Source of the DNA: Minisyncoccia bacterium
GTDB taxonomy: Bacteria > Patescibacteriota > Minisyncoccia > Phycocordibacterales > UBA9973
Direction of reading: 5' to 3'
Length of the DNA: 51,259 nucleotides
NCBI GenBank assembly: GCA_965656375.1
Contig: CBFHKH010000001.1
Location: 79,432-130,690 of the forward strand
In this document: positions 1 to 51,259 of the stretch, piece after piece
How the letters are laid out: each line of letters starts with the position of its first letter
How positions within the stretch are numbered: the first letter of the stretch is position 1
The notes under the pieces: generated by a model
The model's database searches: none
The model's input: the letters and a program-made list of their open reading frames with translations, nothing else
Told to the model about the DNA's origin: nothing
Position numbers and translations under genes: made by a program

Positions 1-342
1 ATCAGCACCGATATTGAGAGTATTCGCAATAAAAAGAAGTAGCGCGCAAAAGATAAGAGCTTTTTTTGAAAACGATCTTTTTATGTTTGATCCGAGTCCT
101 TGACCTGTGACGAGAGCAATGCGACCGCACATCTCTTGGATTATTCCCATGAGTGGTAGTGTCCATGCTGCAAGCCAGAGTAAACTCGTACCGTATTGCG
201 CTCCAGTTTGTGAGTAGGTTGCTATACCTGAAGGATCATCATCAGCTGCACCTGTAATAAGCCCAGGACCTAATTGCTTGAGTAGGCTTTTCTCCTTAAT
301 TTCTTTCTTCGATTTTTCAGACGAGTCCATGGTATGAATCAT
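1..342 (-). CDS. Nramp-family divalent metal transporter, N-terminal part (runs off the window start; start at 342 or 330)
   Basis: Not in the ORF track. Manual minus-strand translation gives ...LGPGLITGAADDDPSGIATYSQTGAQYG...QEMCGRIALVTGQGL..., the Nramp/MntH-like TM1 motif. Confidence 0.85.
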   Translation of the reverse strand, partial: MIHTMDSSEKSKKEIKEKSLLKQLGPGLITGAADDDPSGIATYSQTGAQYGTSLLWLAAWTLPLMGIIQEMCGRIALVTGQGLGSNIKRSFSKKALIFCALLLFIANTLNIGAD

Positions 343-398
343 ATACTATTTTACCGGAATTTGATACAATTTATAGAGTATCGCTCATATATTCTAAG

Positions 399-1874
399 AT
401 GGCACTCAACAAACCGAACAAAATTCAAATAATCAAATACGCTCCACCGCCACCAGATTTGCCGACTCTCGGTCAGTCTGATCCGTCCGAGGTCTCATTT
501 ATCGGGCGTACAAACTACGTGGCGTCTCTCGAAGAGAAGAAATTCGTCTTTGGTATTAAGCGTGTCGACCGCAGGCGCCATCTCTATATCATCGGTAAAT
601 CTGGGGTGGGTAAATCAAAGCTTCAGGAACTCATGGTTCGTCAAGATATCGCACATGGACAAGGTCTTTGCGTTATCGATCCACACGGCGAATTCATCGA
701 CGACATTCTCGGATTTATCCCTGAGGATCGAATTGAAGATGTGTGTATCATTGACCCAGGTGATGTGGATTTTCCGTCATCATTCAATCCACTTGCCAAC
801 GTCGACCCGACATTCAAACACCAACTAACACAAGGTCTCATCGAAGTGCTCCGTAAACAATTCGGTGCAAACTGGACACCGCGTCTTGAACACGTCTTTC
901 GTTTTACAACACTCGCACTTCTCGACTATCCGCATGCGACAATGCGCGGAATGATCTCGATGCTTACTGACCGTAACTATCGTCAGAAAGTAGTGGAGTA
1001 TATCGAGGACGACATGGTGAAGCGCTTCTGGGCAATTGAATTCGCGGACTGGTCTGAAAAGTTCGATACTGATGCGATCATCCCGCTCGTTAACAAGCTT
1101 GGTCAATTCCTTTCTGATCCGATGCTTCGCAATATCTTCGGACAAAAGCAAAACAAGATCGATATTGAAAAATTGATGAATGATCAAAAAATTCTCCTCA
1201 TTAATCTCTCAAAAGGAAAGATCGGAGAAGAGAACTCTTCCTTCTTCGGAGCGATGTTCCTAACCAAGATTAAGCAAGCAGGTATGGCACGTGCGAAAAT
1301 GGAAGCAAAGGACCGTCATGATTTCTATCTCTATGTGGACGAGTTCCAAAACATCGTGACTGATACATTTGAAAACATTCTTTCTGAAGCTCGTAAATAC
1401 GGTCTCAACCTAACTGTTGCGCATCAATACGTTGGACAACTGTTGCCGAAGGTTCAGCAAGCTGTGCTCGGTAACGTAGGATCAATCATTTCATTCCGTG
1501 TGGGAGGTGACGATGCAGTTAAGCTCAAGCCAGAATTTGCACCGATCTTTGATGTGAAAGACATGATCAACTTGGGAGTCGGGGAATTTTATATAAAGAT
1601 GACAATCGATGGGGAATCATACGATCCATTCTCTGCAGAAACCCTTCGCGTACTTCCTCCGACACACCCTTCGTATCGTGATCGCGTGATCGAGTCTTCA
1701 CGCAACAAATACGCGATCCCAGCAGGCGAAGCACAGCGTCTCATTGCCGAAGAAGAATCGACGATCATCCGCTCTGCCCAAGAAAAAGCAGCAATTACTG
1801 GAGGCAAGAATTCCGCATACGGTGATGCTGCCAAACCCGCAGTCGAAGAGAAAGCAAGCGAGCCACTCATATAA
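399..1874 (+). CDS. VirD4/TraG/TrwB-like (HerA/FtsK superfamily) P-loop ATPase, CPR-type
   Basis: Walker A GKSGVGKS, DPHGE, Walker B LYVDEFQN, and EARKYGLNLTVAHQ. Confidence 0.85.
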   Translation: MALNKPNKIQIIKYAPPPPDLPTLGQSDPSEVSFIGRTNYVASLEEKKFVFGIKRVDRRRHLYIIGKSGVGKSKLQELMVRQDIAHGQGLCVIDPHGEFIDDILGFIPEDRIEDVCIIDPGDVDFPSSFNPLANVDPTFKHQLTQGLIEVLRKQFGANWTPRLEHVFRFTTLALLDYPHATMRGMISMLTDRNYRQKVVEYIEDDMVKRFWAIEFADWSEKFDTDAIIPLVNKLGQFLSDPMLRNIFGQKQNKIDIEKLMNDQKILLINLSKGKIGEENSSFFGAMFLTKIKQAGMARAKMEAKDRHDFYLYVDEFQNIVTDTFENILSEARKYGLNLTVAHQYVGQLLPKVQQAVLGNVGSIISFRVGGDDAVKLKPEFAPIFDVKDMINLGVGEFYIKMTIDGESYDPFSAETLRVLPPTHPSYRDRVIESSRNKYAIPAGEAQRLIAEEESTIIRSAQEKAAITGGKNSAYGDAAKPAVEEKASEPLI

Positions 1875-1886
1875 CTGTAACCATAT

Positions 1887-3542
1887 ATGCAAAATAAAAT
1901 ATGTACATACTGCAATACTTCTTTTGAAATCTTCGATAGAGAACTCGGTATGTACGAGAAAGTCGGTATTGTCGTACCGGATATATGCACGGAATGCCAT
2001 TGGAAGCAGCATATGGCGTTTTGGCCATTTGGCAAATTTCGACCTGGTCTTTCTGATCTTACTGGAGAAAAGTTCATAACTATCTTACCGGAACATCCTC
2101 GATACCCAATTTATACGTCGAAAGAGTGGTGGAGCGATGCGTGGGATGCGATGTCGTATGGTATGGATTACGATGAGACACGACCATTCTTTGATCAACT
2201 CAAAGAACTTCAAGAAAAAGTCCCTCGTCCTCATCAACAAGGAGGCTCTCAAAATACTGATTGTGATTGGTGTGATGATGTTTGGAATTCTAAAAATTGT
2301 TACTTATCTCGCTCTATCTCAAAAGCTGAAAATCTATTGTACGGATATAGATCTGTTGAAGTAAAAGATTCAATTGATGTTTCTCATGTATTTACTCTCG
2401 ACCAGTGTTATGACTGCGGATATTGCTTCAACTCGTATGATCTTTCTTTTTCAAGAAATTGTCGCGATTGTCTCAATAGCGCATTTCTCTTTGATTGTCG
2501 GAACTGTTCACATTGCTTTATGTGCTGGAATCTACGTGGCAAATCATACTGCATCGAGAATGTGCAATACACGAAAGAAGAATATGAAGAGAAGATGAAA
2601 TCAGTAAATCTCGGATCGCACAAAGAGCTCGAGTCCTACAAAGCACGCTACCTAGAGATCCTTAAGAATGAAGTAATACATAGAGAAAATTTCAATATAA
2701 AGACGTATGATTCAGTCGGAACGTATATGACTAATTGTAATAATTGTACAAATGTTTTCTGCTGGGAAGATTCAGAGAACTGTGTTAACTGTTTGCGTGG
2801 ACTCAAATCGAAAGATAATATTGATCTGACAGGATGTTGGGATGTGGAACTCTCTGGAAATAATAGTTGCTGTACGTCAGCATATCAACTCAAGTATTCT
2901 ATCTGGTGCGATGGCATTCGGTATTCAGAGTATTGTGATCTATGTCTTGAGGTTGATTATTGCTTTGGGTGTGTCGGTCTGCGTAAGAAAAAATACTGCA
3001 TTCTTAATAAACAATATACAAAGGAGGAATATGAAATTTTGAAAGCAAAGATAATTGCTGATATGAAAGCGCGTGGTGAATACGGCAAGTTTCCACCATA
3101 TTCGTTTGGCCTTTGTCCGTATAATTTTTCAACTGCAGTAATTTATTTCCCTGAAGTTACGAAAGAGTACGTAGAAGAGAAAGGAGGGTATTGGGAAGAG
3201 AATACTGGTGCGCATGTAGAAGGCATGCAGACAGCTGAACTTCCTGATTCTATTTCTGATGTAGATGATTCCCTGACAAAACAAGCACTCATATGTCCAG
3301 TGACAGGCTGGCGATACAATATCTCCGATGCAGAACTTGCGTTCTTGCGACACAAAAATATCGCTCTCCCTCGAGTGCACTTTGATGTACGAACCAAGGA
3401 GCGTTTGCGTCCGATGAGTCAGACCAAGAGTGAGCCGTATACCTGCACATATTGTAAAAAGGATATCGTCGCATATTATCCACGAGATTGGGAGTATGAA
3501 CGCATCGCATGCGTGGATTGCTATCAGCAGAATATAAACTAG
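1887..3542 (+). CDS. Cys-rich zinc-ribbon/repeat protein, paralog 1
   Basis: N-terminal CxxC...CxxC, central CxxCxxC runs, two copies of C(F)xCxxLxxKxYCIxNxxYxKEEY, C-terminal CxxCYQ. Confidence 0.85.
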   Translation: MQNKICTYCNTSFEIFDRELGMYEKVGIVVPDICTECHWKQHMAFWPFGKFRPGLSDLTGEKFITILPEHPRYPIYTSKEWWSDAWDAMSYGMDYDETRPFFDQLKELQEKVPRPHQQGGSQNTDCDWCDDVWNSKNCYLSRSISKAENLLYGYRSVEVKDSIDVSHVFTLDQCYDCGYCFNSYDLSFSRNCRDCLNSAFLFDCRNCSHCFMCWNLRGKSYCIENVQYTKEEYEEKMKSVNLGSHKELESYKARYLEILKNEVIHRENFNIKTYDSVGTYMTNCNNCTNVFCWEDSENCVNCLRGLKSKDNIDLTGCWDVELSGNNSCCTSAYQLKYSIWCDGIRYSEYCDLCLEVDYCFGCVGLRKKKYCILNKQYTKEEYEILKAKIIADMKARGEYGKFPPYSFGLCPYNFSTAVIYFPEVTKEYVEEKGGYWEENTGAHVEGMQTAELPDSISDVDDSLTKQALICPVTGWRYNISDAELAFLRHKNIALPRVHFDVRTKERLRPMSQTKSEPYTCTYCKKDIVAYYPRDWEYERIACVDCYQQNIN

Positions 3543-3543
3543 T

Positions 3544-3975
3544 ATGAATCCTAAAACTGTTATCATCTTTGGAGTATTTGACGGAATCCACGATGGACAC
3601 CGAGCTTTCATTCATGAAGCAAAACGGCATGGCGAGCAATTAGTAGCCATTGTCGCTCGTGATAGCGTAGTCGAGAAGATGAAAGGTAAACTTCCTGTAC
3701 ATTCTGAAGCGGATCGAATCAAAGCGCTCGTTAACGAGGCAGAAATCGATCTCGTGTACTTGGGTGATCAGGAAGAGGGAACCTACAAAACTCTCAAAGA
3801 ATTGAATCCACAAGTCGTTTTCCTTGGCTATGACCAACAAGCCCTTTTTGATAGTATTAGTATGGCAATGAAAGATGGGCTTTTACCTCATATGGAGACT
3901 CTCTATGGGAAAGCGTATGAGCCTGAACTATACCATTCATCAATCATAAATAAATCCAATGAATCCCGAGACTAA
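3544..3975 (+). CDS. Cytidylyltransferase-like (HxGH) nucleotidyltransferase, RibL/TagD-like
   Basis: FGVFDGIHDGH motif, followed by VARD and LGYDQ segments typical of the family. Confidence 0.75.
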   Translation: MNPKTVIIFGVFDGIHDGHRAFIHEAKRHGEQLVAIVARDSVVEKMKGKLPVHSEADRIKALVNEAEIDLVYLGDQEEGTYKTLKELNPQVVFLGYDQQALFDSISMAMKDGLLPHMETLYGKAYEPELYHSSIINKSNESRD

Positions 3976-5701
3976 ACAATGTCAGAATTGTAAGAAAGAC
4001 TTCGTTATTCAAATCGAAGATTTTTCATTCTACGAGAAGATGAAGGTGCCTCCACCAACATTCTGCCCTGATTGTCGATTAAAGCGACGACTCTATCATT
4101 ACAATAAACGTGCTCTCTACAAGCGGACTTGTGGTTTATGCGAGAAAGAAACTTTCACAATGTATCATCCTGAAGAACCAATTACAGTGTACTGCAATAA
4201 ATGTTGGTGGAATGATAGCTGGGACCCGTTGTCGTATGCTCGTGAAGTAGATTTTTCTCGACCAGCATTTCTACAAATGAAGGAAATGCTTGAGGCGGTA
4301 CCATGGATGGCTCTAGGGGTAGAAGAACCAACAATGGTTAATAGTCCATATTGTAATGGAGCAGGGCGTTTAAAGAATGCATATCTCGTTTTTTATGCAG
4401 ACCTTGTTGAGGATTCATACTATAGTGATACAGTAACTTTCCTTAAGAATTGTTTTGATTGTTACATGACGCATGAAAGCGAGCATTGCTATGAATGCGT
4501 AAATGTTCGGAAATGTTACCGAGCGTTTTATTCTATAGATTGTGAGGATTCATATGATATTTATTTTTCTAAGAATTTAGTAGGTTGTTCAAATTGTTTC
4601 GGATGTACCAATCTACGAAAGAAGCAATATTGTATCTACAATGAACAATATTCAAAAGAAGAATATGAAGAAAAGATTGGCGAACTTCTAAGCTCAGCAT
4701 GGGGTGATATAGAAACAACAATCAAGAAAACTCAGAGTGATTCATACCAGTATCCGCAAAAATATATGCATGGAAAGCAGAATGTTGATGTGACGGGGGA
4801 TTATACAGTCCATTCAAAAAACTCAAAAACTATTTATCAATCTGATGGAGTTGAAGATTCGAAATACTGTTTCCTCTGTTATCTTGGCCCGGTAAAGGAT
4901 TGCTATGACTATTCATTCTATGGCGAGAATGCGATCGAAGTTTATGAGACGATAAAAAGCGGTACGAATCTCAACCATGTGTTTTTCTCAAATGGCTGTT
5001 TCCCTGAGGGCCGTTCACTTGAGTATTGTCATTATTGTGTTGGATCACATGATCTTTTTGGATGTATTGGCCTTCGTAATAAGGAGTACTGTATTTTCAA
5101 TAAACAGTATTCAAAAGAGGAGTATTTCCAATTGCGCGAAAAGCTTATACAGCATATGAACGATATGCCGTACACAACTTCTCGTGGGCTTGTATATAGA
5201 TATGGAGAATTCTTCCCAACAGAATTTTCTCCATTTACGTATAACGAGTCAATAGTCCAAGAAGTCTTTCCTCTTAATAAAGAAGAAGTAGTAGTAGAAG
5301 GGTACCGCTTCCGTGAAAAAGAACAAAAAGAATATAAAATTACAATACGAAATGGAGAAATCCCCAAAGATAGTGCAGTCGTCGATGATTCCATCTTAAA
5401 TGAGATTATTGAATGTTCAAATGTTTCTGATTCTTGTACGAAAGCTTTTAAGATTCTTCCTGAGGAGCTTCAATTCTACAAAAAAATGAAGTTACCGTTG
5501 CCTACGCATTGTCCAAATTGTCGCCATGAGCTCCGCTTGAAACAAAGAAATCCGATGAAACTCTGGTCTCGGTCATGTATGTGCGATAAAGCGAATCATG
5601 AACATGCGGGGAATTGTGAAGTGAAGTTTGAAACTTCATATTCACCTGATCGACCAGATATAGTTTACTGCGAGAAGTGCTATCAACAGGAAATGATTTA
5701 A
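3959..5701 (+). CDS. Cys-rich zinc-ribbon/repeat protein, paralog 2
   Basis: MNPETKQCQNC...PPPTFCPDCR, two LRxKxYCIxNxQYSKEEY motifs, ends CEKCYQQEMI. Confidence 0.85.
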   Translation: MNPETKQCQNCKKDFVIQIEDFSFYEKMKVPPPTFCPDCRLKRRLYHYNKRALYKRTCGLCEKETFTMYHPEEPITVYCNKCWWNDSWDPLSYAREVDFSRPAFLQMKEMLEAVPWMALGVEEPTMVNSPYCNGAGRLKNAYLVFYADLVEDSYYSDTVTFLKNCFDCYMTHESEHCYECVNVRKCYRAFYSIDCEDSYDIYFSKNLVGCSNCFGCTNLRKKQYCIYNEQYSKEEYEEKIGELLSSAWGDIETTIKKTQSDSYQYPQKYMHGKQNVDVTGDYTVHSKNSKTIYQSDGVEDSKYCFLCYLGPVKDCYDYSFYGENAIEVYETIKSGTNLNHVFFSNGCFPEGRSLEYCHYCVGSHDLFGCIGLRNKEYCIFNKQYSKEEYFQLREKLIQHMNDMPYTTSRGLVYRYGEFFPTEFSPFTYNESIVQEVFPLNKEEVVVEGYRFREKEQKEYKITIRNGEIPKDSAVVDDSILNEIIECSNVSDSCTKAFKILPEELQFYKKMKLPLPTHCPNCRHELRLKQRNPMKLWSRSCMCDKANHEHAGNCEVKFETSYSPDRPDIVYCEKCYQQEMI

Positions 5702-5703
5702 AT

Positions 5704-7422
5704 ATGGAAACCCGAAATTGCCAAAACTGCAAAAAGAGCTTCACGATTGAACCGGACGATTTTGGATTTTATGAAAAAGTAAAAGTTCCTCCACCAACCT
5801 TTTGTCCTACATGCAGAAATCAACGCAGATTATCATGGCGTAATGATACATCTTTGTATAATCGTACATGCGAACTTTGCAACAAGTCAGTTGTGACTTT
5901 GTATTCAGCTGAATCAGGAGTAAAAATTTACTGTAATAAATGCTGGTGGAGTGATACATGGGATCCTATGGAGTATGGTCAAAAATATGATTTCTCAAGA
6001 CCATTCTTCGAACAATTTAAAGAGTTTATATTAAAAGTTCCTCATTTAGCACTTGTGAATGACAATGGTACAGGAAGCGTGAATTCAGAGTATACGCAGG
6101 ATTTTTCTTTTGCAAAGAATTGCTACATGGTATTCGTCGCATGGAAAGTTGAAAACATTATGTATAGTTATTACCTTATCGCCGGTAAAGACATTATGGA
6201 TTCTCTCAATGTAATGTCCAATTCGCAATGGCTCTATGAATGTATCCAACCTGAAGAGTGTTATCGAGTGAAGAATTCACAATTTGCTGTTTCATGTCTC
6301 GATTCGCAATTCCTCTATGATTGTAGAAATTGCTCGAATTGTTTTATGTGTTCAGGATTACGGAATCAGAAATATTGCTTCAAGAACAAGCAATATTCAA
6401 AAGAGGAATATGAGGAAATCGTAACTAGTTACAAACTCGACACATGGAGTGGGGTAGAGAGAGCTCAAAAAGAATTTGATGAATTTATCCTCGATACTCC
6501 ACGACGATTTGCGCACTTGGTACACTCATACAATTGTACTGGTGATCTACTCAGGAATGGTAAAAATTCAAAATTTTGCTTTAATGTTCAAAATCCGGAA
6601 AATTGTAAATGGATAGACAATGCCGATACGATCACAGATAGTTATGATATGGCGACATGCGGCGAGGCAAGCGAGTGCTATGATGGCATAACCTGTGATC
6701 ACTCAAATCAAAATATCTTCGGCTACTATTCATGGAAGAATCAAAATGTAGCATATACTCACCACTGTCATTCTTCTAAATACCTTTTTGGATGCGTGGG
6801 GCTAAGAAATAAAAGTCACTGTATCTTTAACATGCAGTACTCAAAGGAAGAATATGAAAAGATTCGAGCTGATATAGAGAAACAAATGAATGATATGCCA
6901 TATAGAGATAAAAATGGTTTAGAGTATAGATATGGGGAATTTTACCCAAGCGAACTATCTCATTTTGGTTATAATGAGACTATTGCTAACGAACGAGTAC
7001 CGTTGACTGAAGAAGAGATCAAAGGACACGGTTTTAAATGGCAAGAAAATGTTCAGCGAACAAAGGGCAAAGAAACTATCAAACCTGAGAATATTCCAGA
7101 CTCAATTCATGATATATCTGATTCTATTGCCCATGAGATTCTCTGCTGCACTGACTGTAATCGAAATTATAAAATAGTGCCAGAAGAGCTTAATTTTTAT
7201 AAAACGATGGTAATACCGATTCCGCGGCGATGTTTCTATTGCAGGCACGAAGCGAGAATAAAAAGGCGAAATCCATTCAAGCTATGGCATCGCTCATGTG
7301 ATTGTGACAATGCAATTCATACCCATGAAGGGAAATGTCCGATCGAATTTGAGACTACCTATTCTCCCGACCGAAAAGAGAAAGTGTTTTGCGAGACCTG
7401 TTATCAGCAAGAAATGAATTAA
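5704..7422 (+). CDS. Cys-rich zinc-ribbon/repeat protein, paralog 3 (start moved to ATG 5704)
   Basis: METRNCQNC matches the start of paralog 4. This ATG removes the overlap with the upstream gene. Confidence 0.85.
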   Translation: METRNCQNCKKSFTIEPDDFGFYEKVKVPPPTFCPTCRNQRRLSWRNDTSLYNRTCELCNKSVVTLYSAESGVKIYCNKCWWSDTWDPMEYGQKYDFSRPFFEQFKEFILKVPHLALVNDNGTGSVNSEYTQDFSFAKNCYMVFVAWKVENIMYSYYLIAGKDIMDSLNVMSNSQWLYECIQPEECYRVKNSQFAVSCLDSQFLYDCRNCSNCFMCSGLRNQKYCFKNKQYSKEEYEEIVTSYKLDTWSGVERAQKEFDEFILDTPRRFAHLVHSYNCTGDLLRNGKNSKFCFNVQNPENCKWIDNADTITDSYDMATCGEASECYDGITCDHSNQNIFGYYSWKNQNVAYTHHCHSSKYLFGCVGLRNKSHCIFNMQYSKEEYEKIRADIEKQMNDMPYRDKNGLEYRYGEFYPSELSHFGYNETIANERVPLTEEEIKGHGFKWQENVQRTKGKETIKPENIPDSIHDISDSIAHEILCCTDCNRNYKIVPEELNFYKTMVIPIPRRCFYCRHEARIKRRNPFKLWHRSCDCDNAIHTHEGKCPIEFETTYSPDRKEKVFCETCYQQEMN

Positions 7423-7423
7423 T

Positions 7424-9115
7424 ATGGAAACTAGAAATTGCCAAAACTGTAAACAAGATTTTAGTATAGACGTTGATGATCTTTTATTCTACGAAAAGAT
7501 AAAAGTTCCACCACCGACATTTTGCCATATTTGCAGAATGCAAAGAAGGTTTATGTTTCGTAATGAACGCACACTGTATAAGAGGAATTGCGATCTATGT
7601 AAGAATCCGACAGTCTCGATCTTTTCTCCAGATACTCACTTTAAAGTGTACTGTAGTAAGTGTTGGTGGGGTGAAGGTTGGAATAGTGGAGACTATTACC
7701 TTGAATATGATTCAAACAAGAATTTCTTTGAACAGATCAAAGAATTACAACTAAAGACTCCTTTTATGGACAAAGTCGTAGGTTATACAACCCTTGTAAA
7801 TAGTGACTATATAAATCATGCGGCTGAATGCAAGAATTGCTATCTGATCTTTACTGCGGACTATTGTGAAAATGTATACTTTGGAACGACGCTTCTGTCT
7901 GTGAAAGACTCGGCTGATCTCATTATGGGCCATAGTGCAGAGCTTTTGTATGGAACGATTGGAGGAAGTGGAAGTTCACGTTGTTTCTTTACCAAAAATT
8001 GTAGCAGTTGTGTAGATGTCTGGTATTCAAAAAACTGTACTGGATGTACGGATTGTTTTGGATGTGTGAATCTACGTAACAAGAGCCACTATATCTATAA
8101 CGAGCCATACTCGAAAGAAGAATATGATAAAAAGATACAAGAAATGAAACTTGATACATATTCAAGTCATCTCCAGATCAGGGAAGACATCTATGATTTC
8201 TGGAAAAAATTTCCTGTCAGGTATGTTCATGGCCGCATGAACAGTAATACCAGTGGCGAGTATGTAGTTTCTTCAAAAAATGCCAAGAATTGCTATCAAG
8301 TTGCAAACTCAGAGGATGTCGCGTATTGCCAATTCATAACCATGCCGCCATTTAAGGATTCTTATGATATAACCGAGTGGGGGAATAAAACAGAATTATG
8401 TATCGAGGGAATTACGATCGGTGAGGGCGCATCTGGTATAAAATATTCAAATGCAGTATGGAACAATACCGAAAATGTAGAATACTCAATGTATCTGATT
8501 AATTGTAAGGATTGCTTCGGATGTGTGAATCTACGAAAGAAGCAATATTGTATTTTAAACAAGCAATATACGAAAGAAGAGTACATTGCGCTACGAGCGA
8601 AGATTATCAAAGATCTAGAAGAGAATCCGTATATTGATACAAAGGGAAGAATATTTAAATACGGAGAATTCTTTCCCTATGATCTGTCGCCATTTGCGTA
8701 TAATGAATCATTTGCGAATCAGTATTTTCCACTGGCAAAAGAAGAGATTGAATCAAAAGGGTTTAACTATATTGAACCGAAAAAGCCTGATTATCGAGCT
8801 ACTATTAAACTCTCAGATATTCCAGATAGTATACAGGATGTTGATGATGATTTTACAAAAGAAATACTCGAATGTTCGTGTGGCAAGTATTACAGAATAA
8901 TAGCTGGTGAATTACAACTACTCAAACGGTTTGGAATTCCAATTCCTCGTGAATGTCCTGATTGCAGACATGCATTTAGATTAGGCCTTTTAAACTCTCT
9001 ATATCTGTATGATCGACAGTGTGATAAATGTGGAAAAGAGGTCAAAAGCTCCTTTGCCTCGAACCGATCAGAAATTGTCTATTGCGAATCGTGTTATCAA
9101 AATGAAGTAAACTAG
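7424..9115 (+). CDS. Cys-rich zinc-ribbon/repeat protein, paralog 4
   Basis: Same architecture as the other paralogs; ends CDKC-x17-CESCYQNEVN. Confidence 0.85.
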   Translation: METRNCQNCKQDFSIDVDDLLFYEKIKVPPPTFCHICRMQRRFMFRNERTLYKRNCDLCKNPTVSIFSPDTHFKVYCSKCWWGEGWNSGDYYLEYDSNKNFFEQIKELQLKTPFMDKVVGYTTLVNSDYINHAAECKNCYLIFTADYCENVYFGTTLLSVKDSADLIMGHSAELLYGTIGGSGSSRCFFTKNCSSCVDVWYSKNCTGCTDCFGCVNLRNKSHYIYNEPYSKEEYDKKIQEMKLDTYSSHLQIREDIYDFWKKFPVRYVHGRMNSNTSGEYVVSSKNAKNCYQVANSEDVAYCQFITMPPFKDSYDITEWGNKTELCIEGITIGEGASGIKYSNAVWNNTENVEYSMYLINCKDCFGCVNLRKKQYCILNKQYTKEEYIALRAKIIKDLEENPYIDTKGRIFKYGEFFPYDLSPFAYNESFANQYFPLAKEEIESKGFNYIEPKKPDYRATIKLSDIPDSIQDVDDDFTKEILECSCGKYYRIIAGELQLLKRFGIPIPRECPDCRHAFRLGLLNSLYLYDRQCDKCGKEVKSSFASNRSEIVYCESCYQNEVN

Positions 9116-9119
9116 TCTT

Positions 9120-9701
9120 CTATAGATTAAATAGATATTTTTTCTTTATTCCAACAATGATGAGGAGATTGTTGGTGAGTAAGTAAAGAGGGAATGCAAC
9201 ATTCAAAAATGAGAAATCTTGAATGATTAAAAAGGTAATCACTGAATTAAAACTTCCAAATAAATATGGTCCTGTATTTTCTGTCTCACTGTGTCTCCAT
9301 GCTTTGATGAATGTAGGTAACCCTGCGAATAAATCAGCAAGAATTGCAAAGAGTAAGGAAATAACTCCATCTTTTGTCGTTACCCAAATAACAATGGTAA
9401 CAGCAGAGAGAACTCCGCATCCAATATCAAATATTGTTATTTTCCAAAAAGAATGTTTACTGAAAAATGAAGCAATAACCACAAGGAGCGGTCCAAATCC
9501 AGCTAGAAATGTAGACACGAGTAGAGGTATTGCGATTCCTGATTGATAGGCGATATAAACTCCAACAAAAGGAGCTATTGTCCAAAATATCCAAGAAACT
9601 ATATTTGGCCGAGTTTTCCCTTGAAATGTATCTTTGATATACAAAAATATTCCAATAAGGCCAAGGGGAATTGTAAAATAGGCAAAGTATTCAGGTATCA
9701 T
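9120..9701 (-). CDS. Multi-pass membrane protein (PQ-loop-like)
   Basis: Several hydrophobic segments and YIKDTFQGKTRPNIVSW. An extended -10 (TGcTATAAT) lies 9 nt upstream of the ATG. Confidence 0.6.
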   Translation of the reverse strand: MIPEYFAYFTIPLGLIGIFLYIKDTFQGKTRPNIVSWIFWTIAPFVGVYIAYQSGIAIPLLVSTFLAGFGPLLVVIASFFSKHSFWKITIFDIGCGVLSAVTIVIWVTTKDGVISLLFAILADLFAGLPTFIKAWRHSETENTGPYLFGSFNSVITFLIIQDFSFLNVAFPLYLLTNNLLIIVGIKKKYLFNL

Positions 9702-9722
9702 AGCGAGTAAATTATAGCATTT

Positions 9723-9763
9723 AAAATAAAAACAACCTCGTACATATAGAGTACGAGGTGTTT
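9723..9763 (-). terminator. Intrinsic terminator of the 9762..10028 gene
   Basis: ACCTCGTAC (9735-9743) / GTACGAGGT (9751-9759) inverted repeat, followed by a U-rich tract on the minus strand. Confidence 0.6.
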
Positions 9764-10028
9764 ATCTGTAGCTAAGATACAAAATAATCGTCGTAAGGGT
9801 GAATGAGGAAGCAATACTTAAAAATACAAACTGTTTCTTGTCTTTGTTAACTTTTCCATTGATGGCAAAGGTTACCTGTACAAGTAGATAAATAAGTAAT
9901 GTCCAAAAACTCAATCCACTTACATTTTTATGGATAACGATTTTGTATATTTGAGGGAACATTGTAAATATGTTCAGAGTACACACTACAGAAAATACAA
10001 CTGGCCAGATCCGTTTTAGTATTTCCAT
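9762..10028 (-). CDS. SemiSWEET/PQ-loop small membrane protein
   Basis: 88 aa with three hydrophobic segments and the motif FPQIYKIVIHKNVSGLS. Confidence 0.7.
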   Translation of the reverse strand: MEILKRIWPVVFSVVCTLNIFTMFPQIYKIVIHKNVSGLSFWTLLIYLLVQVTFAINGKVNKDKKQFVFLSIASSFTLTTIILYLSYR

Positions 10029-10116
10029 TAGAACGTATTTTTAGTTAAGTTAATTATACATTTAATATAATATATTGTCAATGATGAGTTATTCTACAAA
10101 AATGTATAATTTATGT

Positions 10117-11787
10117 ATGAATCCAGAGTCCAAATCCTGTCAAAAATGCCGCTCAAATTTTAGCATTACATCGGACGATATTTCATACTATGAGAAAATT
10201 GGAGTAAATCACCCAAATTTATGTCCCGAGTGTCGTGCACAACTCCGATTAAGTTTTAGAAACGAACGAGCTTTTTACAAGCGCGTATGTGATAAATGTA
10301 AAAAAGATGTTGTTTCTATGTATTCACCAAGCAAGCCGTATATAGTATGGTGTACAGATTGTTGGAATGCTGATGACTGGGGAGGAGAAGATCATGGTCG
10401 TGACTATGATTTGAACCAACCATTCATGGAGCAATTTGAAGAATTATGGCGCATTGTCCCAAAGATTGGACTCATGCATGTACGAAGTATCAATTCAGAA
10501 TATCTAAATATATGCGCAGATAATAAAAATTGTTACATGATCGTAGAGAGTTCGAATAACGAGGATTGCATGTATTCCTATTGGATACAACTTTCCAAAG
10601 ATCTCGTTGATTGCTCTTTTACGAACAAAGTGGAAAATTCATACGAGAGCGATGATTGCCATGATTCGTATGGTCTTAGATATTCCAAAGGATGTCATTC
10701 GTGTACAGATAGCTATTTCTTGCTTGATTGTCGAGGATGTACTGATTGTATTGGTTGTGTAAATCTGAGAAACAAGAGTCACTATATTTTTAATCAATCA
10801 TACACAAAAGAAGAATACGAACGTATAAAAAAAGAGCTCATGCTCAATACATATAGAGGAGTAGAGTCGGTACGGGAGAAATTTAAGGAGTTTGTAAAAG
10901 ATATTCCTCATAAATATGCTGAAGCAGTTCAAGCTGTTAATTCTACAGGATCATATCTCGTAAATGTTAAGAATGTAAAAAATTGCTTCCACACTTATGA
11001 GGCGGAAGATTGTGCGTACTGTGTGCACGCATGGCGTACATCAAACGACAATATGGATTGCGATACAGTCGGGCGCGTGTCTACGAACAATTATGAATGC
11101 ATTAACACAGGACAAGAAGCCTCAAATAATAAAACAGGAGCATTGTATTGGGGAACGTCGTACGCTGAATATTCATACCACTGTCTCGGCTCACAGAATC
11201 TTTTTGGTTGCATTGGTATGAGGCAGAAGAAATACTGCATATTGAATAAGCAATACGAGAAAGACGAATATGAAATTTTAAAAGGAAAGATCATAACGCA
11301 AATGAAAGAAGAAGGAACGTACGGGAATTTCTTCCCAGCATCTCTTTCGTGCTTCGGATACAATGAATCTTGCGTTATGGAGCAGTTTCCGCTTTCAAAA
11401 GAGGAAGCGCTCGCTCAAGGATTCAAATGGGAAGATACCCCTCGAGGAACATATGAAAAAGAGACAATATCACTTGAAGCTATGCCGGATGCAATCGGTG
11501 ATGTCGATTTTGACGTAACAAAAGAAATCTTTGTTTGTAGTAGCTGCACAAAGAATTACAAAATTATCCAGAATGAATTCCTTTTCTATAAAAAGCTTGG
11601 TATTCCGCTTCCACGACTCTGCCCTGATTGTAGGCACCAAAGGCGATTTACTGCTCGTGGTCCCAACAAGCTATGGCATAGGAAATGCATGAATGGTGAT
11701 TGTGGGAATGAATTTGAGACAAACTATGCCCCTGATCGATCAGAGATTATATATTGTGAAAGTTGCTACCAACAAGTGGTACTTTAG
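10117..11787 (+). CDS. Cys-rich zinc-ribbon/repeat protein, paralog 5 (start moved to ATG 10117)
   Basis: MNPESKSCQKC parallels MNPETKQCQNC of paralog 2. TATAAT at 10105-10110 sits 6 nt upstream. Confidence 0.85.
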   Translation: MNPESKSCQKCRSNFSITSDDISYYEKIGVNHPNLCPECRAQLRLSFRNERAFYKRVCDKCKKDVVSMYSPSKPYIVWCTDCWNADDWGGEDHGRDYDLNQPFMEQFEELWRIVPKIGLMHVRSINSEYLNICADNKNCYMIVESSNNEDCMYSYWIQLSKDLVDCSFTNKVENSYESDDCHDSYGLRYSKGCHSCTDSYFLLDCRGCTDCIGCVNLRNKSHYIFNQSYTKEEYERIKKELMLNTYRGVESVREKFKEFVKDIPHKYAEAVQAVNSTGSYLVNVKNVKNCFHTYEAEDCAYCVHAWRTSNDNMDCDTVGRVSTNNYECINTGQEASNNKTGALYWGTSYAEYSYHCLGSQNLFGCIGMRQKKYCILNKQYEKDEYEILKGKIITQMKEEGTYGNFFPASLSCFGYNESCVMEQFPLSKEEALAQGFKWEDTPRGTYEKETISLEAMPDAIGDVDFDVTKEIFVCSSCTKNYKIIQNEFLFYKKLGIPLPRLCPDCRHQRRFTARGPNKLWHRKCMNGDCGNEFETNYAPDRSEIIYCESCYQQVVL

Positions 11788-11806
11788 GGTATAATACAGG
11801 TAATCT

Positions 11807-14107
11807 ATGAACAACGAGATTCCCCACAATAGAGACGTGACGTACTTCGGGCGGACTAATTTTCGCAGTACTAACAATGCGTTTGGTATCAAGCGTAGAG
11901 ATCGACGCCAGCATATGTACGTGCTCGGAAAATCAGGTACTGGTAAGTCTGTACTTCTCTCAAATCTCATTGTTCAAAATATAAACAACGGCGAAGGTGT
12001 CTGTGTGGTTGACCCGCACGGCGAGCTTGTCGAAGAAATCCTCCACCTCATTCCTGATCACAGAGCTAAAGATGTGATTTATTTCAATCCGGCTGATATT
12101 GACTACAATGTCGGATTTAATGTTATTGCGCTTGATGATCCAAAGTACAAGCACTTGGTGGCATCTGGTCTCATGGGAATATTCACCAAGATTTGGGCAA
12201 ATGCATGGAGTTCTCGTATGGAGTACATCCTAAACAATGCGATCCTCGCGCTTCTCGATACTCCGGGGACGACGCTCCTCGGTATTCCGCGTCTACTCGT
12301 CGACAAGGATTATCGTCAGATGATCATCGGTAACTTGAAGGACCCAGTGGTCAAAGCATTTTGGGTGCACGAATATGAACAATGGCGTGAACAATTCCGT
12401 AACGAAGCGATTGCTCCGATCCAAAACAAAGTCGGTCAATTCCTCTCGACTGCTATCATTCGTAACGTTGTCGGTCAATCAAAATCAACCATCGATATTT
12501 TCAAGATCATGAACGAAGGTAAGATCTTCCTCGTGAACGTTTCAAAGGGGCGCGTGGGTGAAGACAACTCTGCGTTGCTTGGAGGTATGATCATTACCAA
12601 GATCCAGCTTGCAGCCATGGAGCGTGTTCGTATTCCTGAAGATGAGCGTAAGGATTTTTATCTCTACGTCGACGAATTCCAAAACTTCGCGACTGATTCA
12701 TTTGCAAACATTCTCTCTGAAGCTCGTAAATATCGTTTGAACCTCATCATTGCCCACCAATACACGGCTCAGCTTTCAAATGAAAATGGTACTGCTGTTC
12801 GTGATGCGGTATTCGGTAACGTTGGTACGATGGTTATATTCCGCGTGGGTGCTGATGATGCAGAATTTATCGAAAAGGAATTCGAACCCGAATTCACTGC
12901 GCAGGATTTGGTGAATTTGCCGAACTACCACATCTATCTAAAGCTTATGATCGACGGAGTCACCAGCCGTCCATTCTCTGCAAGTACACTTCCTCCGATG
13001 AAGGTAGATCCATCAGCGGGAGTAAAGGAAAAGATTATCGAACTATCACGCTCGATCTATGCGCGTCCACGCGAAGAAGTTGAAGCAGAAATCTCAAGGT
13101 GGAGCGGTACACTTCAGACAGTTGAAGGCGAGGCGAAATATAAAGCTGATTGTTCGAATTGCGGTAAATCAACTATGGTCCCATTCGAACCAAAAGAGGG
13201 CAGACCGATATATTGTAAGGACTGCATGTTCAAGATAAAGTCAGGCGAGCTCAAGCCACAGACTGGATTCGTAGCATCAAGATCTGCTCGCCAAGAGGAG
13301 AAGAATTCAACTGCACCTCTTTCTGCCCTCGGAATTGAGTTCCCAAGCGCAGCGACTGATACTCCTCCGCAAACTCCGAGAGCGTTCGAATCACGACCGC
13401 AACAGCGATCTTTTCCACCGAGAAATCCAGGAGTACAATCTCAAGCTCCAAATGGAAATCAACCACCACGTGCGCCAGGACAGTCGCAGAATACGAGTGG
13501 GTACAAACCGATAGAACGCAGACATTCTGGACCATCGCCACTCTTGAAGGGGTTGCTTGAAAAAATTGGGATAGATGATAAAAAATCAGAGAAGAACGCA
13601 GATGTTGTAGAAGTTGTAAAAACCCCTACACCTCCTCCAGTTTCACTCTCTACGCTCAAGAAGCCTGATACGACTACTATTCACAATCTCCCCCCTACAC
13701 CGACGCCGACAAAGGAAGCATCAGAAGAGAAGAAAGCATCACTCAAAGATCTACTTGCGAAAGTAACTCCACAACAGCTAAAAGTAGAGGAAAAGAAAGA
13801 AGTACCTGTTATTCCTACACCGACACTGCACAAGGAAGAGTCAAAACCACAGATAGTAAAAGAACCTGAAACTGCGAAAGTTCCTGTAGCTCCTATCCCT
13901 GTGACACCTGTTGTCCCTCATGTAATGAAACCAGTGGTAGAGGAACCAAAAGTTGAGCAAAAGGCAGAGGTAAAACCCGAAATAAAGGTAGAACCAAAAC
14001 CTGAGCCAAAAAAGGAAGAACCCGTACACGCACAGACTGATCAATGGCAGAAAAAGAAACCACAGAAAGAAGTACCTGAAGATGTCTTAAGAAAAGTCCT
14101 CGAATAG
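11807..14107 (+). CDS. VirD4/TraG-like P-loop ATPase with a CxxC-x17-CxxC zinc ribbon and a low-complexity P/K/E tail
   Basis: GKSGTGKS, DPHGE, LYVDEFQNF, EARKY, then CSNC-x17-CKDC and a Pro/Lys/Glu-rich C-terminus. Confidence 0.85.
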   Translation: MNNEIPHNRDVTYFGRTNFRSTNNAFGIKRRDRRQHMYVLGKSGTGKSVLLSNLIVQNINNGEGVCVVDPHGELVEEILHLIPDHRAKDVIYFNPADIDYNVGFNVIALDDPKYKHLVASGLMGIFTKIWANAWSSRMEYILNNAILALLDTPGTTLLGIPRLLVDKDYRQMIIGNLKDPVVKAFWVHEYEQWREQFRNEAIAPIQNKVGQFLSTAIIRNVVGQSKSTIDIFKIMNEGKIFLVNVSKGRVGEDNSALLGGMIITKIQLAAMERVRIPEDERKDFYLYVDEFQNFATDSFANILSEARKYRLNLIIAHQYTAQLSNENGTAVRDAVFGNVGTMVIFRVGADDAEFIEKEFEPEFTAQDLVNLPNYHIYLKLMIDGVTSRPFSASTLPPMKVDPSAGVKEKIIELSRSIYARPREEVEAEISRWSGTLQTVEGEAKYKADCSNCGKSTMVPFEPKEGRPIYCKDCMFKIKSGELKPQTGFVASRSARQEEKNSTAPLSALGIEFPSAATDTPPQTPRAFESRPQQRSFPPRNPGVQSQAPNGNQPPRAPGQSQNTSGYKPIERRHSGPSPLLKGLLEKIGIDDKKSEKNADVVEVVKTPTPPPVSLSTLKKPDTTTIHNLPPTPTPTKEASEEKKASLKDLLAKVTPQQLKVEEKKEVPVIPTPTLHKEESKPQIVKEPETAKVPVAPIPVTPVVPHVMKPVVEEPKVEQKAEVKPEIKVEPKPEPKKEEPVHAQTDQWQKKKPQKEVPEDVLRKVLE

Positions 14108-14146
14108 TTTATGAAGAATTTATCTTCGTTATCCTAAGATAAATTC

Positions 14147-15562
14147 ATGATGATAAAAAGAATACTATATTTTTGTGCCACTTTTATTATGGTGTTTACC
14201 GGGTGGACGCATTTTGCGATGGCGGGGTTTGAAATTACAGAGATCATGTATGATCTCGAAGGGACTGATACAAACCGTGAGTGGATAGAGGTAAAAAATA
14301 CAGGTACGGATGCAGCTGATCTTTCGAAGTGGTTTTTCTTTTCAGACAATACAAAGCACACACTTGCTGCGCAAGGTTCCGCTTCTGTGCCACCAGGTGG
14401 ATATGCAATCATAGCCCAAAGTGCTTCACATTTCAGAACTGATTGGCCAAATTTTGCTGGGCTACTCTTTGATAGCAGTTGGACTGGCTTTAGTAACGAA
14501 GAAGGAGAAACAATTGGACTCAAAGATACAAATCTAGCCTTAGTGAGTTCAGTGACATTTACAAACACCCTTGGAGCTTCTGGTGATGGGAATTCTTTAC
14601 AAAAATTGAATAGCTCTTGGGTGGCAGGAATGCCTACGCCAGGTGCAGATAATCAAGGTGGAAGCGAAGTTGGCGATGAAAATAATGAAACTGCAACTTC
14701 TGGTGGAACTACTACAAAGAAAAAGAAAGAAATTGAAATTCCAAAGATTATAACGGACATTATTATTAAAAACCAAACTGTCTTTGCAAAAATTCCGCTC
14801 GAAATCGACTCAGTCACACGAGGTTACGAAGGGGAGACTCTTCGCATGGGGCGTTTTGCCTGGAACTTTGGTGATGGAACGATAAAAACAGAGGCAGAAC
14901 ATAATCTATTTGAGCATGTGTATGAATATCCTGGTGAGTATGTCGTTACGTTGTCGTATTACCGAGCATGGACCGGCAACATAATTGAAGCGACTGATCG
15001 GATCACCGTTAAAGTTATTCCACTCGGGATTGCTATCTCTGCTATTGGTACTGATATTGATCCATATGTCGAGATTGAGAATACCTCTACATTTGAAGTT
15101 GATTTTTCTCGATGGATACTTCAAGGAATTGCGAATTCATTTACTGTACCTGAAGGTACCATTATTTTGCCAAATCAAAAACTGAGATTCTCTGGCAAGG
15201 CAACTGGTCTCTCCATTCTAGATGTAAAATCTATTCTTTTAGAAAATACTGACAAACAAGTTGTTGCCTCATATCGTTCTACGTATAACCCGACTTCTAG
15301 CGGTAGCTCTCTCTTTAAGGGAGGACCTACATCTTTAAATGTAAAAAAAGCAGAGGCAGCTTCGACTATTGACCTTAATGTTCTAGGGGCAAGTGCATCT
15401 GGTAGTCAGAGAGAAGATATTAATGGACCACTTCTTGCATGGGGAGGAGTTACGGGTGTGATAATTTTGGGTCTTGTAAGTGTAGTTTTAATGCGTCGCA
15501 AGAATGCAAACGATAAGGCGGAGAAAGGAATACACGAAAGCGACATAACGATAGTTGAATAA
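14147..15562 (+). CDS. Surface protein: signal peptide, lamin-tail domain, PKD domain, C-terminal TM anchor
   Basis: FEITEIMYD...EWIEVKN (LTD-like), WNFGDG...HVYEYPGEYVVTL (PKD), and a hydrophobic C-terminal helix followed by RRK. Confidence 0.75.
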   Translation: MMIKRILYFCATFIMVFTGWTHFAMAGFEITEIMYDLEGTDTNREWIEVKNTGTDAADLSKWFFFSDNTKHTLAAQGSASVPPGGYAIIAQSASHFRTDWPNFAGLLFDSSWTGFSNEEGETIGLKDTNLALVSSVTFTNTLGASGDGNSLQKLNSSWVAGMPTPGADNQGGSEVGDENNETATSGGTTTKKKKEIEIPKIITDIIIKNQTVFAKIPLEIDSVTRGYEGETLRMGRFAWNFGDGTIKTEAEHNLFEHVYEYPGEYVVTLSYYRAWTGNIIEATDRITVKVIPLGIAISAIGTDIDPYVEIENTSTFEVDFSRWILQGIANSFTVPEGTIILPNQKLRFSGKATGLSILDVKSILLENTDKQVVASYRSTYNPTSSGSSLFKGGPTSLNVKKAEAASTIDLNVLGASASGSQREDINGPLLAWGGVTGVIILGLVSVVLMRRKNANDKAEKGIHESDITIVE

Positions 15563-15606
15563 TTGATAGATAGGCGGGCCGAAGTATTTTTTGGTATACT
15601 TGGTGA

Positions 15607-16392
15607 ATGCATAAAAACACTCCAAAAAGAAAGCCAGAAGATACTTCATGGAACAAGGTAGCGTCGTGGTATGACGAGCTTCTGACTACTGACGCTGATA
15701 GTTATCAGTCGAAAGTTATTACTCCAAATCTACTGCGTATTCTCGATATACAAAAAGGCGAAGAAATATATGATCTTGCATGTGGGCAAGGGTATTTTGC
15801 GAATTTGTTTGCGAAAAGCGGTGCGCATGTCGTGGCATCTGATCTTTCAAAGAGACTTGTAGAGACTGCGACTAAGAATTCTCCAAAAAGTATTCGATTC
15901 CATGTAACGCACGCACACAAAGCTCCATTCCTCAAAAATAGTTCGATTGATACTGTTGTCATCGTGCTTGCTATCCAAAATATTGAAAATGTATCTGAGG
16001 TATTAGCAGAATGCGCTCGTGTTTTAAAAAAGAATGGTCGCATTGTTCTTGTGCTTAACCATCCTTCTTTCCGCGTACCACAGGGAAGCGACTGGTATTT
16101 TGCAAATGACACTCAGTACCGCATTGTCGGAAAGTATTTATCTGAATCAAAAGTTTCGATTGATATGACTCCTGGAGAGAAGAATCCAAAGAAAAAGATA
16201 AAGACAATCTCATTCCACCGATCACTCCAGTATTATATGAAGCTGTTCTCAAAGAATGGTTTTGCTATCACACGTCTCGAAGAGTGGATATCACACAAGA
16301 AAAGCCAAAATGGTCCTCGCCAAAAAGCTGAAGATATTGCTCGCAAAGAGATTCCGCTATTTATGTGTATTGAGATCAAGAAACTTTCCTAA
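15607..16392 (+). CDS. Class I SAM-dependent methyltransferase
   Basis: Motif I YDLACGQG, plus VASDLS and IVLVLNHP. Confidence 0.85.
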   Translation: MHKNTPKRKPEDTSWNKVASWYDELLTTDADSYQSKVITPNLLRILDIQKGEEIYDLACGQGYFANLFAKSGAHVVASDLSKRLVETATKNSPKSIRFHVTHAHKAPFLKNSSIDTVVIVLAIQNIENVSEVLAECARVLKKNGRIVLVLNHPSFRVPQGSDWYFANDTQYRIVGKYLSESKVSIDMTPGEKNPKKKIKTISFHRSLQYYMKLFSKNGFAITRLEEWISHKKSQNGPRQKAEDIARKEIPLFMCIEIKKLS

Positions 16393-16437
16393 AATAGTTC
16401 TTCTTGAAAGATTCACTAGCATGCAAGAAAATTACAT

Positions 16438-16538
16438 AAAATAGCTTCTTTTGCAGGACACGCGTAAAATCCTGCTGGATTTTCTGCTCCGCTCGGCTCC
16501 AGTCGAGCCTGCGCGAGTTCCTGCGCAAGAACTATTTT
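16438..16538. repeat. GC-rich nested inverted-repeat element (REP/MITE/ncRNA-like)
   Basis: Outer imperfect IR AAAATAGCTTCTTTTGCAGGA / TCCTGCGCAAGAACTATTTT enclosing the hairpins AAAATCC-TGCT-GGATTTT and GCTCGGCT-CC-AGTCGAGC. Confidence 0.6.
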
Positions 16539-16717
16539 TACTCATTTTCTTTATTTGCTCTCTCAAGTGAAATTAAAATAATCCTTGAAAAAAGTCTTTC
16601 GCAGGAGCTTAGGAAATAAAGTATGTACTCAGACTATTATTTCCTTGAGCGACGAGAAGAGCAAATTCCAAGCACGGAATTATGTGTGCTTTTTGAAAGG
16701 AGTTATTTTAATGCAAC

Positions 16718-17296
16718 TTACTGAATCTTTTCTAGCGCTTTTGGGATTTTATTAAAATCTTTTATGAGGGTTTCGCGCATGCCGCCGTTGTAGAGCGCTG
16801 CAGCTGGATGGTAGAGAGGAAGGAACGCTTGTTTCTTATCGAGTTCTGGAATATTTTTGATCAAGAGTTTACCATGGATATCTCCGATTTTTTCCGTAGG
16901 GAAGAATCGCCCCATGGAGTGTCGTCCGAGGAAGACGATGAGCTTCGGCTGTATTATTTTGAGTTCACTTATAAGCCATTCATTACATGCTGCTTTTTCT
17001 TCGGGTAACGGATCCCGATTGTTTGGCGGACGATATTTAACGATGTTAGTTATATAGATATCTTCGCGTTTCATTTTTATATTCTCAAGCATCTCTGCTA
17101 AGAATTTTCCACCCGCACCTATAAATGGTTTACCTTGCAGGTCTTCATTTTTCCCAGGTGCCTCACCAATAAAAACAATATCAGTATTTGCATTTCCATC
17201 ACCAAAGACGGCCTGTGTTGCAGTTTTTTTCAATTCACACATACAGTGTTCCTGCCAGTACGCATTCAATTCATCAAGCTGTTGTCGCTTTGTCAT
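16718..17296 (-). CDS. Uracil-DNA glycosylase, family 4-like
   Basis: FIGEAPG, GKPFIG, TNIVKYRPP.NRDP and YHPAA motifs. Confidence 0.9.
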   Translation of the reverse strand: MTKRQQLDELNAYWQEHCMCELKKTATQAVFGDGNANTDIVFIGEAPGKNEDLQGKPFIGAGGKFLAEMLENIKMKREDIYITNIVKYRPPNNRDPLPEEKAACNEWLISELKIIQPKLIVFLGRHSMGRFFPTEKIGDIHGKLLIKNIPELDKKQAFLPLYHPAAALYNGGMRETLIKDFNKIPKALEKIQ

Positions 17297-18807
17297 TATT
17301 TCAATATTGTAATCTCTGCACCGATAGAGTTCAAGCGCATTGCTACATCTTCGTAGCCACGGCTGATCATGTATACGTTACGCAATATTGATGTGCCTTC
17401 AGCGGCAAGCATAGAGATAAGGATCACCATAGAAGGACGAAGTGCCGGTGGGCAGACGACTTGGGCAGCTTTGAGCGGTGTTCCGCCAGTTACATAGATG
17501 CGGTGCGGATCAGCAAGAGTGACACTTGCTCCTAATCTATTGAGTTCAGTTGCGTATATTGCACGGTTCTCGTAGAACCAATCGTGGATGAGGGTCGTAC
17601 CAGTAGCGCGTACTGCGATAGGGACGAAGAAGGGAAGATTGTCTATATTTATACCTGGATAGGTATTTGCATGGATCTTGTCGTGAAGGGCTTTGAATGT
17701 ACTTGGCAATATTTCTATATCGACGAGTTTTGTCTTTTCGTTTTTGGATACGTACTTGTTAAGTATTTTATATTTAAGGCCCATTTTCTTGAGCTTGTAG
17801 AGTTCGAGTGTGAGGAAGTCTATCGGGCAGCGATTGATAGTGAGCGTGGAGTCAGTCGCGATCGCAGCTGATATAAACATCATCGATTCGATCGGATCTT
17901 CACTATTGTGATACTCGACATCCATATTGATATCTTTCACACCTTCGACGACAAGTGTACCAGTTCCAATGCCATCAATCTTCACACCAAGCTTTTGGAG
18001 GAAGAAGCAGATTTCCTGAACCATGTAGTTACCACTTGCACATTCGATCGTAGTTGCCCCTTCGATCTTTGCTGCAGCCATGAGTATATTTTCGCATGCA
18101 GTATCACCAGCTTCATACATGACGATGTCAGCAGATTTGAGTGTATTTACAGTTATATCATAGGTAGTATTTGTAGTTTTTACTTTAACTCCGATCTCAT
18201 CGAGCGCATATCGATGTGCAGAAATAGTGCGCTTACCTAGGTTGCATCCTTGTGCGTGGGGAATTGAGAATGAAGGCAACAAGTGCACGAGTGGGCCCAT
18301 GAGCATGATGATAGATCGCGTTCTGATCGCTGATTGAACGTTCAAGTTTTCTAGCTTGAGCTTCTTTGGTGGAACTACTTCTACACAATTCTGACTTGTC
18401 CATGTGATTTTGACACCAATGCTCTCGAGGATCTCTATGACTCGATATACTTCCTCGATTCGCGCGATGCCATGAAGTGTTGTTTTTCCTTTGTTGAGGA
18501 GTGTTGCGCAGAGAAGCCCCACAGATCCATTCTTTGAATAGCTTGTCGTTATAGATCCATGTAGCTTTTTACCTCCGACGATTTGAAAATCAATAGAGTC
18601 ATTGATAGCTACTATTTGGTGATCAAGAACGGTGCTGATTTTTGAGAGGAGTTCAGTCGTAAAATTTTGTTCACCCTTTTCCATGCGGGCGACAGCGCTC
18701 TGAGAAGTACCAAGCTCTTTGGCAAAGGCTCCTTGGGTAAGCTTCCTACGCTCACGAAGTTCCTTGATAAAAAAGCCTATTTTCTGCTGATCTGATTGTT
18801 TTTTCAT
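17296..18807 (-). CDS. murA: UDP-N-acetylglucosamine 1-carboxyvinyltransferase with an N-terminal XRE helix-turn-helix
   Basis: N-terminal LRERRKLTQGAFAKELGTSQSAVARME (XRE HTH), then an EPT fold with SKN, GCNLGKR (catalytic Cys loop) and DPH. Confidence 0.9.
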   Translation of the reverse strand: MKKQSDQQKIGFFIKELRERRKLTQGAFAKELGTSQSAVARMEKGEQNFTTELLSKISTVLDHQIVAINDSIDFQIVGGKKLHGSITTSYSKNGSVGLLCATLLNKGKTTLHGIARIEEVYRVIEILESIGVKITWTSQNCVEVVPPKKLKLENLNVQSAIRTRSIIMLMGPLVHLLPSFSIPHAQGCNLGKRTISAHRYALDEIGVKVKTTNTTYDITVNTLKSADIVMYEAGDTACENILMAAAKIEGATTIECASGNYMVQEICFFLQKLGVKIDGIGTGTLVVEGVKDINMDVEYHNSEDPIESMMFISAAIATDSTLTINRCPIDFLTLELYKLKKMGLKYKILNKYVSKNEKTKLVDIEILPSTFKALHDKIHANTYPGINIDNLPFFVPIAVRATGTTLIHDWFYENRAIYATELNRLGASVTLADPHRIYVTGGTPLKAAQVVCPPALRPSMVILISMLAAEGTSILRNVYMISRGYEDVAMRLNSIGAEITILK

Positions 18808-18817
18808 AGATTTGAAG

Positions 18818-18841
18818 ATTATATATCATATGTGATATAAT
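18818..18841. promoter_or_regulatory. Back-to-back -10 elements for murA and murB overlapping the palindrome TATATCA-N4-TGATATA
   Basis: TATAAT on the minus strand at 18818-18823, TGaTATAAT on the plus strand at 18833-18841, palindrome at 18822-18839. Confidence 0.65.
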
Positions 18842-18847
18842 GGCAAT

Positions 18848-19870
18848 ATGTTAGAAATACGGGAGAATGTGGAGATAAAAGACTACTCAACACTGAAAGT
18901 TGGGGGGCAATTTCGCTATTTTATAGAACTTACAGATAAAAATATGCTCAGAGATGTATATACATTTGCACAAGAAAAAAATCTTCCTGTATTTGTGCTT
19001 GGTGGTGGATCGAATCTTGTTTTTCCAGATGGAGTACTAGAGCGAGTAGTTCTCAAGATCAATCTTCTGGGTTTTGAAGTGATAGATGAGACAACTTCAA
19101 TTACCAGTATAAAAATTGCTGCAGGTGAGAATTGGGACTCAGTGGTAGAACGCACAGTGGCGATGGATCTCTCGGGTATTGAAGCTATGTCTGCAATCCC
19201 GGGTACCACAGGAGCAACTCCTGTTCAGAATGTGGGTGCGTATGGACAAGAAATTAAAGATACTCTTACTGAGGTCGAAGTATTTGATACAAAAGATATG
19301 AGTTTTAAAGTTCTATCGAACGCTGATTGTAAATTTAGATATCGAGATAGTATCTTTAAAAGCGATGCAAAAGGCAGATATATCGTTACATCTGTTACAC
19401 TCGCGCTTTCAAAAGAAAAACCTTCTCTACCGAATTATCCTGGAGTCAAAAAGTATTTTTCTGAGAAAAATATAGATGACCCAACGCTTCTCCAAATTCG
19501 TGAAGCGATTATTGATATCCGAAAGAACAAACTGCCTGATCCGAAAGTGATTCCAAGTGTCGGGTCGTTCTTCAAGAATACAATTGTACTTCAAACTGTT
19601 GCCAATAGTTTGAAGGATGAATATCCTAACATGACAGTATTTCCAGTTAATGACAAAGAGACAAAAGTACCATCTGGATTCCTGATTGAAACTGCGGGAC
19701 TCAAGGGCAAGAGTTTTGGAACCATTTCCTCGTATACTCATAATGCGATGGTTCTCGTGAATAATGGAGGGGCTACTCGCTCTGATGTTGAACAGGTACG
19801 AGATGAGATTATAAAAGTTATATCTGATAAATTCGGCATTACCCTCGAAACAGAACCCGAGTTTGTATAA
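18848..19870 (+). CDS. murB: UDP-N-acetylmuramate dehydrogenase
   Basis: LGGGSNL, IPGTTGATPVQNVGAYG, FRYRDSIFK, GSFFKN, LETEP. Confidence 0.95.
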   Translation: MLEIRENVEIKDYSTLKVGGQFRYFIELTDKNMLRDVYTFAQEKNLPVFVLGGGSNLVFPDGVLERVVLKINLLGFEVIDETTSITSIKIAAGENWDSVVERTVAMDLSGIEAMSAIPGTTGATPVQNVGAYGQEIKDTLTEVEVFDTKDMSFKVLSNADCKFRYRDSIFKSDAKGRYIVTSVTLALSKEKPSLPNYPGVKKYFSEKNIDDPTLLQIREAIIDIRKNKLPDPKVIPSVGSFFKNTIVLQTVANSLKDEYPNMTVFPVNDKETKVPSGFLIETAGLKGKSFGTISSYTHNAMVLVNNGGATRSDVEQVRDEIIKVISDKFGITLETEPEFV

Positions 19871-19871
19871 A

Positions 19872-20438
19872 TTACTCTTTCCAAAGATTTAGATCTTTCT
19901 TGAGCTTATCAACGTTCTTTGAGATTCTTATTACATGCTTTGTGTAGCCTTTATGGAAGACTTTTCGTATTTGAGGTTCATATCCTAATCTTTGTAAACT
20001 TTTAAAGTAATCAAAGGCAAGTTTTTCAATGATTGTTGTGAAGTTAATCATTGAATATCCTCTATCTTTATAAATCGATCCATCAGTTTGAATCAATCCT
20101 CGTAGACATTCTTTGAGATATATTCTATTTTCTAATATCCAGATAGGGATTGAAATATTCTGATTTGCCTTAGACCCTTCTTTTGCTTTCCACTCTAAAA
20201 TATTTTCAAGTTCATTTGAATAAACTGAGATATCAATACAACCATCTTTCCTTATAACTTCTGCAATTTTATTTTTTGGAAAAAGAATTCTTAATGACTC
20301 TTTGATACATTCTTTAAGTTTCGGGTATTTATTATCACATGTAACACGGAGTCGAACTGCGCGTCCATTAGGATTTGATAGATTTCCATCTCCAATTGCT
20401 ATACCTGTTATGTATGCTAAAAGTTTTTTATTTTTCAA
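19872..20438 (-). CDS. Free-standing two-motif LAGLIDADG homing-endonuclease-like protein
   Basis: LAYITGIAIGDG and CLRGLIQTDGS motifs. The track start (20480) lies inside the tRNA, so the TTG at 20438 is more plausible. Confidence 0.75.
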   Translation of the reverse strand: MKNKKLLAYITGIAIGDGNLSNPNGRAVRLRVTCDNKYPKLKECIKESLRILFPKNKIAEVIRKDGCIDISVYSNELENILEWKAKEGSKANQNISIPIWILENRIYLKECLRGLIQTDGSIYKDRGYSMINFTTIIEKLAFDYFKSLQRLGYEPQIRKVFHKGYTKHVIRISKNVDKLKKDLNLWKE

Positions 20439-20439
20439 G

Positions 20440-20521
20440 TGCCGGAGGGGAGACTTGAACTCCCAAGCCTTGCGGCGCACGATTTTGAGTCGTGTACGTA
20501 TACCAATTCCGTCACTCCGGC
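20440..20521 (-). tRNA. trnL: tRNA-Leu (CAA)
   Basis: GCCGGAG/CTCCGGC acceptor stem, CACGA-CTCAAAA-TCGTG anticodon arm, long variable arm, TTCAAGT T-loop; CCA not encoded. Confidence 0.95.
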
Positions 20522-20575
20522 ATTCACTCGGCTAGTATACCAAAATATACATAAAATGCTAGAATAGTCTTTATA

Positions 20576-21709
20576 ATGAAAAGCTTGCCCTTCTCCTATA
20601 TTGAACTCTCAAAAAATAACTTGATACATAATATCAAGCAGTTTAGACGTATTGTAAAACGAGGGACGAAGATCGCAGCGGTAGTGAAGGCAAATGCATA
20701 TGGTCATGGTGATGTAGAGGTAGTAAAGATCCTCAGTCCATTTGTGGATTATTTCCAGATCAATAGTGTAGAAGAACTAGAGAAAGTACGATCTCATACT
20801 CGGAAGCCCATACTCACCCTCGGATACGTAGGGAAGAATGATATTGCTCATGCTATCAAGCTTGGTTGTATTCTTACGGTATTTGATCTACACCATGCAC
20901 TTTTAATAAATACAGTTTCTGAGAAATTAAAAATAAAACAAAAGGTTCATATATCTATTGATGCGCATTTAGGGCGTGAGGGAGTATTGCCATACCAAAT
21001 TCCACTATTTATACAGGAGATCAAGAAGATGAAGAATCTATCTGTTGATGGTGTGTATGCACACTTTGCCAATATCGAGGATACTACAGATTTCACCTAT
21101 GCATCAAAGCAAATTAAAGCATATGAAGAAGCGGTTCAATTATTCAAAGAAAGCGGTTACAAGAATATCAAGACTCATATTTCTGCAACATCAGGAGTTC
21201 TCGCATATGAAAAATGGAAAGGTCTTCATTCGATTGTTCGAGTCGGTGTTGGTATCTATGGTATGTGGCCGAGCGATGAATTAAGAATGATATGGAAGAA
21301 AAAGATCGAACTGAAACCTGTCATGCGATATGTTACCCATGTCGCAGAAATTAAAACTCTTCCAGTCGGTGAATCTATTGGATATGGCACTTCGTATACA
21401 ACTCGAAAGGATGTGACGATTGCTGTCATTCCGCAAGGGTACTCAAATGGTATAAGCAGACTCTCATCAAATAATGGCGCTGTGCTCATTGGGGGGAAAC
21501 GTGCTCCGATCCTTGGTAGAGTTGCTATGAATATGTTTGTTGTTGATGTGACGGGAATCAAGGGAGTAAAGCCAGAAAATGAAGTAGTGGTACTCGGAAC
21601 CCAAAAAGGGGAGACTATCACCGCGGAGGCAATAGCCAAGGAAACACAGACTATAAACTATGAAATAACTACCCGAATGAGCGCATTATTGCCGAGAATT
21701 ATCAGATAG
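20576..21709 (+). CDS. alr: Alanine racemase
   Basis: AVVKANAYGHG PLP-lysine motif, IGYG, GRVAMN, INYEI. Confidence 0.95.
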   Translation: MKSLPFSYIELSKNNLIHNIKQFRRIVKRGTKIAAVVKANAYGHGDVEVVKILSPFVDYFQINSVEELEKVRSHTRKPILTLGYVGKNDIAHAIKLGCILTVFDLHHALLINTVSEKLKIKQKVHISIDAHLGREGVLPYQIPLFIQEIKKMKNLSVDGVYAHFANIEDTTDFTYASKQIKAYEEAVQLFKESGYKNIKTHISATSGVLAYEKWKGLHSIVRVGVGIYGMWPSDELRMIWKKKIELKPVMRYVTHVAEIKTLPVGESIGYGTSYTTRKDVTIAVIPQGYSNGISRLSSNNGAVLIGGKRAPILGRVAMNMFVVDVTGIKGVKPENEVVVLGTQKGETITAEAIAKETQTINYEITTRMSALLPRIIR

Positions 21710-21747
21710 TTGCATAAATAAGGCTTTTATAGTATCCTATACCCACT

Positions 21748-21912
21748 ATGTCACAAGACCGACTTTTGCGATTAAAATGCAGCGTTTGTAAGAACGCCAA
21801 TTACTATACCAGCAAGAACAAGAAACTCGTCACTAAAAAGCTCGAGATGAAGAAATTTTGCAAGAAGTGTGGAAAAAATGTGAAGCACAAAGAAGCAAAG
21901 ATAACTGGATAA
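21748..21912 (+). CDS. rpmG: 50S ribosomal protein L33 (zinc-binding type)
   Basis: Missed by the ORF track (54 aa). Manual translation: [54 protein letters not shown]. Confidence 0.92.
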
Positions 21913-21915
21913 GAT

Positions 21916-21945
21916 AAAAAATACCCTGTAAACAGGGTATTTTTT
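21916..21945 (+). terminator. Intrinsic terminator after rpmG
   Basis: AAAAAATACCCTG-TAAA-CAGGGTATTTTTT hairpin with a T-tract. Confidence 0.85.
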
Positions 21946-21983
21946 ATTGAAAATAAAGCAAAAACGTGTATACTACCTGATAC

Positions 21984-22054
21984 GGGCGATTAGTATAGTG
22001 GTAGTACAACGGTCTCCAAAACCGTTGGCGAGGGTTCGATTCCTTCATCGCCCG
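21984..22054 (+). tRNA. trnW: tRNA-Trp (CCA)
   Basis: GGGCGAT/ATCGCCC acceptor stem, ACGGT-CTCCAAA-ACCGT anticodon arm, GGTTCGATTCC T-arm, discriminator G. Confidence 0.95.
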
Positions 22055-22190
22055 CAAAGATCCGCAAGGACAGATCAACATCTGTCCGAGTGGATTATCT
22101 TTGTGTGGCGATGGAGGAATCGAAAGCCGGACCGCGACGGCGGGAGGCGGGGTCGAACAAATTTTCAGCAGAAAATTATGCGTGACCGAA
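22055..22190. repeat. Structured tRNA-trailing element containing an inverted copy of the tRNA 3' end
   Basis: 22107-22124 is the reverse complement of tRNA 22035-22052 at 17/18 nt. Inner hairpin GGACAGAT-CAAC-ATCTGTCC; a second hairpin at about 22151-22187. Confidence 0.7.
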
Positions 22191-22290
22191 AGCGTACTCG
22201 CGGTTCCTCTTTGAATCAAACAAGTACCTATTCCTGTAAGGGAAGATTACCCTTCATTATCCACAATATAGATATGTTATAATCCTAGAT

Positions 22291-22908
22291 ATGAAAGGAC
22301 CAGAATTTAAAAAAGAAGTTACTAGCAATTTTGAAAGTAAAGATGTAAAACCATTCGTCTCTTCTTTTTCTCGATCAGAAGTACATAACGTTTCAGCATT
22401 TGAACAAGGTAAAACCGCTATTCTATTGCCTAAAGAATTTTATGAAGCAACTGTAGCAATGTGCCAAACAGAAAAGGAGACGCGAGGTGTATTTCTCGTC
22501 CCTAAACAAGGCGAAGCTACTTCAAAAGGCCGCCTCGGTATAGAAGGCATGCTTTCTATTGGGTATGGCTCTTCTACATCAGTGTATCCAGATGAAGCAA
22601 AGCTACGTGCAATAAACAAACTTCTCCAAGAATATGGCAATGAAGTTTTCGCTATTGATTTTCACAGTCATACAGTAGCGACTGGAGAAGCATGGAGAAA
22701 TAAGTTCTCAGGACAAGACGAGCAGTCAATTGCGAATGGCGTCAATCGTTATCCTGGATATATGCACGTATTATTTACTCCGACAAATATATTAACCTTT
22801 GGAAAAGCAAAGCCTAAATTTGCTGTTATTGATTTTACTGGAAGCAATATTTTAGATAAACAAGCAAAATGGATGCAAAAGTTTGATCAATATCTCAGAG
22901 AAGGATAG
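22291..22908 (+). CDS. JAB/MPN-like metalloprotease-domain protein
   Basis: E(TRGVFL)...FHSH-x11-SGQD resembles the JAMM motif. TGtTATAAT lies 7 nt upstream of the ATG. Confidence 0.55.
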   Translation: MKGPEFKKEVTSNFESKDVKPFVSSFSRSEVHNVSAFEQGKTAILLPKEFYEATVAMCQTEKETRGVFLVPKQGEATSKGRLGIEGMLSIGYGSSTSVYPDEAKLRAINKLLQEYGNEVFAIDFHSHTVATGEAWRNKFSGQDEQSIANGVNRYPGYMHVLFTPTNILTFGKAKPKFAVIDFTGSNILDKQAKWMQKFDQYLREG

Positions 22909-23181
22909 CTAAAAGTATGATGGCTGTCTGCGAAATGAAACACTACTCCAAAAAGGAAATAGTAAAATAGAAATTCTCTGGGATATTGCCCTTTATCTTT
23001 TATAAAAAGAAGGAAAATCTCCAGAAATAAATCCTTCTCACCATCGTCTACATAATTAAGGGAGGCTTGCAATAAGCTTTTCCAAAATATCGGCATGTAT
23101 ATGCCTAGTGTTCTTTTCTCTAACTTAAAATCTAGAAAAGGTCGCATTATCAATTAACTATCAGTTTTGATAAATAAATAT

Positions 23182-23679
23182 ATGAAACTAAAATTTTTGA
23201 GTTTGATAGCAATTTTATCACTTACCTTTGGAATAAGCTTTGCAACTACTGCAAATGCAGCAGTAACACCAACATTCCCAACAGGATGTTCATCTGCTCT
23301 CGGATACAGTACATATACGGGTAAGCCCTGCAATGGAACTTCTGTTGCAATCAATGGAGTAATGCCAGGTTGTCTAAATGGACTCGGATTTAGTATTACC
23401 ACTGGCAAGCCATGCAGTGGAAATGCGAATGTCATATTCTTTGTTCCAGGATGTACATCTGCAATGGGCTACAGCACAAATAGTGGACTCCCATGTAACG
23501 GTTCATATCCTGCCACAATGAGTCATCCTCTCGGTTGTATGAGTGGAATCGGATACAGTCTTGTAAACGGTGTTCCATGCAGTGGAAGTAATTTCGTAAT
23601 TACGTTTCCAATTGGATGCAGCGATTTGAATGGATTTAGCACAACTACAGGGAAACAATGCCAGCTAGAAGTACGATAA
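23182..23679 (+). CDS. Secreted protein made of five Cys-paired repeats
   Basis: Signal peptide (MKLKFLSLIAILSLTFGISFATTANA) followed by five P(x)GC-x4-G(Y/F)S-x3-G-x2-C units. Confidence 0.8.
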   Translation: MKLKFLSLIAILSLTFGISFATTANAAVTPTFPTGCSSALGYSTYTGKPCNGTSVAINGVMPGCLNGLGFSITTGKPCSGNANVIFFVPGCTSAMGYSTNSGLPCNGSYPATMSHPLGCMSGIGYSLVNGVPCSGSNFVITFPIGCSDLNGFSTTTGKQCQLEVR

Positions 23680-23729
23680 ATACAAAATAAAAAGATCGCT
23701 TATAAGCGATCTTTTTATTTTGTATTTAT
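23676..23729. terminator. Perfect 54-bp palindrome, probable bidirectional terminator
   Basis: ATAAATACAAAATAAAAAGATCGCTTATAAGCGATCTTTTTATTTTGTATTTAT between two convergent genes. Confidence 0.8.
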
Positions 23730-24614
23730 AAACTTTTGAACTTCTTTAAGTGCTTTTTTCTTCTCACCTGTCTTACGTGGATCAACCCATAGAGTCTGTA
23801 TATCTTTTTTAAACCAGATCTTCTGACGCTTGGCATAGTGCCAGATTTCGATATTTAATCTCTCTATCATTTCTTGTTTGGTTAGTTTTCCTCGCAGATA
23901 GAGCGCGCCATAGCGATATTCAAGGCCAAGCGCATCCATGCGCTTCCAGGAGATGCCTTCTGTATGCAGTTTCTTTATTTCTCGAAGCATTCCTTTTTTA
24001 ATACGTGCGAGTAATCGAGCTTGAATCCTTTCTTTTAAAATTTCATCTGGAAGTGTGAGTCCTATCGTAAGTACTTTGTATTGTTCGCTTGATTTTATTT
24101 CTGGAACTTTGCCAAGCGCTTGAGCGATTTCAATTGCACGAATAAGACGAACTTTGTTATTGATATCGATATTTTTACTTCGATGTGGATCGAGCTTCAC
24201 TAAACGTTTTAGCAACGCGTGTTCGCTTAGGGTAGATAATTCTTTACGCAATGCAACATTTGGTTTAACGGTAGGGAATTCTATACCGTGTATAACTGCA
24301 TCAATATAAAATCCTGTACCACCGCATATAATGGGCGTATGATTCCTCTCGATAATCTTTCTGATTTCCTTATCAGCTTTTTTCTTGAAGTCACTCACGG
24401 AAAATACTTTTTTCGGATGTGCGATATCAAGCATATAGTGGGGAATGCCCCCCATTTCCTTCTTTGTTATCTTCCCGGTGCCGAGATTCATACCTCTATA
24501 CACTTGGCGGGAATCAGCAGATATAATCTCACTTTTGATCGCACGAGCGATCTCCACTGCAAAATCACTCTTGCCTGTGGCAGTTTGTCCAAGTACTACG
24601 ATGATTTTAGGCAT
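23715..24614 (-). CDS. miaA: tRNA dimethylallyltransferase (start moved to ATG 24614)
   Basis: GQTATGKS, IISADSRQVY, GGTGFY, YAKRQ; an extended -10 lies upstream of the MPKII start. Confidence 0.93.
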   Translation of the reverse strand: MPKIIVVLGQTATGKSDFAVEIARAIKSEIISADSRQVYRGMNLGTGKITKKEMGGIPHYMLDIAHPKKVFSVSDFKKKADKEIRKIIERNHTPIICGGTGFYIDAVIHGIEFPTVKPNVALRKELSTLSEHALLKRLVKLDPHRSKNIDINNKVRLIRAIEIAQALGKVPEIKSSEQYKVLTIGLTLPDEILKERIQARLLARIKKGMLREIKKLHTEGISWKRMDALGLEYRYGALYLRGKLTKQEMIERLNIEIWHYAKRQKIWFKKDIQTLWVDPRKTGEKKKALKEVQKFINTK

Positions 24615-24660
24615 ATTTTTCACCCTCGCATAATAGCATTTTTTGTGATATAAAAAAGAC

Positions 24661-24963
24661 ATGTCATTCAAATCATTCATCATGAAAACAGCCCTCCGGG
24701 CAAAAGGTGTTTCTAAAGAACAGGCTGAAAAAATCAGTCAAGAGCTTACTGAACATCCTGAAATAGCTGAAAGTCTCAAAGCCCTTGATTCCAATAAAGA
24801 AGTCAAAGCTCTTTTTGAGAAGATTACAAAAGAAATCGAAGAGAAGAAGAAAGGCGGTCTTGATGAGCAATACGCTACTGTTCTCGTTATGGGTAAATAT
24901 AAATCTGAAGTTATGAAATATCGCGATGATCTTGCTCCGCTTTTGAACCTAATGCAAAAGTAA
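24661..24963 (+). CDS. Small helical hypothetical protein
   Basis: 100-aa ORF divergent from miaA with protein-like composition; overlaps the 3' end of zwf by 53 nt. Confidence 0.55.
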   Translation: MSFKSFIMKTALRAKGVSKEQAEKISQELTEHPEIAESLKALDSNKEVKALFEKITKEIEEKKKGGLDEQYATVLVMGKYKSEVMKYRDDLAPLLNLMQK

Positions 24964-26239
24964 TAGCCTCGTCTTTCGTTACTCCTTCAGTGTAGATAAA
25001 CAAATCTTCATTTGAAAGTTTCCATGATTCCTGAATAGGGGAAAGTATTCGCCATGATGCTAAGACTTCTTCTGTCGAGATAAACAAGTCTTGATTAGAA
25101 TTTTGTGCATGTATAAAAACTTTTTCGTACCCTTCGCTCGGGATTTCTACTCCAGAACTGATATCTGTGTTACTACTGTTCTCTGCCCAGTGAGGGGGAA
25201 CGAGACCACTGCTCGGATAGATTTTGAAGACAAGTTCACTCTTTCCCTTACTATCTCTTTTCTTGTATATAATTTTTATTTCAGTCTTCTTTGTATCGAG
25301 TTTCTTGCCTGTAGTAAGGACTATTGGGACTCCAGTCCACCGTTCATCTGTAGATTCTAAAGTAAACGATACAAATGTTTCGATTGTACTATGTGGATTA
25401 TCCACTTCTTGTCTATATGATTTGTATTGTCCGCGATATACAGGATTTTCCTCTTGGACAGAAAGTGATGCAAGTATGCGGGCTTTCCTTTCATGAAGGT
25501 TTCTTTTTTGGCCACTTTCCATAAGTGTAAGAGCAGTAAGTTGTAAAAGGTGACTCTGTACAAAATCAAGCAATACACCAGTCTTTTCGTAGAACGCGAC
25601 TCGCCCTTCAATCCCGATTTCTTCGCTCGCTAGAATTTCAATACGTTCGATATACTCATTGTTCCATCGTTCTTTTAGAATGGAATCGTGTTCACGAAAA
25701 GAAATAAAATTCTGTACCAATGTCTTACCAAGGTAGTGATCGATAATGTATATCTGCTCTTTTGTGAGATATGTATTAATTTTTTGTAATACGATTTGCG
25801 CAGATTTGAGATCTACTCCAATTGGTTTCTCTAATAAGATCTTAGTACTTTTTTCTTTTAACAAACCAGATGTGCCAAGCATTTCTAGAATTGCAACAGA
25901 AGCCTGCGGAGGTACTGGTAAGTAAAATAATTGATCGGGTATCCTCCTCCTATCCGCCCCTAATTCTTTTAATTTATGGCTGAGGCGTGCGTACTCATCC
26001 GCTTTATCTACATCCATCTGGAATATTTCAAGATGTTCGTCAAAAATAGCCTTGTCCTTTACATTCGAAAAAAGTGCATCAGTATCAACTTCCTTTTTTC
26101 GAGTAATCCCCAGGATAAGAACATCTTTGAATGAATTATTTTCTTGGATGAGTTTCGAGAGCGCTGGTAGAACTTTTCGAGTAGAAAGATCACCAGTAAT
26201 GCCAAATACAATCAAAATTGAGGATATATTTTTTCTCAT
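24911..26239 (-). CDS. zwf: Glucose-6-phosphate 1-dehydrogenase
   Basis: FGITGDLS, IDHYLGK, QSHLLQL, W.GVPI...GK, EGYE. Confidence 0.9.
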   Translation of the reverse strand: MRKNISSILIVFGITGDLSTRKVLPALSKLIQENNSFKDVLILGITRKKEVDTDALFSNVKDKAIFDEHLEIFQMDVDKADEYARLSHKLKELGADRRRIPDQLFYLPVPPQASVAILEMLGTSGLLKEKSTKILLEKPIGVDLKSAQIVLQKINTYLTKEQIYIIDHYLGKTLVQNFISFREHDSILKERWNNEYIERIEILASEEIGIEGRVAFYEKTGVLLDFVQSHLLQLTALTLMESGQKRNLHERKARILASLSVQEENPVYRGQYKSYRQEVDNPHSTIETFVSFTLESTDERWTGVPIVLTTGKKLDTKKTEIKIIYKKRDSKGKSELVFKIYPSSGLVPPHWAENSSNTDISSGVEIPSEGYEKVFIHAQNSNQDLFISTEEVLASWRILSPIQESWKLSNEDLFIYTEGVTKDEAITFALGSKAEQDHRDIS

Positions 26240-27141
26240 TAATTATTTAGTTTGTGTCCACCAAATGCATTTCGCATCGCTGCCAATAATTTTGTAGCAA
26301 AGTTACTAGTGCCTTTTTGCGAACGTAGACGTACATCAAATGCACTTGAAATGCTTGGCGTTTCGATATTGTATTCTCTTGCTACTTCGAGTGCCCAGCG
26401 CGCTTCGCCTGATTCTGCAACAGTACCGTCGACACCTTCGAGTGTTGGATTTTCTTTGAGTACATCTCGAGAAAGTTCATTCAACCATGAAGTTATGACA
26501 CTGTGGTGCTGCCATACATCACCAGCATTTCCGAGATTTAGATCTTGATAGGGTCCTTCATGGAGCATGCGATATCCTTCAGCCAGACTCTCCATCATGC
26601 CGTACTCAATTGCATTATGTACCATTTTTACATAATGACCGGCTCCATGGTCTCCGAAATACTGATATGCGCCCGTAGGAGAGGCAAGTGTTTGTAATAC
26701 TCCTTCTATAGAAATATATTCCTCTTTTGGACCGCCCACCATCATTGCAAAACCATTCTGATACCCCCAGATTCCACCACTTGTTCCTACATCCATATAT
26801 TGAGACCATTTTGCTTGAACTTTCTTTGCCCGCTCTTTCGTAAGGCGGAAATCTGAATTACCCCCATCAATGATAAGGCTTCCTTTTGGTACAAGCTCAA
26901 GCCACATATCGAGTTCAACATCTACGCTCTCTGACGGAAGCATGAGCCAAAGCACGACACGGTCACTCAGAAATGAAGCAATGACTTCTTCTTTAGAGTA
27001 TGCACCAATCATACCAAGTGCTTTCATCTCATCGATCAAATTGCTACTTCGATTAAAGGCAACAACTGTGTGTTTACCTTCATGCAGTTTCTTTGCTATT
27101 TGTGAACCCATTTTACCTAGACCAATAATTGCGATTTTCAT
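26239..27141 (-). CDS. gnd: 6-phosphogluconate dehydrogenase, short type
   Basis: IGLGKMG, IDGGNS, DVGTSGG, GHYVKMVHNAIEYG, RNAFGGH. Confidence 0.92.
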   Translation of the reverse strand: MKIAIIGLGKMGSQIAKKLHEGKHTVVAFNRSSNLIDEMKALGMIGAYSKEEVIASFLSDRVVLWLMLPSESVDVELDMWLELVPKGSLIIDGGNSDFRLTKERAKKVQAKWSQYMDVGTSGGIWGYQNGFAMMVGGPKEEYISIEGVLQTLASPTGAYQYFGDHGAGHYVKMVHNAIEYGMMESLAEGYRMLHEGPYQDLNLGNAGDVWQHHSVITSWLNELSRDVLKENPTLEGVDGTVAESGEARWALEVAREYNIETPSISSAFDVRLRSQKGTSNFATKLLAAMRNAFGGHKLNN

Positions 27142-27144
27142 ATA

Positions 27145-27804
27145 TTAATCATTAAAAATAATAAATTCTCCCGCATGTTTCAATGCTTGTGCTGGTTGAA
27201 CTCGGATAGGATGTTCATCTTCTAACTCTTTGAGAGTTTGCTTCTTGTTTTCTCCAACTGCATATACTACAACTTCATCTAATTTTGAGATAAGAGCTGG
27301 CGTGACCGTTACTCTCAAATATGCCCCTCCTTGATAGCTAGAAATAAAATCTAAACTTTCAGCTGCTGGACTTTCTGGAAGTATGCCCGCGGTGTGTCCA
27401 TCAGGACCGATACCAAACAAGCCAATTTTGTAGTCAGAATTTTCTATACATTTTTGCATGAATTCCTCACACTGCGCGACTGTGTTTTCGATAGTCTCAC
27501 CAGTCAGGAAAGGGTAGATATTCGCATTACCCAGAATAAGACCTGATTGGCGTAATTGTTCCCAGCTTGAATCGGTATGGCCACTCTCCCCATACCGCTC
27601 ATCAGTTAAGGTTATGGTGAGATTCGCAAGATCCATTCCTTCTAAAGCTTTCATTACGAGAACGGCAACTTTGATCGCTGAGCCGCCTGGAATTAAAAAA
27701 AGAACCTTCTTTTTATCAGAGAGTTTTTGTTTTAAAACTTCTGCAATATAGTCTGTTGCAGCTTGTGCGGGGTTTCCACTTGTGCGAAATTGAGCATTGG
27801 TCAT
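27145..27804 (-). CDS. pgl: 6-phosphogluconolactonase
   Basis: PGGS, LTDER, GIGPDGHTAGI, GENK; in an operon with gnd and zwf. Confidence 0.85.
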   Translation of the reverse strand: MTNAQFRTSGNPAQAATDYIAEVLKQKLSDKKKVLFLIPGGSAIKVAVLVMKALEGMDLANLTITLTDERYGESGHTDSSWEQLRQSGLILGNANIYPFLTGETIENTVAQCEEFMQKCIENSDYKIGLFGIGPDGHTAGILPESPAAESLDFISSYQGGAYLRVTVTPALISKLDEVVVYAVGENKKQTLKELEDEHPIRVQPAQALKHAGEFIIFND

Positions 27805-28065
27805 ATAAACGTATTCTAGCATATTCGTACTAATTCCATTATTTGAAAATATCGCTCTTTCTGGTATATTCTATCCATGTCACTCTCTATTGGAATGGAG
27901 TGAACACAATTCCGAATCCAGAAGGCGATGAAAATAAAAATGCAGCCGTTATTCCCTTTGAATTTGCGATAGAAATCCCTGAGACTGGGAAAAAGCAAGA
28001 TCAAATTAATAAAGTAACCAGCTGCGCTGCTTAAGCTAAAAATGAAATTGTGATATAGTTAAAGG

Positions 28066-28563
28066 GTGAAACTCCCGGGAGAAAATAATTATGCACTTAT
28101 TGATGGCGCAAACCTTCATAGAGGCTTACAAGCCCTTGGGTGGGATCTTGATTATAAGAAGTTCAGGGTTTGGCTGACTGACAAATTCTCTATTACACGT
28201 GCGTATATTTTCCTTGGGAATATTCCTAAATATAGCAAACTCTATGCTCACTTACAGGAATGTGGCTATACTCTTATTTTTAAAGAAGTGGTATATGATG
28301 GAAGCGGAAAAGCCAAAGGGAACTGTGATGCTGACCTGGTATTAAAAACAGTGCAGGAGTATTATGAAGGAGGTTATGATAAGGCCCTTATTATTTCAAG
28401 CGACGGAGATTATACCTCACTGGTAAATTTCTTGATAACAAAAGGTAAATTAAAAGCGATCCTTTCTCCGGCTAAAGAAAGTAAGTGTTCAGTATTACTG
28501 AAACGTACGGGAGCTAAAATATCATACATTAATGATCAACGATCTCATATTGAACTAAAATAA
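28066..28563 (+). CDS. NYN (LabA/DUF88, PIN-like) ribonuclease-domain protein
   Basis: ALIDGANL, KGNCDADLV and ISSDGDY acidic motifs. Confidence 0.85.
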   Translation: MKLPGENNYALIDGANLHRGLQALGWDLDYKKFRVWLTDKFSITRAYIFLGNIPKYSKLYAHLQECGYTLIFKEVVYDGSGKAKGNCDADLVLKTVQEYYEGGYDKALIISSDGDYTSLVNFLITKGKLKAILSPAKESKCSVLLKRTGAKISYINDQRSHIELK

Positions 28564-28613
28564 AAAAGCCCCCGATGGAGACAGAACTCCATAAGGGTCT
28601 TTTTCGTGGTTAT
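28560..28613 (-). ncRNA. Candidate ~50-nt small RNA convergent on the NYN gene
   Basis: Predicted from the promoter at 28620-28648. Folds as AAAAAGACCC / ATGGAG-N6-CTCCAT / GGGGCTTTTT and ends in a U-tract. Confidence 0.45.
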
Positions 28614-28619
28614 GTGCAC

Positions 28620-28648
28620 ATTATAACCATACCAGGATTTTTTTGCAA
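28620..28648 (-). promoter_or_regulatory. Sigma70-type promoter TTGCAA-N17-TATAAT
   Basis: TTGCAA at 28643-28648, exactly 17 nt spacer, TATAAT at 28625-28620 on the minus strand. Confidence 0.65.
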
Positions 28649-28734
28649 GTATTTGATTGGATAAAGACATTTTGCTAATCCTGCAAATTCCCCTCCCTTA
28701 CACCACATCATACAGATGGCTACAATGTAGCTAT

Positions 28735-30039
28735 ATGAGCGATATAACCTACATCGGCACTACCAACTGGCGTAACCAGAACAAACGTTTTGGTATCATC
28801 GACAAAGACAGGTTTGGGCACATCTATGTAATCGGTAAGACAGGTGTTGGCAAATCAACCCTGTTGTTAAATATGGCTGTTGCAGATATAAAAAACGGGA
28901 AAGGGCTTTGTATCATTGACCCCCACGGTGATATAGCGGAAGCTTTACTTGATCATATACCAGCTGAGAGGATAGAGGATGTAATATATTTCAACCCTAA
29001 AGATACCCGGTACCCCATAGGCTTCAATCCGCTGAAAGCAGTCCACCCAAATTACCATCACCTGGTGGCTTCAGGGCTTGTTTCAACATTCAAAAAGATA
29101 TGGGCTGATTCCTGGGGTCCGAGGCTTGAATACATTCTGCGCTTTGCTGTACTCACATTGCTTGAATACCCCAACGCCACTCTTCTTGATATCCAACCCT
29201 TGCTTACAGATACATACTTCAGGAACAAGGTGATGGCCTATGTAACAAATCCCCATACACAATCTTTCTGGACACATGAGTTTGATAAATACAGCCCCCA
29301 GTTCAAATCAGAAGCGATAACACCAATCCTTAACAAGACAGGTGTATTTCTGACAAGCATTCCACTGCGAAATACAGTCGGACAGACAACCAATAGTTTC
29401 AGGATGCAGCAGGTACTTGATGAGGGAAAAATATTAATCGTCAACCTTTCAAAAGGAGAACTAGGAGAAGATGCATCTTCCATATTAGGCAGTGTCCTGG
29501 TTACGTCTATCCAGTTGGCTGCTTTGTTCCGTTCAACCCAACAGGAACATGAACGCAAACCTTTTTATCTCTACGTAGATGAAATGCACTCTTTCATCTC
29601 CCTGTCATTTGCCGATATTTTGTCTGAAGCACGTAAATACAAGCTCTCCTTGTTTCTTACCCACCAGTATATTGAACAAATAGATGAAAGGATCAGGGCT
29701 GCTATATTTGGCAATGTGGGCACGCTCATATCATTCCGGGTTGGTGCAGAAGATGCAGCACACCTGGCCAAAGAATTCCAGCCTGAATTTGCGGAAGCTG
29801 ATTTTGTAATCCTTCCCAAATATCACATGTACCTAAAGCTGATGATTGAAGGGGCTAGTTCAAGACCCTTCAGTGCAACGACCCTGCCGCCTCAGGAAAC
29901 TTCAGGTAAAGTGAGGGATGCGGTAATAGCATGTTCACGCAGAAACCATGCGAGAAAACGGGAAGCTGTTGAGAAAAGTATTTTAAGCAAGTACCCCAAA
30001 TCAAAAGAAGCAAATAACAGAAAGGGGTTGTTTGATTAA
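28735..30039 (+). CDS. VirD4/TraG-like P-loop ATPase (start moved to ATG 28735)
   Basis: GKTGVGKS, DPHGD, LYVDEMHSF, EARKY; collinear with the 11807 ATPase domain. Confidence 0.85.
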   Translation: MSDITYIGTTNWRNQNKRFGIIDKDRFGHIYVIGKTGVGKSTLLLNMAVADIKNGKGLCIIDPHGDIAEALLDHIPAERIEDVIYFNPKDTRYPIGFNPLKAVHPNYHHLVASGLVSTFKKIWADSWGPRLEYILRFAVLTLLEYPNATLLDIQPLLTDTYFRNKVMAYVTNPHTQSFWTHEFDKYSPQFKSEAITPILNKTGVFLTSIPLRNTVGQTTNSFRMQQVLDEGKILIVNLSKGELGEDASSILGSVLVTSIQLAALFRSTQQEHERKPFYLYVDEMHSFISLSFADILSEARKYKLSLFLTHQYIEQIDERIRAAIFGNVGTLISFRVGAEDAAHLAKEFQPEFAEADFVILPKYHMYLKLMIEGASSRPFSATTLPPQETSGKVRDAVIACSRRNHARKREAVEKSILSKYPKSKEANNRKGLFD

Positions 30040-30163
30040 ACAGGTATCGAGATAACATAAAAGACCATTTGGGAAGATTAAAAGTTACCACTTTGTGGTA
30101 TTGTAAATGGCTATCTATATAACTATTTTGTAATTCATTTTCTCTCACAAAAAACCTTATGTT

Positions 30164-30775
30164 ATGACCACCTTCCAGCTTATACCGGAAATGTTCCCAA
30201 TGATATTTCTACTGTCCTTTGGCTCAGAGGAGTTTTCAATTTTTCTTGCTTTGCTTGTAATAGGCCTCATAGCGTATATCGTTATAAAAGCAACTAACCG
30301 GTCAATACGGGTAGTACATGCTCATTGGCATCATATGTTTGATACCAGGCCATTTGCCCCCAAAGAGTTCTATGAATACCTGAAGAATGATATACAAGAA
30401 AAAGGAATTGAAGGCATTTCATTCAGGGGAATAGTACACTCTGAACGGGGGCTTCTCTCTGCCAATCGTGCATATCTGCGAATACTGTATCGGGAATATA
30501 TGATTGATGTATGTGCCGCTCCTTTTGCCAAGGAAGCTTTCTTTGTTTCCTGGTGGCTTGGTGATGCCGGGATTACCTTTCGTGATTTTCTGATATGCAT
30601 ACCAGCTATCGGCAGATTATTCAGCCGGAGAGAAAAGACCTTTTATGAACAGGACACCGAGATCATGTTCAAAGAAATTATTGCAGGCTGTGTCAGAGAT
30701 GCGATTGAAAAGCTCACCGAAGAAAAAGGAAAGCGATTAACAATGGCAGATTGGAGAGGTTCCGATATTAAATAA
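30164..30775 (+). CDS. Hypothetical protein with an N-terminal TM segment
   Basis: 203-aa ORF in the same orientation between two ATPase genes; hydrophobic IFLALLVIGLIAYIVI. Confidence 0.7.
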   Translation: MTTFQLIPEMFPMIFLLSFGSEEFSIFLALLVIGLIAYIVIKATNRSIRVVHAHWHHMFDTRPFAPKEFYEYLKNDIQEKGIEGISFRGIVHSERGLLSANRAYLRILYREYMIDVCAAPFAKEAFFVSWWLGDAGITFRDFLICIPAIGRLFSRREKTFYEQDTEIMFKEIIAGCVRDAIEKLTEEKGKRLTMADWRGSDIK

Positions 30776-30783
30776 AGTAATCC

Positions 30784-33700
30784 ATGATGTCTCTTTCACA
30801 TGCTGAATACTACACGTATCAATACTATACGTGGGAATACCGGGGACGGGGTTGGTTTGTGGCAGAGCAGCCGGTATGTCTGGAACCTCCCTATATTCCT
30901 TTTTTCAGGCATGGATATACTCCTCAACATGTTGATGATGGCAAGCGACATACACTTGTAAGCAGGTTCATCGAGTACATTAAGGGCAAGAAACAGGAAC
31001 AACCTGGTGAACAAAAGGTATTAGATTATGAAGAACTGGAGCCTTTTGGTGTTGAAAAGGAAACTGGTTTAAAGGCGGTACAGGTAAAACTACCTAGAGA
31101 AAGGAAAATAACTCCAGAGAAGATGAAAGCATTGCTTGTGATGCTTTCGCAATCAGGTACAACCATTTCATTTGAAATAATCGGCACCGCAAAAGAGATT
31201 GTTCTACAATTTGTGTGCAGCGCTGCAGATATCACTATTACAAAAACATACCTGGAGGCATACTTCCCTGAGTATACACATATATCCAGTGATGAACTAC
31301 TTGAAAATATCATAGTTGAGAATAAGCAAACAGCCGTTATTGATTTTGGGTTGCAACAGGAGTTTGTCAGACCAATTCAAGTGGTAAAGAATTTTACTAT
31401 TGATCCGCTGACTGGACTATTTGGAATACTTGATCAACTTCATGGTGATGAACAGGCGGGAATACAAATACTTTTTCAGGGAACAGTAAACCACTGGAGT
31501 GAAAGCATTGTTCGCAGTGTTACGATGTCTGATGGTAGCTCATTCTTTAATGACGATCCCAATGCGCCAAAGGTTGCACTGGAGAAGATACAAAGCACAC
31601 TATTTGGTGTTACTATCCGGGCCTTCACACATGCAGATACACAAGCAGATTCATTCGGGATAGTGCAAAAGCTGAGTTATGCAATTATGAATGCTTCGGT
31701 AAGCACAATCAATCAATTAATACCGCTCTCATCCGAAGACTATGATTTTGAAACAAGGGTACGTGATATCTGTCTGCGTGAATCACACCGCTTGGGTATG
31801 CTGTTGAATGCAGATGAACTTACAACCCTGCTTCACTTCCCATCCGAGAGTATCAGCTCCAAAAAATTATTCGCTTCCATGCGAAAGACCAAGGAGGTAC
31901 CAGGCATAGCCAAAGGAAAGGCGTTTGTACTGGGAGAAAATTATCACAACGGTATAACAGGCAAAGTAACGTTTGGTATTGAGGACAGATTAAAGCATAC
32001 CCATATCATCGGAGCAACCGGCACGGGCAAATCAACCCTCATTGCAAACCTAATCACCCAGGATATTGAACAGGGTCATGGTATTGTACTCTTTGATCCA
32101 CACGGGGACCTGGTAGATGATGTTATTGCATCAATACCCGAGAAACGGATACAAGATGTGGTGCTGGTTGATCCGTCAGATACAGCATATTCAGTAGGGT
32201 TAAATATCCTTGAGGCCCATAGTGATGTCGAGAAGGAAGTACTTTCATCAGACCTGGTTGCTGCATTCAGGAAATATTCCACTTCCTGGGGCGACCAGAT
32301 GAATGCCGTTTTTGGTAATGCGATACTTGCAGTACTTGAAAATACAGAAGGAGGAACACTCAATGACATCCGGAGGTTCTTGATTGAAAAAGACTTCAGG
32401 CAAAAGTATCTTAAGAATGTAACCGACCCTTCGGTGATATATTACTGGCAGAAAGAGTATCCACTGATTAAAACAAATTCTATTGGCCCAATACTTACCA
32501 GGCTAAATACATTCCTGCGACCCCGTGCCATTCGCAATATGGTCATTCAGCATAAAGGGCTTGATTTTGAAACCCTGCTCAATACGAAAAAGATTGTTTT
32601 GCTTAAACTCTCACAGGGATTGATTGGTACTGAAAACAGTTTTTTGTTGGGTTCGTTAGTGCTTTCCAAAATTCACCAGGCCATATTCAGACGACAGCAA
32701 CAGGCCATTCGCAACCCGATCTTTCTGTACCTCGATGAGTTTCAGAACTTCATTACCCCATCTATCAAGGAAATGCTAAGTGGCATCAGGAAGTATAATG
32801 TCGGACTTACTTTATCCCACCAGGATTTACAGCAACTGCAACGGGAAGATGGAGAATTGTTAAACAGTGTCCTCGGCAACATCAATACCAGGATTGTGTT
32901 TCGAGTAGGTGAACCTGATGCAAAAAAACTTCAGGATGGCTTTACGGGCTTTGACTTTACAGATCTCCAGAATTTAAGCAGGGGAGAAGCTGTCATACGC
33001 ATAGAACAGCCACAGTATGATTGTTCGCTGGATACATTTGCGCTCAGGGAAGTATCAGGTGAACAGCGGAAGAGCAATATAGAATCCGTAACCGCCTTTT
33101 CACGGAAAGAGTATGCAAGTCCGAGGGAAGAAGTTGAAAAAATGCTTTTTGAAACCCTTGATCTTGAAATTCAACCAACAGAGAAGAATGATACCCCACT
33201 GCATGAAGTAAAAGAAAAGAAGCAAAAGGATGAGAAGCTTGTACCAGTTGTAACTGACACAGATAAGCCTGTAGCAACAGAGAAAAAATCTGAACCAACA
33301 AAAGAGGTAAAGGAAGGAAAAGACATAACCACTCACCGCTATTTGCAGACATTGGTAAAGAAGATGGCAGAATCAAGGGGGTATATCGCAGTTCTTGAAA
33401 CACAGGTGCCGGATGGTAGCGGGTTGGTAGATGTGTTACTTACCAAGGAGAACAAAACTACAGCCATTGAAATATGCAGCACTACTGATGCAGACTGGGA
33501 GATGCATAACATACAAAAGTGTATTGATGCAGGCTATGATACCATCATATCTCTCTGTGGTGATATAAAGCAGCTTGAGAAGATCAAAAAGAAATGTCTC
33601 GAATATATTCCTGCAATTACCGGAAAGGAAGTCTATTTCTTTACTCCTGATACACTTTTTGCATTTTTAGATACAGAAACCAAAGCAACAGTTCCCCCAG

Positions 33701-33831
33701 AACAGGTTATTAAAGGCTATCGGGTGAATGTAACCTATGATGCAGTTTCCCTTGAAGATATGCAGCGCAAACGGGCCTCTGTAGCACAAGTGGTGATGAA
33801 TTCGCTCAGAAAAAGAAAGAAGGGAAGTTAA
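30784..33831 (+). CDS. Large VirD4/TraD-like ATPase with an N-terminal extension and a C-terminal PD-(D/E)xK-like domain
   Basis: GATGTGKS, DPHGD, LYLDEFQNF, RKYNVGLTLSHQ; C-terminal HRYLQ...VDVLL...AIEIC. Confidence 0.8.
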   Translation: MMSLSHAEYYTYQYYTWEYRGRGWFVAEQPVCLEPPYIPFFRHGYTPQHVDDGKRHTLVSRFIEYIKGKKQEQPGEQKVLDYEELEPFGVEKETGLKAVQVKLPRERKITPEKMKALLVMLSQSGTTISFEIIGTAKEIVLQFVCSAADITITKTYLEAYFPEYTHISSDELLENIIVENKQTAVIDFGLQQEFVRPIQVVKNFTIDPLTGLFGILDQLHGDEQAGIQILFQGTVNHWSESIVRSVTMSDGSSFFNDDPNAPKVALEKIQSTLFGVTIRAFTHADTQADSFGIVQKLSYAIMNASVSTINQLIPLSSEDYDFETRVRDICLRESHRLGMLLNADELTTLLHFPSESISSKKLFASMRKTKEVPGIAKGKAFVLGENYHNGITGKVTFGIEDRLKHTHIIGATGTGKSTLIANLITQDIEQGHGIVLFDPHGDLVDDVIASIPEKRIQDVVLVDPSDTAYSVGLNILEAHSDVEKEVLSSDLVAAFRKYSTSWGDQMNAVFGNAILAVLENTEGGTLNDIRRFLIEKDFRQKYLKNVTDPSVIYYWQKEYPLIKTNSIGPILTRLNTFLRPRAIRNMVIQHKGLDFETLLNTKKIVLLKLSQGLIGTENSFLLGSLVLSKIHQAIFRRQQQAIRNPIFLYLDEFQNFITPSIKEMLSGIRKYNVGLTLSHQDLQQLQREDGELLNSVLGNINTRIVFRVGEPDAKKLQDGFTGFDFTDLQNLSRGEAVIRIEQPQYDCSLDTFALREVSGEQRKSNIESVTAFSRKEYASPREEVEKMLFETLDLEIQPTEKNDTPLHEVKEKKQKDEKLVPVVTDTDKPVATEKKSEPTKEVKEGKDITTHRYLQTLVKKMAESRGYIAVLETQVPDGSGLVDVLLTKENKTTAIEICSTTDADWEMHNIQKCIDAGYDTIISLCGDIKQLEKIKKKCLEYIPAITGKEVYFFTPDTLFAFLDTETKATVPPEQVIKGYRVNVTYDAVSLEDMQRKRASVAQVVMNSLRKRKKGS

Positions 33832-33867
33832 TCTCAATGAAGGAATCTCAATGTGGAAAGCAAAACC

Positions 33868-34086
33868 TTATTCAAAATCAAATAAATCCTTCACAGACAC
33901 CTTTAGTTCAAGCGCAATCAAAAAAAGCGTTTTAGCAGTAGGATTTCCATGCCCCTTTTCCAAGTAGTTCATCCACTGCCTGTCCTTATCAATCCGTAGT
34001 GCCAGCTCTGTTTGACTCAATCCTGATTTTTTACGGACAGCAGCGATATGTTTTCCGAGCTTTTTCTGAAAGGTATCAATACTCAT
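33868..34086 (-). CDS. XRE-family helix-turn-helix regulator
   Basis: GLSQTELALRIDKDRQWMNYLEKGHGNPT. Confidence 0.9.
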   Translation of the reverse strand: MSIDTFQKKLGKHIAAVRKKSGLSQTELALRIDKDRQWMNYLEKGHGNPTAKTLFLIALELKVSVKDLFDFE

Positions 34087-34124
34087 GCTATGGCTTAATA
34101 GGCCACAAGGTTGAGTATTTCAAA

Positions 34125-34160
34125 AAAAATATTGTAAAGATATATCTTTACAATATTTTT
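34125..34160. promoter_or_regulatory. Perfect 36-bp palindrome, probable operator
   Basis: AAAAATATTGTAAAGATATATCTTTACAATATTTTT between the divergent XRE and lipoprotein genes. Confidence 0.7.
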
Positions 34161-34165
34161 ACCCT

Positions 34166-34173
34166 TACATTTG
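34166..34173 (+). promoter_or_regulatory. Bacteroidota-type -7 promoter element TAnnTTTG
   Basis: TACATTTG upstream of the lipoprotein gene. Confidence 0.55.
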
Positions 34174-34245
34174 ACTCCCAGTAATGTTTTCATGTAGTTG
34201 AGCTGGTGGTTCTCAATCATATTTAATCACTCAAAACTATCTTTT

Positions 34246-35025
34246 ATGCGAAACAATTTTCTTTACCTGATTATTCTCACCGTATTCCTAGTATCCTGTG
34301 GAAGTTCACGCAATACGACTACTTCTGAACCTCCACTTATGCGTATCCCTGCCAAGTTTGATTTCAGTCCACCGTTTCGGGGAGTGGCAGGCTCAACCGG
34401 TATCACGATTGCCATAGTAAAGCCAACCTATGTAGGCAAGAATGCCGAGTACTATGTACCACCCTTCAATGAAATGGCTGCCAGTATGGGCAATGACTTT
34501 GAAGAACTCTTAACCGCCAAAGGCTTTACTATGAGGGGACCTTTTGGCTCACGGGATGAAATGGTGTATAACGACAAGATAAACTCAAGCTTTATCCTTG
34601 AGATCGGCATCGAACTTACCCCGCAATATAACCGGAAGTATGCCACTAGCACCAAAACAAACTGGGGCTCTATTCTTGACAAAAATGCTCCGGCAACTAT
34701 ATCAACACAGAGGATGAGTGGGGAAATAACCATTGCGGGGAATCTGGTCATCAATGCTAAATCCTCTCAGTACGGAGAACTGATATGGAAGAAGAACATT
34801 TCCCTTGAAGCCACTTCATTCACCTATGCAGGATCTCTCACCTGGGACGGTGTGCCAACGATGGCTGAAGAACTGAAGAAGGATAACCAGGTGTATAATA
34901 CACTTTCTTCTGAACTAGAGAAGTTCTATCAAAAAGCCTTAAGCCTTGCCTGGCAGCAGATTGACCCTGCTGAAATGAAGTCTGTGGCAGAACAGGCAAA
35001 GAAAGCAGACAAGAAAGGAAATTGA
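34246..35025 (+). CDS. Lipoprotein of unknown function (start moved to ATG 34246)
   Basis: MRNNFLYLIILTVFLVSC lipobox. Confidence 0.75.
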   Translation: MRNNFLYLIILTVFLVSCGSSRNTTTSEPPLMRIPAKFDFSPPFRGVAGSTGITIAIVKPTYVGKNAEYYVPPFNEMAASMGNDFEELLTAKGFTMRGPFGSRDEMVYNDKINSSFILEIGIELTPQYNRKYATSTKTNWGSILDKNAPATISTQRMSGEITIAGNLVINAKSSQYGELIWKKNISLEATSFTYAGSLTWDGVPTMAEELKKDNQVYNTLSSELEKFYQKALSLAWQQIDPAEMKSVAEQAKKADKKGN

Positions 35026-35034
35026 TATCACAAG

Positions 35035-35072
35035 AATGCTAACCGGTATGTAGAACTGGTTAGTATTCTTTT
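35035..35072 (+). terminator. Probable intrinsic terminator
   Basis: AATGCTAACCGGT...ACTGGTTAGTATT stem (with G-U pairs) followed by CTTTT. Confidence 0.5.
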
Positions 35073-35368
35073 GACTCAAATATTTCTTGAGCAGAAAGTT
35101 AATGACCAGTAGTATAATGAAGGCGAAACCGGTAGAAAAAATTCTACTCCTACATAAATAAGCAAAAAAATTTTGCTGAGTTCAAATTTTAATTATACGT
35201 TTATGTAACAAAAGAAAACTAACCTTCATTACCCGTTTGTTTTTAATCCAATCTCCCTTGTAAAAGCAGTTTCAAGCAAGCATAAGAAAAATGTATCTAT
35301 CTGTTGTGTAGTGTACCTACTGCAATAGAGGTCTATTTAATTAAATTGTTTAAAACAAACCAGCCCCT

Positions 35369-36817
35369 ATGAGTCGTACCCGACTCTTCATAACAACCCT
35401 GATCATGCTTGCTGCGCAATGCTGCACAGCACAGACTGACAGCGTATTAAAAAGCCTGGAGAACCTCCAGAAAGTCCCCGTTAAATATTTAGATGCTGTT
35501 GAGAACAAGATAGATAAATACAGCAACCGCATAACCGGCAAAACCGAAAAAACACTTGCCAAGTTGAGCAAGTGGGAGAATAAAATCAAAAGCATTTTAG
35601 ACCAGGTTAGTCCTGAAACTTCCGACAAACTATTTGGCAATAATGCCACCACTTTTACCAGTCTGCTTAAAAAACTGCAGGAGGGTAAAGCTATTGCAGA
35701 AGGGTACAAAACAAAATACAACGAGTACCGCGATAAACTAACAACCAGTGTAAAATACCTGGAAGATCAGAAAGACAAGCTGGATAAAAAGTTTGTGCAA
35801 CCCATCAGCAATACCAAAAAGAAACTGGAGGAACTGGAAAAGGATGTAAACAATACCGAAGCAGTGGAAGCTTTTATCAAAGAACGAAAAAAGCAACTGG
35901 TTGATGAAGCTTTCAAGTATTTGGGAAAAAGCAAGTACCTGACTAAGATAGACAAGGAGGCTTACTATTATGTGGAAACACTGCGTAACTACAAAGAGTT
36001 GTTCAACGACAAAAAGAAAGCTGAAGAGCTGGCGCTGAAACTGCTGAATAAAATCCCGGCTTTTACTGAGTTTGCCCAAAAGAACAGTATGCTGGCGCAG
36101 TTATTCGGCTCGCCATCGGGTGGGGGTAATATGGCAAACCTGGCCGGGCTGCAAACCCGTGCAGGTGTCAATGCTTTGATACAGAACCGGCTGGCAGCGG
36201 GTGGCCCCAGCGCCCGGGAAGCTTTCAGCCAGAACATGCAGCAGGCACAAGCCGAACTTACCCAATTAAAAGACAAGATCATGAAAGTCGGTGGCAGCAG
36301 CAGCGAAGCCAATATACCCAGCTTTAAACCCAACGAACAGAGATCAAAAACCTTTTTACAGCGGCTTGAGTTTGGCAGCAATTTTCAGTTTGCCAAAAAC
36401 AACAGCCTGGTGCCCACCACTGCTGACATTGCACTGAGTGTTGGGTACAAACTGAATGATAAATCAATCATTGGTATTGGTGCCAGTTATAAAATGGGAC
36501 TGGGCAGCATACAGCGCATCAGCATCAGCCACCAGGGCATCGGGCTCAGAAGTTTTATAGACTGGAAACTGAAGAAACAGTTTTTTGTAACCGGCGGGTT
36601 TGAGATGAATTACAATGCCCGGTTCAAAAATATAGATCAGCTGCAGAATTATAGCGACTGGCAGCAAAGCGGGTTAGTGGGACTGACCAAGAAATTAAAC
36701 ATCAAAACAAAATTCTTTAAAGGCACCAGTGTACAGTTATTGTACGATATGCTGTACCGGCAACACAACCCGGTTAGTCAGCCGGTGCTGTTTAGGATGG
36801 GTTATAGTTTTAAATAA
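35369..36817 (+). CDS. Exported protein: coiled-coil N-terminal half, probable outer-membrane beta-barrel-like C-terminal part
   Basis: Signal peptide ending CTA|Q, long K/E/L helical region, amphipathic beta-strand pattern, ends LFRMGYSFK. Confidence 0.6.
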   Translation: MSRTRLFITTLIMLAAQCCTAQTDSVLKSLENLQKVPVKYLDAVENKIDKYSNRITGKTEKTLAKLSKWENKIKSILDQVSPETSDKLFGNNATTFTSLLKKLQEGKAIAEGYKTKYNEYRDKLTTSVKYLEDQKDKLDKKFVQPISNTKKKLEELEKDVNNTEAVEAFIKERKKQLVDEAFKYLGKSKYLTKIDKEAYYYVETLRNYKELFNDKKKAEELALKLLNKIPAFTEFAQKNSMLAQLFGSPSGGGNMANLAGLQTRAGVNALIQNRLAAGGPSAREAFSQNMQQAQAELTQLKDKIMKVGGSSSEANIPSFKPNEQRSKTFLQRLEFGSNFQFAKNNSLVPTTADIALSVGYKLNDKSIIGIGASYKMGLGSIQRISISHQGIGLRSFIDWKLKKQFFVTGGFEMNYNARFKNIDQLQNYSDWQQSGLVGLTKKLNIKTKFFKGTSVQLLYDMLYRQHNPVSQPVLFRMGYSFK

Positions 36818-36836
36818 GTAATTCAATAATAATCTT

Positions 36837-39800
36837 ATGGTAAAAATGTTGTTTAGAAAATGTGTAGTTCTTGCAGTTTTTATTGCTGCAACATCGAAGT
36901 TACATGCACAGGCACAGGAAAATAATCCAATCAGTAAGATCACGATTGCGTCCCCAACGGCTGCATCACTTGGAAAATATGCTGATATACCTGTCAATTA
37001 TCATACTGGCATCCCCAAAGTTGATATACCTATTTATACAGTCTCTGCGGGACCATTATCATTGCCAATAAGCCTGAGTTATCATGCAGGGGGACTTAAA
37101 GTCCAAGAACCTGCAAGCTGGGTTGGAGCTGGCTGGGCATTGAATGCGGGAGGCGTGATAACCAGGAGCGTTATGGGCTCTCCTGATGAAAAGGGTACAA
37201 ATAACGGCGGGATCGAATTTAACGGTCATTTTAGCGATTATGGATATAATAATTATATCTGGAATCCGACATTGGGAGGGGGTAATTTCACAGGTGGTGA
37301 AGATTGGAAATTTGTTGCAGAAGGAAGACTGGATGGAGAGCCGGATCTTTTCTTTTTTAATTTTGGAGAATATAGCGGTAAATTTTATTTCCGGGACGAC
37401 AGGACGCCTGTTATCGTACCCGAGGCCGATTTTAAAATTGAACCTTATTATAATCCGCAGGGCAATATAAAAAGCATTCAAAGTTTTATAATAACCACTC
37501 CTGATGGGGTTAAATACTATTTTGGACAAACACCAGGTTTAACAGGTGTGGTGCCCATAGAAATTACCAATCCGGCAACACCCAACAATGGCGTTTCATC
37601 AGCTAATGTATATTCTAGCTGGTACTTAAATAAAATTACCACCGCTGATGAGCAGTTTTCTATTACACTCACCTATGCCACGGAAGACTACGGGTATCAT
37701 ACAGTTTCAATGTTCCCTATTGATGGTTCAGAACCGGCAGGAGGATACCCCACTTTTGGCGCAGCTCATGGGTATGACCTGGTAAAAAATATGGTTCATG
37801 GGGTAAGACTTAGCCAAATATCATTTCCTAACGGAACTGTTATTTTTTCAACCGATGGTATGTCTGCAAGATCAGATCTTAGTGATACAAATCCCTATTA
37901 TAATGCAGATGGATTAAATCAAAACGCAAAACCACTTGGAGCAATTGTGATCACGGATGGTACAAATCCTGTAAAGAAGTTTAATTTTTCATACGGATAT
38001 TTTGAAGATAATACAACACCCATACCACAGGATATAGCCAATTTTGCTCCTAATTTATTCACTGATAAAAAGCGATTGAGGCTTGACCAGGTCCAGGAAA
38101 TATCCGGTGATAATTCATTAAACAAACCACCCTATAGTTTTACTTATTTTAGTGAGCAGGTTCCCCGTCGGTTGAGTTTTAGCATCGATCATTGGGGTTT
38201 TAATAACGGGGTCACTAATAATACAGGATTAATACCCTCCTACCTTGAAACTACATTTAGCCATACAACCTCTCACCCCGGTGCCGACAGGGACTCTTAC
38301 TGGCCGGCAATGAGAGCAGGAAGTTTGCAGCAAATAAATTATCCTACCGGGGGATTCTCTCTTTTTGAGTTCGAAGCTAATACTGTTTATAATACCAACA
38401 CATCTAATGTTAATGTGCCATTGAGTAATCTAACTGTACATCTTTATGGCCAGAATACGTATACAAACAGCTCCGTATTTACAAGCAATGGGGCTTTTAT
38501 GAATCTTTCTGTAAACAACGGCACCAATTATCCTGCAGTATTTACCATCACAGATAACACTAATACCATTATTCATACCCAGAGTGTTCCGGAATATCAG
38601 AATTTCAGTGGTACCGTACCAATGTATCCGCAGGGAACTTATACTGCTAGGCTTACAATAAATAACAACTCTACAGGTGGTGCCCAATCTTCATTATCGC
38701 AATGGCAAACTGTTACAACAATCAATGACGTAATTGTTGGTGGCAACAGAATAAAAAAAATAACACATAATGACGGAGTTACAACAAATAACATGATCAC
38801 TAATTATGATTACAATGCTGATAATAATCATTCAAGCGCTATTTTATTCAGCAGGCCCGCTTATGTAGGTATTTTAAGAAATGATTTTATCAGGGATGTT
38901 GGCCTCCTGGATCCTTACTACGGTTACCAACCCACTTATGGAACTTATGGTTGTGCATATTGCAACTTGGATGGGGTGTGTTATTTCAAGTCGACTAACA
39001 GCATACGCCCGATGGCAACAACACAAGGTAATCCTTTAGGCTATTCACAGGTAAAAGTGTCACAAACAGGCAATGGCTATAGTATTTATAAATACTACGG
39101 TCCTACAAATGTTCAACCCTGGCAGGTTAATAACGGCGATATAGCTGTACGTACTGTAAACAGGCAAAATTGTGATAATAATTCTCAAAGTTATCCCTTT
39201 GCCCCATTGCCATATGATTTTCTGCGTGGCGAATTAAAGTATGAAGCACGCTTTAATGAGGCCAGTCAAATGCTTCAGGAAAAAATATATACGCCGGTTT
39301 ATGTAAACAATCCCATAAAGACACCGGGGCTGATTGCAACATCTACCGGAGCAGGTACTATCTTATCTACCAAATATGAATTAACCACAGCCCGTAAAAC
39401 ACAATCACAAGTAATTGAAACAAATTATGACCCGGCAACCAATACATCTTTAACAACAACCAGTACCTCGTACTTTGAAAGTCCGTTTCATAATAATGCT
39501 ACCCGAACTTCTGCTACAAACTCGAAAAATGAAGTATTGGAAACAAAGATGAAGTATGCTTTTGACTTCAGGATATCAAACTGTGAAAGTATTAGTGATG
39601 GATATGCACAATACAATACCGATTGTGCCACATGCCTTGCCAATAAAAATGCAGCCACTACAGCTTGTGGCAGTAATAATATTTGCCGAACCAATGCATA
39701 TCTCACTTATATGCATTGCCTGAACACTGCTAGGTCAAACTGGGTTGCTTACAGGCGTACAAATTTTACCGATCCGGTAAATACTTTTAAAACAAATCAT

Positions 39801-41006
39801 GATAATGCGAAAACAGGAGCAGATGCTGAATTAAAACCCATTTTGCAGCTCCAGGATGATTATTCAAACAACGCAATTGAAACTTCGAAATGGAAAAACG
39901 GCAATTTACTTGGCTCTACCTTCAGCAGGTTTGATTACAGTTCAAATCCGGCTGGTAAAGTATATATAAATAAGGTACAGACAATTAACCTGGGTGCTGC
40001 TTCTTCCACTTTCACTATTTCAAATACTAATGGAAGCAATAATGGTTTAATTAAAGACAACCGTTACCAAGATGAATCTTTTGCTAAATTCTACAATGGT
40101 AACCTGGCTGAGCTAACCTCCAGGGATGGCATAACCACTGCCTACATTTGGGGCTATAACAATACCTTGCCGATTGTAAAATCAATTGGAGTAAGCCATA
40201 GTACTTTATTATCAGCTTATAACGCAGTTGGAGGCAATCTTTCTCAACTTCGAAGCCAGCCTTCTATAAGCGGCGCCCAGTTAAATACGTATGTGTATAC
40301 ACCAATAACCGGAATGACTGCTGAAACAGATGTGAATGGAAAGAGTATGACCTATGAATATGATGCATTGCAAAGATTGCTACTGATCAGGGACTTTAAT
40401 AATAATATCATTAAGCAGTATGAGTACAAATACCAGGTTATGCCTCCGTCCGGCGCAGCTCAATGGATTGCCACCGGAGCCACCCGCTGTAAACCATGCC
40501 CGCAAAACAACAATTACATCAGCAATATTTTGCAGCAGGAGGAAAAGGATAACAATCCTCAAAGTGCCAGCTATAATACGCTACGCTGGACAGATATTGG
40601 TATTAGCAATGTTTGTGTATCAGTTGCAGATTGGCAAAATTCTTCTTTGGCTATACGTTGCCGGGTGTCGGATATTTCCGGCCAAAATACAGGCGAACAG
40701 GAACAGCAACAAATAGATATGAACCCATGCAGCAGTACCTACGGTCAGACAAGGTGGGTTGTGGTAGGTATTAATTACAGCATTTGCCCGCTTCCTGCAG
40801 GTTGCAGCAGCACAAACTGCACCGGGGTAGATAAAAAGTGTATTAACAATAATTGTGAAACAGGATCCAAAGTATATACAGGATCATACTTTGACAAAAA
40901 GACCGGGCAGTGGATGTGTATTTATCATTACCACTGGAGCGATGGAAGCAATAGTGTCGATTATTACGAACCTTCAACCGGGCAATGTATGTCAGGCGGA
41001 CTCTAA
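36837..41006 (+). CDS. Exported YD/RHS-repeat protein with an SpvB/TcB-like N-terminus and a Cys-rich C-terminal extension
   Basis: Signal peptide ending LHA|Q; TGIPKVDIPIY...LSLSYH...WVGAGWAL; YD-like repeats such as YEYDALQRL; no DPxG core motif seen. Confidence 0.8.
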   Translation: MVKMLFRKCVVLAVFIAATSKLHAQAQENNPISKITIASPTAASLGKYADIPVNYHTGIPKVDIPIYTVSAGPLSLPISLSYHAGGLKVQEPASWVGAGWALNAGGVITRSVMGSPDEKGTNNGGIEFNGHFSDYGYNNYIWNPTLGGGNFTGGEDWKFVAEGRLDGEPDLFFFNFGEYSGKFYFRDDRTPVIVPEADFKIEPYYNPQGNIKSIQSFIITTPDGVKYYFGQTPGLTGVVPIEITNPATPNNGVSSANVYSSWYLNKITTADEQFSITLTYATEDYGYHTVSMFPIDGSEPAGGYPTFGAAHGYDLVKNMVHGVRLSQISFPNGTVIFSTDGMSARSDLSDTNPYYNADGLNQNAKPLGAIVITDGTNPVKKFNFSYGYFEDNTTPIPQDIANFAPNLFTDKKRLRLDQVQEISGDNSLNKPPYSFTYFSEQVPRRLSFSIDHWGFNNGVTNNTGLIPSYLETTFSHTTSHPGADRDSYWPAMRAGSLQQINYPTGGFSLFEFEANTVYNTNTSNVNVPLSNLTVHLYGQNTYTNSSVFTSNGAFMNLSVNNGTNYPAVFTITDNTNTIIHTQSVPEYQNFSGTVPMYPQGTYTARLTINNNSTGGAQSSLSQWQTVTTINDVIVGGNRIKKITHNDGVTTNNMITNYDYNADNNHSSAILFSRPAYVGILRNDFIRDVGLLDPYYGYQPTYGTYGCAYCNLDGVCYFKSTNSIRPMATTQGNPLGYSQVKVSQTGNGYSIYKYYGPTNVQPWQVNNGDIAVRTVNRQNCDNNSQSYPFAPLPYDFLRGELKYEARFNEASQMLQEKIYTPVYVNNPIKTPGLIATSTGAGTILSTKYELTTARKTQSQVIETNYDPATNTSLTTTSTSYFESPFHNNATRTSATNSKNEVLETKMKYAFDFRISNCESISDGYAQYNTDCATCLANKNAATTACGSNNICRTNAYLTYMHCLNTARSNWVAYRRTNFTDPVNTFKTNHDNAKTGADAELKPILQLQDDYSNNAIETSKWKNGNLLGSTFSRFDYSSNPAGKVYINKVQTINLGAASSTFTISNTNGSNNGLIKDNRYQDESFAKFYNGNLAELTSRDGITTAYIWGYNNTLPIVKSIGVSHSTLLSAYNAVGGNLSQLRSQPSISGAQLNTYVYTPITGMTAETDVNGKSMTYEYDALQRLLLIRDFNNNIIKQYEYKYQVMPPSGAAQWIATGATRCKPCPQNNNYISNILQQEEKDNNPQSASYNTLRWTDIGISNVCVSVADWQNSSLAIRCRVSDISGQNTGEQEQQQIDMNPCSSTYGQTRWVVVGINYSICPLPAGCSSTNCTGVDKKCINNNCETGSKVYTGSYFDKKTGQWMCIYHYHWSDGSNSVDYYEPSTGQCMSGGL

Positions 41007-41017
41007 AAATATTAACA

Positions 41018-41545
41018 ATGAAATTATTAGCAACCTTATTATTGATTACGGGAGGTTTCCTTCCTTCCAGTATTTATACAAAGCAATTTACCAACCTGGA
41101 GGGCACCAATATAAGCCTGGCGCAATATCAGGGTAAAAGAATTTTACTGGTAAATGTTGCCTCGCAAAGCGAATATGCCGCTGAGCAGTTGCCGCAACTG
41201 GAACAATTGTACCAGCAACATAAAGACAGCCTAGTGGTAATCGCATTCTCGTCAAATGACTTTGGTAATGAACCACGCACTGATGCAGAGATTAAATTGT
41301 TGATGCAGTACAGTTATGATGTTCATTTTCCGGTATCAGTAAAGTGTACAGTTAATGACGGCGTTGCAAACACCCATCCTGTTTATGTCTGGCTTCAAAA
41401 TCAAAATGAGAATGGGAGCCTGGGGGTGAAAGTGCAAAAGGATTTTCAAAAATATGTAATAGATAAGGATGGAACACTGATCGGCGTTTTTGGAGCTAAG
41501 ACAAAGCCAATGGACAGTGCGATCATTAAAACCATCACACAATAA
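41018..41545 (+). CDS. Glutathione-peroxidase-like (thioredoxin-fold) exported protein lacking the peroxidatic Cys
   Basis: YQGKRILLVNVASQSEY, AFSSNDFG.EP, HPVYVWL and FQKYVIDKDG align by eye with GPx motifs. Confidence 0.8.
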   Translation: MKLLATLLLITGGFLPSSIYTKQFTNLEGTNISLAQYQGKRILLVNVASQSEYAAEQLPQLEQLYQQHKDSLVVIAFSSNDFGNEPRTDAEIKLLMQYSYDVHFPVSVKCTVNDGVANTHPVYVWLQNQNENGSLGVKVQKDFQKYVIDKDGTLIGVFGAKTKPMDSAIIKTITQ

Positions 41546-41572
41546 TATTCATACCTACTAATTGTAATAAAT

Positions 41573-44500
41573 ATGGCTTCGAGAAAACTCTATACCCTGC
41601 TGCTTCTATCCATGGTATTTGGCTCTTATGCAATGGCTCAAACACCAGCGCCATACCAGCCCAATGTTAAAATAAATTATATCAGGGAATGGTCTCCCAC
41701 AGCACCTATAACAGATGCCACACAGGTGCCAATACGTGTAGTTGAAGAGGTAAAAACTTCAACAGCCTACGTTGACGGCTTGGGAAGGCCCTTACAGAGT
41801 ATCAGTAAACAGGCCTCGCCGTTAAAAAAAGATTTAGTGAGTGCGGTTGTATATGATGAATTGGGAAGAGAAACATATAAGCACCTCCCTTTTGTTTCTT
41901 CCAACACAACCGGAGGTTCTGAAATTACTGATAATGGTTCTTTTAAATTGAATCCTTTTCAGCAGCAACAGATATTTATGACAGCGCAGTATGGCAGCCA
42001 AGGTGAAACCTATTTTTATAGCCAGACCGATTATGAAGCGTCACCTTTAAACAGACCAGTAAAGAGTTTTGCGCCGGGTAACAGCTGGGTGGGCAGCAGG
42101 GGAACCGGAAATGAAAAATCTGTGCAGCAGCAATATAGCTTTAATAGTGTGAATGATGAGGTAAAGGTATTTACTATTTCTGCTGCACAAGGGAGCTTTC
42201 CAACCAGCAATTCGGATTATGGTCCGGGTCAATTGTTTAAGAATACGGCAATAGATGAACGTGGTAATAAGGTGGTGGAATTTAAAGACAAAGAAGGTAA
42301 GATAATATTAAAAAAAGTTCAGGCAGCAAATTCTGTAGCAGACGGACATGACGGTTGGCTTTGTACCTACTATATTTATGATGAGTTTGGACAGCTTCGC
42401 TTTGTATTGCCTCCAAAAGCTACAGAGGCATATATTAATAATGCATCCATTAGCAGTCTAGCAGATGAACTCTGCTACAGGTATGAATACGATGTCCGTC
42501 ACAGAATGATTATCAAAAAGTTGCCCGGTTCAGCAGAGATTTGGCTGGTATATGATTCCAGGGACAGGCTGGTGATGATGCAGGATGGTAATTTACGAAG
42601 CAGTAGTAAATGGGTTGTTACGGTATATGATATATTGAACAGACCGATACAAACTGGATTATTAACAGATGCTAATACAACATTTGCCACACACCAGAAT
42701 AATGCAGCTGGGTCAGCCAATTACCCACCAACAAGCGGATTTGAACTGTTGGGCGAAAATTATTACGATGATTATAGCTGGGTGGCTGCAAGCGGTACAT
42801 CGCTAACTGCAACAGTTGATGCAGCCAATTTTAACAACAACGATTATTTTATCACCAGTTATAATGCAGCACCGGCTTATGCATTGCCACTTGCAGCAAA
42901 TTATAATATTAAAGGGTTACCAACGGGAATCAAATTAAAAGTATTGGGTACAACAAATCAGTTTATTTACTCTGTTTTGTTTTATGATGAGAAAGGAAGA
43001 GCTATACAATCACAAGTAATCAATATAAGCGGGGGCAAAGATATTACCACTACGCAATATGATTTTAGCGGTAAGCCTTTGAGAAGTTTGATTCAACATA
43101 ATAAGGGTGGTAACAATCCTCAAAGCCATACGATAATAACGAAATTGGAATACGACCATTTGGGTAGAATTACTTATGTACGTAAAAAAATTACATCGGT
43201 AGTAAATAATCAGAATATAACCACACCGGAAAGAACTCTTATACAGAATAATTATGATGAATTGGGTCAGCTTAAAGCAAAAAAAATTGGTAACAAACCA
43301 GGCAGCGTTGAAGAGCTGGAAGCTCTTAATTATGATTATAATATACATGGCTGGCTGCTGGGTGTTAACAGGAATTATATAAATGCGGCATCAGCAGATG
43401 GAAACTATTTTGGTTTTGAATTAGGTTATGATAAACAGGCTGCTGCAGTAACTGGCACTAATTATACTAACCCCCAATTTAACGGTAATATCAGCGGCAG
43501 TACCTGGAAAAGCAAGGGGGATAATGAAAGGCGTAAATACGATTTTACTTATGATAATGTGAACCGGCTTTTACGGGCGGATTTCTCGCAGTACACAGGA
43601 GGCAGTTTTAATACCAGTGCTGGTGTGGATTTTACGCTTATAATGGGTATTAACGGCCAGGATTATACCAGTGCCTACGATGCCAACGGAAACATAAAAA
43701 AAATGCAACAGTGGGGGCTGAAAATAAATGCCAGTGCACAGATTGATGATCTTGATTACAGCTATTACGACAATAGTAATAAACTTAAAAATGTACGGGA
43801 TGCGCTGAATGATGCAACAAGCAAACTGGGCGATTTTAAAACCTCCGGATTTCACCCGCAGAATTCATCAAAAGCAGCGGCTACGACACAAACACTAAGG
43901 GATGCCATAACTGACTATACTTATGACGCCAACGGAAATTTAAAAAGGGATTACAACAAGGATATTGGTGATGCTGGTACCGATGGTATGCTGTATAATT
44001 TTTTAAATCTGCCCTCTGTAATTACTGTAAAAAAAGATGCAACGGTAAATAATAACAAAGGTACAATCACTTATACCTATGATGCCAGCGGGGCAAAACT
44101 CAAAAAGGAAACACAGGAATTAAACAGTACTGTAGCATATAATGGAACAAACTATATCAGTAATATTATAACGGTTACCACTTATATTGCCGGGTTTGTT
44201 TACCAATCCAAAAATTACAGCAATACAGCCTTGGCTTCATTAAATGAGGATGAAATATTACAGTTTACCGGGCAGGAAGAAGGAAGGATACGGTTTATAC
44301 CTGCAACCGGCAACAAGCCTGCAGATTTTGCCTACGATTATTTTATAAAGGACCACCTGGGTAATACACGCATGGTGCTTACAGACGAAATGCAGCAGGA
44401 TATTTACCCTGCAGCCTCTCTAGAACCGGCATTGGTGAATACTGAAAGTGCATTCTATACCATTGACCAAGGTCGCATTGAATCAAAGACAGCCATTATA

Positions 44501-46093
44501 GGGATGAATAATATCAATTATCCCAATAATAATGGTATACTTAATAATAATCCAGACTGTGGTAGCGGCACTTTGTGTACTACCGATAACAGCACCAAAC
44601 TATACCGCCTTAAAAGCAATGAGGTTCAAACCGGTTTGGGAATTACCTTAAAAGTAATGGCTGGCGACAGGCTGGATGTGTTTGGAAAAAGCTTTTATAA
44701 CCAGAACAATCCTGGAAGTGGATATAGTAATACTTTACCGATACTTGACCTGCTGGCAGGATTTTTAAACAGTTCCGGGGGTATTGTATCTCAAAGCAAG
44801 GGAGCAGTAACACCCGCACAGATAAATACAACACAGGGTACACAGGGCATCAATAGTATGACGCTTCAGCAAACCAATCAGCATAGTAATTATCCCCTTA
44901 GACCACTTGCTTTCATTAACGTAATATTCTTTGACGAACAGCTAAAAGCGGTTGATTATAAAGTTAGTATGGTGGGCGATAACGGTGTTTTGAAAGATCA
45001 TTATACAGAGTTGCAAAATCTAACAGTTCCAAAGAATGGATTTGTGTATATTTACTGTAGTAATGAAACTCAGGTAAATGTGTTCTTTGACAATATTCAG
45101 GTTGTACATACAAGAGGGCCTATTCTTGAAGAAACACATTATTATCCATTCGGTTTGATAATGACTGGAATAAGTACCACTGCAAGTAATAAACTGGAAA
45201 ATAAAAATAAATTTAATAGGGGCACAGAATTAAATACTGATTTTTCACTTAATATATATGAAACGGATTTTAGAAATTATGATGCACAAATAGGGAAATT
45301 TTTCCAAATAGATCCACTTGCAGATGCCATTGATTTTCAAAGCCCATATTCTTTTGCGGATAACAACCCAGTATCATTAAATGACCCATTAGGACTTGAG
45401 GCTGAGGAGGCAGATTCCGATAAGGGTAAAAAGGGAAAGAAGCAATCTAAGGAATCTTCTTCCAATCAACACACTCCCAAAAAAGTAGTAGTGCCTGGCA
45501 AAACTGTTGCCAGAGTTACACCGGTTTCGCCAACACCGGTGCCTCTTCCTCCTGTGCCCCCACCTAGCGTAACACCTACACCGGTTGAGCCACCAATTCC
45601 AACTCCAACTACACCACCAATTCCTGAGGTGAATCCGCTGCCAGAACCGACACCTGTTCCAGCTCCTCTTTTACTCCCTGCTGTATTTACTGCGATTCTC
45701 GTCGGGATACCAATTTCTACTGGAACCGAAATTACTCCACAAGAAAAAGAAAAATTTTGGTGGGATAAAACGAGATATGATCCTTATCCGGGACATGGAA
45801 ATAAAAAAGAAAATCGGAATAATCATATTGTTTATTGTTTTACTTTTACTCCGATTGATGGATTGACGCCTGTACTAAAATATGGTATTTCTGATGAATT
45901 TAGGTATAGCTTAGATAGACCTGAAAGACAATTATATGGCCTACAATTGAAATATGGATGGAGCGTTAAATTAACAATTTTGATGCGTGCGCCTAATAGA
46001 GAGTTAGCTCTGTTATATGAACAGCAGCTCGTAATTAATCATCAATTAGCTTGGAAAGGAGCGAATCCTAGAGCACAGTTTAGGCCATTTTAG
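41573..46093 (+). CDS. Exported RHS repeat-associated-core polymorphic toxin (DUF6443-like N-terminus)
   Basis: Signal peptide ending AMA|Q, YVDGLGRPLQ, YFIKDHLGNTR, ETHYYPFG, RNYDAQIGKFFQIDP, NNPVSLNDPLG, then a variable tip. Confidence 0.9.
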   Translation: MASRKLYTLLLLSMVFGSYAMAQTPAPYQPNVKINYIREWSPTAPITDATQVPIRVVEEVKTSTAYVDGLGRPLQSISKQASPLKKDLVSAVVYDELGRETYKHLPFVSSNTTGGSEITDNGSFKLNPFQQQQIFMTAQYGSQGETYFYSQTDYEASPLNRPVKSFAPGNSWVGSRGTGNEKSVQQQYSFNSVNDEVKVFTISAAQGSFPTSNSDYGPGQLFKNTAIDERGNKVVEFKDKEGKIILKKVQAANSVADGHDGWLCTYYIYDEFGQLRFVLPPKATEAYINNASISSLADELCYRYEYDVRHRMIIKKLPGSAEIWLVYDSRDRLVMMQDGNLRSSSKWVVTVYDILNRPIQTGLLTDANTTFATHQNNAAGSANYPPTSGFELLGENYYDDYSWVAASGTSLTATVDAANFNNNDYFITSYNAAPAYALPLAANYNIKGLPTGIKLKVLGTTNQFIYSVLFYDEKGRAIQSQVINISGGKDITTTQYDFSGKPLRSLIQHNKGGNNPQSHTIITKLEYDHLGRITYVRKKITSVVNNQNITTPERTLIQNNYDELGQLKAKKIGNKPGSVEELEALNYDYNIHGWLLGVNRNYINAASADGNYFGFELGYDKQAAAVTGTNYTNPQFNGNISGSTWKSKGDNERRKYDFTYDNVNRLLRADFSQYTGGSFNTSAGVDFTLIMGINGQDYTSAYDANGNIKKMQQWGLKINASAQIDDLDYSYYDNSNKLKNVRDALNDATSKLGDFKTSGFHPQNSSKAAATTQTLRDAITDYTYDANGNLKRDYNKDIGDAGTDGMLYNFLNLPSVITVKKDATVNNNKGTITYTYDASGAKLKKETQELNSTVAYNGTNYISNIITVTTYIAGFVYQSKNYSNTALASLNEDEILQFTGQEEGRIRFIPATGNKPADFAYDYFIKDHLGNTRMVLTDEMQQDIYPAASLEPALVNTESAFYTIDQGRIESKTAIIGMNNINYPNNNGILNNNPDCGSGTLCTTDNSTKLYRLKSNEVQTGLGITLKVMAGDRLDVFGKSFYNQNNPGSGYSNTLPILDLLAGFLNSSGGIVSQSKGAVTPAQINTTQGTQGINSMTLQQTNQHSNYPLRPLAFINVIFFDEQLKAVDYKVSMVGDNGVLKDHYTELQNLTVPKNGFVYIYCSNETQVNVFFDNIQVVHTRGPILEETHYYPFGLIMTGISTTASNKLENKNKFNRGTELNTDFSLNIYETDFRNYDAQIGKFFQIDPLADAIDFQSPYSFADNNPVSLNDPLGLEAEEADSDKGKKGKKQSKESSSNQHTPKKVVVPGKTVARVTPVSPTPVPLPPVPPPSVTPTPVEPPIPTPTTPPIPEVNPLPEPTPVPAPLLLPAVFTAILVGIPISTGTEITPQEKEKFWWDKTRYDPYPGHGNKKENRNNHIVYCFTFTPIDGLTPVLKYGISDEFRYSLDRPERQLYGLQLKYGWSVKLTILMRAPNRELALLYEQQLVINHQLAWKGANPRAQFRPF

Positions 46094-46110
46094 AATTTTA
46101 ATTCAATAAT

Positions 46111-46944
46111 ATGAAAACACAGCTCAAATTAAATTCAGTAGTTCCTCATGGAGTCGGTAGTAGTTCAGAATCAGGAGCTATTGATTTTATATATAGTTAT
46201 CTTCTTTCCGCTTACCAGCAAGATTCTTATAGATTCATTTCAATTAACCAAATTGGTAGTGAGTTGAATGAATTTGTATTAGAAGAAAATGGAAAGCATG
46301 TTCATGTAAATATTCGCTACCCAGTATATGAAGATTTTGAAAACAAATCTGATTTTGAAAAAAACCTAATAAGACTTGAGATTATTCATTCTGCATTATT
46401 AAGAATAGCAAATGAATATAGTAAATTGAATGTCCAAAGACTAATTGAAATAAAGGAAAATATACTACTTAACAAATTCTCTTTTGATATAGAATATAAA
46501 ACACATATAAACATTAAAAAACCTAATCTTATTGCTAAAATTGTAGTCAATCCAGAAATAAATAAATTTAATTTTTTTTGTGTTATTGAAGATAAAGGAA
46601 AAGTATTGTGTAAAATCAAAATTTACTCTGGGTTAACAAACATGTATTATTTCAGAGATTTTTTCTCTATTGTGAAATGGAATTCAGATGACGAAATAAT
46701 AATTACAGGCAAAGCAAAAGAAGTAAAGATTTCTATTTTAATAAATAACTGTGAAATAAATTTTACTAACTTAACTAGGTATGAAAAACCACCGTATTTT
46801 GAGATGATGAAATCAGATGTTTCTGCAAAAGAAAGAGGGACCGCATATAATAATTGGTTGAACTCACAACCTTCAGAAATTTCAAGAGTAATTAAAGAAA
46901 ATAATGATACTTCATTCTACCCAGATTCAGCTTCCGAATCTTGA
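46111..46944 (+). CDS. Putative cognate immunity protein
   Basis: Starts 17 nt after the toxin stop and is AT-rich like the toxin tip; no recognisable family. Confidence 0.65.
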   Translation: MKTQLKLNSVVPHGVGSSSESGAIDFIYSYLLSAYQQDSYRFISINQIGSELNEFVLEENGKHVHVNIRYPVYEDFENKSDFEKNLIRLEIIHSALLRIANEYSKLNVQRLIEIKENILLNKFSFDIEYKTHINIKKPNLIAKIVVNPEINKFNFFCVIEDKGKVLCKIKIYSGLTNMYYFRDFFSIVKWNSDDEIIITGKAKEVKISILINNCEINFTNLTRYEKPPYFEMMKSDVSAKERGTAYNNWLNSQPSEISRVIKENNDTSFYPDSASES

Positions 46945-47089
46945 GGACTACCGTAGTTGTTTTTTGCCCCCGTAGTGTGTGTCACGAATGAAAAGAGTGG
47001 ATATTTCTTCCGCTGTGGGTGTTCGCTAATTCGTAAACGCCCCCGCCTTGTCTCTGACAAGTGGGCAGCACGCAAGCCCACTGCTAATT

Positions 47090-47158
47090 ATGATTACCGA
47101 CCAGAACAAGCAGATACAAAATATTGAGTACAATTATTTAAACCTACCAGCAGTGATA
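47090..47158 (+). pseudogene. Orphan RHS fragment
   Basis: Encodes ITDQNKQIQNIEYNYLNLPAVI, matching DYNK...YNFLNLPSVI in the upstream RHS gene. Confidence 0.55.
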
Positions 47159-47892
47159 AGGTCTCTCAAAGAACCATTTCGACAAAGACACCCGCCAAAA
47201 CAAAAGAACAATTGCGATTACCTTTTTGAAGCCCTTTGATTGCATCGCAATACTTCTTTTGCCCTTCGGGTTGCTTCGCAATTTTGTCACATTCTTTGTA
47301 GCTCAATGTTCCTTTGTTCAGGAAACTCCTGTGTCTGAAAAGCAACTACACCCTCACTCTTTTACCCATACTTCGCTCTGGCTTGGTTTCGTGTAGCTAG
47401 GCTATTGTATTTCAGTACGGCAATAGCTACCCAAACCATAATACTATTCCTCAGCTATTTGCACGTATTTCATACAATGCTTTCCATACACTTCACCATG
47501 CCCCGCTTGTATGGAAGTTCCGGTATAGTCCCTTTTCATCCACCCGTTTCCAATAATTTGGCGAGCCGGCGGCCACTGTCTGCGTTTGGTGCTGCCGTCA
47601 CAAGGCTACCCCTATACCTTTGTATGCTCTATGGCAGCACCGCACTGTGTATTCAGATTCCTTACAGTCATACCCCTAAATACGCCATCCAGTGGCGCTC
47701 GCAGACCCATCCAATCGTACCTCATTCCTGTGTCTTTGCTGGCTCGCCCCGGAGCTACGGTGTTGAAAGCTTTCAACACGGCTCTGGCTTCTTTTGGCTG
47801 AGGGCTCCTTTACCGGAAAATATTAACAGAGAAAAAAATGACAGGAAGATTAACAAAAATATTTATATATTGTGTGTGTTAAAACCGAAATG

Positions 47893-48126
47893 CTATTTTG
47901 CCTTTTTAAATAGAGAGATTGCACTGATGATGCACCAAATAGAATTTATGGCGACAAACGGATAAGCCTTTAACAATACACCACTAATTACCAAAAAGAG
48001 AGCACCAAACAAATTTAATATTTTATAGATTTTTGAATTATTTGAAACATAATCTAGAGTCATGAGAAAATAAAGAGCTAATAAAATAAACGCTCCAACC
48101 CAACCTATAATATTTGCTAGTGACAT
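47893..48126 (-). CDS. Small membrane protein, CBU_0592-like
   Basis: IGWVGAFILLALYFL...YKILNLFGALFL...AYPFVAINSIW pattern, about three TM segments. Confidence 0.65.
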   Translation of the reverse strand: MSLANIIGWVGAFILLALYFLMTLDYVSNNSKIYKILNLFGALFLVISGVLLKAYPFVAINSIWCIISAISLFKKAK

Positions 48127-48140
48127 AAATTAATTCTAGT

Positions 48141-50084
48141 ATGAATTGCCCAAAACTGCAAGAAAATATCAGGTTAAATATAGACAACCTAATTGTAAGT
48201 TTAAAGAACCATCAATTGGATGATGGTGGTTTTAGGGGGTATCACCTGTTTGATAAAAAAAGCGGTATCTGGTCAACCTGCGAAATAGTTCATGTTCTTT
48301 CAAAAGTACAACCAAGCTTGGTAGAAAAAGAATGGCTACAAAATGCAGCTAAATATGTCGCCTTAAATCAAAATAAAGATGGCGGTTGGGGTTTTAGAGT
48401 AAAGGGTAAATCAATTATTGATGTTACGGCTTGGGCATGCCTTGCATTGAGCCATTTCAATTACCATGAAGAACTATTGAAAGGGGTGTCTTTTTTGCTA
48501 AATACCAAGGTTAATTTAACCGAAGAAGATAAAGGTGGCTGGGGTCTAACTAATTATGAACCAGACAGAATATACTCTACATGGATTGCTGCAAACTGCT
48601 TAACAAAATTGTCAAGTCAATTAAAAAATTTATTCGATAGCAAGCAGCTTGATGATATTTATACTGTTATCCGAGAATCACAAAAATGGTTAGTCAGTTC
48701 AAAGAATGCAGATGGCGGCTGGGGTTCTTTGGGAGATGAAACTTCAACATTAACAAGTACAGCAATAACCCTCATAAGTATTTTCAGCAATGGCGAGGAT
48801 CCGGCAAATTATCGTGAATCTTTTTCTTTTATTAAAGAACGGGCTTTAGACAATCTGTGGGAATTAGAGCGTGAAATTGTTATCACACAAGAAGGGTATG
48901 AATTAACACAGGAATGGTTTACCTCTGTTTACTGTTTTAGGGCTTATATATTTTTTGCAGAGTTAGGGATTTGTTCACTTCAGGAACTGCACTCCACATA
49001 TCTTTCATTGGTAAAGTTAATTCAAAATGGAAAAGTGAAGCCGACAAATGAAGGTTCTTTAGATTTAATCTGGACAATTCCATTTATGATTGAGGCATTA
49101 GATAAATTCCATCACTTTACGATTATAAAAAGAAAAGAGTATGACGATTTTCTATATCAGAAAGATATAGAGGAAAAAAAGCAAAAGAAAAATGAAATGG
49201 AAGGGTATTTAAAAAATCTTTTTCCATTCCCTATCAGCCAGGTTTATTTTTCATTTAGCCATGAGCTTGATCACCACAGGAGGTTTCAATATTTAGTACA
49301 ACTCTATGAAGTGATAATTAAATTTACTGCTATAGTATCATTATCATCAATAATTGCAGCCAATGAGAAAATACCTCAACTGGAAGCACTTGTTAAGAAC
49401 CGCCTTAAAAAACCATCTTTGGGTGACTGGGTAACCATTATTGATATGCTTTTCAATTTTTCCACTAAAGTCTTCAATATTACTTATCCTTGGGAGAAAG
49501 AAGAACTATTAAAACGGCAGGCAGGCTTTATAGATAATGAAAGCCCAAGACTTAATTTAAACCAGGTGTTGTCAGAAATTGTATCACTAAGAAATAACTG
49601 GACAGGGCATGGCGCAGTACGGTCAGTGTATGAATATAAAATGGAAATTGATAAACAGGTTCCTATCCTTTTTTCGCTATTAAACCGATTGATGTTTTTG
49701 GCAAAGTGTAATTCATTCTTGATACTTGCCTCTGAGTATAATGAGTTTGGTGACGGAGATTTGTACAAAATTAGGGTATTCAATGGCCTTGATATACTTG
49801 ATAATGATCTTGAAGTTCAAAAAAGACTATCTGAGGGGCATAAAGACCAATTGATAAGGTACGTTTACTTTCACAATATGGAGAGCAATACAATCATCAA
49901 TTTATACCCATTTCTTTCCTATATGGTATGCCCTAATTGCAAAAAAGAAAGATTTTTCTTTTTCAATGGAATAAAAACAAGCGATAAGTCAACCTATTTA
50001 TCATTTGAATGCGGTCATACAATTGAATATGACAATATGAATCATTTTGAAAAAAGGTTTTCGGCGATTGGTATTCAATTTTAA
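48141..50084 (+). CDS. Prenyltransferase/squalene-cyclase-like (QW-repeat) domain fused to a C-terminal HEPN-like domain
   Basis: QLDDGGF, QNKDGGWG, KGGWG and NADGGWG repeats; C-terminal FPFPI...KPSLGDW...LRNNWTGHG. Confidence 0.65.
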   Translation: MNCPKLQENIRLNIDNLIVSLKNHQLDDGGFRGYHLFDKKSGIWSTCEIVHVLSKVQPSLVEKEWLQNAAKYVALNQNKDGGWGFRVKGKSIIDVTAWACLALSHFNYHEELLKGVSFLLNTKVNLTEEDKGGWGLTNYEPDRIYSTWIAANCLTKLSSQLKNLFDSKQLDDIYTVIRESQKWLVSSKNADGGWGSLGDETSTLTSTAITLISIFSNGEDPANYRESFSFIKERALDNLWELEREIVITQEGYELTQEWFTSVYCFRAYIFFAELGICSLQELHSTYLSLVKLIQNGKVKPTNEGSLDLIWTIPFMIEALDKFHHFTIIKRKEYDDFLYQKDIEEKKQKKNEMEGYLKNLFPFPISQVYFSFSHELDHHRRFQYLVQLYEVIIKFTAIVSLSSIIAANEKIPQLEALVKNRLKKPSLGDWVTIIDMLFNFSTKVFNITYPWEKEELLKRQAGFIDNESPRLNLNQVLSEIVSLRNNWTGHGAVRSVYEYKMEIDKQVPILFSLLNRLMFLAKCNSFLILASEYNEFGDGDLYKIRVFNGLDILDNDLEVQKRLSEGHKDQLIRYVYFHNMESNTIINLYPFLSYMVCPNCKKERFFFFNGIKTSDKSTYLSFECGHTIEYDNMNHFEKRFSAIGIQF

Positions 50085-50103
50085 AAACTAGAGTGTTTTT
50101 TAC

Positions 50104-50640
50104 TTATTTATTTCTATTTTGCTTAAGTTGCCAAACAACAAAAGCAACTAGTATTGCAACAATAAGAACTATTAAAAATAAACCACCAGATTTTTTTAGG
50201 CTTTTTCTATCGAATGCTTCTCCTAATAGATATAGTAAAACCCCACTGATAGCAATGCCTCTACCAATCGCAACAACTTGTTTACTTTTATCCTCACCAT
50301 TTAATACCCAATTTTTGAAATGTTCACAGTTATTAAAAACGATATTGTAAGCCTTTTCTCCAATTCTGTTCACCCCTCGTCTGGTGGCAAATAACCTTTG
50401 CTGATAATTGCCAGAAAATCTTTCAATATTAGTTACCTGATACTTTTTTACAAACTCGGTAAGTCTTTCATTGCTCAATATCTGTACTCCATCCATAATG
50501 TTTGCAATAAATTTGGGCATTCCATTTTCGTATCCAAGATAAACTGCATAATGTTTCGGAAATCCTGCTTGCGGACAAACAAGTTCTACAGCATCTGCAG
50601 GTTTCAAATTATTTGATGAAATAAATTGTGTTAATGTCAT
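50104..50640 (-). CDS. LRAT-like (permuted NlpC/P60) acyltransferase/peptidase with a C-terminal membrane anchor
   Basis: KHYAVYLG and YNIVFNNCEHF motifs; start moved to the MTLTQF ATG. Confidence 0.8.
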   Translation of the reverse strand: MTLTQFISSNNLKPADAVELVCPQAGFPKHYAVYLGYENGMPKFIANIMDGVQILSNERLTEFVKKYQVTNIERFSGNYQQRLFATRRGVNRIGEKAYNIVFNNCEHFKNWVLNGEDKSKQVVAIGRGIAISGVLLYLLGEAFDRKSLKKSGGLFLIVLIVAILVAFVVWQLKQNRNK

Positions 50641-50647
50641 AATCGTC

Positions 50648-50935
50648 TTATTTTCCAGCTTGATAAAATACAAACAAAGCCAGTGACAACAATACGCCAC
50701 TTGAATTGTCTGTTTCTTTTTTTGAGTTTAATAATTTAGTTGCAGTAACCATACCGCTATGTACAATAAATTCTGCAGTATCATCATCCATGCTTTTGGC
50801 ATTGAAGAAATTTTTGAAGCCATGTGCCGTTCTAAGACTAACAGTCCGGCCAGACGTATCACCAAAGAATTTATTTAGCCCTTTTGACACGTCTGTAAAA
50901 ACACCATAGTTTGTTTTTGTTCCTATTTTTTTCAT
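50648..50935 (-). CDS. Small hypothetical protein upstream of the LRAT-like gene
   Basis: 95 aa, 7 nt from the next gene, hydrophobic C-terminus, preceded by TAnnTTTG. Confidence 0.65.
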   Translation of the reverse strand: MKKIGTKTNYGVFTDVSKGLNKFFGDTSGRTVSLRTAHGFKNFFNAKSMDDDTAEFIVHSGMVTATKLLNSKKETDNSSGVLLSLALFVFYQAGK

Positions 50936-50939
50936 ACTT

Positions 50940-50947
50940 CAAAGGTA
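50940..50947 (-). promoter_or_regulatory. Bacteroidota-type -7 promoter element TAnnTTTG
   Basis: TACCTTTG on the minus strand, 4 nt upstream of ATG 50935. Confidence 0.55.
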
Positions 50948-50990
50948 AATCGAGGTATAAAGAAAAGTATGCGACTTTTGTTGCAAAATT

Positions 50991-51257
50991 TCACTTCTTG
51001 CTTTTTCTCGCTAATCTCGACAATGTATTTCTGTTAACTCCAATATATGAGCATAAATGCCGGACTTGTATTTTATTAGCAATCTCGGGATGATCTCTAT
51101 AGAACTGAGTAAAACGCTCCTCAGCATTCATTGCTTGCAATTGATGAATTCTTTGCAATGCCAAAATATAACTTTGCTCGGCTAATTGCCTTCCTATCTT
51201 ATTCATTTCAGGCACTACGTTGTAAAGATGGTTAAGGGCTGCTTTGGTGATAACGAC
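50991..51257 (-). CDS. Crp/Fnr-family regulator, C-terminal part (runs off the window end)
   Basis: Frame open to the window edge; AEERF...HPEI...LCSYIGVNRNTLSR HTH typical of Bacteroidota Crp/Fnr proteins. Confidence 0.8.
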   Translation of the reverse strand, partial: VVITKAALNHLYNVVPEMNKIGRQLAEQSYILALQRIHQLQAMNAEERFTQFYRDHPEIANKIQVRHLCSYIGVNRNTLSRLARKSKK

Positions 51258-51259
51258 AA

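Follow-up and report, generated by a model that had tools for sequence, protein, structure and literature searches.

The window analysed here is a stretch of 51,259 nt from a Minisyncoccia bacterium (Patescibacteria; GenBank assembly GCA_965656375.1, contig CBFHKH010000001.1, positions 79,432 to 130,690 of the forward strand), whose genome of 871 kb is 97.9% complete. As listed in Table 1, it contains a gene in which an XRE-type helix-turn-helix (HTH) is fused to a MurA domain (HTH-MurA), and a divergent murB gene. The two genes lie on opposite strands, and the spacer between them (18808-18847) is exactly 40 nt, the length given in the original prediction. Two further claims made there also agreed with our data: that the fusion retains its Cys loop (HTH_3 and EPSP_synthase match within one ORF, and the loop could be aligned), and that two opposed TATAAT boxes, at 18836-18841 on the plus strand and 18823-18818 on the minus strand, are overlapped by TATATCA-N4-TGATATA. 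The identity of murB is supported by NF000755 (336 bits) and by the FAD_binding_4 and MurB_C domains. An alanine racemase gene is located at 20576-21709 of the window, and the rest of the peptidoglycan precursor pathway (four Mur ligases and MraY) is encoded in the genome. In a profile search of the whole genome, PF00275 (MurA/EPSP family) had one match, which was the HTH-MurA gene.

Table 1. Features of the murA-murB locus, in coordinates of the window.
Feature	Position	Strand	Details
CDS, XRE-HTH + MurA fusion (P0001)	17296..18807	-	503 aa, stop-free translation
XRE-type helix-turn-helix, aa 14-62	18622..18768	-	Pfam HTH_3
Predicted recognition helix, aa 36-43	18679-18702	-	AlphaFold2 helix and conservation
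MurA domain, aa 74-501	17305..18588	-	Profile and catalytic positions of solved MurA enzymes
C188 codon of HTH-MurA	18244-18246	-	
murB, UDP-N-acetylmuramate dehydrogenase (P0002)	18848..19870	+	340 aa, divergent from murA
18-bp dyad TATATCA-TATG-TGATATA	18822..18839	.	Candidate operator of HTH-MurA dimer
murA promoter	18818..18846	-	-35 TTGCCA (18846-18841), 17-nt spacer, -10 TATAAT (18823-18818)
murB promoter	18812..18841	+	-35 TTGAAG (18812-17), 18-nt spacer, extended -10 TGATATAAT (18833-41)

The Pfam profile EPSP_synthase matched residues 78-488 of HTH-MurA with an E value of 4e-40. The protein scored 309.5 bits against the NCBIfam MurA subfamily model NF006873 (cut-off 297) but missed the equivalog cut-off of TIGR01072 (299 against 392.7), and thus it belongs to a divergent MurA subfamily. 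In an alignment to solved MurA enzymes, its Cys loop GC188NLGKR193 coincides with their PGGC-IG-R loop, and K92, C188, R193, D304, R415 and R457 are kept at the catalytic positions. The first five of these residues correspond to K22, C115, R120, D305 and R397 of E. coli MurA; the window protein has all of them, and each occurs in 56-63 of the 63 fused homologues. The position of E. coli D369 is occupied by Ala. Judged by its status as sole copy and by the catalytic residues kept, HTH-MurA of the window is predicted to be a catalytically working enzyme. In another lineage (L156), a fused copy adjoins a plain MurA.

The HTH head was matched by HTH_3 (PF01381) with an E value of 1.7e-12 and 47.6 bits (cut-off 23). 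AlphaFold2 placed helices at residues 6-20, 25-32, 36-43 and 51-61 with pLDDT of about 95. Four residues of the recognition helix, Q36, S37, R41 and E43, are invariant across the 63 fused homologues, and strong purifying selection on the head was computed. A homodimer model of HTH-MurA reached the ipSAE threshold with 0.52, while the best of three controls scored 0.00; among proteins of solved structure, 20 of 30 homodimers and 1 of 23 monomers pass this threshold, and the score may partly echo memorised MurA crystal oligomers. Runs of the model shared at least 90% of their contacts, pLDDT was at least 87, and the interface lies within the MurA domain, where it includes residues 229-233, 333-341 and 432-436. 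Residue 35 of the HTH (S or T) correlated with the operator type (T or G at half-site position 5). The correlation mostly reflects a single phylogenetic split with two exceptions, and we set it aside as evidence of co-evolution.

The dyad between murA and murB is the sole match in the window at one mismatch or fewer, where 0.03 matches are expected from shuffled sequences, and its perfect form occurs once in the 871-kb genome. It overlaps the -10 boxes of both genes, so one bound dimer should block murA and murB together. The murA promoter scores 11 of 12 against the consensus, and the murA start codon follows 10 nt past the -10, which leaves a leader of only about 4 nt. The murB promoter scores 10 of 12, with TG preceding its TATAAT; the distance from this -10 to the ATG at 18848 is 6 nt, the usual leaderless distance in this genome, and a leaderless murB mRNA is implied. 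A second operator was sought elsewhere in the genome and none was found: the near-matches (12-13 of 14 bases) were single promoter half-sites beside unrelated genes. The regulon in this genome would then comprise murA and murB only.

If the HTH reads the dyad, the two should occur together in relatives, and the original prediction expected the dyad ahead of XRE-murA across further genomes but not where murA lacks the HTH. We called the dyad present when at least 13 of its 14 specified bases were matched just upstream of murA. By this measure it was found, across the order, at 72 of 82 fused loci; the 26 loci that belong to the same MurA clade but lack the HTH had none, and neither had the 21 canonical murA loci, as predicted. 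Part of the joint absence reflects physical linkage and not function, because the codons for the HTH lie only 15-30 bp from the dyad and one deletion could take both. About 10 of the 82 fused loci carry weaker dyads (10-12 of 14 bases). In the subset of loci fetched after the motif had been fixed, the dyad was present at 46 of 56 fused loci against 0 of 24 in the comparison set. HTH-less forms are scattered through the MurA tree, on which the presence of the HTH changes 13 times, and at least eight of these changes are forced by well-supported branches. Of 8 independent pairs, about 6.7 showed the dyad on the side of the HTH and none the opposite (sign test, p about 0.016). Perfect dyads occurred in 46 of 76 genomes with a fused gene against 14 of 174 others, the latter mostly with an unrelated central 4 bp; a reversed control pattern had matches in 5 of 251 genomes.

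Like the window protein, a Nonomuraea protein annotated as 'helix-turn-helix domain-containing protein / MurA' combines the two domains; it is 51% identical to HTH-MurA over the full length and has the same architecture. A related dyad, ATCTCA-TATG-TGAGAT, lies 11 nt ahead of its ATG. Dyads of this type are located 11-20 nt ahead of the ATG of the Nonomuraea gene and of genes for fused homologues of 39% and 30% identity, and across these loci the half-site changes are mirrored in both arms.

In line with the original prediction, we consider it likely that HTH-MurA, besides working as an enzyme, represses both murB and its own gene; the repression we infer from the sequence. Two MurA domains would dimerise and thereby set two HTH heads on the half-sites TATATCA and TGATATA. 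In this genus, each half-site would be the extended -10 of one of two overlapping, back-to-back promoters that are leaderless or nearly so. Since the half-sites double as the two -10 elements, a bound dimer would exclude RNA polymerase from murA and murB jointly. Rising free HTH-MurA would turn both genes down, and the outcome would be a one-protein homeostat over the two committed steps with which peptidoglycan precursor synthesis begins.

One alternative is that the dyad is the operator of a separate regulator, and that the HTH of MurA does something else, such as nucleoid tethering, contacts with proteins or binding at another DNA site. Further small XRE proteins are encoded in these genomes, and the tie between HTH and dyad comes from comparison of sequences. 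We nevertheless regard a separate regulator as improbable. The dyad tracks the fused HTH over the changes forced on the tree, no DNA-contact position of the HTH varies, and the pairing spans Patescibacteria to Actinomycetota, phyla with few other regulators in common. A free-standing copy of the HTH was also sought in five HTH-less genomes, and three of them had no homologue. The other two held only generic XRE proteins (35-44% identity), and a split gene was rejected.

The palindrome could also be a by-product of back-to-back extended -10 elements (TGATATAAT per strand) serving two leaderless genes, with the MurA HTH unrelated to it. Both arms are perfect extended -10s with the high promoter scores given above, each half-site equals the host's general extended -10 consensus TGnTATAnT, and no promoter layout is commoner in the genome than this element six nt ahead of the start codon (37 genes). 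Selection for promoter strength is thus one reason why the arm next to murA is conserved. As a general account, however, back-to-back promoters were rejected, even though the arms still serve as -10s in the window. The dyad does not depend on the upstream neighbour: it is retained, left arm included, at fused loci with a divergent mreB neighbour 35-430 nt away or with a co-directional neighbour (15 loci). HTH-less loci with such neighbours lack it, among them L040, where murB is divergent and the spacer is 31 nt. Among the 31 divergent gene pairs with short spacers in the genome, only murA/murB has the dyad, and the central tetranucleotide (YATR) is conserved as well. We therefore give the by-product explanation little chance.

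That HTH-MurA binds the dyad chiefly as a catalysis-dead sensor-regulator, or as an activator instead of a repressor, is very improbable: the score under the TIGR01072 cut-off, the Ala at the D369 position and the arrangement at L156, which would allow for regulatory paralogues among the fused copies, speak for it, but the genome encodes the remaining pathway and no other MurA, the protein has every main catalytic residue, and a site that overlaps the -10 boxes is placed as for a repressor.

Fusions of enzyme and repressor ('trigger enzymes') include E. coli BirA (biotin ligase and bio repressor), PutA (RHH and proline dehydrogenase) and NadR. Like these proteins, HTH-MurA joins a metabolic enzyme and an N-terminal DNA-binding domain in one polypeptide, and its heads are predicted by the model to be paired via a dimer of the enzyme body. 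As with bioO between bioA and bioBFCD, the palindrome covers two divergent promoters that serve a single pathway. HTH-MurA differs from the three in combining MurA with an XRE/Cro-C1 HTH and in having cell-wall precursor genes as its putative targets, and also in that the murA and murB promoters are leaderless or nearly so and the half-sites double as -10 elements. With the autoregulated XRE/Cro-C1 proteins 434 Cro/cI, SinR and HipB it shares the HTH_3 match, a predicted recognition helix starting with Q-S and, at the promoter of its own gene, a dyad of 18 bp whose arms are 7 bp long. In those proteins the HTH is attached to a small oligomerisation domain, whereas the dimerisation and effector module of HTH-MurA would be a full essential enzyme of 430 aa.

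MurA catalyses the committed step of peptidoglycan synthesis and is the target of fosfomycin. Known controls of MurA include ClpCP proteolysis with ReoM/PrkA in Firmicutes and feedback inhibition by UDP-MurNAc. In these cases the protein is degraded or inhibited, whereas the control proposed here is transcriptional and exerted by the enzyme itself. In the papers that could be searched, neither a MurA with an HTH nor a regulatory role for MurA was described. Streptomyces has two MurA genes (PMC12161575), of which the second, murA2 (SCO5998 / sven5810, vnz_28735), is a target of BldM-WhiI and of DmdR1 (PMC4125116, PMC11005364, PMC12161575); neither an HTH nor autoregulation of MurA2 is mentioned in these three papers. 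In contrast to Streptomyces, the fusion is the sole MurA in the genome of the window.

If our reading is right, recognition by MurA of its own promoter would be a new form of transcriptional control of cell-wall synthesis, and one of the few regulatory circuits that can be read straight from sequence in uncultured Patescibacteria, whose genomes are tiny and poor in regulators. The design would be economical, with a single 18-bp palindrome supplying two -10 elements and one candidate operator. Because the protein type is also found in culturable actinomycetes such as Nonomuraea, the idea is open to bench testing.

More tentatively, the MurA domain might act as a sensor, a possibility to which we give somewhat less than even chances. 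Its open or closed state, or a tight 'dormant' complex with UDP-MurNAc/PEP, would alter the geometry of the dimer and hence the affinity of the HTH for the operator, and precursor flux would then set transcription of murA and murB, and in relatives of murC and PBP-like genes too. Such a protein would be a single-protein cell-wall homeostat, ancient and common to Patescibacteria and Actinomycetota, whose operators are the -10 boxes of leaderless promoters.

Extra dyads were found 8 nt ahead of murC-like ligase genes in the genomes of two relatives, and upstream of PF00144 PBP/beta-lactamase-like genes in those of three, which hints at a wider regulon in relatives. An apparent separate murB site in G214 was not counted, since both contigs end in the same dyad and the murA-murB locus was probably split by assembly. 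In another genome (G136), where two copies were inspected and had no long repeat around them, the dyad occurs 20 times.

The product of the window's murA gene carries an XRE-type helix-turn-helix (HTH) head in front of its MurA body and is hereafter called HTH-MurA. At 309.5 bits it exceeded the 297-bit cut-off of the NCBIfam MurA subfamily and scored below the stricter MurA equivalog cut-off, and is thus a divergent MurA. In an alignment with solved MurA structures and 62 fused homologues, K92, C188, R193, D304, R415 and R457 were found at catalytic positions. The original observation of an N-terminal XRE HTH on a MurA with its catalytic Cys loop kept was confirmed. The gene is the sole EPSP/MurA family member in a genome of 871 kb that is 97.9% complete, which also encodes a MurB adjacent to murA, four Mur ligases, MraY and alanine racemase. 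Judging from this gene content, HTH-MurA must be the working MurA enzyme of the genome. A confident AlphaFold2 model (pLDDT 93.8) predicted a four-helix HTH joined by an 11-residue linker to the MurA fold. Aligning 63 fused proteins gave 23 invariant columns over the full length, among them R18, Q25, Q36, S37, R41, E43, G45, Q47 and N48 of the HTH; these nine lie in a head of about 60 residues.

When two copies of HTH-MurA were modelled, the binding mark was reached with a score of 0.52, compared with 0.00 for the best of three controls; among solved structures, 20 of 30 homodimers and 1 of 23 monomers reached the same mark. Contacts agreed by at least 90% between runs, pLDDT was at least 87, and the predicted interface was symmetric and inside the MurA domain. 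The model supports dimerisation, and solved MurA oligomers may be a partial source of the score.

The start codons of murA and murB are 40 nt apart. A promoter scan of this spacer found two overlapping, back-to-back promoters, which places both of the opposed TATAAT boxes noticed earlier under the dyad, an 18-bp palindrome; each dyad arm coincides with one -10 box. The dyad had no other match in the window (0.03 expected) and no other perfect match in the genome. The murB ATG is located 6 nt after the end of its -10. When TGnTATAnT was located in the 60 nt preceding rough gene calls in this genome, its distance to the start codon peaked sharply at exactly 6 nt (37 genes; a further 24 had 7-9 nt), which indicates that leaderless transcription is the local norm; murB follows this layout, and murA nearly so. 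The stop codon of murA shares one base with a uracil-DNA glycosylase family gene, which is therefore probably co-transcribed with murA and would come under its candidate operator.

Features of the HTH-MurA region and other window features
Feature	Position	Strand	Detail
TrwB/TraG-like coupling ATPase with zinc-finger domain, then lamin-tail/PKD surface protein	11807-15562	+	
Uracil-DNA glycosylase family gene	16718-17296	-	
HTH-MurA ORF	17296-18807	-	translates to 503 aa
HTH_3 domain of HTH-MurA	aa 14-62		Pfam
EPSP-synthase/MurA body of HTH-MurA	aa 74-501		profile matches
murA promoter			TTGCCA-17-TATAAT, 11/12, promoter scan
Dyad	18822-18839		TATATCA-TATG-TGATATA
murB promoter			TTGAAG-18-TATAAT, TG upstream, 10/12, promoter scan
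murB	18848-19870	+	
202-aa ORF	19872-20480	-	LAGLIDADG-like domain, PF14528, E 1e-10
Alanine racemase gene	20576-21709		

The fusion is common: both domains were present in 120/120 of the best database matches (75-91% identity), the few source-named ones being labelled Patescibacteria/Paceibacterota. Across 251 genomes of the window's order, murA was sorted into fused HTH-MurA (class A), HTH-less forms of the same MurA clade (class B, 52-74% identity) and canonical MurA (class C, 27-34% identity). For 129 retrieved loci, the 250 nt preceding murA were scored against TATAKCA-N4-TGMTATA. As originally predicted, the dyad followed the HTH, scoring at least 13/14 in 72 of 82 fused loci (14/14 in 47, 13/14 in 25) and in 0/26 class B and 0/21 class C loci, whose top scores were 12 and 11. 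Among loci fetched once the motif was fixed, it was present in 46 of 56 fused loci versus 0 of 24 others. HTH-less forms were dispersed within the fused clade of the MurA-domain tree; HTH presence or absence changed 13 times, and well-supported branches require at least 8 of these changes. Among pairs that were phylogenetically independent, dyad and HTH went together in about 6.7 of 8, with no pair opposed (sign test, median p 0.016). Genome-wide, 46 of 76 fused genomes had a perfect dyad versus 14 of 174 others, in which the central four bases were mostly unrelated; the reversed control pattern occurred in 5 of 251. The genome-wide and control tallies include an unpublished genome, G259, which contributed no loci, and the result is the same without it. 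The HTH codons adjoin the dyad, so a single deletion can remove both, and joint loss may partly reflect physical linkage. Locus L028 keeps a 12/14 remnant, which looks more like decay following loss.

The murB-murA spacer is enlarged to about 240 nt in two loci of the window's genus (L003, L005), where a longer inverted repeat, GGGACAAGTATT ... AATACTTGTCCC, surrounds the dyad and forms a long palindrome with the operator at its centre, and likewise to about 245 nt in L006. A canonical-looking dyad, TATATCATATGTGATATA, lies between PfkB kinase and FAD-linked oxidase genes at G170:C7:15507-15524 (L151), in a genome with no MurA match listed.

The serious rival is that the dyad is a by-product of two back-to-back promoters alone, and each half-site is indeed identical to the extended -10 consensus of the organism. 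However, fused loci keep the dyad with a divergent mreB 35-430 nt upstream or a co-directional upstream gene (15 loci), whereas HTH-less loci with a divergent mreB retain the murA-proximal TGCTATAAT alone. Locus L040 has a divergent murB across 31 nt and neither HTH nor dyad, and 0/30 other short divergent spacers of the window's genome contain the dyad. The window's dyad arms do double as -10 boxes, but on these comparisons that role by itself leaves the symmetry unexplained. Outside the window, another short divergent spacer of the same genome (G000:C1:569707-569760) has a perfect palindrome, CTAGCATA-GA-TATGCTAG, with half-sites like the relatives' G-type murA operator and a spacing 2 bp wider.

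A Nonomuraea homologue of HTH-MurA (51% identity over full length) has ATCTCA-TATG-TGAGAT 11 nt before its ATG, within GC-rich DNA, and the equivalent place holds ATATCA-N4-TGATAT in fused homologues at 39% and 30% identity. Half-site substitutions across these loci were matched in both arms. Judging from these homologues, the pairing of HTH-MurA with the dyad is old. On metagenome contigs L156/L157 (protein P0129), a 39%-identical HTH-MurA that has the dyad is transcribed divergently from a plain MurA-MurB pair, and a D-Ala-D-Ala ligase fusion comes after it; by gene content, the fused copy is a second MurA in this lineage.

Computation established the fused architecture and a conserved candidate operator that co-occurs with the HTH and lies on both -10 boxes. 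We infer that an HTH-MurA dimer, joined through the MurA bodies, binds the dyad and would block RNA polymerase at both murA and murB, giving negative autoregulation. More speculatively, DNA binding might respond to the conformation of MurA or to its bound ligand. Papers that could be searched present Streptomyces murA2 solely as a gene that other regulators target and as a second MurA (PMC4125116, PMC11005364, PMC12161575), and make no mention of an HTH on MurA or of MurA self-regulation. Among known kinds, enzyme-repressor fusions such as BirA, PutA and NadR come closest; HTH-MurA, with an XRE head joined to an essential enzyme of cell-wall synthesis, would be a new form of such fusion.

As additional support, relatives carry secondary perfect dyads: in two genomes they precede murC-like ligase genes by 8 nt, on long contigs and away from murA, and in three genomes they lie upstream of PF00144 PBP/beta-lactamase-like genes. 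G136, a 0.6-Mb fused-MurA genome of the window's order, has 20 perfect copies of the dyad, which might represent either a large regulon or a short dispersed element. For two of them (L150:1501 and L150:1792), separated by 291 bp, the surroundings showed neither a longer direct repeat nor a long ORF. In the window, the 202-aa ORF with the LAGLIDADG-like domain, which separates murB from the alanine racemase gene, may be the remnant of a free-standing homing endonuclease.

What the first reader, a model, noticed from the sequence alone, without database searches (positions are those of the whole stretch)
28066..28648. NYN ribonuclease paired with a self-contained convergent small RNA: candidate RNA-antitoxin module
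Directly after the NYN stop is a two-tier hairpin (28562-28604). On the opposite strand, a near-consensus TTGCAA-N17-TATAAT promoter would start about 28613 and give a ~50-nt RNA ending in a stem plus U-tract at the NYN stop codon, with no ORF. Known: type III toxin-antitoxin and AbiF-type systems pair an RNase with a small structured RNA, and NYN is a PIN-like RNase fold. Inference: a NYN-sRNA toxin-antitoxin or abortive-infection unit.
Basis: partly seen in the sequence, partly recalled or inferred. Interest (0 to 1): 0.7.

Follow-up and report, generated by a model that had tools for sequence, protein, structure and literature searches.

The report
NYN RNase with conserved antisense sRNA
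A small ribonuclease gene in this candidate-phyla-radiation bacterium is followed by a 55-base RNA gene on the opposite strand, and the same protein-RNA pair recurs as a movable cassette in hundreds of related bacteria, which marks it as a previously undescribed RNase-plus-RNA module, most likely toxin-antitoxin-like.

Summary
The hairpin (28562-28605) and the minus-strand promoter (TTGCAA-17-TATAAT, 28648..28620) are present. Alone they would be weak evidence, but comparison with relatives settles it.

- **Linkage.** All 80 NYN loci from Patescibacteria genomes carry the same ~90-nt block at the NYN 3' end, and 100 of 116 assessable metagenome copies do too. The block is a -35/-10 promoter at fixed spacing, a conserved 5' tail, a 17-bp hairpin and a U-tract.
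- **Structure.** 99% of cells are paired, with 147-170 compensatory cells.
- **Strand.** G·U pairs favour the minus strand 129 to 10, so the minus-strand transcript is the RNA under selection.
- **Known families.** Rfam 15 has no match, and I found no paper describing it.
- **Cassette behaviour.** Flanking genes are not conserved.
- **Paralogues.** Paralogous NYN families, some in tandem, each carry their own variant RNA.
- **Asymmetry.** The RNA occurs without NYN or beside NYN remnants. Intact NYN without the RNA was never seen (0 of 88).
- **Promoters.** The RNA promoter is strong and the NYN promoter is weak.

The window's copy lies in a decayed integrative element. An antitoxin-like regulator of the RNase is the best reading (about 0.5). 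Toxicity and rescue are untested. It is not a canonical type III system.

The parts
28066..28563 (+). NYN (LabA-like, PF01936) ribonuclease gene, 165 aa, GTG start, TAA stop at 28561-28563. Family A of the cassette.
   Evidence: Pfam 49.2 bits. Acidic residues D13, D88, D90, D113 and D115 are invariant or nearly so in 35 homologues. NYN fold confirmed. More than 2,300 relatives, all labelled Patescibacteria where named.
28557..28613 (-). Predicted small RNA of about 55 nt: 5' tail AUAACCAC, long hairpin, U-tract. The ends are inferred from the promoter and terminator, not mapped.
   Evidence: Covariance model R1 scores 81 bits on the minus strand and finds one copy in the window. The element is conserved in 80 of 80 NYN loci. 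RNAalifold predicts the same structure independently. No Rfam family matches.
28562..28605 (-). Hairpin that also serves as a bidirectional intrinsic terminator. Lower stem GAAAAAG/CUUUUUU (28605-28599 with 28568-28562), middle stem CCCU/GGGG (28597-28594 with 28573-28570), upper stem AUGGAG/CUCCAU (28592-28587 with 28580-28575), loop UUCUGU (28586-28581).
   Evidence: Fold energies. 17 pairs, 99.0% of cells paired, 10 pairs with changes on both sides, 0 of 500 shuffles reach this. Replicated on metagenome copies. G·U pairs favour the minus strand 129 to 10.
28620..28648 (-). Promoter of the small RNA: -35 TTGCAA (28648..28643), 17-nt spacer, -10 TATAAT (28625..28620). Inferred start is A at 28613.
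   Evidence: Consensus scan. Position and sequence are conserved across 80 loci, with an extended -10 TGn in 50 of 80. Enrichment is 81% against 4% in controls.
28051..28648 (.). Extent of the mobile NYN + sRNA cassette.
   Evidence: Nucleotide homology to L202 and L203, which lie in unrelated contexts, is limited to 28051-28614 and 28051-28625. The conserved block ends at the -35 hexamer.
27882..28031 (+). Remnant (last 50 codons) of a large serine recombinase gene. It marks the cassette as part of a decayed integrative element.
   Evidence: tblastn match to residues 538-587 of the 587-aa recombinase of L201, 88% identity. L201 and L203 have the full-length gene directly upstream of NYN.
28737..33831 (+). 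Downstream genes of the same element: a TraD/TrwB-like ATPase (28737-30039), a 203-aa ORF (30164-30775) and a 1015-aa TraD/TraG-like ATPase (30784-33831). These are context, not part of the cassette.
   Evidence: Pfam and NCBIfam matches. 91% nucleotide identity to L201 over 27883-34154.

Best explanation
The window holds one copy of a self-contained two-gene cassette that is widespread in Patescibacteria.

The protein gene encodes a small NYN-fold metal-dependent ribonuclease with an intact active site and a weak promoter. Facing it is a gene for an RNA of about 55 nt. That gene has a strong sigma-70-type promoter and ends in a hairpin plus U-tract, which also terminates the NYN gene and overlaps its 3' end.

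Shown by comparison:
- The RNA gene is real, is selected as the minus-strand transcript, and is tied to NYN.
- NYN paralogues carry their own variant RNAs.

Inferred: the abundant RNA is the cognate negative regulator (antitoxin-like) of the RNase. Two steps are likely, and they do not exclude each other.
1. Antisense pairing with the 3' end of the NYN mRNA. This covers the last ~17 codons in most relatives, but only the stop codon and 3' UTR here. It would expose the message to double-strand-specific cleavage or yield a message without a stop codon.
2. Direct, sequence-specific binding of the hairpin by the NYN protein. This would explain the invariant CCC/GGGG stem, the conserved loop and the existence of unlinked RNA copies.

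If the RNA is lost, or its supply stops, the RNase would act unchecked. Such a cassette would stabilise the mobile element that carries it.
For: **Linkage**
- The element is present at 80 of 80 genome NYN loci.
- It is present at all 8 loci fetched through NYN proteins.
- 100 of 116 assessable RNA copies from metagenomes sit at an NYN 3' end.

**RNA-level selection**
- 99% of cells paired, 147 compensatory cells, 0 of 500 shuffles reach this; replicated.
- The stem covaries even where it is translated, while third-codon positions such as GCC CCC stay invariant.
- G·U pairs number 129 on the minus strand against 10 on the plus strand.

**Promoters**
- The RNA promoter reaches at least 10/12 in 65 of 80 loci at fixed spacing.
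- The NYN promoter does so in 4 of 76.

**Cassette behaviour**
- 273 neighbouring ORFs fall into 249 clusters, and no Pfam family recurs among neighbours.
- Nucleotide homology stops at the cassette edges.
- One copy is inserted between rplB and rpsS, next to a RelB gene.
- The closest relatives sit beside a serine recombinase and TraD-like genes.

**Cognate diversification**
- Tandem A and B modules each have their own RNA.
- 5 of 5 family-B loci have the B-type RNA.

**Asymmetry expected of toxin and antitoxin**
- RNA copies with an intact promoter occur without NYN or beside NYN remnants (L188, L119).
- Intact NYN without the RNA was never seen.

**Enzyme precedent**
- A bacterial NYN enzyme is a non-specific Mn-dependent ssRNA nuclease (abstract of 10.1101/2024.04.08.588522).
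Against: - No transcript, toxicity or rescue data exist.
- The protein is unusually conserved for a toxin: 60-86% identity across Patescibacteria classes.
- Neighbours show no enrichment for defence genes.
- No copy lies on viral contigs, and no close relative lies on known plasmids or phages.
- In the window's own lineage the RNA overlaps only the stop codon and 3' UTR.
- Unlinked RNA copies (about 10%) could instead mean that the RNA has a role independent of NYN.
- The never-without-RNA asymmetry might also arise because the RNA gene supplies the NYN terminator.
Confidence: 0.5

Rival explanations
1. The RNA is a stable RNA with a cellular role of its own, acting in trans. NYN is its partner in a ribonucleoprotein, either as the enzyme that processes it or as a nuclease that it guides or activates, not one that it inhibits.
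For: - Unpaired and lower-stem nucleotides are nearly invariant, and the GGUUYYGUCC loop is shared by families A and B.
- RNA copies with intact promoters occur far from any NYN gene.
- The promoter is strong and constitutive-looking.
- The protein is highly conserved.
Against: - The distribution is patchy and cassette-like, with no fixed genomic home.
- Tandem paralogous pairs occur.
- NYN decays while the RNA persists, which is unexpected if the two work only together.
- No conserved complementarity to the NYN 5' region was found. Other targets were not searched.
Confidence: 0.25
2. This is ordinary cis-antisense control of a non-toxic housekeeping RNase. The RNA merely tunes NYN mRNA stability or termination, with no addiction or defence role.
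For: - The arrangement is convergent and overlapping.
- The ORF runs into the RNA gene in 64% of loci.
- The hairpin is shared as a bidirectional terminator.
Against: - A purely antisense pair needs no primary-sequence conservation, yet CCC/GGGG never vary in 80 of 80 loci while the upper stem varies freely.
- Unlinked RNA copies exist.
- The cassette moves between genomic sites and sits in mobile elements.
Confidence: 0.15
3. There is nothing beyond a generic bidirectional terminator with a chance promoter-like sequence in AT-rich DNA.
For: In the window alone, promoter-like sites are not enriched: 7 found against 4.3 expected.
Against: - Sequence, structure, promoter position and strand asymmetry are conserved over about 200 loci.
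- Controls show such a promoter at 4% of ORFs against 81% for NYN-like ORFs.
Confidence: 0.01

Closest known systems
Type I toxin-antitoxin pairs that overlap at their 3' ends (Bacillus subtilis txpA/RatA, bsrG/SR4). Named from my own knowledge, not tested here.
   Same: The toxin mRNA and a small antisense RNA are transcribed convergently and overlap at their 3' ends. The RNA has its own, stronger promoter. The unit is compact and autonomous and is often carried on mobile elements.
   Different: Those toxins are small membrane peptides, whereas this is a 165-aa NYN nuclease. Their overlaps exceed 100 nt, against about 55 nt here. Their RNAs are not conserved in sequence across a phylum. Here unlinked RNA copies and invariant nucleotides point to recognition beyond base pairing.
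SymE/SymR and RalR/RalA of E. coli: type I systems whose toxins are nucleases. Named from my own knowledge.
   Same: A nuclease toxin is held in check by a small antisense RNA.
   Different: SymR is antisense to the 5' end and start codon of symE, and RalA acts in trans with Hfq. The protein folds differ (AbrB-like, RalR), and neither is an NYN enzyme.
Type III toxin-antitoxin systems (ToxIN, CptIN, TenpIN, AbiQ/antiQ) and the abiF RNA motif.
   Same: An endoribonuclease is paired with a small structured RNA that probably binds it, and paralogous families carry cognate RNA variants.
   Different: In those systems the RNA is an array of direct repeats upstream of the toxin in one operon, and the toxin itself processes it. 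The toxins have a ToxN/AbiQ or HEPN fold. Here a single RNA unit lies downstream, convergent, with its own promoter and no repeats.
LabA-like NYN proteins (2QIP VPA0982; MARF1 NYN domain; the CRISPR-associated NYN of Bacteroides fragilis).
   Same: Same fold and acidic active site. The B. fragilis enzyme cleaves ssRNA non-specifically with Mn2+.
   Different: None of these is reported with a dedicated convergent small RNA gene. This family is a minimal stand-alone domain restricted, as far as sampled, to Patescibacteria.

Membership tests
NYN / LabA-like nuclease (Pfam PF01936) | Profile match above the curated threshold | tested here: met
   49.2 bits against a cut-off of 24.2, residues 11-136.
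NYN / LabA-like nuclease (Pfam PF01936) | PIN-like alpha/beta fold with a cluster of conserved acidic residues | tested here: met
   The AF2 model (pLDDT 91.6) matches 2QIP at TM 0.71 and MARF1 NYN at TM 0.60. D13, D88, D90, D113 and D115 are invariant or nearly so.
NYN / LabA-like nuclease (Pfam PF01936) | Metal-dependent ribonuclease activity | not testable with these tools
   Inferred from the intact active site and from the assay of another bacterial NYN enzyme.
Intrinsic bidirectional terminator | G+C-rich stem flanked by an A-tract and a U-tract, so that both strands read as hairpin plus U-run | tested here: met
   However, the phylum-wide sequence conservation and the strand-biased G·U pairs exceed what a terminator needs.
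Type I toxin-antitoxin | A cis-encoded antisense RNA overlaps the toxin mRNA | tested here: met
   Met at the level of gene arrangement. The RNA gene overlaps the NYN stop codon here and up to ~17 codons in 64% of relatives. Transcripts were not observed.
Type I toxin-antitoxin | The toxin is a small hydrophobic peptide | tested here: not met
   The protein is a 165-aa soluble NYN enzyme. Nuclease exceptions such as SymE and RalR exist.
Type I toxin-antitoxin | The toxin arrests growth and the RNA rescues it | not testable with these tools
   Needs expression experiments.
Type III toxin-antitoxin (ToxIN-like) | The antitoxin is a tandem array of RNA repeats upstream of the toxin in the same transcript | tested here: not met
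   No tandem repeats in 27600-29000. There is a single unit, downstream and convergent.
Type III toxin-antitoxin (ToxIN-like) | The toxin has the ToxN/AbiQ fold | tested here: not met
   The fold is NYN.
Type III toxin-antitoxin (ToxIN-like) | The RNA binds and inhibits the toxin protein | not testable with these tools
   Only suggested, by the invariant nucleotides and the cognate variants.
Any Rfam 15 RNA family | Covariance-model match at the gathering score | tested here: not met
   No hit at gathering score. The best sub-threshold hit is 18 bits against a cut-off of 70.

The most novel reading that the evidence does not exclude
Patescibacteria carry a large, horizontally mobile superfamily of cassettes. 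Each pairs an NYN ribonuclease with its own convergent, promoter-driven hairpin RNA: families A and B plus more distant ones. This would be a new class of RNA-antitoxin system, or of RNA-controlled RNase, combining 3'-end antisense overlap with sequence-specific protein-RNA recognition. Cognate pairs would be insulated from one another by the lower stem and 5' tail of the RNA.
Probability: 0.4. Interest if true: 0.85.

Novelty: new variant of a known kind. Interest (0 to 1): 0.8.

Why it matters
- **A new RNA family.** It would add a conserved, structured small RNA to a phylum whose RNA biology is almost unknown. The RNA has about 200 copies in hand, clear covariation, and no entry in Rfam 15.
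- **A first function for stand-alone NYN proteins.** It would give a functional handle on the stand-alone bacterial NYN/LabA-like proteins, whose role is undefined.
- **A new kind of RNA-controlled toxin.** If the RNA restrains the RNase, this is a toxin-antitoxin-type module with a new toxin fold and an RNA mechanism that bridges types I and III.
- **Relevance to mobile elements.** The module sits in integrative elements of ultra-small symbiotic bacteria, so it bears on how those elements persist.
- **Directly testable.** The cassette is about 600 bp and can be tested in E. coli. Naturally paired A and B variants allow specificity swaps.

Tried and rejected
- **Rfam.** Searches at gathering score and at relaxed E-value found no family.
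- **Literature.** Seven full-text searches found no description of an NYN-associated small RNA or of such an RNA in Patescibacteria. The 224-motif survey has none of the terms NYN, LabA, DUF88, Parcubacteria, candidate phyla or CPR in its main text.
- **Trans pairing with the NYN 5' region.** Duplex energies were no better than for random windows: mean -21.2 against -25.1 kcal/mol. Rejected.
- **Integration-site repeat.** I tested whether the RNA gene is an att-like site with a partial repeat elsewhere in the window. Only one chance 13-nt match was found.
- **Conserved gene neighbourhood or defence island.** None. The weak PADLOC hits add nothing beyond the NYN fold.
- **Viral contigs.** Zero matches to the RNA pattern.
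- **Plasmids and phages.** Only NYN genes below 36% identity on rhizobial plasmids, and nothing in phages. One rhizobial locus (L209) showed no comparable downstream element by eye, which is not informative.
- **Tandem RNA repeats of the type III kind.** None.
- **Coding potential of the RNA.** The internal AUG is not conserved.

Full report
**1. What is in the window**

The window is from a Patescibacteria (candidate phyla radiation) genome with about 40% G+C. The closest NYN relatives that carry names are from Candidatus Nomurabacteria.

The ORF 28066-28563 (+) encodes a 165-aa protein. It matches Pfam NYN (PF01936) at 49.2 bits against a cut-off of 24.2. An alignment with 34 homologues shows the NYN acidic residues D13, D88, D90, D113 and D115 to be invariant or nearly so. 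An AlphaFold2 model (pLDDT 91.6) matches two solved NYN structures: the LabA-like protein 2QIP (TM 0.71) and the MARF1 NYN ribonuclease domain (TM 0.60). Sequence search of the PDB also finds 2QIP.

A three-tier hairpin begins at the last two bases of the TAA stop codon (28561-28563) and spans 28562-28605. It folds at -17.7 kcal/mol on the plus strand and -20.8 on the minus strand (z = -3.3 and -4.1).

The minus strand carries TTGCAA (28648..28643), a 17-nt spacer and TATAAT (28625..28620). The hairpin on that strand is followed by a U-run.

Taken alone, the promoter is not above chance: 7 promoter-like sites were found in 1.3 kb against 4.3 expected.

**2. Comparison with relatives decides the matter**

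I fetched 80 loci from different Patescibacteria species through the NYN protein. All 80 carry the same element at the NYN 3' end, in the same orientation.

Read on the strand opposite to NYN, the alignment (A2) has this consensus: TTGACA, about 17 nt, (TG)nTATAAT, 6-7 nt, AUCACUACGAAAAAGACCCUUAUGnGGUUCCGUCCnCAUCGGGGGCUUUUUCUUUU. The conserved block stops at the -35 hexamer.

Promoter features in the 80 loci:

| Feature | Loci |
|---|---|
| -35 is TTGAC[AT] | 61 of 80 |
| -10 fits TAnnnT | 78 of 80 |
| Extended -10 TGn present | 50 of 80 |
| -10 ends 12-13 nt before the conserved ACGA | 77 of 80 |

As a control, I looked for an antisense promoter of at least 10/12 within 150 nt downstream of each ORF in the same loci. 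It is present at 142 of 176 NYN-like ORFs (81%) and at 34 of 835 other ORFs (4%).

**3. It is an RNA, and it is the minus-strand RNA**

The 17-bp hairpin is paired in 99.0% of cells. Ten pairs show changes on both sides, with 147 compensatory cells. None of 500 shuffles reaches these values, and structures slid by one to three columns collapse to 44-73% paired. RNAalifold predicts the same structure without guidance.

A covariance model (R1) finds one copy in the window: 81 bits on the minus strand against 20 bits on the plus strand. Metagenome copies aligned to the model reproduce the covariation: 98.9% paired, 170 compensatory cells. Only the lower stem was fixed by the search pattern used to collect them.

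The strand test is clear. There are 129 G·U cells on the minus strand. Only 10 cells are A·C there, which is what would read as G·U on the plus strand.

The constraint is not protein coding. The stop codon lies before the hairpin in 36% of loci, inside it in 51% and after it in 13%. The upper stem covaries freely and changes the encoded tail, while GCCCCC and GGG stay invariant, third-codon positions included.

Rfam 15 has no matching family.

**4. Linkage seen from the RNA side**

Their arrangement:

| Arrangement | Copies |
|---|---|
| At the 3' end of an NYN gene, canonical | 100 |
| Too close to a contig end to judge | 4 |
| Not in the canonical arrangement | 16 |

Of the 16 non-canonical copies:
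- About 11 are stand-alone RNA genes with intact promoters and no NYN nearby.
- One (L188) sits beside an internally deleted NYN.
- Two (L161, L191) are followed by a 47%-identical NYN paralogue.
- The last two are short contigs: L096 holds only a 27%-identical NYN gene on the other side of the RNA gene, and L160 has only 184 nt on the NYN side.

Going the other way, every intact NYN of this family that I examined has the RNA: 80 genome loci plus the loci fetched through proteins.

**5. A family of cognate pairs**

In L082, L178, L191/L161 and L071, a second NYN gene (40-47% identical) lies in tandem with the first. Each has its own convergent RNA gene of the same design.

These variant RNAs keep the 5' AUCA start and the GGUUYYGUCC apical loop. 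They differ in the lower stem and 5' tail.

I searched with this family B protein. It is also large, at 7,987 or more clusters with E ≤ 1e-10, a count that includes family A. All five loci I fetched carry the B-type RNA.
- L205 has two B-type RNA genes in tandem.
- In L119 the B-type RNA survives next to nothing but the C-terminal scrap of NYN-B.

More distant NYN ORFs also have a convergent consensus promoter plus hairpin and U-tract, with unrelated sequences (L135, L159, L133, L007, L002, L034, L162, L115, L139, L149). Four others do not.

**6. Cassette behaviour and context**

- The 273 nearest neighbours of NYN fall into 249 sequence clusters.
- A Pfam scan of 142 neighbours gives 183 families, none present in more than three. 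They mix housekeeping genes with occasional mobile-element or restriction genes.
- Nucleotide homology between the window and L202 or L203, which lie in unrelated contexts, is confined to 28051-28614 and 28051-28625.
- In L207 an NYN-B cassette, together with RelB and APH genes, sits between rplB and rpsS in the ribosomal protein operon.
- In the window's closest relatives, L201 (97% NYN identity) and L203 (86%), a 585-587-aa serine recombinase lies directly upstream and TraD/TrwB-like ATPase genes lie downstream.
- The window matches L201 at 91% identity from 27883 to 34154. It keeps only the last 50 codons of the recombinase gene, at 27882-28031.

So the window's copy belongs to a decayed integrative, conjugation-related element.

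The NYN gene has no strong promoter of its own: at least 10/12 in 4 of 76 loci, against 65 of 80 for the RNA.

**7. Interpretation**

Shown:
- The RNA gene is real and conserved. It is transcribed toward NYN and shares a terminator hairpin with it.
- It is tightly but asymmetrically linked to an NYN RNase gene.
- The pair moves as a unit and diversifies in cognate pairs.

Inferred: the RNA restrains the RNase. Four observations fit toxin-antitoxin logic:
- The RNA persists where NYN has decayed or is absent, while NYN is never without the RNA.
- The promoter strengths are imbalanced in favour of the RNA.
- The cassette has no fixed genomic home and occurs in mobile elements and beside other toxin-antitoxin genes.
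- A bacterial NYN enzyme has been shown to cut ssRNA non-specifically.

On mechanism, the antisense overlap with the 3' end of the coding region supports a type I-like action. That overlap looks ancestral and is present in most relatives. The invariant lower stem, the loop conserved across families and the unlinked RNA copies argue that a protein, presumably NYN, also reads the RNA. That part would be type III-like. I cannot separate the two with sequence data.

Points against a toxin reading:
- The protein is highly conserved.
- Defence genes are not enriched nearby, and no copy lies on a viral contig.
- There are no experimental data.

The main rival is an RNA with its own function, for which NYN is a partner or processing enzyme.

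**8. Comparison with known systems, and novelty**

The protein is a member of the NYN/LabA family. The hairpin qualifies as a bidirectional intrinsic terminator, but it is far more constrained than a terminator needs to be.

The module is not a canonical type III system: there is no repeat array, the toxin fold is different and the RNA is placed differently. It differs from typical type I systems in the nature of the toxin and in the conservation of the RNA.

I found no prior description in Rfam or in the searchable literature. I rate it a new variant of a known kind: an RNase gene paired with a dedicated regulatory RNA. It also amounts to a new RNA family.

Noticed in passing
window 27882-28031 (+); compare L201 4206-5969: Only the last 50 codons of a 587-aa serine recombinase remain, fused to the region upstream of the pgl gene. 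The window matches L201 at 91% nucleotide identity from 27883 to 34154. The NYN cassette therefore sits at the edge of a decayed integrative element.
   Followed up: partly
window 399-1874, 11807-14107, 28737-30039, 30784-33831: Four paralogous TraD/TrwB/HerA-like ATPase genes lie in one 51-kb window. One of them, and a neighbouring 563-aa ORF (7424-9115), carry a treble-clef zinc-finger domain (zf_Tbcl_2). Their role (conjugation, DNA uptake or defence) is unclear.
   Followed up: no
L207 2376-5881: A family-B NYN + sRNA cassette, a RelB-family gene and an APH-family kinase gene are inserted between rplB (L2) and rpsS (S19) in the otherwise intact ribosomal protein operon of a 680-kb Patescibacteria contig.
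   Followed up: partly
L205 3477-3536 and 3591-3648 (minus strand): Two B-type sRNA genes of different subtypes lie in tandem after a single NYN-B gene. A PemK-family toxin gene lies 1.1 kb upstream.
   Followed up: partly
L180 652-5031 (coordinates with the locus reversed so that the RNA, at 5116-5159, reads on the + strand): An unlinked copy of the sRNA gene lies next to a 1459-aa ORF. Its N-terminus (…YALSKTLRFSLIPV…) resembles the Cas12a N-terminal motif as I recall it. This was not checked with any tool.
   Followed up: no
window 28606-28630: An imperfect palindrome, GTGGTTATGTGCACATTATAACCAT, overlaps the -10 hexamer and the start of the sRNA. It folds as a 9-bp hairpin on the plus strand. 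It is not conserved in other loci, so it may be a lineage-specific operator or chance.
   Followed up: partly
window 41573-46093 and ORFs up to about 47965: A 1506-aa protein with DUF6443 and RHS repeats (a polymorphic-toxin type) is followed by small ORFs with no family match and by a stretch of 29% G+C at 46-47 kb.
   Followed up: no
window 17296-18807 (-): A 503-aa ORF joins an N-terminal HTH_3 (XRE-type) domain to an EPSP-synthase-fold domain, which is an unusual fusion.
   Followed up: no
window about 34131-34160: A 30-nt perfect inverted repeat lies at the end of the region shared with L201. It was seen as a reverse BLAST match. It may be a terminator or an element boundary.
   Followed up: no
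L145 and L160, both with the locus reversed so that the RNA reads on the + strand: L145 ORFs 5631-6069; L160 ORFs 5104-5797: Unlinked sRNA copies lie next to pairs of small ORFs that look like HicA/HicB and RelE/XRE-type toxin-antitoxin genes. This is judged by eye from the translations and was not scanned.
   Followed up: no

What the first reader, a model, noticed from the sequence alone, without database searches (positions are those of the whole stretch)
28600..28760. Abrupt switch from CPR-like to Bacteroidota-like DNA
Left: housekeeping genes, TGnTATAAT-type promoters, frequent TCGA/CGAT words. Right: only accessory genes, TAnnTTTG promoter boxes (34166, 50947), signal peptides ending A|Q (35369, 36837, 41573, as common in Bacteroidota), DUF6443-like RHS and Bacteroidota-type Crp, with visibly fewer TCGA words. 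The last left-type signal ends at 28648 and the first right-type gene starts at 28735. I see no integrase, tRNA or direct repeat at the join. The simplest explanation is misassembly or concatenated contigs; if real, it is a >22-kb transfer between a probable host lineage and an episymbiont.
Basis: partly seen in the sequence, partly recalled or inferred. Interest (0 to 1): 0.75.

Follow-up and report, generated by a model that had tools for sequence, protein, structure and literature searches.

The report
Chitinophagaceae-type island integrated in CPR chromosome
The abrupt change in DNA style is real and is not an assembly error: it is the left end of a 50-kb mobile element carrying Chitinophagaceae (Bacteroidota)-type DNA, which a large serine recombinase inserted precisely into the start of the ychF gene of an ultra-small Paceibacteria (CPR) bacterium.

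Summary
The compositional break is real (CpG ratio 1.00 vs 0.64; TCGA 5.2 vs 1.0 per kb; p~1e-8). The left side is Paceibacteria, syntenic with a Paceibacteria MAG at 42-85% aa. The right side is Chitinophagaceae-type: it is syntenic with a 1.25-Mb Chitinophagaceae contig, and a cargo protein is 65-86% identical to Chitinophagaceae/Ferruginibacter proteins. The join is attL of a site-specific integration. The window keeps the last 47 codons of a large serine recombinase (LSR) gene. The rest of that gene lies 50,274 bp downstream, outside the window, where composition returns to CPR type. attL, attR and an unintegrated attP from another sample share the core ATTGGAAT. The rebuilt attB is the 5' end of the CPR ychF gene (MSLSIGIVGLPNVGKST), and the element supplies a replacement start that restores a 373-aa YchF. 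An independent k=31 assembly runs through both junctions. Misassembly is therefore rejected. This LSR family is widespread in Patescibacteria, and most homologues end in frame-shifted ychF sequence. Read-level confirmation and identification of a donor are still missing.

The parts
27145..27822 (-). pgl (6-phosphogluconolactonase), the last CPR-type gene left of the island. It heads the pgl-gnd-zwf run on the minus strand.
   Evidence: Pfam Glucosamine_iso 3e-26; left-type composition.
27843..27870 (+). Native ychF promoter of the CPR genome (TTGAAA-16-TATATT with TG before the -10). After integration it points into the island.
   Evidence: Promoter scan 10/12 with TG. The ATG at 27877 follows 7 nt after the -10, like other leaderless-looking left-side genes.
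27877..27896 (+). Orphaned 5' stub of CPR ychF (ATG TCA CTC TCT ATT GGA AT = MSLSIG...). In the integrated state it reads MSLSIGME* and stops at 27903.
   Evidence: Joining it to the sequence after the attR core gives MSLSIGIVGLPNVGKST, the YchF P-loop N-terminus.
27889..27896 (+). attL common core ATTGGAAT, with inferred central dinucleotide GG at 27892-27893. This is the true CPR / island junction.
   Evidence: The same 8 bp occur in attR (L090 11619-11626) and in attP (L089). Flanks switch partner exactly here. attP has dyad symmetry around GG: 14/22, 14/22 and 12/22 in three relatives.
27891..28034 (+). 3' remnant (47 codons plus stop) of the large serine recombinase gene, split off by integration.
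   Evidence: Translation WNGVNTIPNPEGDENKNAAVIPFEFAIEIPETGKKQDQINKVTSCAA* matches the C-terminus of the intact 587-aa LSR of L089. The other 540 codons are at the far end of the island (P0052, 564 aa).
28066..28563 (+). NYN-domain protein, the first complete island gene.
   Evidence: Pfam NYN 1e-12; 97% aa identical to L089 and 82% to L091, in both cases directly after the LSR gene.
28564..28734 (.). NYN-ATPase intergenic spacer inside the island.
   Evidence: It lies within the 91% identical block 27883-34154 shared with L089. A terminator-like hairpin lies at 28568-28582 and a chance-level promoter match at 28620-28648.
28735..30039 (+). TrwB/VirD4-like soluble ATPase (434 aa), island copy.
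   Evidence: Pfam TrwB_AAD_bind, DUF87. It is 76-77% identical to L003 (Chitinophagaceae) and L004, 63-69% to other Bacteroidota MAGs, 50-56% to many Patescibacteria loci and 51% to the left-side paralogue 11807-14107.
30164..30775 (+). 203-aa protein of unknown function, conserved in the module.
   Evidence: Homologues follow the ATPase in L004 (63%), L033, L005 and L003.
30784..33831 (+). 1015-aa TrwB/TraG-like ATPase, island copy.
   Evidence: Pfam; 71% to L003 and 65% to L005 and L091; PADLOC mad8 8e-23.
33868..34086 (-). 72-aa HTH (Cro/C1-type) regulator.
   Evidence: Gene call and Pfam HTH_3 on the Logan contig.
34125..34160 (.). 36-bp perfect palindrome. It explains why k=31 contigs break here in two samples.
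34246..41006 (+). Cargo genes of 259, 482 and 1386 aa, with no known domains.
   Evidence: Syntenic with L003 at 68, 43 and 23%. The 482-aa protein is 65-86% identical to 119 of the 120 listed hits (the other is the query itself); every organism-named one is Chitinophagaceae or Ferruginibacter, on contigs up to 4.7 Mb.
41018..41545 (+). Glutathione peroxidase-like protein (175 aa).
   Evidence: Pfam GSHPx 8e-21.
41573..46944 (+). DUF6443 RHS-repeat protein (1506 aa) followed by a 277-aa protein that may be its immunity partner (inferred).
   Evidence: Pfam DUF6443 5e-43; NCBIfam Rhs_assc_core 3e-10.
47498..51259 (.). Further cargo: a 155-aa protein, a 77-aa protein (-), a 647-aa terpene-cyclase/prenyltransferase-like protein, an LRAT-like protein (-), a 95-aa protein (-), and a Crp-like gene cut by the window end (50991 onward, -). 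The island continues to window-equivalent 78,163.
   Evidence: Beyond the window come Gabija GajA/GajB, SSB, a second LSR, RR/HK, an IS3 transposase, ArdC, RadC, a tyrosine integrase and the split LSR.

Best explanation
The window crosses attL of a 50,274-bp integrative element sitting in the chromosome of a Paceibacteria (CPR/Patescibacteria) bacterium. A large serine recombinase (LSR) encoded by the element recombined its attP with an attB. The attP lies inside the 3' end of the LSR's own gene and is a dyad centred on GG within the core ATTGGAAT. The attB lies in the first codons of the CPR ychF gene, in the conserved P-loop coding region. Integration therefore (i) left the ychF promoter and six codons at attL, followed by the last 47 codons of the LSR gene and then the NYN and ATPase genes. 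It (ii) left a 564-aa LSR with a new frame-shifted tail at attR, 50 kb away. It (iii) rebuilt a full-length ychF at attR, using a start codon and N-terminal codons carried by the element (MSHYVLS- in place of MSLS-). The element's composition and cargo are of Chitinophagaceae type and are not ameliorated, which suggests the acquisition is recent. Shown: the discontinuity, both junctions, the common core, the rebuilt attB, the restored ychF, and the affinities of both sides. Inferred: that this LSR catalysed the event, the direction and timing of transfer, and any host-episymbiont relationship.
For: Composition. The left side is Paceibacteria: L069 is syntenic over 399-19870 at 42-85% aa, and the >=90% cluster of protein 399-1874 carries Nomurabacteria, Parcubacteria and Paceibacterota names. 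The right side is Chitinophagaceae-type. L003 (a 1.25-Mb Chitinophagaceae contig) is syntenic at 76/36/71/68/43/23%. The 482-aa cargo protein matches Chitinophagaceae/Ferruginibacter proteins at 65-86%. The second LSR shares a 90%-identity cluster with MBK8609369.1, a Chitinophagaceae protein on a 1.79-Mb contig. Physical continuity: Logan contig ERR15116721_13288 equals window 23700-34154 at 100%, with the join at an internal position. All sampled proteins from both sides lie on one 840,184-bp NCBI contig. The island is bounded: on Logan contig _1503 the truncated LSR (P0052) is followed by ychF, a SET-domain gene, sigma-70, a Sua5-family gene and leuS, and composition flips back to the left type at L090 11,594-11,626. 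Site-specific signature: L089, from another run, is 91% identical from 27883 rightwards and 93% identical up to the attR core. It carries the intact 587-aa LSR directly upstream of NYN. attL, attR and attP share ATTGGAAT. The rebuilt attB reads MSLSIGIVGLPNVGKST, and the restored ychF ORF is 373 aa. attP dyad symmetry around GG holds in three relatives. Generality: a 54%-identical LSR abuts ychF in L093, whose YchF is 84-86% identical to Staskawiczbacteria YchF. About 85 of the 121 LSR-family sequences examined end in a frame-shifted translation of the ychF P-loop region: 50 by an explicit pattern match and most of 39 others by inspection. Every organism-named one of these is Patescibacteria, apart from one Woesearchaeota label.
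Against: No reads or coverage were available, and the two assemblies probably derive from the same run. They exclude an assembler artefact but not a minority subpopulation. Taxon labels are those of the MAG submitters. The LSR and TrwB-like ATPase backbone belongs to families that are predominantly Patescibacteria. 'Bacteroidota origin' is therefore secure only for the composition and the cargo. No near-identical donor was found: the best outside match is 91-94% nt (L089), and its host is unknown. Some 5.6 kb of the island were never seen. No relaxase or T4SS was seen, so the route of entry into the CPR cell is unknown. Expression of island genes in the CPR cell is untested.
Confidence: 0.85

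Rival explanations
1. Misassembly or concatenation: a CPR contig and a Chitinophagaceae contig were joined artificially.
For: The sharp composition and taxonomy switch is by itself typical of chimeric contigs. No read-level data were available. Logan k=31 contigs do break at 23700 and at 34131-34154.
Against: The join lies in the interior of an independent k=31 contig at 100% identity. The 34.1-kb break is explained by a 36-bp palindrome that also ends the contig in another sample. The foreign DNA has CPR DNA on both sides. The two junctions share only 8 bp, too short to mislead any assembler. They are reciprocal products that rebuild an intact ychF start and an intact LSR gene. The same LSR-ychF fusion recurs in dozens of other assemblies.
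Confidence: 0.03
2. The island is a native Patescibacteria mobile element with its own composition, and the Chitinophagaceae affinity is secondary. In this view the Chitinophagaceae-labelled copies reflect transfers from CPR or mis-binned contigs, so nothing moved from Bacteroidota into the CPR genome.
For: The LSR family and the TrwB-like ATPase family are overwhelmingly Patescibacteria. The ychF-mimicking start carried in attP (L[SA]IG) resembles CPR YchF N-termini. Mobile elements often differ in composition from their hosts.
Against: The module ATPase-203aa-ATPase-259aa-482aa-1386aa is syntenic with a 1.25-Mb Chitinophagaceae contig. Of the 120 listed homologues of the 482-aa cargo protein, the 119 other than the query are 65-86% identical, and the organism-named ones are all Chitinophagaceae or Ferruginibacter, on contigs of 0.69, 2.1 and 4.7 Mb, too large for CPR genomes. 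The island's dinucleotide signature matches L003 along its whole 21 kb. DUF6443 RHS proteins are, from general knowledge, a Bacteroidota feature.
Confidence: 0.1
3. Random uptake of host DNA by natural transformation, followed by illegitimate recombination, with no dedicated recombinase involved.
For: CPR bacteria are thought to take up foreign DNA. The recombinase gene looks truncated at the join when only the window is seen.
Against: The 'truncated' gene is completed exactly at the other end of the island. The breakpoints fall on the same 8-bp core at the centre of a dyad-symmetric attP. The target gene is restored in frame, and the same target is used by many relatives.
Confidence: 0.02

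Closest known systems
Large serine recombinase (serine integrase) integrative elements and prophages, e.g. Bxb1, phiC31, A118 and Tn5397-type elements (reviewed in PMC3783163 and PMC3556126; otherwise general knowledge)
   Same: Resolvase + Recombinase + zinc-ribbon architecture. A short common core instead of long direct repeats (Bxb1 also has an 8-bp core, from general knowledge). A dyad-symmetric attP around a non-palindromic central dinucleotide. Integration into a conserved host gene.
   Different: attP lies inside the 3' coding region of the recombinase gene itself, so integration swaps the enzyme's C-terminal tail (587 to 564 aa). The element carries a replacement 5' end for the target gene ychF. 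The recipients are Patescibacteria. No close relative was found in phage or plasmid collections (<=33% and <=31% identity).
SSV1-type (fusellovirus) integrases of Sulfolobus, whose attP lies within the int gene so that integration partitions it (general knowledge, not checked in a paper here)
   Same: The recombinase gene is split by its own integration reaction, and the two parts end up at opposite ends of the integrated element.
   Different: Those are tyrosine recombinases of archaeal viruses that target tRNA genes and are split into two large parts. Here a serine recombinase loses only about 47 C-terminal codons and targets a protein-coding gene.
Genomic islands and horizontal transfers reported in Patescibacteria MAGs (PMC12455944)
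   Same: [quoted passage not shown]
   Different: Those calls were made by composition and by MetaCHIP on single genes with mean divergence of 23.7%, described as mostly not recent and mostly within Patescibacteria. Here a single 50-kb, non-ameliorated island is delimited to the base, with attL, attR, attP and attB and the responsible recombinase family identified.
Pneumococcal defective prophage next to ychF (PMC8637289, citing Chen et al. 2019)
   Same: A prophage integrase gene lies immediately upstream of ychF, and the element influences ychF expression.
   Different: That attB lies in the intergenic region between a DUF951 gene and ychF and is used by a tyrosine integrase. Here the crossover is inside the ychF coding sequence and is made by a serine recombinase.

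Membership tests
Large serine recombinase integrative element | Recombinase with Resolvase catalytic domain, Recombinase domain and zinc ribbon, and a conserved catalytic serine | tested here: met
   Pfam Resolvase + Recombinase + Zn_ribbon_recom on P0051 and P0052. The motif YARVS with S19 is invariant in the five-sequence alignment.
Large serine recombinase integrative element | attL and attR are reciprocal products that share only a short core with attP, and combine to give an intact attB | tested here: met
   The 8-bp core ATTGGAAT occurs in attL, attR and attP. The rebuilt attB is an uninterrupted ychF 5' end.
Large serine recombinase integrative element | attP with imperfect dyad symmetry around a non-palindromic central dinucleotide | tested here: met
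   The best symmetry centre is GG, with 14/22, 14/22 and 12/22 matches in L089, L091 and L092 at the homologous position. attB symmetry is weak at 8/22.
Large serine recombinase integrative element | Existence of the unintegrated (attP) form and of empty attB sites | tested here: inconclusive
   attP-intact relatives exist in other samples (L089 at 91-94% nt, L091, L092). Whether they are circular is unknown. No empty attB of this species could be looked for, because it has no >=90% relatives.
Large serine recombinase integrative element | Catalytic activity and a directionality factor | not testable with these tools
   Requires in vitro or in vivo recombination assays.
Integrative conjugative element (ICE) | Relaxase plus a type IV secretion system mating-pair apparatus | tested here: not met
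   Only two soluble TrwB/VirD4-like ATPases, ArdC, RadC and SSB were seen. No relaxase, VirB4 or membrane T4SS genes appear in the 44.7 kb of island examined. 5.6 kb remain unseen. It is better called an integrative genomic island or a possibly mobilizable element.
Prophage | Capsid, terminase, portal and tail genes | tested here: not met
   None appear in the Pfam or NCBIfam results. The LSR has no close relative in IMG/VR (<=33%).
Chimeric or misassembled contig | The join is not reproduced by an independent assembly, or coincides with a shared repeat or a contig end | tested here: not met
   The join is internal to a Logan contig at 100% identity. Only 8 bp are shared. A reciprocal second junction exists.
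Gabija defence system (cargo, outside the window) | Adjacent GajA (OLD-family ATPase/TOPRIM) and GajB (UvrD-like helicase) | tested here: met
   PADLOC GajA 1e-290 and GajB 2e-222 on adjacent genes at L086 5402-9291.

The most novel reading that the evidence does not exclude
The island is a dual-host shuttle element. It is maintained in Chitinophagaceae cells with its attP intact, held there by one of its other integrases. It enters the Paceibacteria episymbiont of those cells and integrates into the symbiont's ychF, using an LSR family specialised for Patescibacteria. Integration swaps the LSR's conserved C-terminal tail, which gives the enzyme a built-in integration/excision switch. If so, the junction is direct physical evidence both for a Chitinophagaceae host of an uncultured Paceibacteria lineage and for routine large-scale DNA traffic between a host and a CPR episymbiont. 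The ychF P-loop site would then be a natural landing pad for genetic tools across the CPR.
Probability: 0.3. Interest if true: 0.9.

Novelty: new variant of a known kind. Interest (0 to 1): 0.75.

Why it matters
Hosts of most Paceibacteria are unknown, and reported gene transfers into CPR genomes are mostly single, old, intra-CPR events (PMC12455944). This case is a 50-kb, non-ameliorated block of Chitinophagaceae-type DNA carrying an RHS toxin, Gabija and regulators. It is delimited to the base inside a CPR chromosome, and the enzyme family and target site are identified. That gives a testable host hypothesis for an uncultured lineage. It also reveals a recombinase family that repeatedly uses the conserved ychF P-loop region of Patescibacteria as its attachment site, which makes it a candidate tool for organisms that are very hard to manipulate genetically. 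Finally, it shows an unusual arrangement for serine integrases: attP lies inside the recombinase gene, the recombinase tail is swapped on integration, and the target gene is repaired. It is also a caution for MAG curation, because a composition-based 'contamination' filter would wrongly remove this region.

Tried and rejected
1. Promoter and Shine-Dalgarno contrasts. TAnnTTTG and TGnTATAAT counts do not separate the two sides, and neither side uses SD motifs, so they do not discriminate.
2. tRNA as integration site. The only tRNAs (Leu at 20439-20521, Trp at 21984-22055) are far from the join.
3. A second large contig hinted at by the look-up of encoding contigs was first read as a separate Chitinophagaceae genome. 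The listing of cluster members showed it is most likely the 840,184-bp parent contig, which carries proteins of both sides. The exact-match index is incomplete.
4. The Logan contig break at 34131-34154 was considered as an alternative misjoin. It is a 36-bp palindrome present in two samples.
5. Phage origin: no close LSR relatives in IMG/VR. Plasmid origin: <=31% (LSR) and <=42% (ATPase) identity in PLSDB.
6. Literature searches found no report of this element, of an LSR attP inside its own gene, or of the run accessions.
Full report
OBSERVATION

The window changes character abruptly. On the left, 1-kb blocks have a CpG odds ratio of 1.00+/-0.15 and 5.2 TCGA per kb. On the right the values are 0.64+/-0.11 and 0.96 per kb (Mann-Whitney p about 1e-8 for each). 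GA/TC falls from 1.17 to 0.85 and CC/GG rises from 0.92 to 1.21. G+C content hardly changes.

A strand-symmetric third-order Markov log-likelihood ratio peaks near 27,928.

The left side carries murA (with an HTH fusion), murB, alr, miaA, zwf, gnd, pgl, a uracil-DNA glycosylase, a methyltransferase and two tRNAs, plus a block of paralogous large proteins. The right side carries accessory genes.

TAnnTTTG is no more frequent on the right, TGnTATAAT is equally rare on both sides, and neither side uses Shine-Dalgarno motifs.

WHO IS ON EACH SIDE

A scan of species-representative genomes used the four TrwB-like ATPase paralogues of the window as query, followed by tblastn of all window proteins against the retrieved loci.

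- Left side. It is syntenic with a Candidatus Paceibacteria MAG (L069) at 85, 51, 78, 42, 76, 76 and 58% aa over 399-19870. The 90%-identity cluster of protein 399-1874 carries Nomurabacteria, Parcubacteria and Paceibacterota names.
- Right side. It is syntenic with a 1.25-Mb Chitinophagaceae contig (L003) at 76, 36, 71, 68, 43 and 23% aa for six consecutive genes, and with other Chitinophagales contigs.
- Cargo. The 482-aa cargo protein gave 120 listed homologues, 119 of them (all but the query itself) at 65-86% identity. Every organism-named one is Chitinophagaceae or Ferruginibacter, on contigs up to 4.7 Mb.
- Second recombinase. A second recombinase of the island shares a 90%-identity cluster with a Chitinophagaceae protein on a 1.79-Mb contig.

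The two-origin claim is therefore correct and can be narrowed to Paceibacteria versus Chitinophagaceae-type DNA.

One complication is that the first right-side gene is 51% identical to a left-side paralogue. Its wider family is mostly Patescibacteria at 50-56% identity, with a Bacteroidota sub-group at 57-77%.

IS THE JOIN REAL?

- Exact-protein look-ups found a Logan contig of run ERR15116721 (10,455 bp) that equals window 23700-34154 without a mismatch. The join sits 4.2 kb from its end.
- All ten sampled proteins from both sides lie on one NCBI contig of 840,184 bp, a size typical of a whole CPR genome.
- The next Logan contig (_1503, 61.7 kb) starts at window 34131. The break between the two contigs is a 36-bp perfect palindrome (34125-34160), which also ends a contig in another sample.

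WHAT THE JOIN IS

A 90%-cluster relative of the NYN protein led to a 38-kb contig from a different run (L089).

- L089 is 91.2% nt identical to the window from 27883 to 34154 and unrelated to the left of that point.
- In L089 an intact 587-aa large serine recombinase (LSR) gene ends just upstream of NYN.
- The window retains only its last 47 codons, at 27891-28034.
- The 90%-identity cluster of that LSR contains a 564-aa protein (P0052) on the same 840-kb contig.
- Its locus (L090) lies on Logan contig _1503 at 42.4-44.1 kb, which is window-equivalent 76.5-78.2 kb.
- Immediately after it come ychF, a SET-domain gene, a sigma-70 gene, a Sua5-family gene and leuS. Composition flips back to the left type at L090 11,594-11,626.

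The foreign DNA is therefore an island of 50,274 bp, measured core to core, with CPR DNA on both sides.

THE JUNCTIONS

Aligning attL (window), attR (L090) and attP (L089) shows an 8-bp common core, ATTGGAAT, at which the flanks exchange partners.

- Joining the left flank of attL to the right flank of attR gives ATGTCACTCTCT-ATTGGAAT-CGTAGGTCTGCCGAACGTCGGAAAGTCGACG. This reads MSLSIGIVGLPNVGKST, the start and P-loop of YchF.
- The native ychF promoter (TTGAAA-16-TATATT with TG, 27843-27870) and six codons remain at attL.
- At attR the element contributes ATGTCCCATTATGTTCTGTCC ahead of the core. An intact 373-aa YchF beginning MSHYVLSIGIVGLPNVGKST is thereby restored.
- The LSR reading frame runs into ychF out of frame and ends after 564 aa.
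- attP has its best dyad symmetry around the GG of the core in three relatives: 14/22, 14/22 and 12/22.

These are the expected products of serine-integrase recombination between an attP inside the 3' end of the integrase gene and an attB in ychF. No assembler could produce them by error.

HOW GENERAL IS IT?

- A metagenome scan with the LSR found L091, a 195-kb contig with an LSR at 71% identity. It is attP-intact and is followed by NYN, both ATPases and the 482-aa gene.
- The same scan found L093, with an LSR at 54% identity that abuts ychF. The L093 YchF is 84-86% identical to Candidatus Staskawiczbacteria YchF. L093 is therefore a second CPR lineage with this family integrated at ychF.
- A profile search returned thousands of homologues. 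121 family sequences were examined: the 120 listed hits plus the L089 LSR.
  - About 85 (median 549 aa for the pattern-matched set) end in tails such as NRNRRSAKRRKIDAF. This is the frame-shifted translation of the GIVGLPNVGKSTLFN coding region, stopping at the TT-TAA created by Phe-Asn. An explicit pattern classified 50 of them, and most of a further 39 unclassified ones show the same tail by eye.
  - About 35 (32 by pattern; median 576 aa) keep a conserved tail with an IPFEF-like motif. These are the unintegrated form.
  - Every organism-named integrated form is Patescibacteria, apart from one Woesearchaeota label. One attP-intact form is labelled Flavobacteriales.
- Phage and plasmid collections hold nothing close.

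ISLAND CONTENT

Inside the window:
- NYN protein
- two TrwB/VirD4-like soluble ATPases, which also hit the PADLOC mad8 model
- an HTH regulator
- three Chitinophagaceae-type proteins without known domains
- a glutathione peroxidase
- a DUF6443 RHS protein with a possible immunity gene
- a terpene-cyclase-like protein
- an LRAT-like protein
- a Crp-like regulator

Beyond the window:
- a Gabija pair (GajA 1e-290, GajB 2e-222)
- SSB
- a second LSR
- a response regulator and histidine kinase
- proline dehydrogenase
- an IS3-type transposase
- ArdC and RadC
- a tyrosine integrase
- the split LSR

No relaxase, T4SS or phage structural genes were seen, so the element is an integrative island rather than a demonstrable ICE or prophage. 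5.6 kb were not seen.

INTERPRETATION AND LIMITS

Shown:
- the discontinuity
- its exact position
- both junctions, the shared core and the rebuilt attB
- the restored ychF
- the affinities of both sides
- recurrence of the LSR-ychF fusion in Patescibacteria

Inferred:
- that this LSR made the insertion
- that the event is recent (unameliorated composition)
- that the cargo came from a Chitinophagaceae cell

Open:
- Direction and route of transfer are unknown. The backbone families are CPR-typical, so the element may shuttle between the two lineages.
- It is unclear how attP-intact copies persist in large contigs.
- It is unknown whether Chitinophagaceae are the physical hosts of this Paceibacteria.

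No reads were available, and the two assemblies probably share the same reads. Taxon names are those given by the submitters.

COMPARISON WITH WHAT IS KNOWN

The mechanism is that of large serine integrases, and the tested membership features are met. It differs from them in three ways: attP lies within the integrase gene, integration swaps the integrase C-terminus, and the target gene is repaired.

The closest analogy for a self-splitting integrase gene is the SSV1-type tyrosine integrase of archaeal viruses (general knowledge).

Genomic islands and Bacteroidota-to-Patescibacteria gene transfers have been reported statistically (PMC12455944). Those were not resolved at this level or at this size.

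I rate the finding a new variant of a known kind, with high interest for CPR biology.

Noticed in passing
window 399-14107: A left-side (CPR) block has two TrwB/VirD4-like ATPases (399-1874, 11807-14107) bracketing five paralogous proteins of about 550-580 aa (29-45% identical to each other; three carry treble-clef zinc-finger hits), plus a small nucleotidyltransferase. Similar blocks occur in other Patescibacteria loci (L072, L079, L065, L040, L050). Function unknown.
   Followed up: partly
window, gene starts on the left side (e.g. 9701, 10081, 11807, 18807, 18848, 20576, 22291, 27877): Many CPR-side genes have a TATAAT-like box 5-12 nt upstream of the ATG and no Shine-Dalgarno motif, which suggests widespread leaderless transcripts. 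The island genes also lack SD motifs (0 of 15).
   Followed up: partly
window 17296-18807 (-): MurA (EPSP_synthase fold) carries an N-terminal Cro/C1-type HTH domain, an unusual fusion.
   Followed up: no
window 19872-20480 (-) and tRNA-Leu 20439-20521 (-): A LAGLIDADG-domain ORF overlaps the 3' part of tRNA-Leu(CAA). It may be a homing-endonuclease remnant or a mis-called start.
   Followed up: no
window 34125-34160: A 36-bp perfect palindrome (AAAAATATTGTAAAGATATATCTTTACAATATTTTT) lies between the HTH gene and the cargo genes. It ends k=31 contigs in two independent samples.
   Followed up: yes
L086 5402-9291 (island, window-equivalent about 51.6-55.5 kb): A complete Gabija pair (GajA 709 aa, GajB 584 aa) is carried by the island into the CPR genome.
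   Followed up: yes
L004 1-4700 (contig CAYHMN010000013.1, MAG labelled Candidatus Saccharibacteria): Composition flips at about 2 kb between rluA-rplS (left-type) and a 512-aa serine recombinase followed by an ATPase 77% identical to the island's. This may be a second CPR/Bacteroidota-type junction that uses a different recombinase and site.
   Followed up: partly
L093 11,540-11,700 (Ga0137321_1000002): In the Staskawiczbacteria-like locus the LSR ORF overlaps the ychF start, and two tandem copies of the ychF 5' end lie 60 bp apart. The crossover point there is unresolved.
   Followed up: partly
proteins P0296-P0414: The unintegrated LSR forms share a conserved C-terminal tail (…NG.NT…IPFEF…) that integration removes. 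This suggests the tail has a function linked to the direction of recombination.
   Followed up: partly
window 28735-30039 and 30784-33831: Both island ATPases hit the PADLOC 'mad8' model (1e-17, 8e-23) more strongly than the HerA models, and give weak NCBIfam hits to archaeal Ced DNA-import ATPases. Their role (DNA translocation, defence or transfer) is open.
   Followed up: no
whole window: GATC (5.1 vs 1.9 per kb) and TCGA are depleted, and CCGG is enriched (0.8 vs 3.5 per kb), on the island relative to the CPR side. This is compatible with different restriction-modification histories.
   Followed up: no

What the first reader, a model, noticed from the sequence alone, without database searches (positions are those of the whole stretch)
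28735..33831. CPR-style ATPase pair plus nuclease-like domain in Bacteroidota-like DNA
The 28735 protein is strikingly collinear with the left-half ATPase 11807 (HLVASGLVSTFKKIWADSW vs HLVASGLMGIFTKIWANAW; LKLMIEGASSRPFSATTLPP vs LKLMIDGVTSRPFSASTLPP), although its DNA style matches the right half. It is followed by a membrane-anchored protein and a second, 1015-aa ATPase ending in a DVLL...AIEI (PD-(D/E)xK-like) domain. No relaxase or mating-pair genes are in view. Inference: a three-gene DNA-translocase/nuclease module (defence or mobilisation) whose family has moved between CPR and Bacteroidota.
Basis: partly seen in the sequence, partly recalled or inferred. Interest (0 to 1): 0.65.

Follow-up and report, generated by a model that had tools for sequence, protein, structure and literature searches.

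The report
ATPase trio heading a mobile island
The three genes are the conserved core of a 50-kb mobile DNA island typical of soil and water Bacteroidota, which a serine recombinase inserted into the start of the housekeeping gene ychF of a tiny CPR bacterium; a near-identical copy sits elsewhere in a different, larger-genome host, so the island appears to move between very distant bacteria.

Summary
28735-30039 encodes a soluble TrwB/VirD4-like ATPase (A434), 50% identical to the CPR ATPase at 11807. It is followed by a membrane-anchored 203-aa protein (S203) and a 1015-aa ATPase (A1015) with a PD-(D/E)xK-like tail.

The trio is not a free-standing CPR module. It lies at the left end of a 50,274-bp element (window 27,889 to C1 157,601) integrated into codons 5-7 of the CPR ychF gene. 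Joining the flanks restores [16 protein letters not shown], the YchF start of related CPR contigs.

A Logan contig from another sample carries the same element (89-96% nt). There the ychF-type attachment site is unused, and the element is joined to non-CPR-like DNA next to mqnC through its second serine recombinase.

S203 lies directly upstream of A1015 in 76/76 testable loci, mostly Chitinophagaceae. A434 and large serine recombinases each occur within 10 kb in about half. No relaxase, T4SS or capsid genes were found.

A434 and the CPR ATPase fall in separate deep clades, so their likeness is old kinship.

Most likely the trio is the element's DNA-handling or transfer motor. Defence is the main rival.

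The parts
27877..27888 (+). Displaced first four codons of the host ychF gene (ATG TCA CTC TCT = MSLS), left behind at the left junction
   Evidence: Joining the left flank to the right flank (C1 157,602 onward) gives [26 protein letters not shown]. This is identical to the YchF N-terminus of related uninterrupted contigs L084-L086, L089, L092-L095, L105 and L122.
27889..27896 (+). attL core ATTGGAAT (crossover around the central GG). The same 8 bp form attR at C1 157,594-157,601, 50,274 bp to the right and outside the window.
   Evidence: The blastn alignments of L001 to C1 overlap at L001 6363-6376. Junction sequences are. attP has 14/20 inverted arms around a non-palindromic GG.
27897..28034 (+). 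Detached 3' end (last ~45 codons) of the element's terminal large serine recombinase SR1. The body of the gene is at the other end of the element, C1 155,976-157,601.
   Evidence: In the unrecombined form (L001/L167) SR1 is one 587-aa ORF running straight into this stretch. In C1 it is 564 aa with a foreign tail.
28066..28563 (+). NYN-domain ribonuclease-like gene (165 aa), first complete gene of the element
   Evidence: Pfam NYN 1.1e-12. It occupies the same position between SR1 and A434 in L001/L167.
28735..30039 (+). A434: soluble TrwB/VirD4-like P-loop ATPase. Walker A GKTGVGKS (residue 34), Walker B YLYVDE (residue 278), no transmembrane segment.
   Evidence: Pfam TrwB_AAD_bind, DUF87, T4SS-DNA_transf and TraG-D_C. 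NCBIfam conjugative T4CP models score far below their cut-offs. Motifs and hydropathy are; homologues.
30164..30775 (+). S203: N-terminal membrane helix plus an alpha/beta domain of unknown fold. Obligate upstream partner of A1015.
   Evidence: Directly upstream of the A1015 homologue in 76 of 76 loci with room. Alignment A1. Model pLDDT 86.7. No structural match at E<1e-3 in PDB or BFVD. No Pfam, NCBIfam or PADLOC hit.
30784..31923 (+). A1015 N-terminal domain (residues 1-380), conserved, with no sequence-detectable family
   Evidence: Invariant residues in alignment A2. Confidently modelled. Whole-protein Foldseek alignments to VirB4/TrwK span about 850 columns, but TM is only 0.24-0.33.
31924..33156 (+). 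A1015 ATPase domain (residues 381-791): Walker A GATGTGKS (410), Walker B FLYLDE (647)
   Evidence: Pfam TrwB_AAD_bind 8e-16. Foldseek TrwB TM(target) 0.61-0.67, DndH C-domain 0.71, HerA 0.52. PADLOC mad8 8e-23.
33316..33678 (+). A1015 C-terminal PD-(D/E)xK-like domain (residues 845-965), joined by a disordered ~50-residue linker
   Evidence: Predicted alpha-beta-beta-beta-alpha-beta. Invariant H851, E872, D883, E896, N909, K912 and C913. Weak hits to CoiA_nuc, PDDEXK_9, Mrr_cat and EcoRV.
33868..34086 (-). Convergent XRE-type HTH regulator, 36 nt after A1015
   Evidence: Pfam HTH_3 1e-10. Present in the same place in L001, L002/L003 and 9 of the 80 genome loci.
34198..51259 (.). Cargo of the same element up to the window end: lipoprotein, RHS/DUF6443 toxin cassette, prenyltransferase-like and LRAT-like genes. 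The element continues to C1 157,601 with a Crp-like gene (named by eye), UvrD+OLD (Gabija-like), SSB, a second serine recombinase SR2, response regulator/kinase (assigned by homology to L168 genes), TIR, caspase, WD40-TIR, proline dehydrogenase, IS3-like transposase ORFs (named by eye), ArdC, RadC, XRE, a tyrosine recombinase and SR1.
   Evidence: Pfam scans. ORF list of C1 126-163 kb. L168 gene table. Tetranucleotide/GC shift over C1 about 108-158 kb.

Best explanation
SHOWN: A434, S203 and A1015 are the conserved backbone genes at the left end of a 50,274-bp integrative element. A large serine recombinase (SR1) inserted this element into codons 5-7 of ychF in a Paceibacteria-type CPR chromosome. 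The attachment site of SR1 lies inside the 3' end of its own gene. Integration therefore cuts about 45 codons off SR1 and gives ychF an element-encoded start (MSHYVLS-IGIVG...). The element carries a second serine recombinase (SR2) whose attachment site also lies inside its own gene. A 89-96% identical copy from another sample is joined through that site to non-CPR-like DNA, just upstream of mqnC. INFERRED: the trio is the element's own DNA-handling or transfer machine, not cargo. S203 holds A1015 at the membrane. A1015 would be a ring translocase of the TrwB/VirB4/HerA kind that pumps DNA, and its PD-(D/E)xK-like tail cuts or nicks the DNA in place of a relaxase. A434 would be a second, soluble coupling-type motor that works with the neighbouring recombinase end. 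In the circular form SR1, NYN, A434, S203 and A1015 all read in one direction. Excision could therefore place the motor genes behind the recombinase promoter.
For: Integration: L001 aligns to C1 as a circular permutation with overlapping ends. attL, attR and attP share ATTGGAAT, and attP has inverted arms around a central GG. The joined flanks encode the exact YchF start of relatives. In relatives L085, L087 and L105 the left-flank gene miaA and the right-flank genes ychF and dn194 lie within a few kb of each other. An independent Logan contig of the source run crosses attL with no differences. Second state: L167/L168/L169 are collinear with C1 143,847 down to 138,373. They then leave into 44%-GC DNA with MqnC, PAP2, a 1121-aa FG-GAP protein, MOSC and SNF2, while SR1-NYN-A434 stay contiguous. 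Backbone status: S203 is adjacent to A1015 in 76/76 loci; A434 lies within 10 kb in 37/80; an LSR in 40/80; an SR2-type LSR (>=45% identity) in 26/80, 10 of them directly downstream. The trio is kept between C1 and the X2 copy while blocks of cargo are replaced. It is also kept in L003, where the recombinase type differs. SSB, ArdC and RadC, which from my own knowledge are typical of DNA that enters cells by conjugation, recur in the element and in relatives. Both ATPases keep Walker A and B motifs. A Sulfitobacter plasmid has its 42% homologue 1.3 kb from a recombinase gene. The module is practically absent from 2.9 million viral contigs.
Against: No experiment or transcript data bear on function. 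No relaxase, oriT, pilus or channel protein was found, so how DNA would cross the envelope is unexplained. A434 and A1015 lack the membrane domain of true coupling proteins. The best PADLOC hit (mad8, 8e-23) and the ATPase-plus-nuclease build also fit a defence effector, and the island is full of defence genes. The canonical Lys of the nuclease motif is replaced (E896-I-C898). The neighbourhood census started from A1015 homologues only. The reverse census, asking how many such recombinases have the ATPases, was not possible. The host of the second copy is unnamed.
Confidence: 0.5

Rival explanations
1. The trio is an anti-phage or anti-plasmid defence system carried by the island. A membrane-tethered HerA/FtsK-like translocase would load on foreign DNA and its fused PD-(D/E)xK nuclease would degrade it, with A434 as a second ATPase subunit. 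This would be analogous to HerA-nuclease systems, DndH/DptH or the MAD7-MAD8 module of MADS.
For: PADLOC mad8 hits: 8e-23 (A1015) and 1.4e-17 (A434), plus weaker HerA and DndH hits. MADS has an ATPase-nuclease module MAD7-MAD8 (PMC13662399). The DndH C-domain gives the best TM to target, 0.71. The island carries Gabija-like OLD+UvrD, TIR, caspase and RHS genes. Defence genes commonly sit next to integrases.
Against: No methyltransferase or other mad/dnd partner genes are adjacent. The native CPR paralogues hit mad8 as well (P0004 7.8e-17, the 399-1874 protein 4.4e-13), so the hit reflects the ATPase fold. The trio stays constant while neighbouring defence cargo is exchanged, and it tracks the recombinases across phyla. 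This pattern is usual for core genes of mobile elements.
Confidence: 0.22
2. The ATPases serve recombination or maintenance of the excised circle rather than transfer. They could act as DNA translocases that assist or direct the adjacent serine recombinases, as FtsK drives XerCD. Alternatively they could segregate or resolve the episomal form.
For: Each ATPase gene tends to sit beside a recombinase gene: A434 with SR1/SR_L2-type, A1015 with SR2-type. The FtsK precedent is established knowledge.
Against: Serine recombinases need no ATP, and known directionality factors are small proteins (my knowledge). In half of the loci no recombinase lies within 10 kb. The membrane anchor and nuclease tail are not explained.
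Confidence: 0.13
3. The CPR/Bacteroidota juxtaposition is an assembly or binning artefact, and the trio belongs only to a Bacteroidota genome.
For: The genome is a metagenome assembly. Composition changes sharply at the island. Four other CPR-labelled contigs with the module could not be verified as CPR.
Against: The shared sequence at the junctions is only 8 bp (about 12 of 14 over the overlap), too short for a k-mer chimera. Both junctions fall exactly at the element's own attP. The joined flanks rebuild a perfect CPR-type ychF start, and flank synteny is kept in relatives. A second assembler's contig crosses attL.
Confidence: 0.05

Closest known systems
Type IV coupling proteins (TrwB of R388, VirD4, TraD, DotL)
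   Same: Same P-loop fold with the all-alpha insertion. Pfam TrwB_AAD_bind, T4SS-DNA_transf and TraG-D_C all match, and the A1015 model superposes on TrwB (TM to target 0.61-0.67).
   Different: No N-terminal membrane domain. No relaxase or T4SS nearby. Scores are 35-58 bits against curated cut-offs of 250-650. The PDB sequence match to TrwB covers only about 50 residues. A1015 adds a 380-aa N-domain and a nuclease-like tail.
VirB4/TrwK with its small membrane partner VirB3
   Same: Two-domain build (N-domain plus C-terminal ATPase). VirB4/TrwK chains are the top Foldseek hits (E 2e-15, about 850 aligned columns). A small membrane protein is encoded immediately upstream, as VirB3 is for VirB4 (the VirB3 point is from my knowledge).
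   Different: TM-scores are only 0.24-0.33. NCBIfam VirB4_CagE scores 40 bits against a cut-off of 643. S203 has a 150-residue alpha/beta domain unlike VirB3. No other VirB genes are present.
Relaxase-poor DNA transfer systems: Streptomyces TraB (FtsK-like, double-stranded DNA), crenarchaeal conjugative plasmids with only TraG- and TrbE-like ATPases, and the archaeal Ced DNA-import system
   Same: DNA movement that depends on one or two FtsK/HerA/VirB4-type ATPases plus small membrane proteins, without a recognisable relaxase. There are weak NCBIfam hits to CedD (6e-11) and CedB (8e-4), and 12 Sulfolobus plasmid records among the tblastn hits (system descriptions from my knowledge and PMC5704250).
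   Different: No membership is shown and similarity is at superfamily level. The host envelopes differ.
ATPase-nuclease defence modules: HerA with Sir2 or DUF4297, DndH/DptH, MADS MAD7-MAD8
   Same: A ring translocase-type ATPase combined with a nuclease. PADLOC mad8, HerA and DndH hits; structural match to the DndH C-domain.
   Different: Partner genes are absent. The nuclease is fused through a linker. The module behaves as the constant core of a mobile element.
Large-serine-recombinase integrative elements, in particular the ychF-targeting elements of Patescibacteria noted earlier in this scan; also SCCmec and the phage Mx8 intP/intX tail swap
   Same: SR1 has Resolvase+Recombinase+Zn_ribbon domains. 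It inserts into codons 5-7 of ychF, supplies a new start and loses its own tail. SR1 shares words with recombinases noted in 40 windows of 37 genomes, most of the listed ones described as Patescibacteria.
   Different: At 50 kb it is several times larger than those 7-18 kb CPR elements. Its body is of Bacteroidota type. It carries a second serine recombinase with a different target, plus the ATPase trio.

Membership tests
Type IV coupling protein (VirD4/TraD/TrwB) | FtsK/HerA-superfamily nucleotide-binding domain with Walker A/B and an all-alpha domain | tested here: met
   Pfam TrwB_AAD_bind over profile positions 5-318 of 387. Motifs. Foldseek TrwB TM(target) 0.61-0.67.
Type IV coupling protein (VirD4/TraD/TrwB) | N-terminal transmembrane anchor | tested here: not met
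   No hydrophobic segment in A1015. A434 has only one marginal 19-residue window (KD 1.74, at residue 247) inside its core, and that core begins at residue 1.
Type IV coupling protein (VirD4/TraD/TrwB) | Score above the curated family thresholds | tested here: not met
   TIGR03743 53-58 bits against 366. conju_CD1115 36-56 against 250. TraD_Ftype 16-26 against 521.
Type IV coupling protein (VirD4/TraD/TrwB) | Encoded with a relaxase and/or a mating-pair formation (T4SS) cluster | tested here: not met
   None among the Pfam-scanned large ORFs of the 50-kb element. Several small or unassigned ORFs, and the flanks of the related loci, were not scanned with relaxase-specific profiles.
VirB4 | VirB4-type N-domain plus ATPase scoring above the family cut-off, with VirB3 and other VirB genes | tested here: not met
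   TIGR00929 scores 39.8 bits against 643. Structural similarity is only at low TM. No VirB partners are present.
PD-(D/E)xK nuclease superfamily (A1015 tail) | alpha-beta-beta-beta-alpha-beta core fold | tested here: met
   AlphaFold2 secondary structure: H845-864, E868-874, E881-888, E891-898, H903-916, E920-925, at pLDDT about 87-92. No domain-only fold search could be run.
PD-(D/E)xK nuclease superfamily (A1015 tail) | Catalytic D ... (D/E)-x-K signature | tested here: inconclusive
   D883 and E896 are invariant and align with EcoRV D74 and D90. The Lys position is C898, while an invariant K912 sits on the next helix.
MADS defence system | Eight-gene mad1-mad8 operon with methyltransferase, kinase and nuclease partners | tested here: not met
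   Only the mad8 ATPase profile matches, apart from one marginal mad3 hit (E 0.0016). The neighbouring genes have no mad hits. Operon make-up is from PMC13662399.
Large-serine-recombinase integrative element | Resolvase + Recombinase + zinc-ribbon recombinase at an element end, and attL/attR derivable from attP x attB with a short core | tested here: met
   Pfam on SR1 and SR2. attL/attR/attP and the rebuilt attB.
Integrative mobilizable or conjugative element (IME/ICE) | Own relaxase/oriT (IME), plus a T4SS (ICE) | tested here: not met
   Neither was detected. oriT cannot be recognised with these tools.

The most novel reading that the evidence does not exclude
The island is a two-integrase shuttle that moves between a CPR epibiont and its larger host bacterium. 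A CPR-type recombinase (SR1) docks it in ychF of the CPR cell, and a second recombinase (SR2) docks it next to mqnC in the host. The S203/A1015/A434 trio would then be a minimal, relaxase-less DNA transfer machine that works across both kinds of envelope. If so, shared copies of such elements could be used to pair uncultured CPR bacteria with their hosts.
Probability: 0.25. Interest if true: 0.9.

Novelty: new variant of a known kind. Interest (0 to 1): 0.68.

Why it matters
First, it defines the hallmark genes of a large family of serine-recombinase islands, found mostly in Chitinophagaceae and other Bacteroidota. I found no description of this family in four literature searches of limited reach. 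The genome scan returned 193 relatives, and the protein-cluster search returned 1,365 proteins at E<=0.001 among the 8,000 candidates scored.

Second, it gives the many 'orphan' VirD4-like ATPases a concrete, testable context: they sit next to recombinases at element ends.

Third, it documents a recent transfer of 50 kb between a CPR bacterium and a non-CPR-like genome, with both integration states in hand. Gene flow between CPR bacteria and their hosts, and the identity of those hosts, are open questions. A shared mobile element with two target specificities is a direct handle on both.

Tried and rejected
- CPR origin of A434 by recent transfer: rejected. A434 and the P0004 family fall in separate, well-supported clades, and P0004 is 88-96% conserved within CPR.
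- Canonical conjugation module: rejected. The family cut-offs are not met and there are no tra genes.
- Phage origin: rejected. tblastn against phages gave only about 20% identity matches to half of the protein, and a profile scan of IMG/VR gave 3 distant loci.
- Assembly chimera: considered unlikely; see the rival explanations.
- S203 as a known fold: Foldseek against PDB and BFVD gave nothing below E 5e-3, only a vague helix-grip-like likeness.
- ychF next to the element in the 80 Bacteroidota-type loci: none found.
- mqnC next to SR2-type recombinases in those loci: none found. Other family members therefore use other targets.
- Naming the host of the second copy: cluster look-ups gave no organism names.
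- Verifying that the four CPR-labelled contigs (L022, L049, L052, L082) are really CPR: no informative flank genes.
As a result there is no read-level check of attR, attB or attP, no depth comparison, and no census in CPR relatives.

Full report
THE GENES

ORF 28735-30039 (A434; the TTG at 28657 is not the start, since 434-aa homologues cover it end to end) is 50% identical over 426 residues to the product of 11807-14107 (P0004). It is 36% identical to the core of the 1015-aa protein.

All four ATPases of the window (399, 11807, 28735, 30784) match Pfam TrwB_AAD_bind, DUF87, T4SS-DNA_transf and TraG-D_C. Against NCBI's curated conjugation families they score 35-58 bits where 250-650 are required. 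A434 and A1015 keep Walker A and B motifs and have no membrane segment. The 203-aa protein between them (S203) has one N-terminal membrane helix. The gaps are 124 nt before S203, 8 nt before A1015, and 36 nt to a convergent XRE gene.

WHERE THE GENES SIT

The window is C1:79,432-130,690 of an 871-kb assembly. P0004's core is 88-96% identical to proteins named Patescibacteria, Paceibacterota or Nomurabacteria, so the chromosome is of CPR type. By contrast, full-length A1015 homologues (42-73%) and A434 homologues (66-95%) come overwhelmingly from Chitinophagaceae and other Bacteroidota. A few come from Acidobacteriota, one from Planctomycetes, and four from CPR-labelled MAG contigs. Tetranucleotide and GC profiles mark C1 108-158 kb as foreign.

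THE ISLAND IS A REAL INTEGRATED ELEMENT

A Logan contig from another sample (SRR29270585_41277; loci L001, L167-L169) is 89-96% identical to the island but circularly permuted. L001 4171-6376 matches C1 155,398-157,601, which is a large serine recombinase (SR1). L001 6363-12619 matches C1 107,314-113,585, which is the SR1 tail, NYN, A434, S203, A1015 and XRE.

The two alignments overlap on a core, ATTGGAAT, present at window 27,889-27,896 and at C1 157,594-157,601. These positions are 50,274 bp apart. In the unrecombined site the core lies between 14/20 inverted arms around a central GG. From established knowledge, this is the usual anatomy of a serine-integrase site.

Joining the outer flanks gives ATG TCA CTC TCT ATT GGA ATC GTA GGT..., that is [22 protein letters not shown]. 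This is letter for letter the YchF N-terminus of uninterrupted relatives (YchF 62-85% identical) from JGI metagenomes. In three of those contigs the left-flank gene miaA and the right-flank genes ychF and dn194 lie within a few kb.

At attR the element supplies a new in-frame start (MSHYVLS-IGIVG...). SR1 shrinks from 587 to 564 residues and gains a foreign tail. The shared 8 bp is too short to cause a k-mer misjoin, and a second assembler's contig crosses attL without a difference.

A SECOND INTEGRATION STATE

Followed further, the same Logan contig is collinear with C1 143,847 down to 138,373. It then leaves the element inside the second serine recombinase gene (SR2, C1 136,889-138,628, at about residue 495, before its C-terminal HTH). 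It enters 44%-GC DNA encoding MqnC (start codon about 35-40 nt after the junction), DUF3817, a PAP2/haloperoxidase-like protein, a 1121-aa FG-GAP/ASPIC protein, MOSC and a 1253-aa SNF2 helicase.

In that copy SR1-NYN-A434 are contiguous and SR1 is full length. The element therefore has two serine recombinases, each with its attachment site inside its own 3' end. One site was used in ychF of the CPR cell, and the other next to mqnC in another host.

Notes from earlier windows of this scan describe many 7-18 kb Patescibacteria elements that insert in the same ychF codons with the same tail loss. SR1 shares words with recombinases in 40 such windows. These are unchecked leads. They suggest SR1 is a CPR-type recombinase riding on a Bacteroidota-type island.

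WHAT IS CONSTANT IN THE FAMILY

Eighty genome loci were selected by A1015 homology and inspected with 10-kb flanks.
- An S203 homologue lies directly upstream of A1015 in 76 of the 76 loci with room.
- A434 (>=44% identity) is present in 37.
- A large serine recombinase is present in 40.
- An SR2-type recombinase (>=45% identity, as conserved as A1015 itself) is present in 26, and in 10 of these it lies directly downstream of A1015.
- A434 lies within 2.5 kb of a recombinase in 15.
- ArdC, RadC, SSB and a 160-aa ORF recur.

Several genomes carry two copies. Between C1 and the Logan copy, blocks of cargo are exchanged while the trio is kept: WD40-TIR, proline dehydrogenase, the transposase-like ORFs and the tyrosine recombinase are replaced by glycosyltransferase, hydrolase, amine oxidase and methylase genes. 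In L003 the trio is kept (79% and 70% identity) although the recombinase is of another type. A Sulfitobacter plasmid has the best plasmid homologue of A434 (42%), 1.3 kb from a recombinase gene.

The complete 50-kb element has no relaxase, T4SS, capsid or terminase gene among the ORFs scanned. It does have SSB, ArdC, RadC, a Gabija-like OLD+UvrD pair, TIR, caspase and RHS genes. Viral collections practically lack the module.

STRUCTURES

The A1015 model (pLDDT 83.9) has four parts: an N-domain (1-380), the ATPase (381-791), a disordered linker (795-846), and a 120-residue alpha-beta-beta-beta-alpha-beta domain. Foldseek hits were:
- VirB4/TrwK first (E 2e-15, about 850 aligned columns, but TM 0.24-0.33);
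- TrwB (TM to target 0.61-0.67);
- HerA (0.52);
- the DndH C-domain (0.71).

The tail has invariant H851, E872, D883, E896 and K912. Its profile matches are weak but consistent: CoiA_nuc, PDDEXK_9, Mrr_cat and EcoRV. D883 and E896 align with EcoRV D74 and D90, and a Cys stands where the Lys should be.

S203 (pLDDT 86.7) is a membrane helix plus a five-stranded sheet and a long helix. It has no significant match in PDB or BFVD. The membrane helix is missing in about a quarter of the aligned orthologues and is replaced by internal hydrophobic inserts in the Acidobacteriota ones.

PHYLOGENY

In a FastTree of 124 ATPase cores, the A1015 cores form one long-branched clade (support 100). The Bacteroidota A434 proteins form another (100). 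The CPR P0004 family lies inside a third clade (96). A434 is not nested among the CPR sequences. CPR-labelled A1015 copies are interspersed with Bacteroidota and Acidobacteriota copies.

The superfamily is very large: 23,204 50%-identity clusters at E<=1e-3. A published survey found 5,713 VirD4-like homologues in 2,918 Patescibacteria genomes, only 148 of them near virB4 (PMC12102498).

MECHANISM

The following are shown: the element, its two integration states and the constancy of the trio.

The following is inferred. Because the trio is the hallmark of the family while defence cargo comes and goes, it most likely serves the element's own DNA handling. S203 would tether A1015 at the membrane. 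A1015 would translocate DNA, and its nuclease-like tail would cut or nick it. A434 would act as a second, coupling-type motor.

In the circular form SR1, NYN, A434, S203 and A1015 are co-directional, so excision could couple their expression to the recombinase promoter. From my knowledge, circularisation of Tn916 drives its transfer genes in this way. SSB, ArdC and RadC fit DNA that enters a new cell.

I put this reading at about 0.5, including roughly 0.9 for the integration part. Defence (MAD7-MAD8-like or HerA-nuclease-like) gets about 0.22, recombination or maintenance help about 0.13, and artefact about 0.05.

VERDICT

This is a new variant of a known kind: a serine-recombinase integrative element with an undescribed ATPase core. 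Its cross-phylum, two-state history is unusually well documented.

Noticed in passing
C1 136,889-138,628 (outside the window; SR2) and L168 12,820-12,990: The second serine recombinase also has its attachment site inside its own ORF, at about residue 495. In the other sample, integration next to mqnC therefore detaches its C-terminal HTH_3 domain. This mirrors the SR1 tail loss.
   Followed up: partly
L001 9,267-12,310 (= window 30,784-33,831): In the SRR29270585 copy the A1015 gene is called as two ORFs (233 + 769 aa). Single-base indels relative to the window lie at about 30,867, 31,472 and 33,195. This is either a pseudogene or a contig error.
   Followed up: no
C1 131,076-134,965 (outside the window): A UvrD-like helicase next to an OLD-family AAA_15+TOPRIM ATPase, which is the Gabija (GajA/GajB) layout. 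TIR, caspase (Peptidase_C14) and WD40-TIR genes follow at C1 142,314-145,252.
   Followed up: partly
window 24,911-27,822 (minus strand): Glucose-6-phosphate dehydrogenase, 6-phosphogluconate dehydrogenase and 6-phosphogluconolactonase lie between miaA and the ychF start. The closest relatives with miaA-ychF synteny (L085, L087) showed no hits to these three genes in that interval, so the block may itself be an acquisition.
   Followed up: no
C1 578,639-581,368 (minus strand, outside the window): A fifth TrwB-like ATPase of the genome (909 aa). Its match to A1015 starts at A1015 residue 267, so it includes part of the N-domain (33% over 512 residues).
   Followed up: no
L022, L049, L052, L082: Four contigs from MAGs labelled Parcubacteria, Minisyncoccia, Taylorbacteria and Moraniibacteriota carry S203-A1015. 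L022 and L082 also have an SR2-type recombinase (63% and 48% identical). I could not verify whether these are true CPR contigs or binning errors.
   Followed up: partly
L163 (Sulfitobacter mediterraneus plasmid NZ_CP081110.1, 97,127-101,181): The best plasmid homologue of A434 (42% identity) lies 1.3 kb from a 'recombinase family protein' gene on a plasmid typed non-mobilizable. The record has a second match elsewhere.
   Followed up: no
C1 150,787-151,269 (outside the window): A 160-aa ORF without any Pfam hit recurs (24-62% identity) in 12 of the 80 related loci, in several of them within a few kb of ArdC and/or RadC. It may be another backbone gene of the element family.
   Followed up: no

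Follow-up and report, generated by a model that had tools for sequence, protein, structure and literature searches.

The window analysed here, a 51,259-nucleotide stretch of DNA, contains a five-gene cassette that probably encodes a Sec-exported, split BC-type (TcB/TcC-like) RHS polymorphic toxin system of Chitinophagaceae, most likely directed against other bacteria. The cassette is real and is widely repeated in soil and water Bacteroidota (Chitinophagaceae). Its composition suggests a two-protein shell of a known type around a swappable toxin, accompanied by an antidote and a small outer-membrane partner.

Organization and conservation of the cassette

The cassette is composed of genes for a 482-aa accessory protein (35369..36817), a 1389-aa TcB-like protein (B; 36837..41006), an exported GPx-fold protein of ~175 aa (40985/41018-41545), a 1506-aa TcC-like RHS protein (C; 41573..46093), and a 277-aa protein (46111..46944). 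An ORF check of the window places all five on the + strand, as are all features described below, with spacings of 19, 11, 27, and 17 nt between successive genes, in agreement with the original prediction of five co-oriented, closely spaced genes. The signal-like peptides predicted for the first four proteins are likewise recognizable: each N-terminus has a basic n-region, then a hydrophobic h-region, and closes with an A-x-A/AQ-type sequence. Such features are missing from the 277-aa protein, which is therefore presumed to be cytoplasmic. These calls, made with the help of hydropathy, derive from sequence features only. TcA, VgrG, PAAR, and T9SS sorting domains, which the original prediction had reported missing, were not detected in any window ORF of at least 150 aa.

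A synteny survey, proposed together with the original prediction, shows the order of 482-like, 1389-like, and DUF6443-RHS genes in all 48 related genome loci with enough flank, which makes the arrangement far beyond chance and confirms that the 482-aa gene is co-conserved with the B-C pair. In a reverse search starting from B, an RHS gene lies downstream in 36 of 37 loci, and the 482-aa gene is present in 48 and adjoining in 45 of 61 B-C loci. Genomes carry several copies of the cassette.

Two further features flank the cassette. A lipoprotein-like ORF (…LVSCGSS; 34198..35025) without a family match may be an occasional accessory of uncertain membership; in 6 of 47 loci, a similar ORF immediately precedes the 482-aa homologue in the same orientation. 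Downstream of the 277-aa gene is a short relic of another RHS gene (47099..47173; tblastn E 0.071), the sequence of which, DQNKQIQNIEYNYLNLPAVI, agrees with the family consensus DxNKxIxxIxYNxLNLPxxI.

Structure of the TcB-like protein

The B protein, assigned by predicted fold and gene linkage, starts with a signal peptide (residues 1-24). Its conserved core spans residues ~25-1190 (nt 36909-40406) and has a single YD repeat at its end (1161-1188), which scores E 0.001 and falls short of the Pfam cut-off. The C-terminal domain (about 1200-1389, nt 40434-41003) is rich in Cys and variable. Homologues share the ~1190-aa core and differ in their C-terminal domains, which are DUF5977, CBM_4_9, PPC, or none. 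An AF2 model of residues 25-1224 is confident, with a pLDDT of 83 and a pTM of 0.83. Its top Foldseek matches are TcdB1, YenB, and TcdB2-TccC3 (E 3.7e-18 to 1e-15, TMq 0.34-0.38), and the TMq to T6SS Rhs and self-contained Rhs cocoons is about 0.1. TcB subunits are the best matches (E about 1e-17 to 1e-18), although the TM-scores of the model to TcB are moderate (0.35-0.38). SpvB and TcdB_mid Pfam domains are not detected in B, and neither Pfam nor a profile search of PDB sequences finds an SpvB-like motif at its N-terminus. The resemblance of B to TcB is visible only at the level of the predicted fold. Of the SpvB/TcB-like motif originally proposed for this protein, a likeness of predicted fold to TcB is recovered. 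B contains no RHS core, as described, and no T9SS CTD, and the reported plural YD repeats reduce to the single recognizable one.

Structure of the TcC-like RHS toxin

The C protein begins with a signal peptide, called from sequence features, followed by a DUF6443 domain that holds YD-type repeats (residues 39-179, nt 41687-42109; E 4.9e-43). RHS repeats come next, then an insertion of ~240 aa (about residues 945-1185) and the RHS core (TIGR03696; 1190-1275, nt 45140-45397; E 2.8e-10). The core ends with the autocleavage motif PxxxxDPxGL, present as PVSLNDPLGL at 1266-1275, and a hypervariable tip makes up the remaining residues (1276-1506, nt 45398-46090). The RHS core and toxin tip of the original prediction are thereby both recovered. 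The family alignment shows D1247 and G1274 without exception and at least 90% conservation of D1271 and P1266, and conservation ends at DPxG. Beyond this point, 37 tips fall into 36 clusters. The family profile matches YenC2 (TcC), SGS1, RhsA, and teneurin-like proteins, in each case only in the core.

Natural fusions of the two putative shell proteins

Natural B-C fusions, single-chain proteins that occur in metagenomes, support a two-chain shell. Locus L156 encodes a single 2369-aa ORF with one signal peptide, in which the B core (profile positions 10-1190) is followed by C, starting at profile position 49 and devoid of its own signal peptide. Loci L149 and L154 contain similar fusions. In the fusions, the terminal YD repeat of B runs straight into the first YD-type repeats of C over a ~15-aa linker. 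The B core of ~1190 aa and the C part of ~1000-1240 aa give a total shell size close to that of TcB (~1450 aa) and TcC (shell of ~690 aa in the YenC2 construct). Fold analogy, gene linkage, and fusions indicate that B and C may build one common shell. The original reading of the two proteins as a BC-like pair is strengthened by TcB subunits ranking first in the fold search, by strict co-encoding, and by the fusions.

At ~1000-1200 aa, the pre-core region of C equals an entire T6SS-type Rhs cocoon in length (target lengths 1020-1084), and C might therefore close a shell alone, as in T6SS Rhs, WapA, and bacterial teneurin-like proteins. B would then be a separate exported adhesin, receptor-binding protein, or chaperone outside the shell, as its single recognizable YD repeat, the lack of homology between B and C in profile-profile comparison, and the CBM- or PPC-type binding domains of its relatives would allow. 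However, the best structural neighbors of B are TcB half-shells and not adhesins, its YD repeat continues into those of C in the fusions, and B was never found without C, the sole exception to the 36 of 37 loci being a B fragment. We consider a self-contained C quite unlikely.

Toxin tip and immunity protein

The tip probably carries a nuclease of the URI/GIY-YIG fold (residues 1413-1496, nt 45809..46060). Its resemblance to Tox-URI2 is weak: the match to PF15653 covers profile positions 3-86 of 86 at E 0.021 and 15.6 bits, below the cut-off of 20. The stretch IVY...KYG agrees with the family signature "Y, KxG, [EQ]" (PMC3482391). The putative toxin domain lies behind a linker rich in Pro and a hydrophobic stretch (residues 1359-1385, nt 45647-45727; hydropathy peak 2.03). 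Only two homologues of the tip were found among 5.8 billion proteins, and in both cases (P0241 and P0242) the gene directly downstream encodes a homologue of the 277-aa protein, with 52% and 41% identity. Because of this pairing, the 277-aa protein, which has no family match, is assigned as the cognate immunity protein of the tip.

Classical BC pairs act with TcA on animal cells, and TcC genes are also known as orphans, apart from tcA and tcB (PMC7861908). The cassette could by this precedent be a Tc-like toxin against protists, nematodes, or insects, released by lysis or in vesicles, with its A component encoded elsewhere. Such a target is very improbable, since all exported parts have signal peptides, unlike classical Tc proteins, and the tip is accompanied by a dedicated immunity gene with a cytoplasmic product. 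Moreover, the extreme diversity of the tips, the multiple copies in each genome, and the RHS relic are typical of interbacterial polymorphic toxins, and Pfam detects no TcA in about 150 loci with 10-kb flanks.

Accessory proteins

The GPx-fold protein (PF00255, 7.6e-21) is an optional accessory located between B and C. Alignment to yeast Hyr1 (3cmi) shows that all four catalytic residues are lost (Cys to Ser, Gln to Asp, Trp to Lys, and Asn to Asp), and no Cys is conserved among 24 homologues. The gene is present in 18 of 48 and 28 of 98 loci (about 29-38%); elsewhere the slot between B and C is empty or holds an unrelated small signal-peptide protein. The GPx likeness that was first noted is correct, but a Cys-less pseudo-enzyme of such limited occurrence is not a core helper.

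The 482-aa protein belongs to a large, uncharacterized family with more than 2480 homologues. At E<=1e-30, clustering to 50% identity gives 730 clusters, and the length is about 470-500 aa throughout. It has no Pfam or PDB relative. The signal peptide is followed by a helical domain of ~280 aa (residues 25-307), Gly/Ser linkers, and a β domain of ~150 aa (331-479) ending in GYSFK. With a pLDDT of 48, the AF2 model is of poor quality; it contains helices and then eight strands. Hydrophobic and polar residues alternate in all eight strands, the C-terminus has the form GYxF(K), and the weak Foldseek matches of the model are almost all transmembrane β-barrels. The protein is probably helical with a small C-terminal outer-membrane barrel, which keeps the sense of the coiled-coil/β-barrel call made originally; since the confidence of the model is low, the barrel, its strand count, and its topology are putative.

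The original prediction also had this protein display or secrete the shell. As a delivery device, a "mini-TcA" or new outer-membrane translocon, it would assemble into an oligomeric barrel or a helical channel, export the BC shell or present it on the surface, and hand the toxin to the target. Its gene occupies the place of tcA in the order tcA-tcB-tcC with near-perfect linkage, and its architecture is uniform over the 730 clusters. Several motifs of the helical domain are common to 36 close homologues (65-86% identity), a degree of conservation not expected of a plain spacer. In the fused B-C lineages, the upstream gene instead encodes a T9SS-sorted surface protein, which suggests a general need for a cell-surface partner. 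Against this function, a β domain of about 150 aa and roughly eight strands is too small to let a folded 300-kDa complex through, and usual barrel topology would put the helical domain in the periplasm. Searches with the protein did not reveal any likeness to TcA, Omp85/TpsB, secretins, or autotransporters, its gene is missing from 13 of 61 B-C loci (21%) and from Paraflavitalea soli, and its identity is decoupled from that of B between loci. We regard the delivery function as unlikely; more probably, the protein is a partner of B and C that is anchored in the outer membrane.

Proposed mechanism of the split BC-type toxin

We hypothesize that Sec carries B and C separately over the inner membrane, and that their YD sheets join in the periplasm, closing one shell. 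The junction would connect the last YD repeat of B to the YD-type repeats inside DUF6443 of C. Within the core, the aspartyl protease (D1247/D1271) would cleave after DPLGL, leaving the ~230-aa tip, a URI-fold nuclease behind its Pro-rich linker and hydrophobic segment, loose within the shell. The 277-aa protein would neutralize toxin that reaches the cytoplasm of the producer. Two features suggest that B recognizes the target: its C-terminal domain is exchangeable (Cys-rich in this cassette; CBM, PPC, or DUF5977 in others), and B types are shuffled. The 482-aa helical protein may dock or organize the shell at the outer membrane, to which it would be anchored, and would provide no pore for it; outer-membrane crossing would use some factor beyond the parts named.

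Comparison with known systems

Two-partner secretion/CDI systems (CdiB-CdiA) likewise place the gene of an outer-membrane β-barrel upstream of the toxin. CdiB is a 16-stranded Omp85 protein with POTRA that threads an unfolded filament, whereas the 482-aa protein has ~150 aa of β structure, no POTRA or ShlB match, and a folded shell as its presumed cargo. T6SS Rhs effectors (RhsA, Tse5, Tse15, and RhsP) share the RHS cocoon and the core autoprotease; their C-terminal toxins are likewise polymorphic and paired with immunity genes, and orphan relics occur as well. The cassette differs from them by its signal peptides, the lack of PAAR, VgrG, and clade domain, and the poor structural match of B (TM about 0.1). 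Bacillus subtilis WapA and bacterial teneurin-like proteins also combine a Sec signal peptide, a YD shell with toxin, and an immunity gene with no obvious delivery machine (PMC13018210); the delivery mechanism of the latter "remains to be elucidated" according to their authors, and they are not reported from Bacteroidota (PMC13018210). They are, however, single chains anchored by lipid, S-layer domain, or cell-wall domain, and lack a TcB-like partner and a barrel protein.

The Tc (ABC) BC subcomplex of Photorhabdus and Yersinia (TcdB2-TccC3, 4O9X; YenB-YenC2, 4IGL) is likewise a two-chain RHS shell encoded as B, then C. The predicted fold of cassette B is closest to TcB; cassette C ends in an RHS core, DPxGL aspartyl autoprotease, and hypervariable toxin, and its profile matches YenC2. 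Both systems have B-C fusions, natural and engineered, and similar summed shell lengths. Unlike Tc, the cassette has an immunity gene and a Sec signal peptide on every exported component, with no TcA or T10SS-type lysis cassette nearby. Its B is about 280 aa shorter than TcB, has no detected SpvB/TcdB_mid sequence domains, and ends in a variable domain, and its C exceeds TcC by about 300-500 aa and has DUF6443 at its start. The cassette hosts are Bacteroidota, whereas a 2021 survey assigned 96% of TcC to Proteobacteria and 3% to Firmicutes (PMC7861908).

The original claim of an undescribed delivery system is overstated, since Zhang, de Souza, Anantharaman, Iyer & Aravind catalogued in 2012 a "TcdB/TcaC" trafficking class (signal peptide, SpvB, integrin-like propeller, RHS, and variable toxin). 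Immunity genes accompany this class, and Bacteroidetes are one of the many phyla in which it is listed (PMC3482391). The literature searched contains no mention of the 482-aa partner, the pseudo-GPx accessory, or "DUF6443". The single-chain fusion L156 matches the definition of the class. The cassette differs in being split into two genes, with a B too divergent for the SpvB model, and in its attached conserved 482-aa outer-membrane-type partner and pseudo-GPx accessory.

Organization of the cassette

The cassette consists of five co-oriented ORFs separated by gaps of 19, 11, 27, and 17 nt. The first ORF (35369–36817, plus strand) encodes a 482-aa protein with a signal-type N-terminus and no family assignment in domain scans. 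It is followed by the gene of a 1389-aa protein, here called B (36837–41006, plus), in which the scans detected only a sub-threshold RHS repeat at residues 1161–1188. The third ORF (40985 or 41018 to 41545, plus) encodes a GPx-like protein of 186 or about 175 aa, which matches GSHPx (PF00255, 7.6e-21). The 1506-aa protein C (41573–46093, plus) is composed of a DUF6443 domain (residues 39–179, 4.9e-43), an RHS core (TIGR03696, residues 1190–1275, 2.8e-10), and a hypervariable tip; of these, the original prediction had named the RHS core and a toxin tip. The last ORF (46111–46944, plus) encodes a 277-aa protein without a family match in domain scans.

The N-termini of the first four proteins are basic, then hydrophobic, and finish with an AQ- or AxA-type end, in agreement with the signal-like peptides previously assigned to them. 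These features are absent from the 277-aa protein. Domain scans detected no TcA, VgrG, PAAR, or T9SS sorting domain in the five proteins or in the other ORFs of at least 150 aa in the window. The absence of TcA, PAAR, and VgrG noted earlier thus holds for these ORFs, as does that of a T9SS C-terminal domain for B, C, and the 482-aa protein. Overall, ORF calls and domain scans bear out the five-gene description, apart from two points concerning the YD repeats and the SpvB motif of B. The remaining content of the window comprises housekeeping genes, two tRNAs, and several TraG-like ATPases.

Conservation of gene order

Homologues of the 482-aa protein number more than 2480, and those with a named source belong to Chitinophagaceae or Ferruginibacter. 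A genome scan with the alignment of the 482-aa protein, limited to one genome per species, yielded 74 loci, in which ORFs were called and searched with the window proteins. All 74 loci belong to Chitinophagaceae or Chitinophagales, often with several per genome. The order of a 482-like, a 1389-like, and a DUF6443-RHS gene on the same strand is preserved in each of the 48 loci whose downstream sequence spans at least 9.5 kb, 18 of which also carry a GPx-like gene. In a reverse test, metagenome contigs were searched starting from the B family. An RHS gene lies downstream of B in 36 of the 37 metagenome loci with flanking sequence, the exception being a truncated B fragment. The 482-aa gene is present in 48 of 61 B loci on the metagenome contigs, directly upstream in 45, and absent from 13. 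The synteny survey suggested with the original prediction has thus found the 482-like gene to be co-conserved with B and the RHS gene. Ferruginibacter sp. SUN106 is one carrier of the full trio of 482-aa gene, B, and C. The complete genome of Paraflavitalea soli encodes B, GSHPx, and a DUF6443-RHS protein without the 482-aa gene, and in a Fulvivirgaceae contig the gene after B encodes a DUF6443 protein longer than 3800 aa. From the latter two loci and the linkage counts, we conclude that the core of the cassette is the B–C pair, to which the 482-aa gene is very frequently added as a third member, in a lineage-restricted way.

Two further candidates for cassette components were rejected. The TraG-like ATPases upstream (28657–33831) recur ahead of the 482-aa gene in only 9 of 47 related loci, mostly from close relatives, and we attribute this recurrence to shared ancestry. 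A shared alternative upstream partner was sought in the loci without the 482-aa gene, and only three loci, those with B–C fusions, have one in common. A lipoprotein-like ORF (34198–35025; LVSCGSS) without a family match may be an occasional accessory: in 6 of 47 related loci it immediately precedes the 482-aa gene and shares its strand.

Predicted structure and diversity of B

A core of about 1190 aa is common to the homologues of B, and their C-terminal domain varies, being DUF5977, CBM_4_9, PPC, missing, or, in B of the window, Cys-rich. The AlphaFold2 model of B residues 25–1224, computed from 35 sequences, has a pLDDT of 83.1 and a pTM of 0.83. In a Foldseek comparison of the model with the PDB, TcB subunits rank first (E 3.7e-18 to 1e-15, TMq 0.34–0.38). 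The best matches are TcdB1 (6l7i_F; 3.7e-18, TMq 0.38), YenB (5kis_A and 4igl), and TcdB2-TccC3 (4o9x). T6SS Rhs cocoons and teneurins were also matched, with a TM of about 0.1. Since TcB subunits precede these proteins, B is specifically TcB-like in its predicted shape.

The likeness is confined to the predicted fold in our searches. B has no Pfam or NCBIfam match to SpvB or TcdB_toxin_mid, nor did its first 321 aa give one when the limit was relaxed to E≤10, and Pfam scans of B sub-regions and of an insertion in C were empty. Among PDB sequences, the N-terminal B profile found no TcB, single-sequence phmmer searches with B and with C gave no matches, and the sole match of the full B profile was one YD repeat of Tre23. 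Profile-profile comparison of B with C found no homology. The SpvB/TcB-like motif that had been read at the start of B is therefore not detected by the Pfam sub-region scan or the N-terminal profile, and the YD repeats described in the plural come down to the one recognizable, sub-threshold repeat.

The identities of the 482-aa protein and of B to their window counterparts are decoupled across the related loci L004–L159, and are anticorrelated (Spearman −0.41). Loci with a 75–81% identical 482-aa protein carry a B that is only about 25% identical; in locus L007, the values are 81% and 27%. Even so, the B of the 27% type can be aligned collinearly with its family from end to end. Therefore, at least two deep B types have been shuffled between cassettes, onto a conserved 482-aa backbone, as expected of a specificity module.

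B–C fusions

In three metagenome loci (L149, L154, and L156), B and C are fused into a single chain. The L156 fusion is encoded by a 2369-aa ORF, in which a signal peptide is followed by the B core (profile positions 10–1190, residues 5–1244). About 15 residues past the B core, the C family begins from profile position 49, without the signal peptide of C, and continues through DUF6443, RHS repeats, core, and tip. At the junction, the last YD-type repeat of B (FEFDNFQRL...YEYNY) is succeeded by the first DUF6443 repeats (YMDGLGRP..., YDQYGRE), which mirrors the way TcB runs into TcC in Tc toxins. The variable C-terminal domain of B and the C insertion of roughly 240 aa are both missing from the fusion, and we consider them to be add-ons for this reason.

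The B core of about 1190 aa and C of about 1000–1240 aa add up to nearly the same length as TcB (about 1450 aa) and the TcC shell (about 690 aa). Together, the fusions, the summed length, the strict linkage, and the TcB-like predicted fold support the reading of B and C as a split BC shell, the two-chain shell of Tc toxins. The BC-like interpretation of the two proteins in the original prediction is supported by these observations.

Tip of C and its putative immunity protein

The C family alignment of 30 members is conserved up to the DPxG motif at residue 1274 and unalignable beyond it. D1247 and G1274 are the same in every member, and conservation of D1271 and P1266 reaches at least 90%; by motif reading, these residues would include the catalytic aspartate pair of the RHS core. 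The D651A mutant of TcC is present in the Foldseek results as PDB entry 6h6f. The C family profile matches PDB sequences through the core only, namely SGS1, YenC2 (2.8e-12), RhsA, and teneurin-like proteins.

Tips from 37 different loci fall into 36 clusters. The tip of the window protein (residues 1276–1506) can be divided into four segments after the cut site: a charged stretch, a Pro-rich stretch, a hydrophobic segment (1359–1385), and the last roughly 100 aa. The last segment covers the whole Tox-URI2 profile (PF15653) with E 0.021 and 15.6 bits against a cut-off of 20. The published Tox-URI2 signature consists of Y, KxG, and [EQ] (PMC3482391), and IVY...KYG in the window tip fits its Y and KxG part. 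The N-terminal part of the tip (45398–45727) places the charged stretch, the roughly 70-aa Pro-rich stretch, and the 27-aa hydrophobic segment ahead of this nuclease-like domain. A hydrophobic stretch occurs in 2 and a Pro-rich stretch in none of 39 related tips, which rules out either as a general tip feature. Owing to this rarity we regard both as tip-specific; perhaps they serve entry into the target.

Among 5.8 billion proteins, the tip has only two homologues, both short stand-alone ORFs. Each is immediately followed by a homologue of the 277-aa protein (52% and 41% identity), and this arrangement identifies the tip and the 277-aa protein as a putative toxin–immunity pair. The lack of a signal peptide in the 277-aa protein fits a cytoplasmic target. 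As in polymorphic toxin–immunity systems, the conserved part ends at DPxG, the tips are unrelated, and the cognate immunity gene lies directly downstream. A short relic of another RHS gene is located at 47099–47173 (DQNKQIQNIEYNYLNLPAVI) and fits the family consensus better than a chance likeness to the intact gene. Such relics are commonly left behind at Rhs loci when tips are replaced.

The 482-aa protein

The 482-aa family comprises at least 730 clusters at 50% identity (E≤1e-30), nearly all of 470–500 aa and matched end to end. No Pfam family was found in 47 diverse members, and a search of PDB sequences returned coiled-coil noise only. The AlphaFold2 model, computed with 36 close homologues, has a pLDDT of 48 and is formed by helices at residues 25–307 and eight strands at 331–479. 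All eight predicted strands alternate hydrophobic and polar residues in the alignment, and the chain ends with GYxF(K). Foldseek matches of this weak model are almost only transmembrane barrels (E≥1.7e-3), including designed barrels, OmpA, OmpX, Ail, and OmpG. The model is best read as a probable outer-membrane barrel of small size that bears a helical domain at its N-terminus.

If the protein follows the topology usual for even-stranded barrels, its N-terminal domain would face the periplasm. The eight predicted strands would be too few and could not let a folded shell pass. For these two reasons, we favor a role in docking, in which the 482-aa protein most likely holds the shell at the outer membrane. 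Of the coiled-coil/β-barrel partner proposed originally, the co-conservation stands and the barrel type is probable; a role in display or secretion does not follow from the evidence.

GPx-like protein

The GPx-like protein aligns with solved glutathione peroxidases (3cmi, 3.7e-21). In the alignment to Hyr1 (3cmi), Ser, Asp, Lys, and Asp stand in place of the peroxidatic Cys, Gln, Trp, and Asn, and no Cys is common to 24 GPx-like homologues. The slot between B and C in 98 B–C loci is empty in 47 and occupied by a GPx-like gene in 28. The remaining slots hold unrelated small signal-peptide proteins, one family of which has a bacterial Ig domain. The protein is thus an optional accessory without catalytic function. 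The GPx likeness of the original prediction is confirmed by the GSHPx match, but the helper role does not follow from it, and we rejected a redox function since all catalytic residues are lost.

Proposed mechanism

We propose that B and C would be exported by Sec and that the shell would be assembled in the periplasm. Self-cleavage of the core would leave the tip inside the shell, and the 277-aa protein would confer immunity in the cytoplasm. The target would be recognized by the exchangeable C-terminal domain of B.

Two leads concern the exit from the cell. In the fusion loci, the upstream gene (L156 3131–4552, L154 3569–5125, and L149 3729–5285) encodes a protein of about 470–518 aa unrelated to the 482-aa family, which carries a T9SS sorting domain (Por_Secre_tail, 2.1e-05, just short of the cut-off). 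In locus L123, a B–C pair without the 482-aa gene (4478–9613) lies directly downstream, on the same strand, of genes for a T2SS/T4P-type ATPase (T2SSE, 2.1e-127), a secretin (1.3e-35), and two small proteins; as a single case, this neighborhood may be a coincidence. It is rather unlikely, in our estimate, that the 482-aa family constitutes the outer-membrane component of an undescribed Sec-dependent route in Bacteroidota that mounts or releases a periplasm-assembled BC-type shell without TcA, T6SS, or T9SS, as a self-contained 'A-less' Tc-like contact weapon.

Other features of the window

Four TraG/TrwB/HerA-like ATPase paralogues (399–1874, 11807–14107, 28657–30039, and 30784–33831) share 34–51% mutual identity. 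A zf_Tbcl_2 treble-clef zinc finger is present in 11807–14107 and in the non-ATPase neighbors 7424–9115 and 10075–11787. Three paralogous ORFs of about 570 aa (3959–9115) and an NYN-domain protein (28066–28563) are located beside the ATPases. The regions 399–14107 and 28066–33831 look like a separate conflict or mobile-element system.

A 647-aa protein (48141–50084) without a signal peptide combines an N-terminal prenyltransferase/terpene-cyclase-like alpha-alpha toroid (weak TED-like match) with C-terminal CxxC motifs. A 503-aa protein (17296–18807, minus strand) has an unusual architecture, with an N-terminal HTH_3 fused to a full EPSP-synthase-fold domain (4e-40). The 5' end of a LAGLIDADG-domain ORF (19872–20521, minus; 1e-10) overlaps a tRNA gene (20440–20521, minus).

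Significance

RHS and Tc shells are a general packaging of toxic proteins. To our knowledge, TcA injectors and T6SS are the only routes by which their delivery is understood. The cassette is distinguished by four features: its great frequency among Chitinophagaceae from soil, water, and wastewater, a split exactly like that of TcB and TcC, putative Sec export, and its own outer-membrane-type partner. It offers a compact, genetically tractable case for asking how a folded, roughly 300-kDa shell reaches a neighboring cell from the periplasm, a delivery question common to bacterial teneurin-like proteins and other Sec-dependent RHS toxins. The cassette would extend BC-type toxins to a phylum missed by Pfam-based Tc surveys, and a likely function can be offered for the 482-aa, B-like, and DUF6443 families.

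Comparison with known systems

The glutathione peroxidase fold match is kept by the GPx-like protein, with all four catalytic residues replaced. TpsB/CdiB proteins have an Omp85-type 16-stranded barrel and POTRA domains, whereas the β domain of the 482-aa protein has no Pfam match and is predicted to form only about 8 strands over about 150 aa. Unlike T9SS cargo, B, C, and the 482-aa protein lack Por_Secre_tail/TIGR04183 and CHU_C/TIGR04131 domains. In contrast to T6SS Rhs effectors, C has a signal peptide, and no PAAR, VgrG, or other T6SS-loading domain is present in C or the window. Bacterial teneurin-like proteins are another Sec-exported YD shell, one with no established delivery route (PMC13018210).

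The cassette differs from a complete ABC Tc toxin in that no TcA-type domain is present in the window or in annotated neighbors of related loci. Complete Tc toxins are assembled in the cytoplasm and have no signal peptides, whereas signal-type sequences open each of four cassette proteins, namely B, C, the 482-aa protein, and the GPx-like protein; the fusion retains only the first signal sequence. In a 2021 Tc survey, nearly all TcC came from Proteobacteria and Firmicutes; the survey required Pfam-detectable TcA or TcB neighbors (PMC7861908), a criterion by which the cassette family would escape it. No prior description of the cassette and no mention of DUF6443 were found in the literature searched, the coverage of which was incomplete.

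The closest relative of the cassette is the Tc BC subcomplex. The two share the TcB fold, as predicted for B (pLDDT 83, with TcdB1, YenB, and TcdB2-TccC3 as best matches), and the RHS core with a DPxGL aspartyl autoprotease motif followed by a hypervariable toxin in C. They differ in the SpvB and TcdB_toxin_mid sequence domains, which are not detected in B of the cassette. In concept, the cassette comes nearest to the 'TcdB/TcaC' trafficking class among polymorphic toxins, defined by a signal peptide, SpvB, propeller, and RHS, with Bacteroidetes among its phyla (PMC3482391). The class is therefore not wholly new: the cassette is a further variant within a known kind, and outer-membrane passage is its step of interest.
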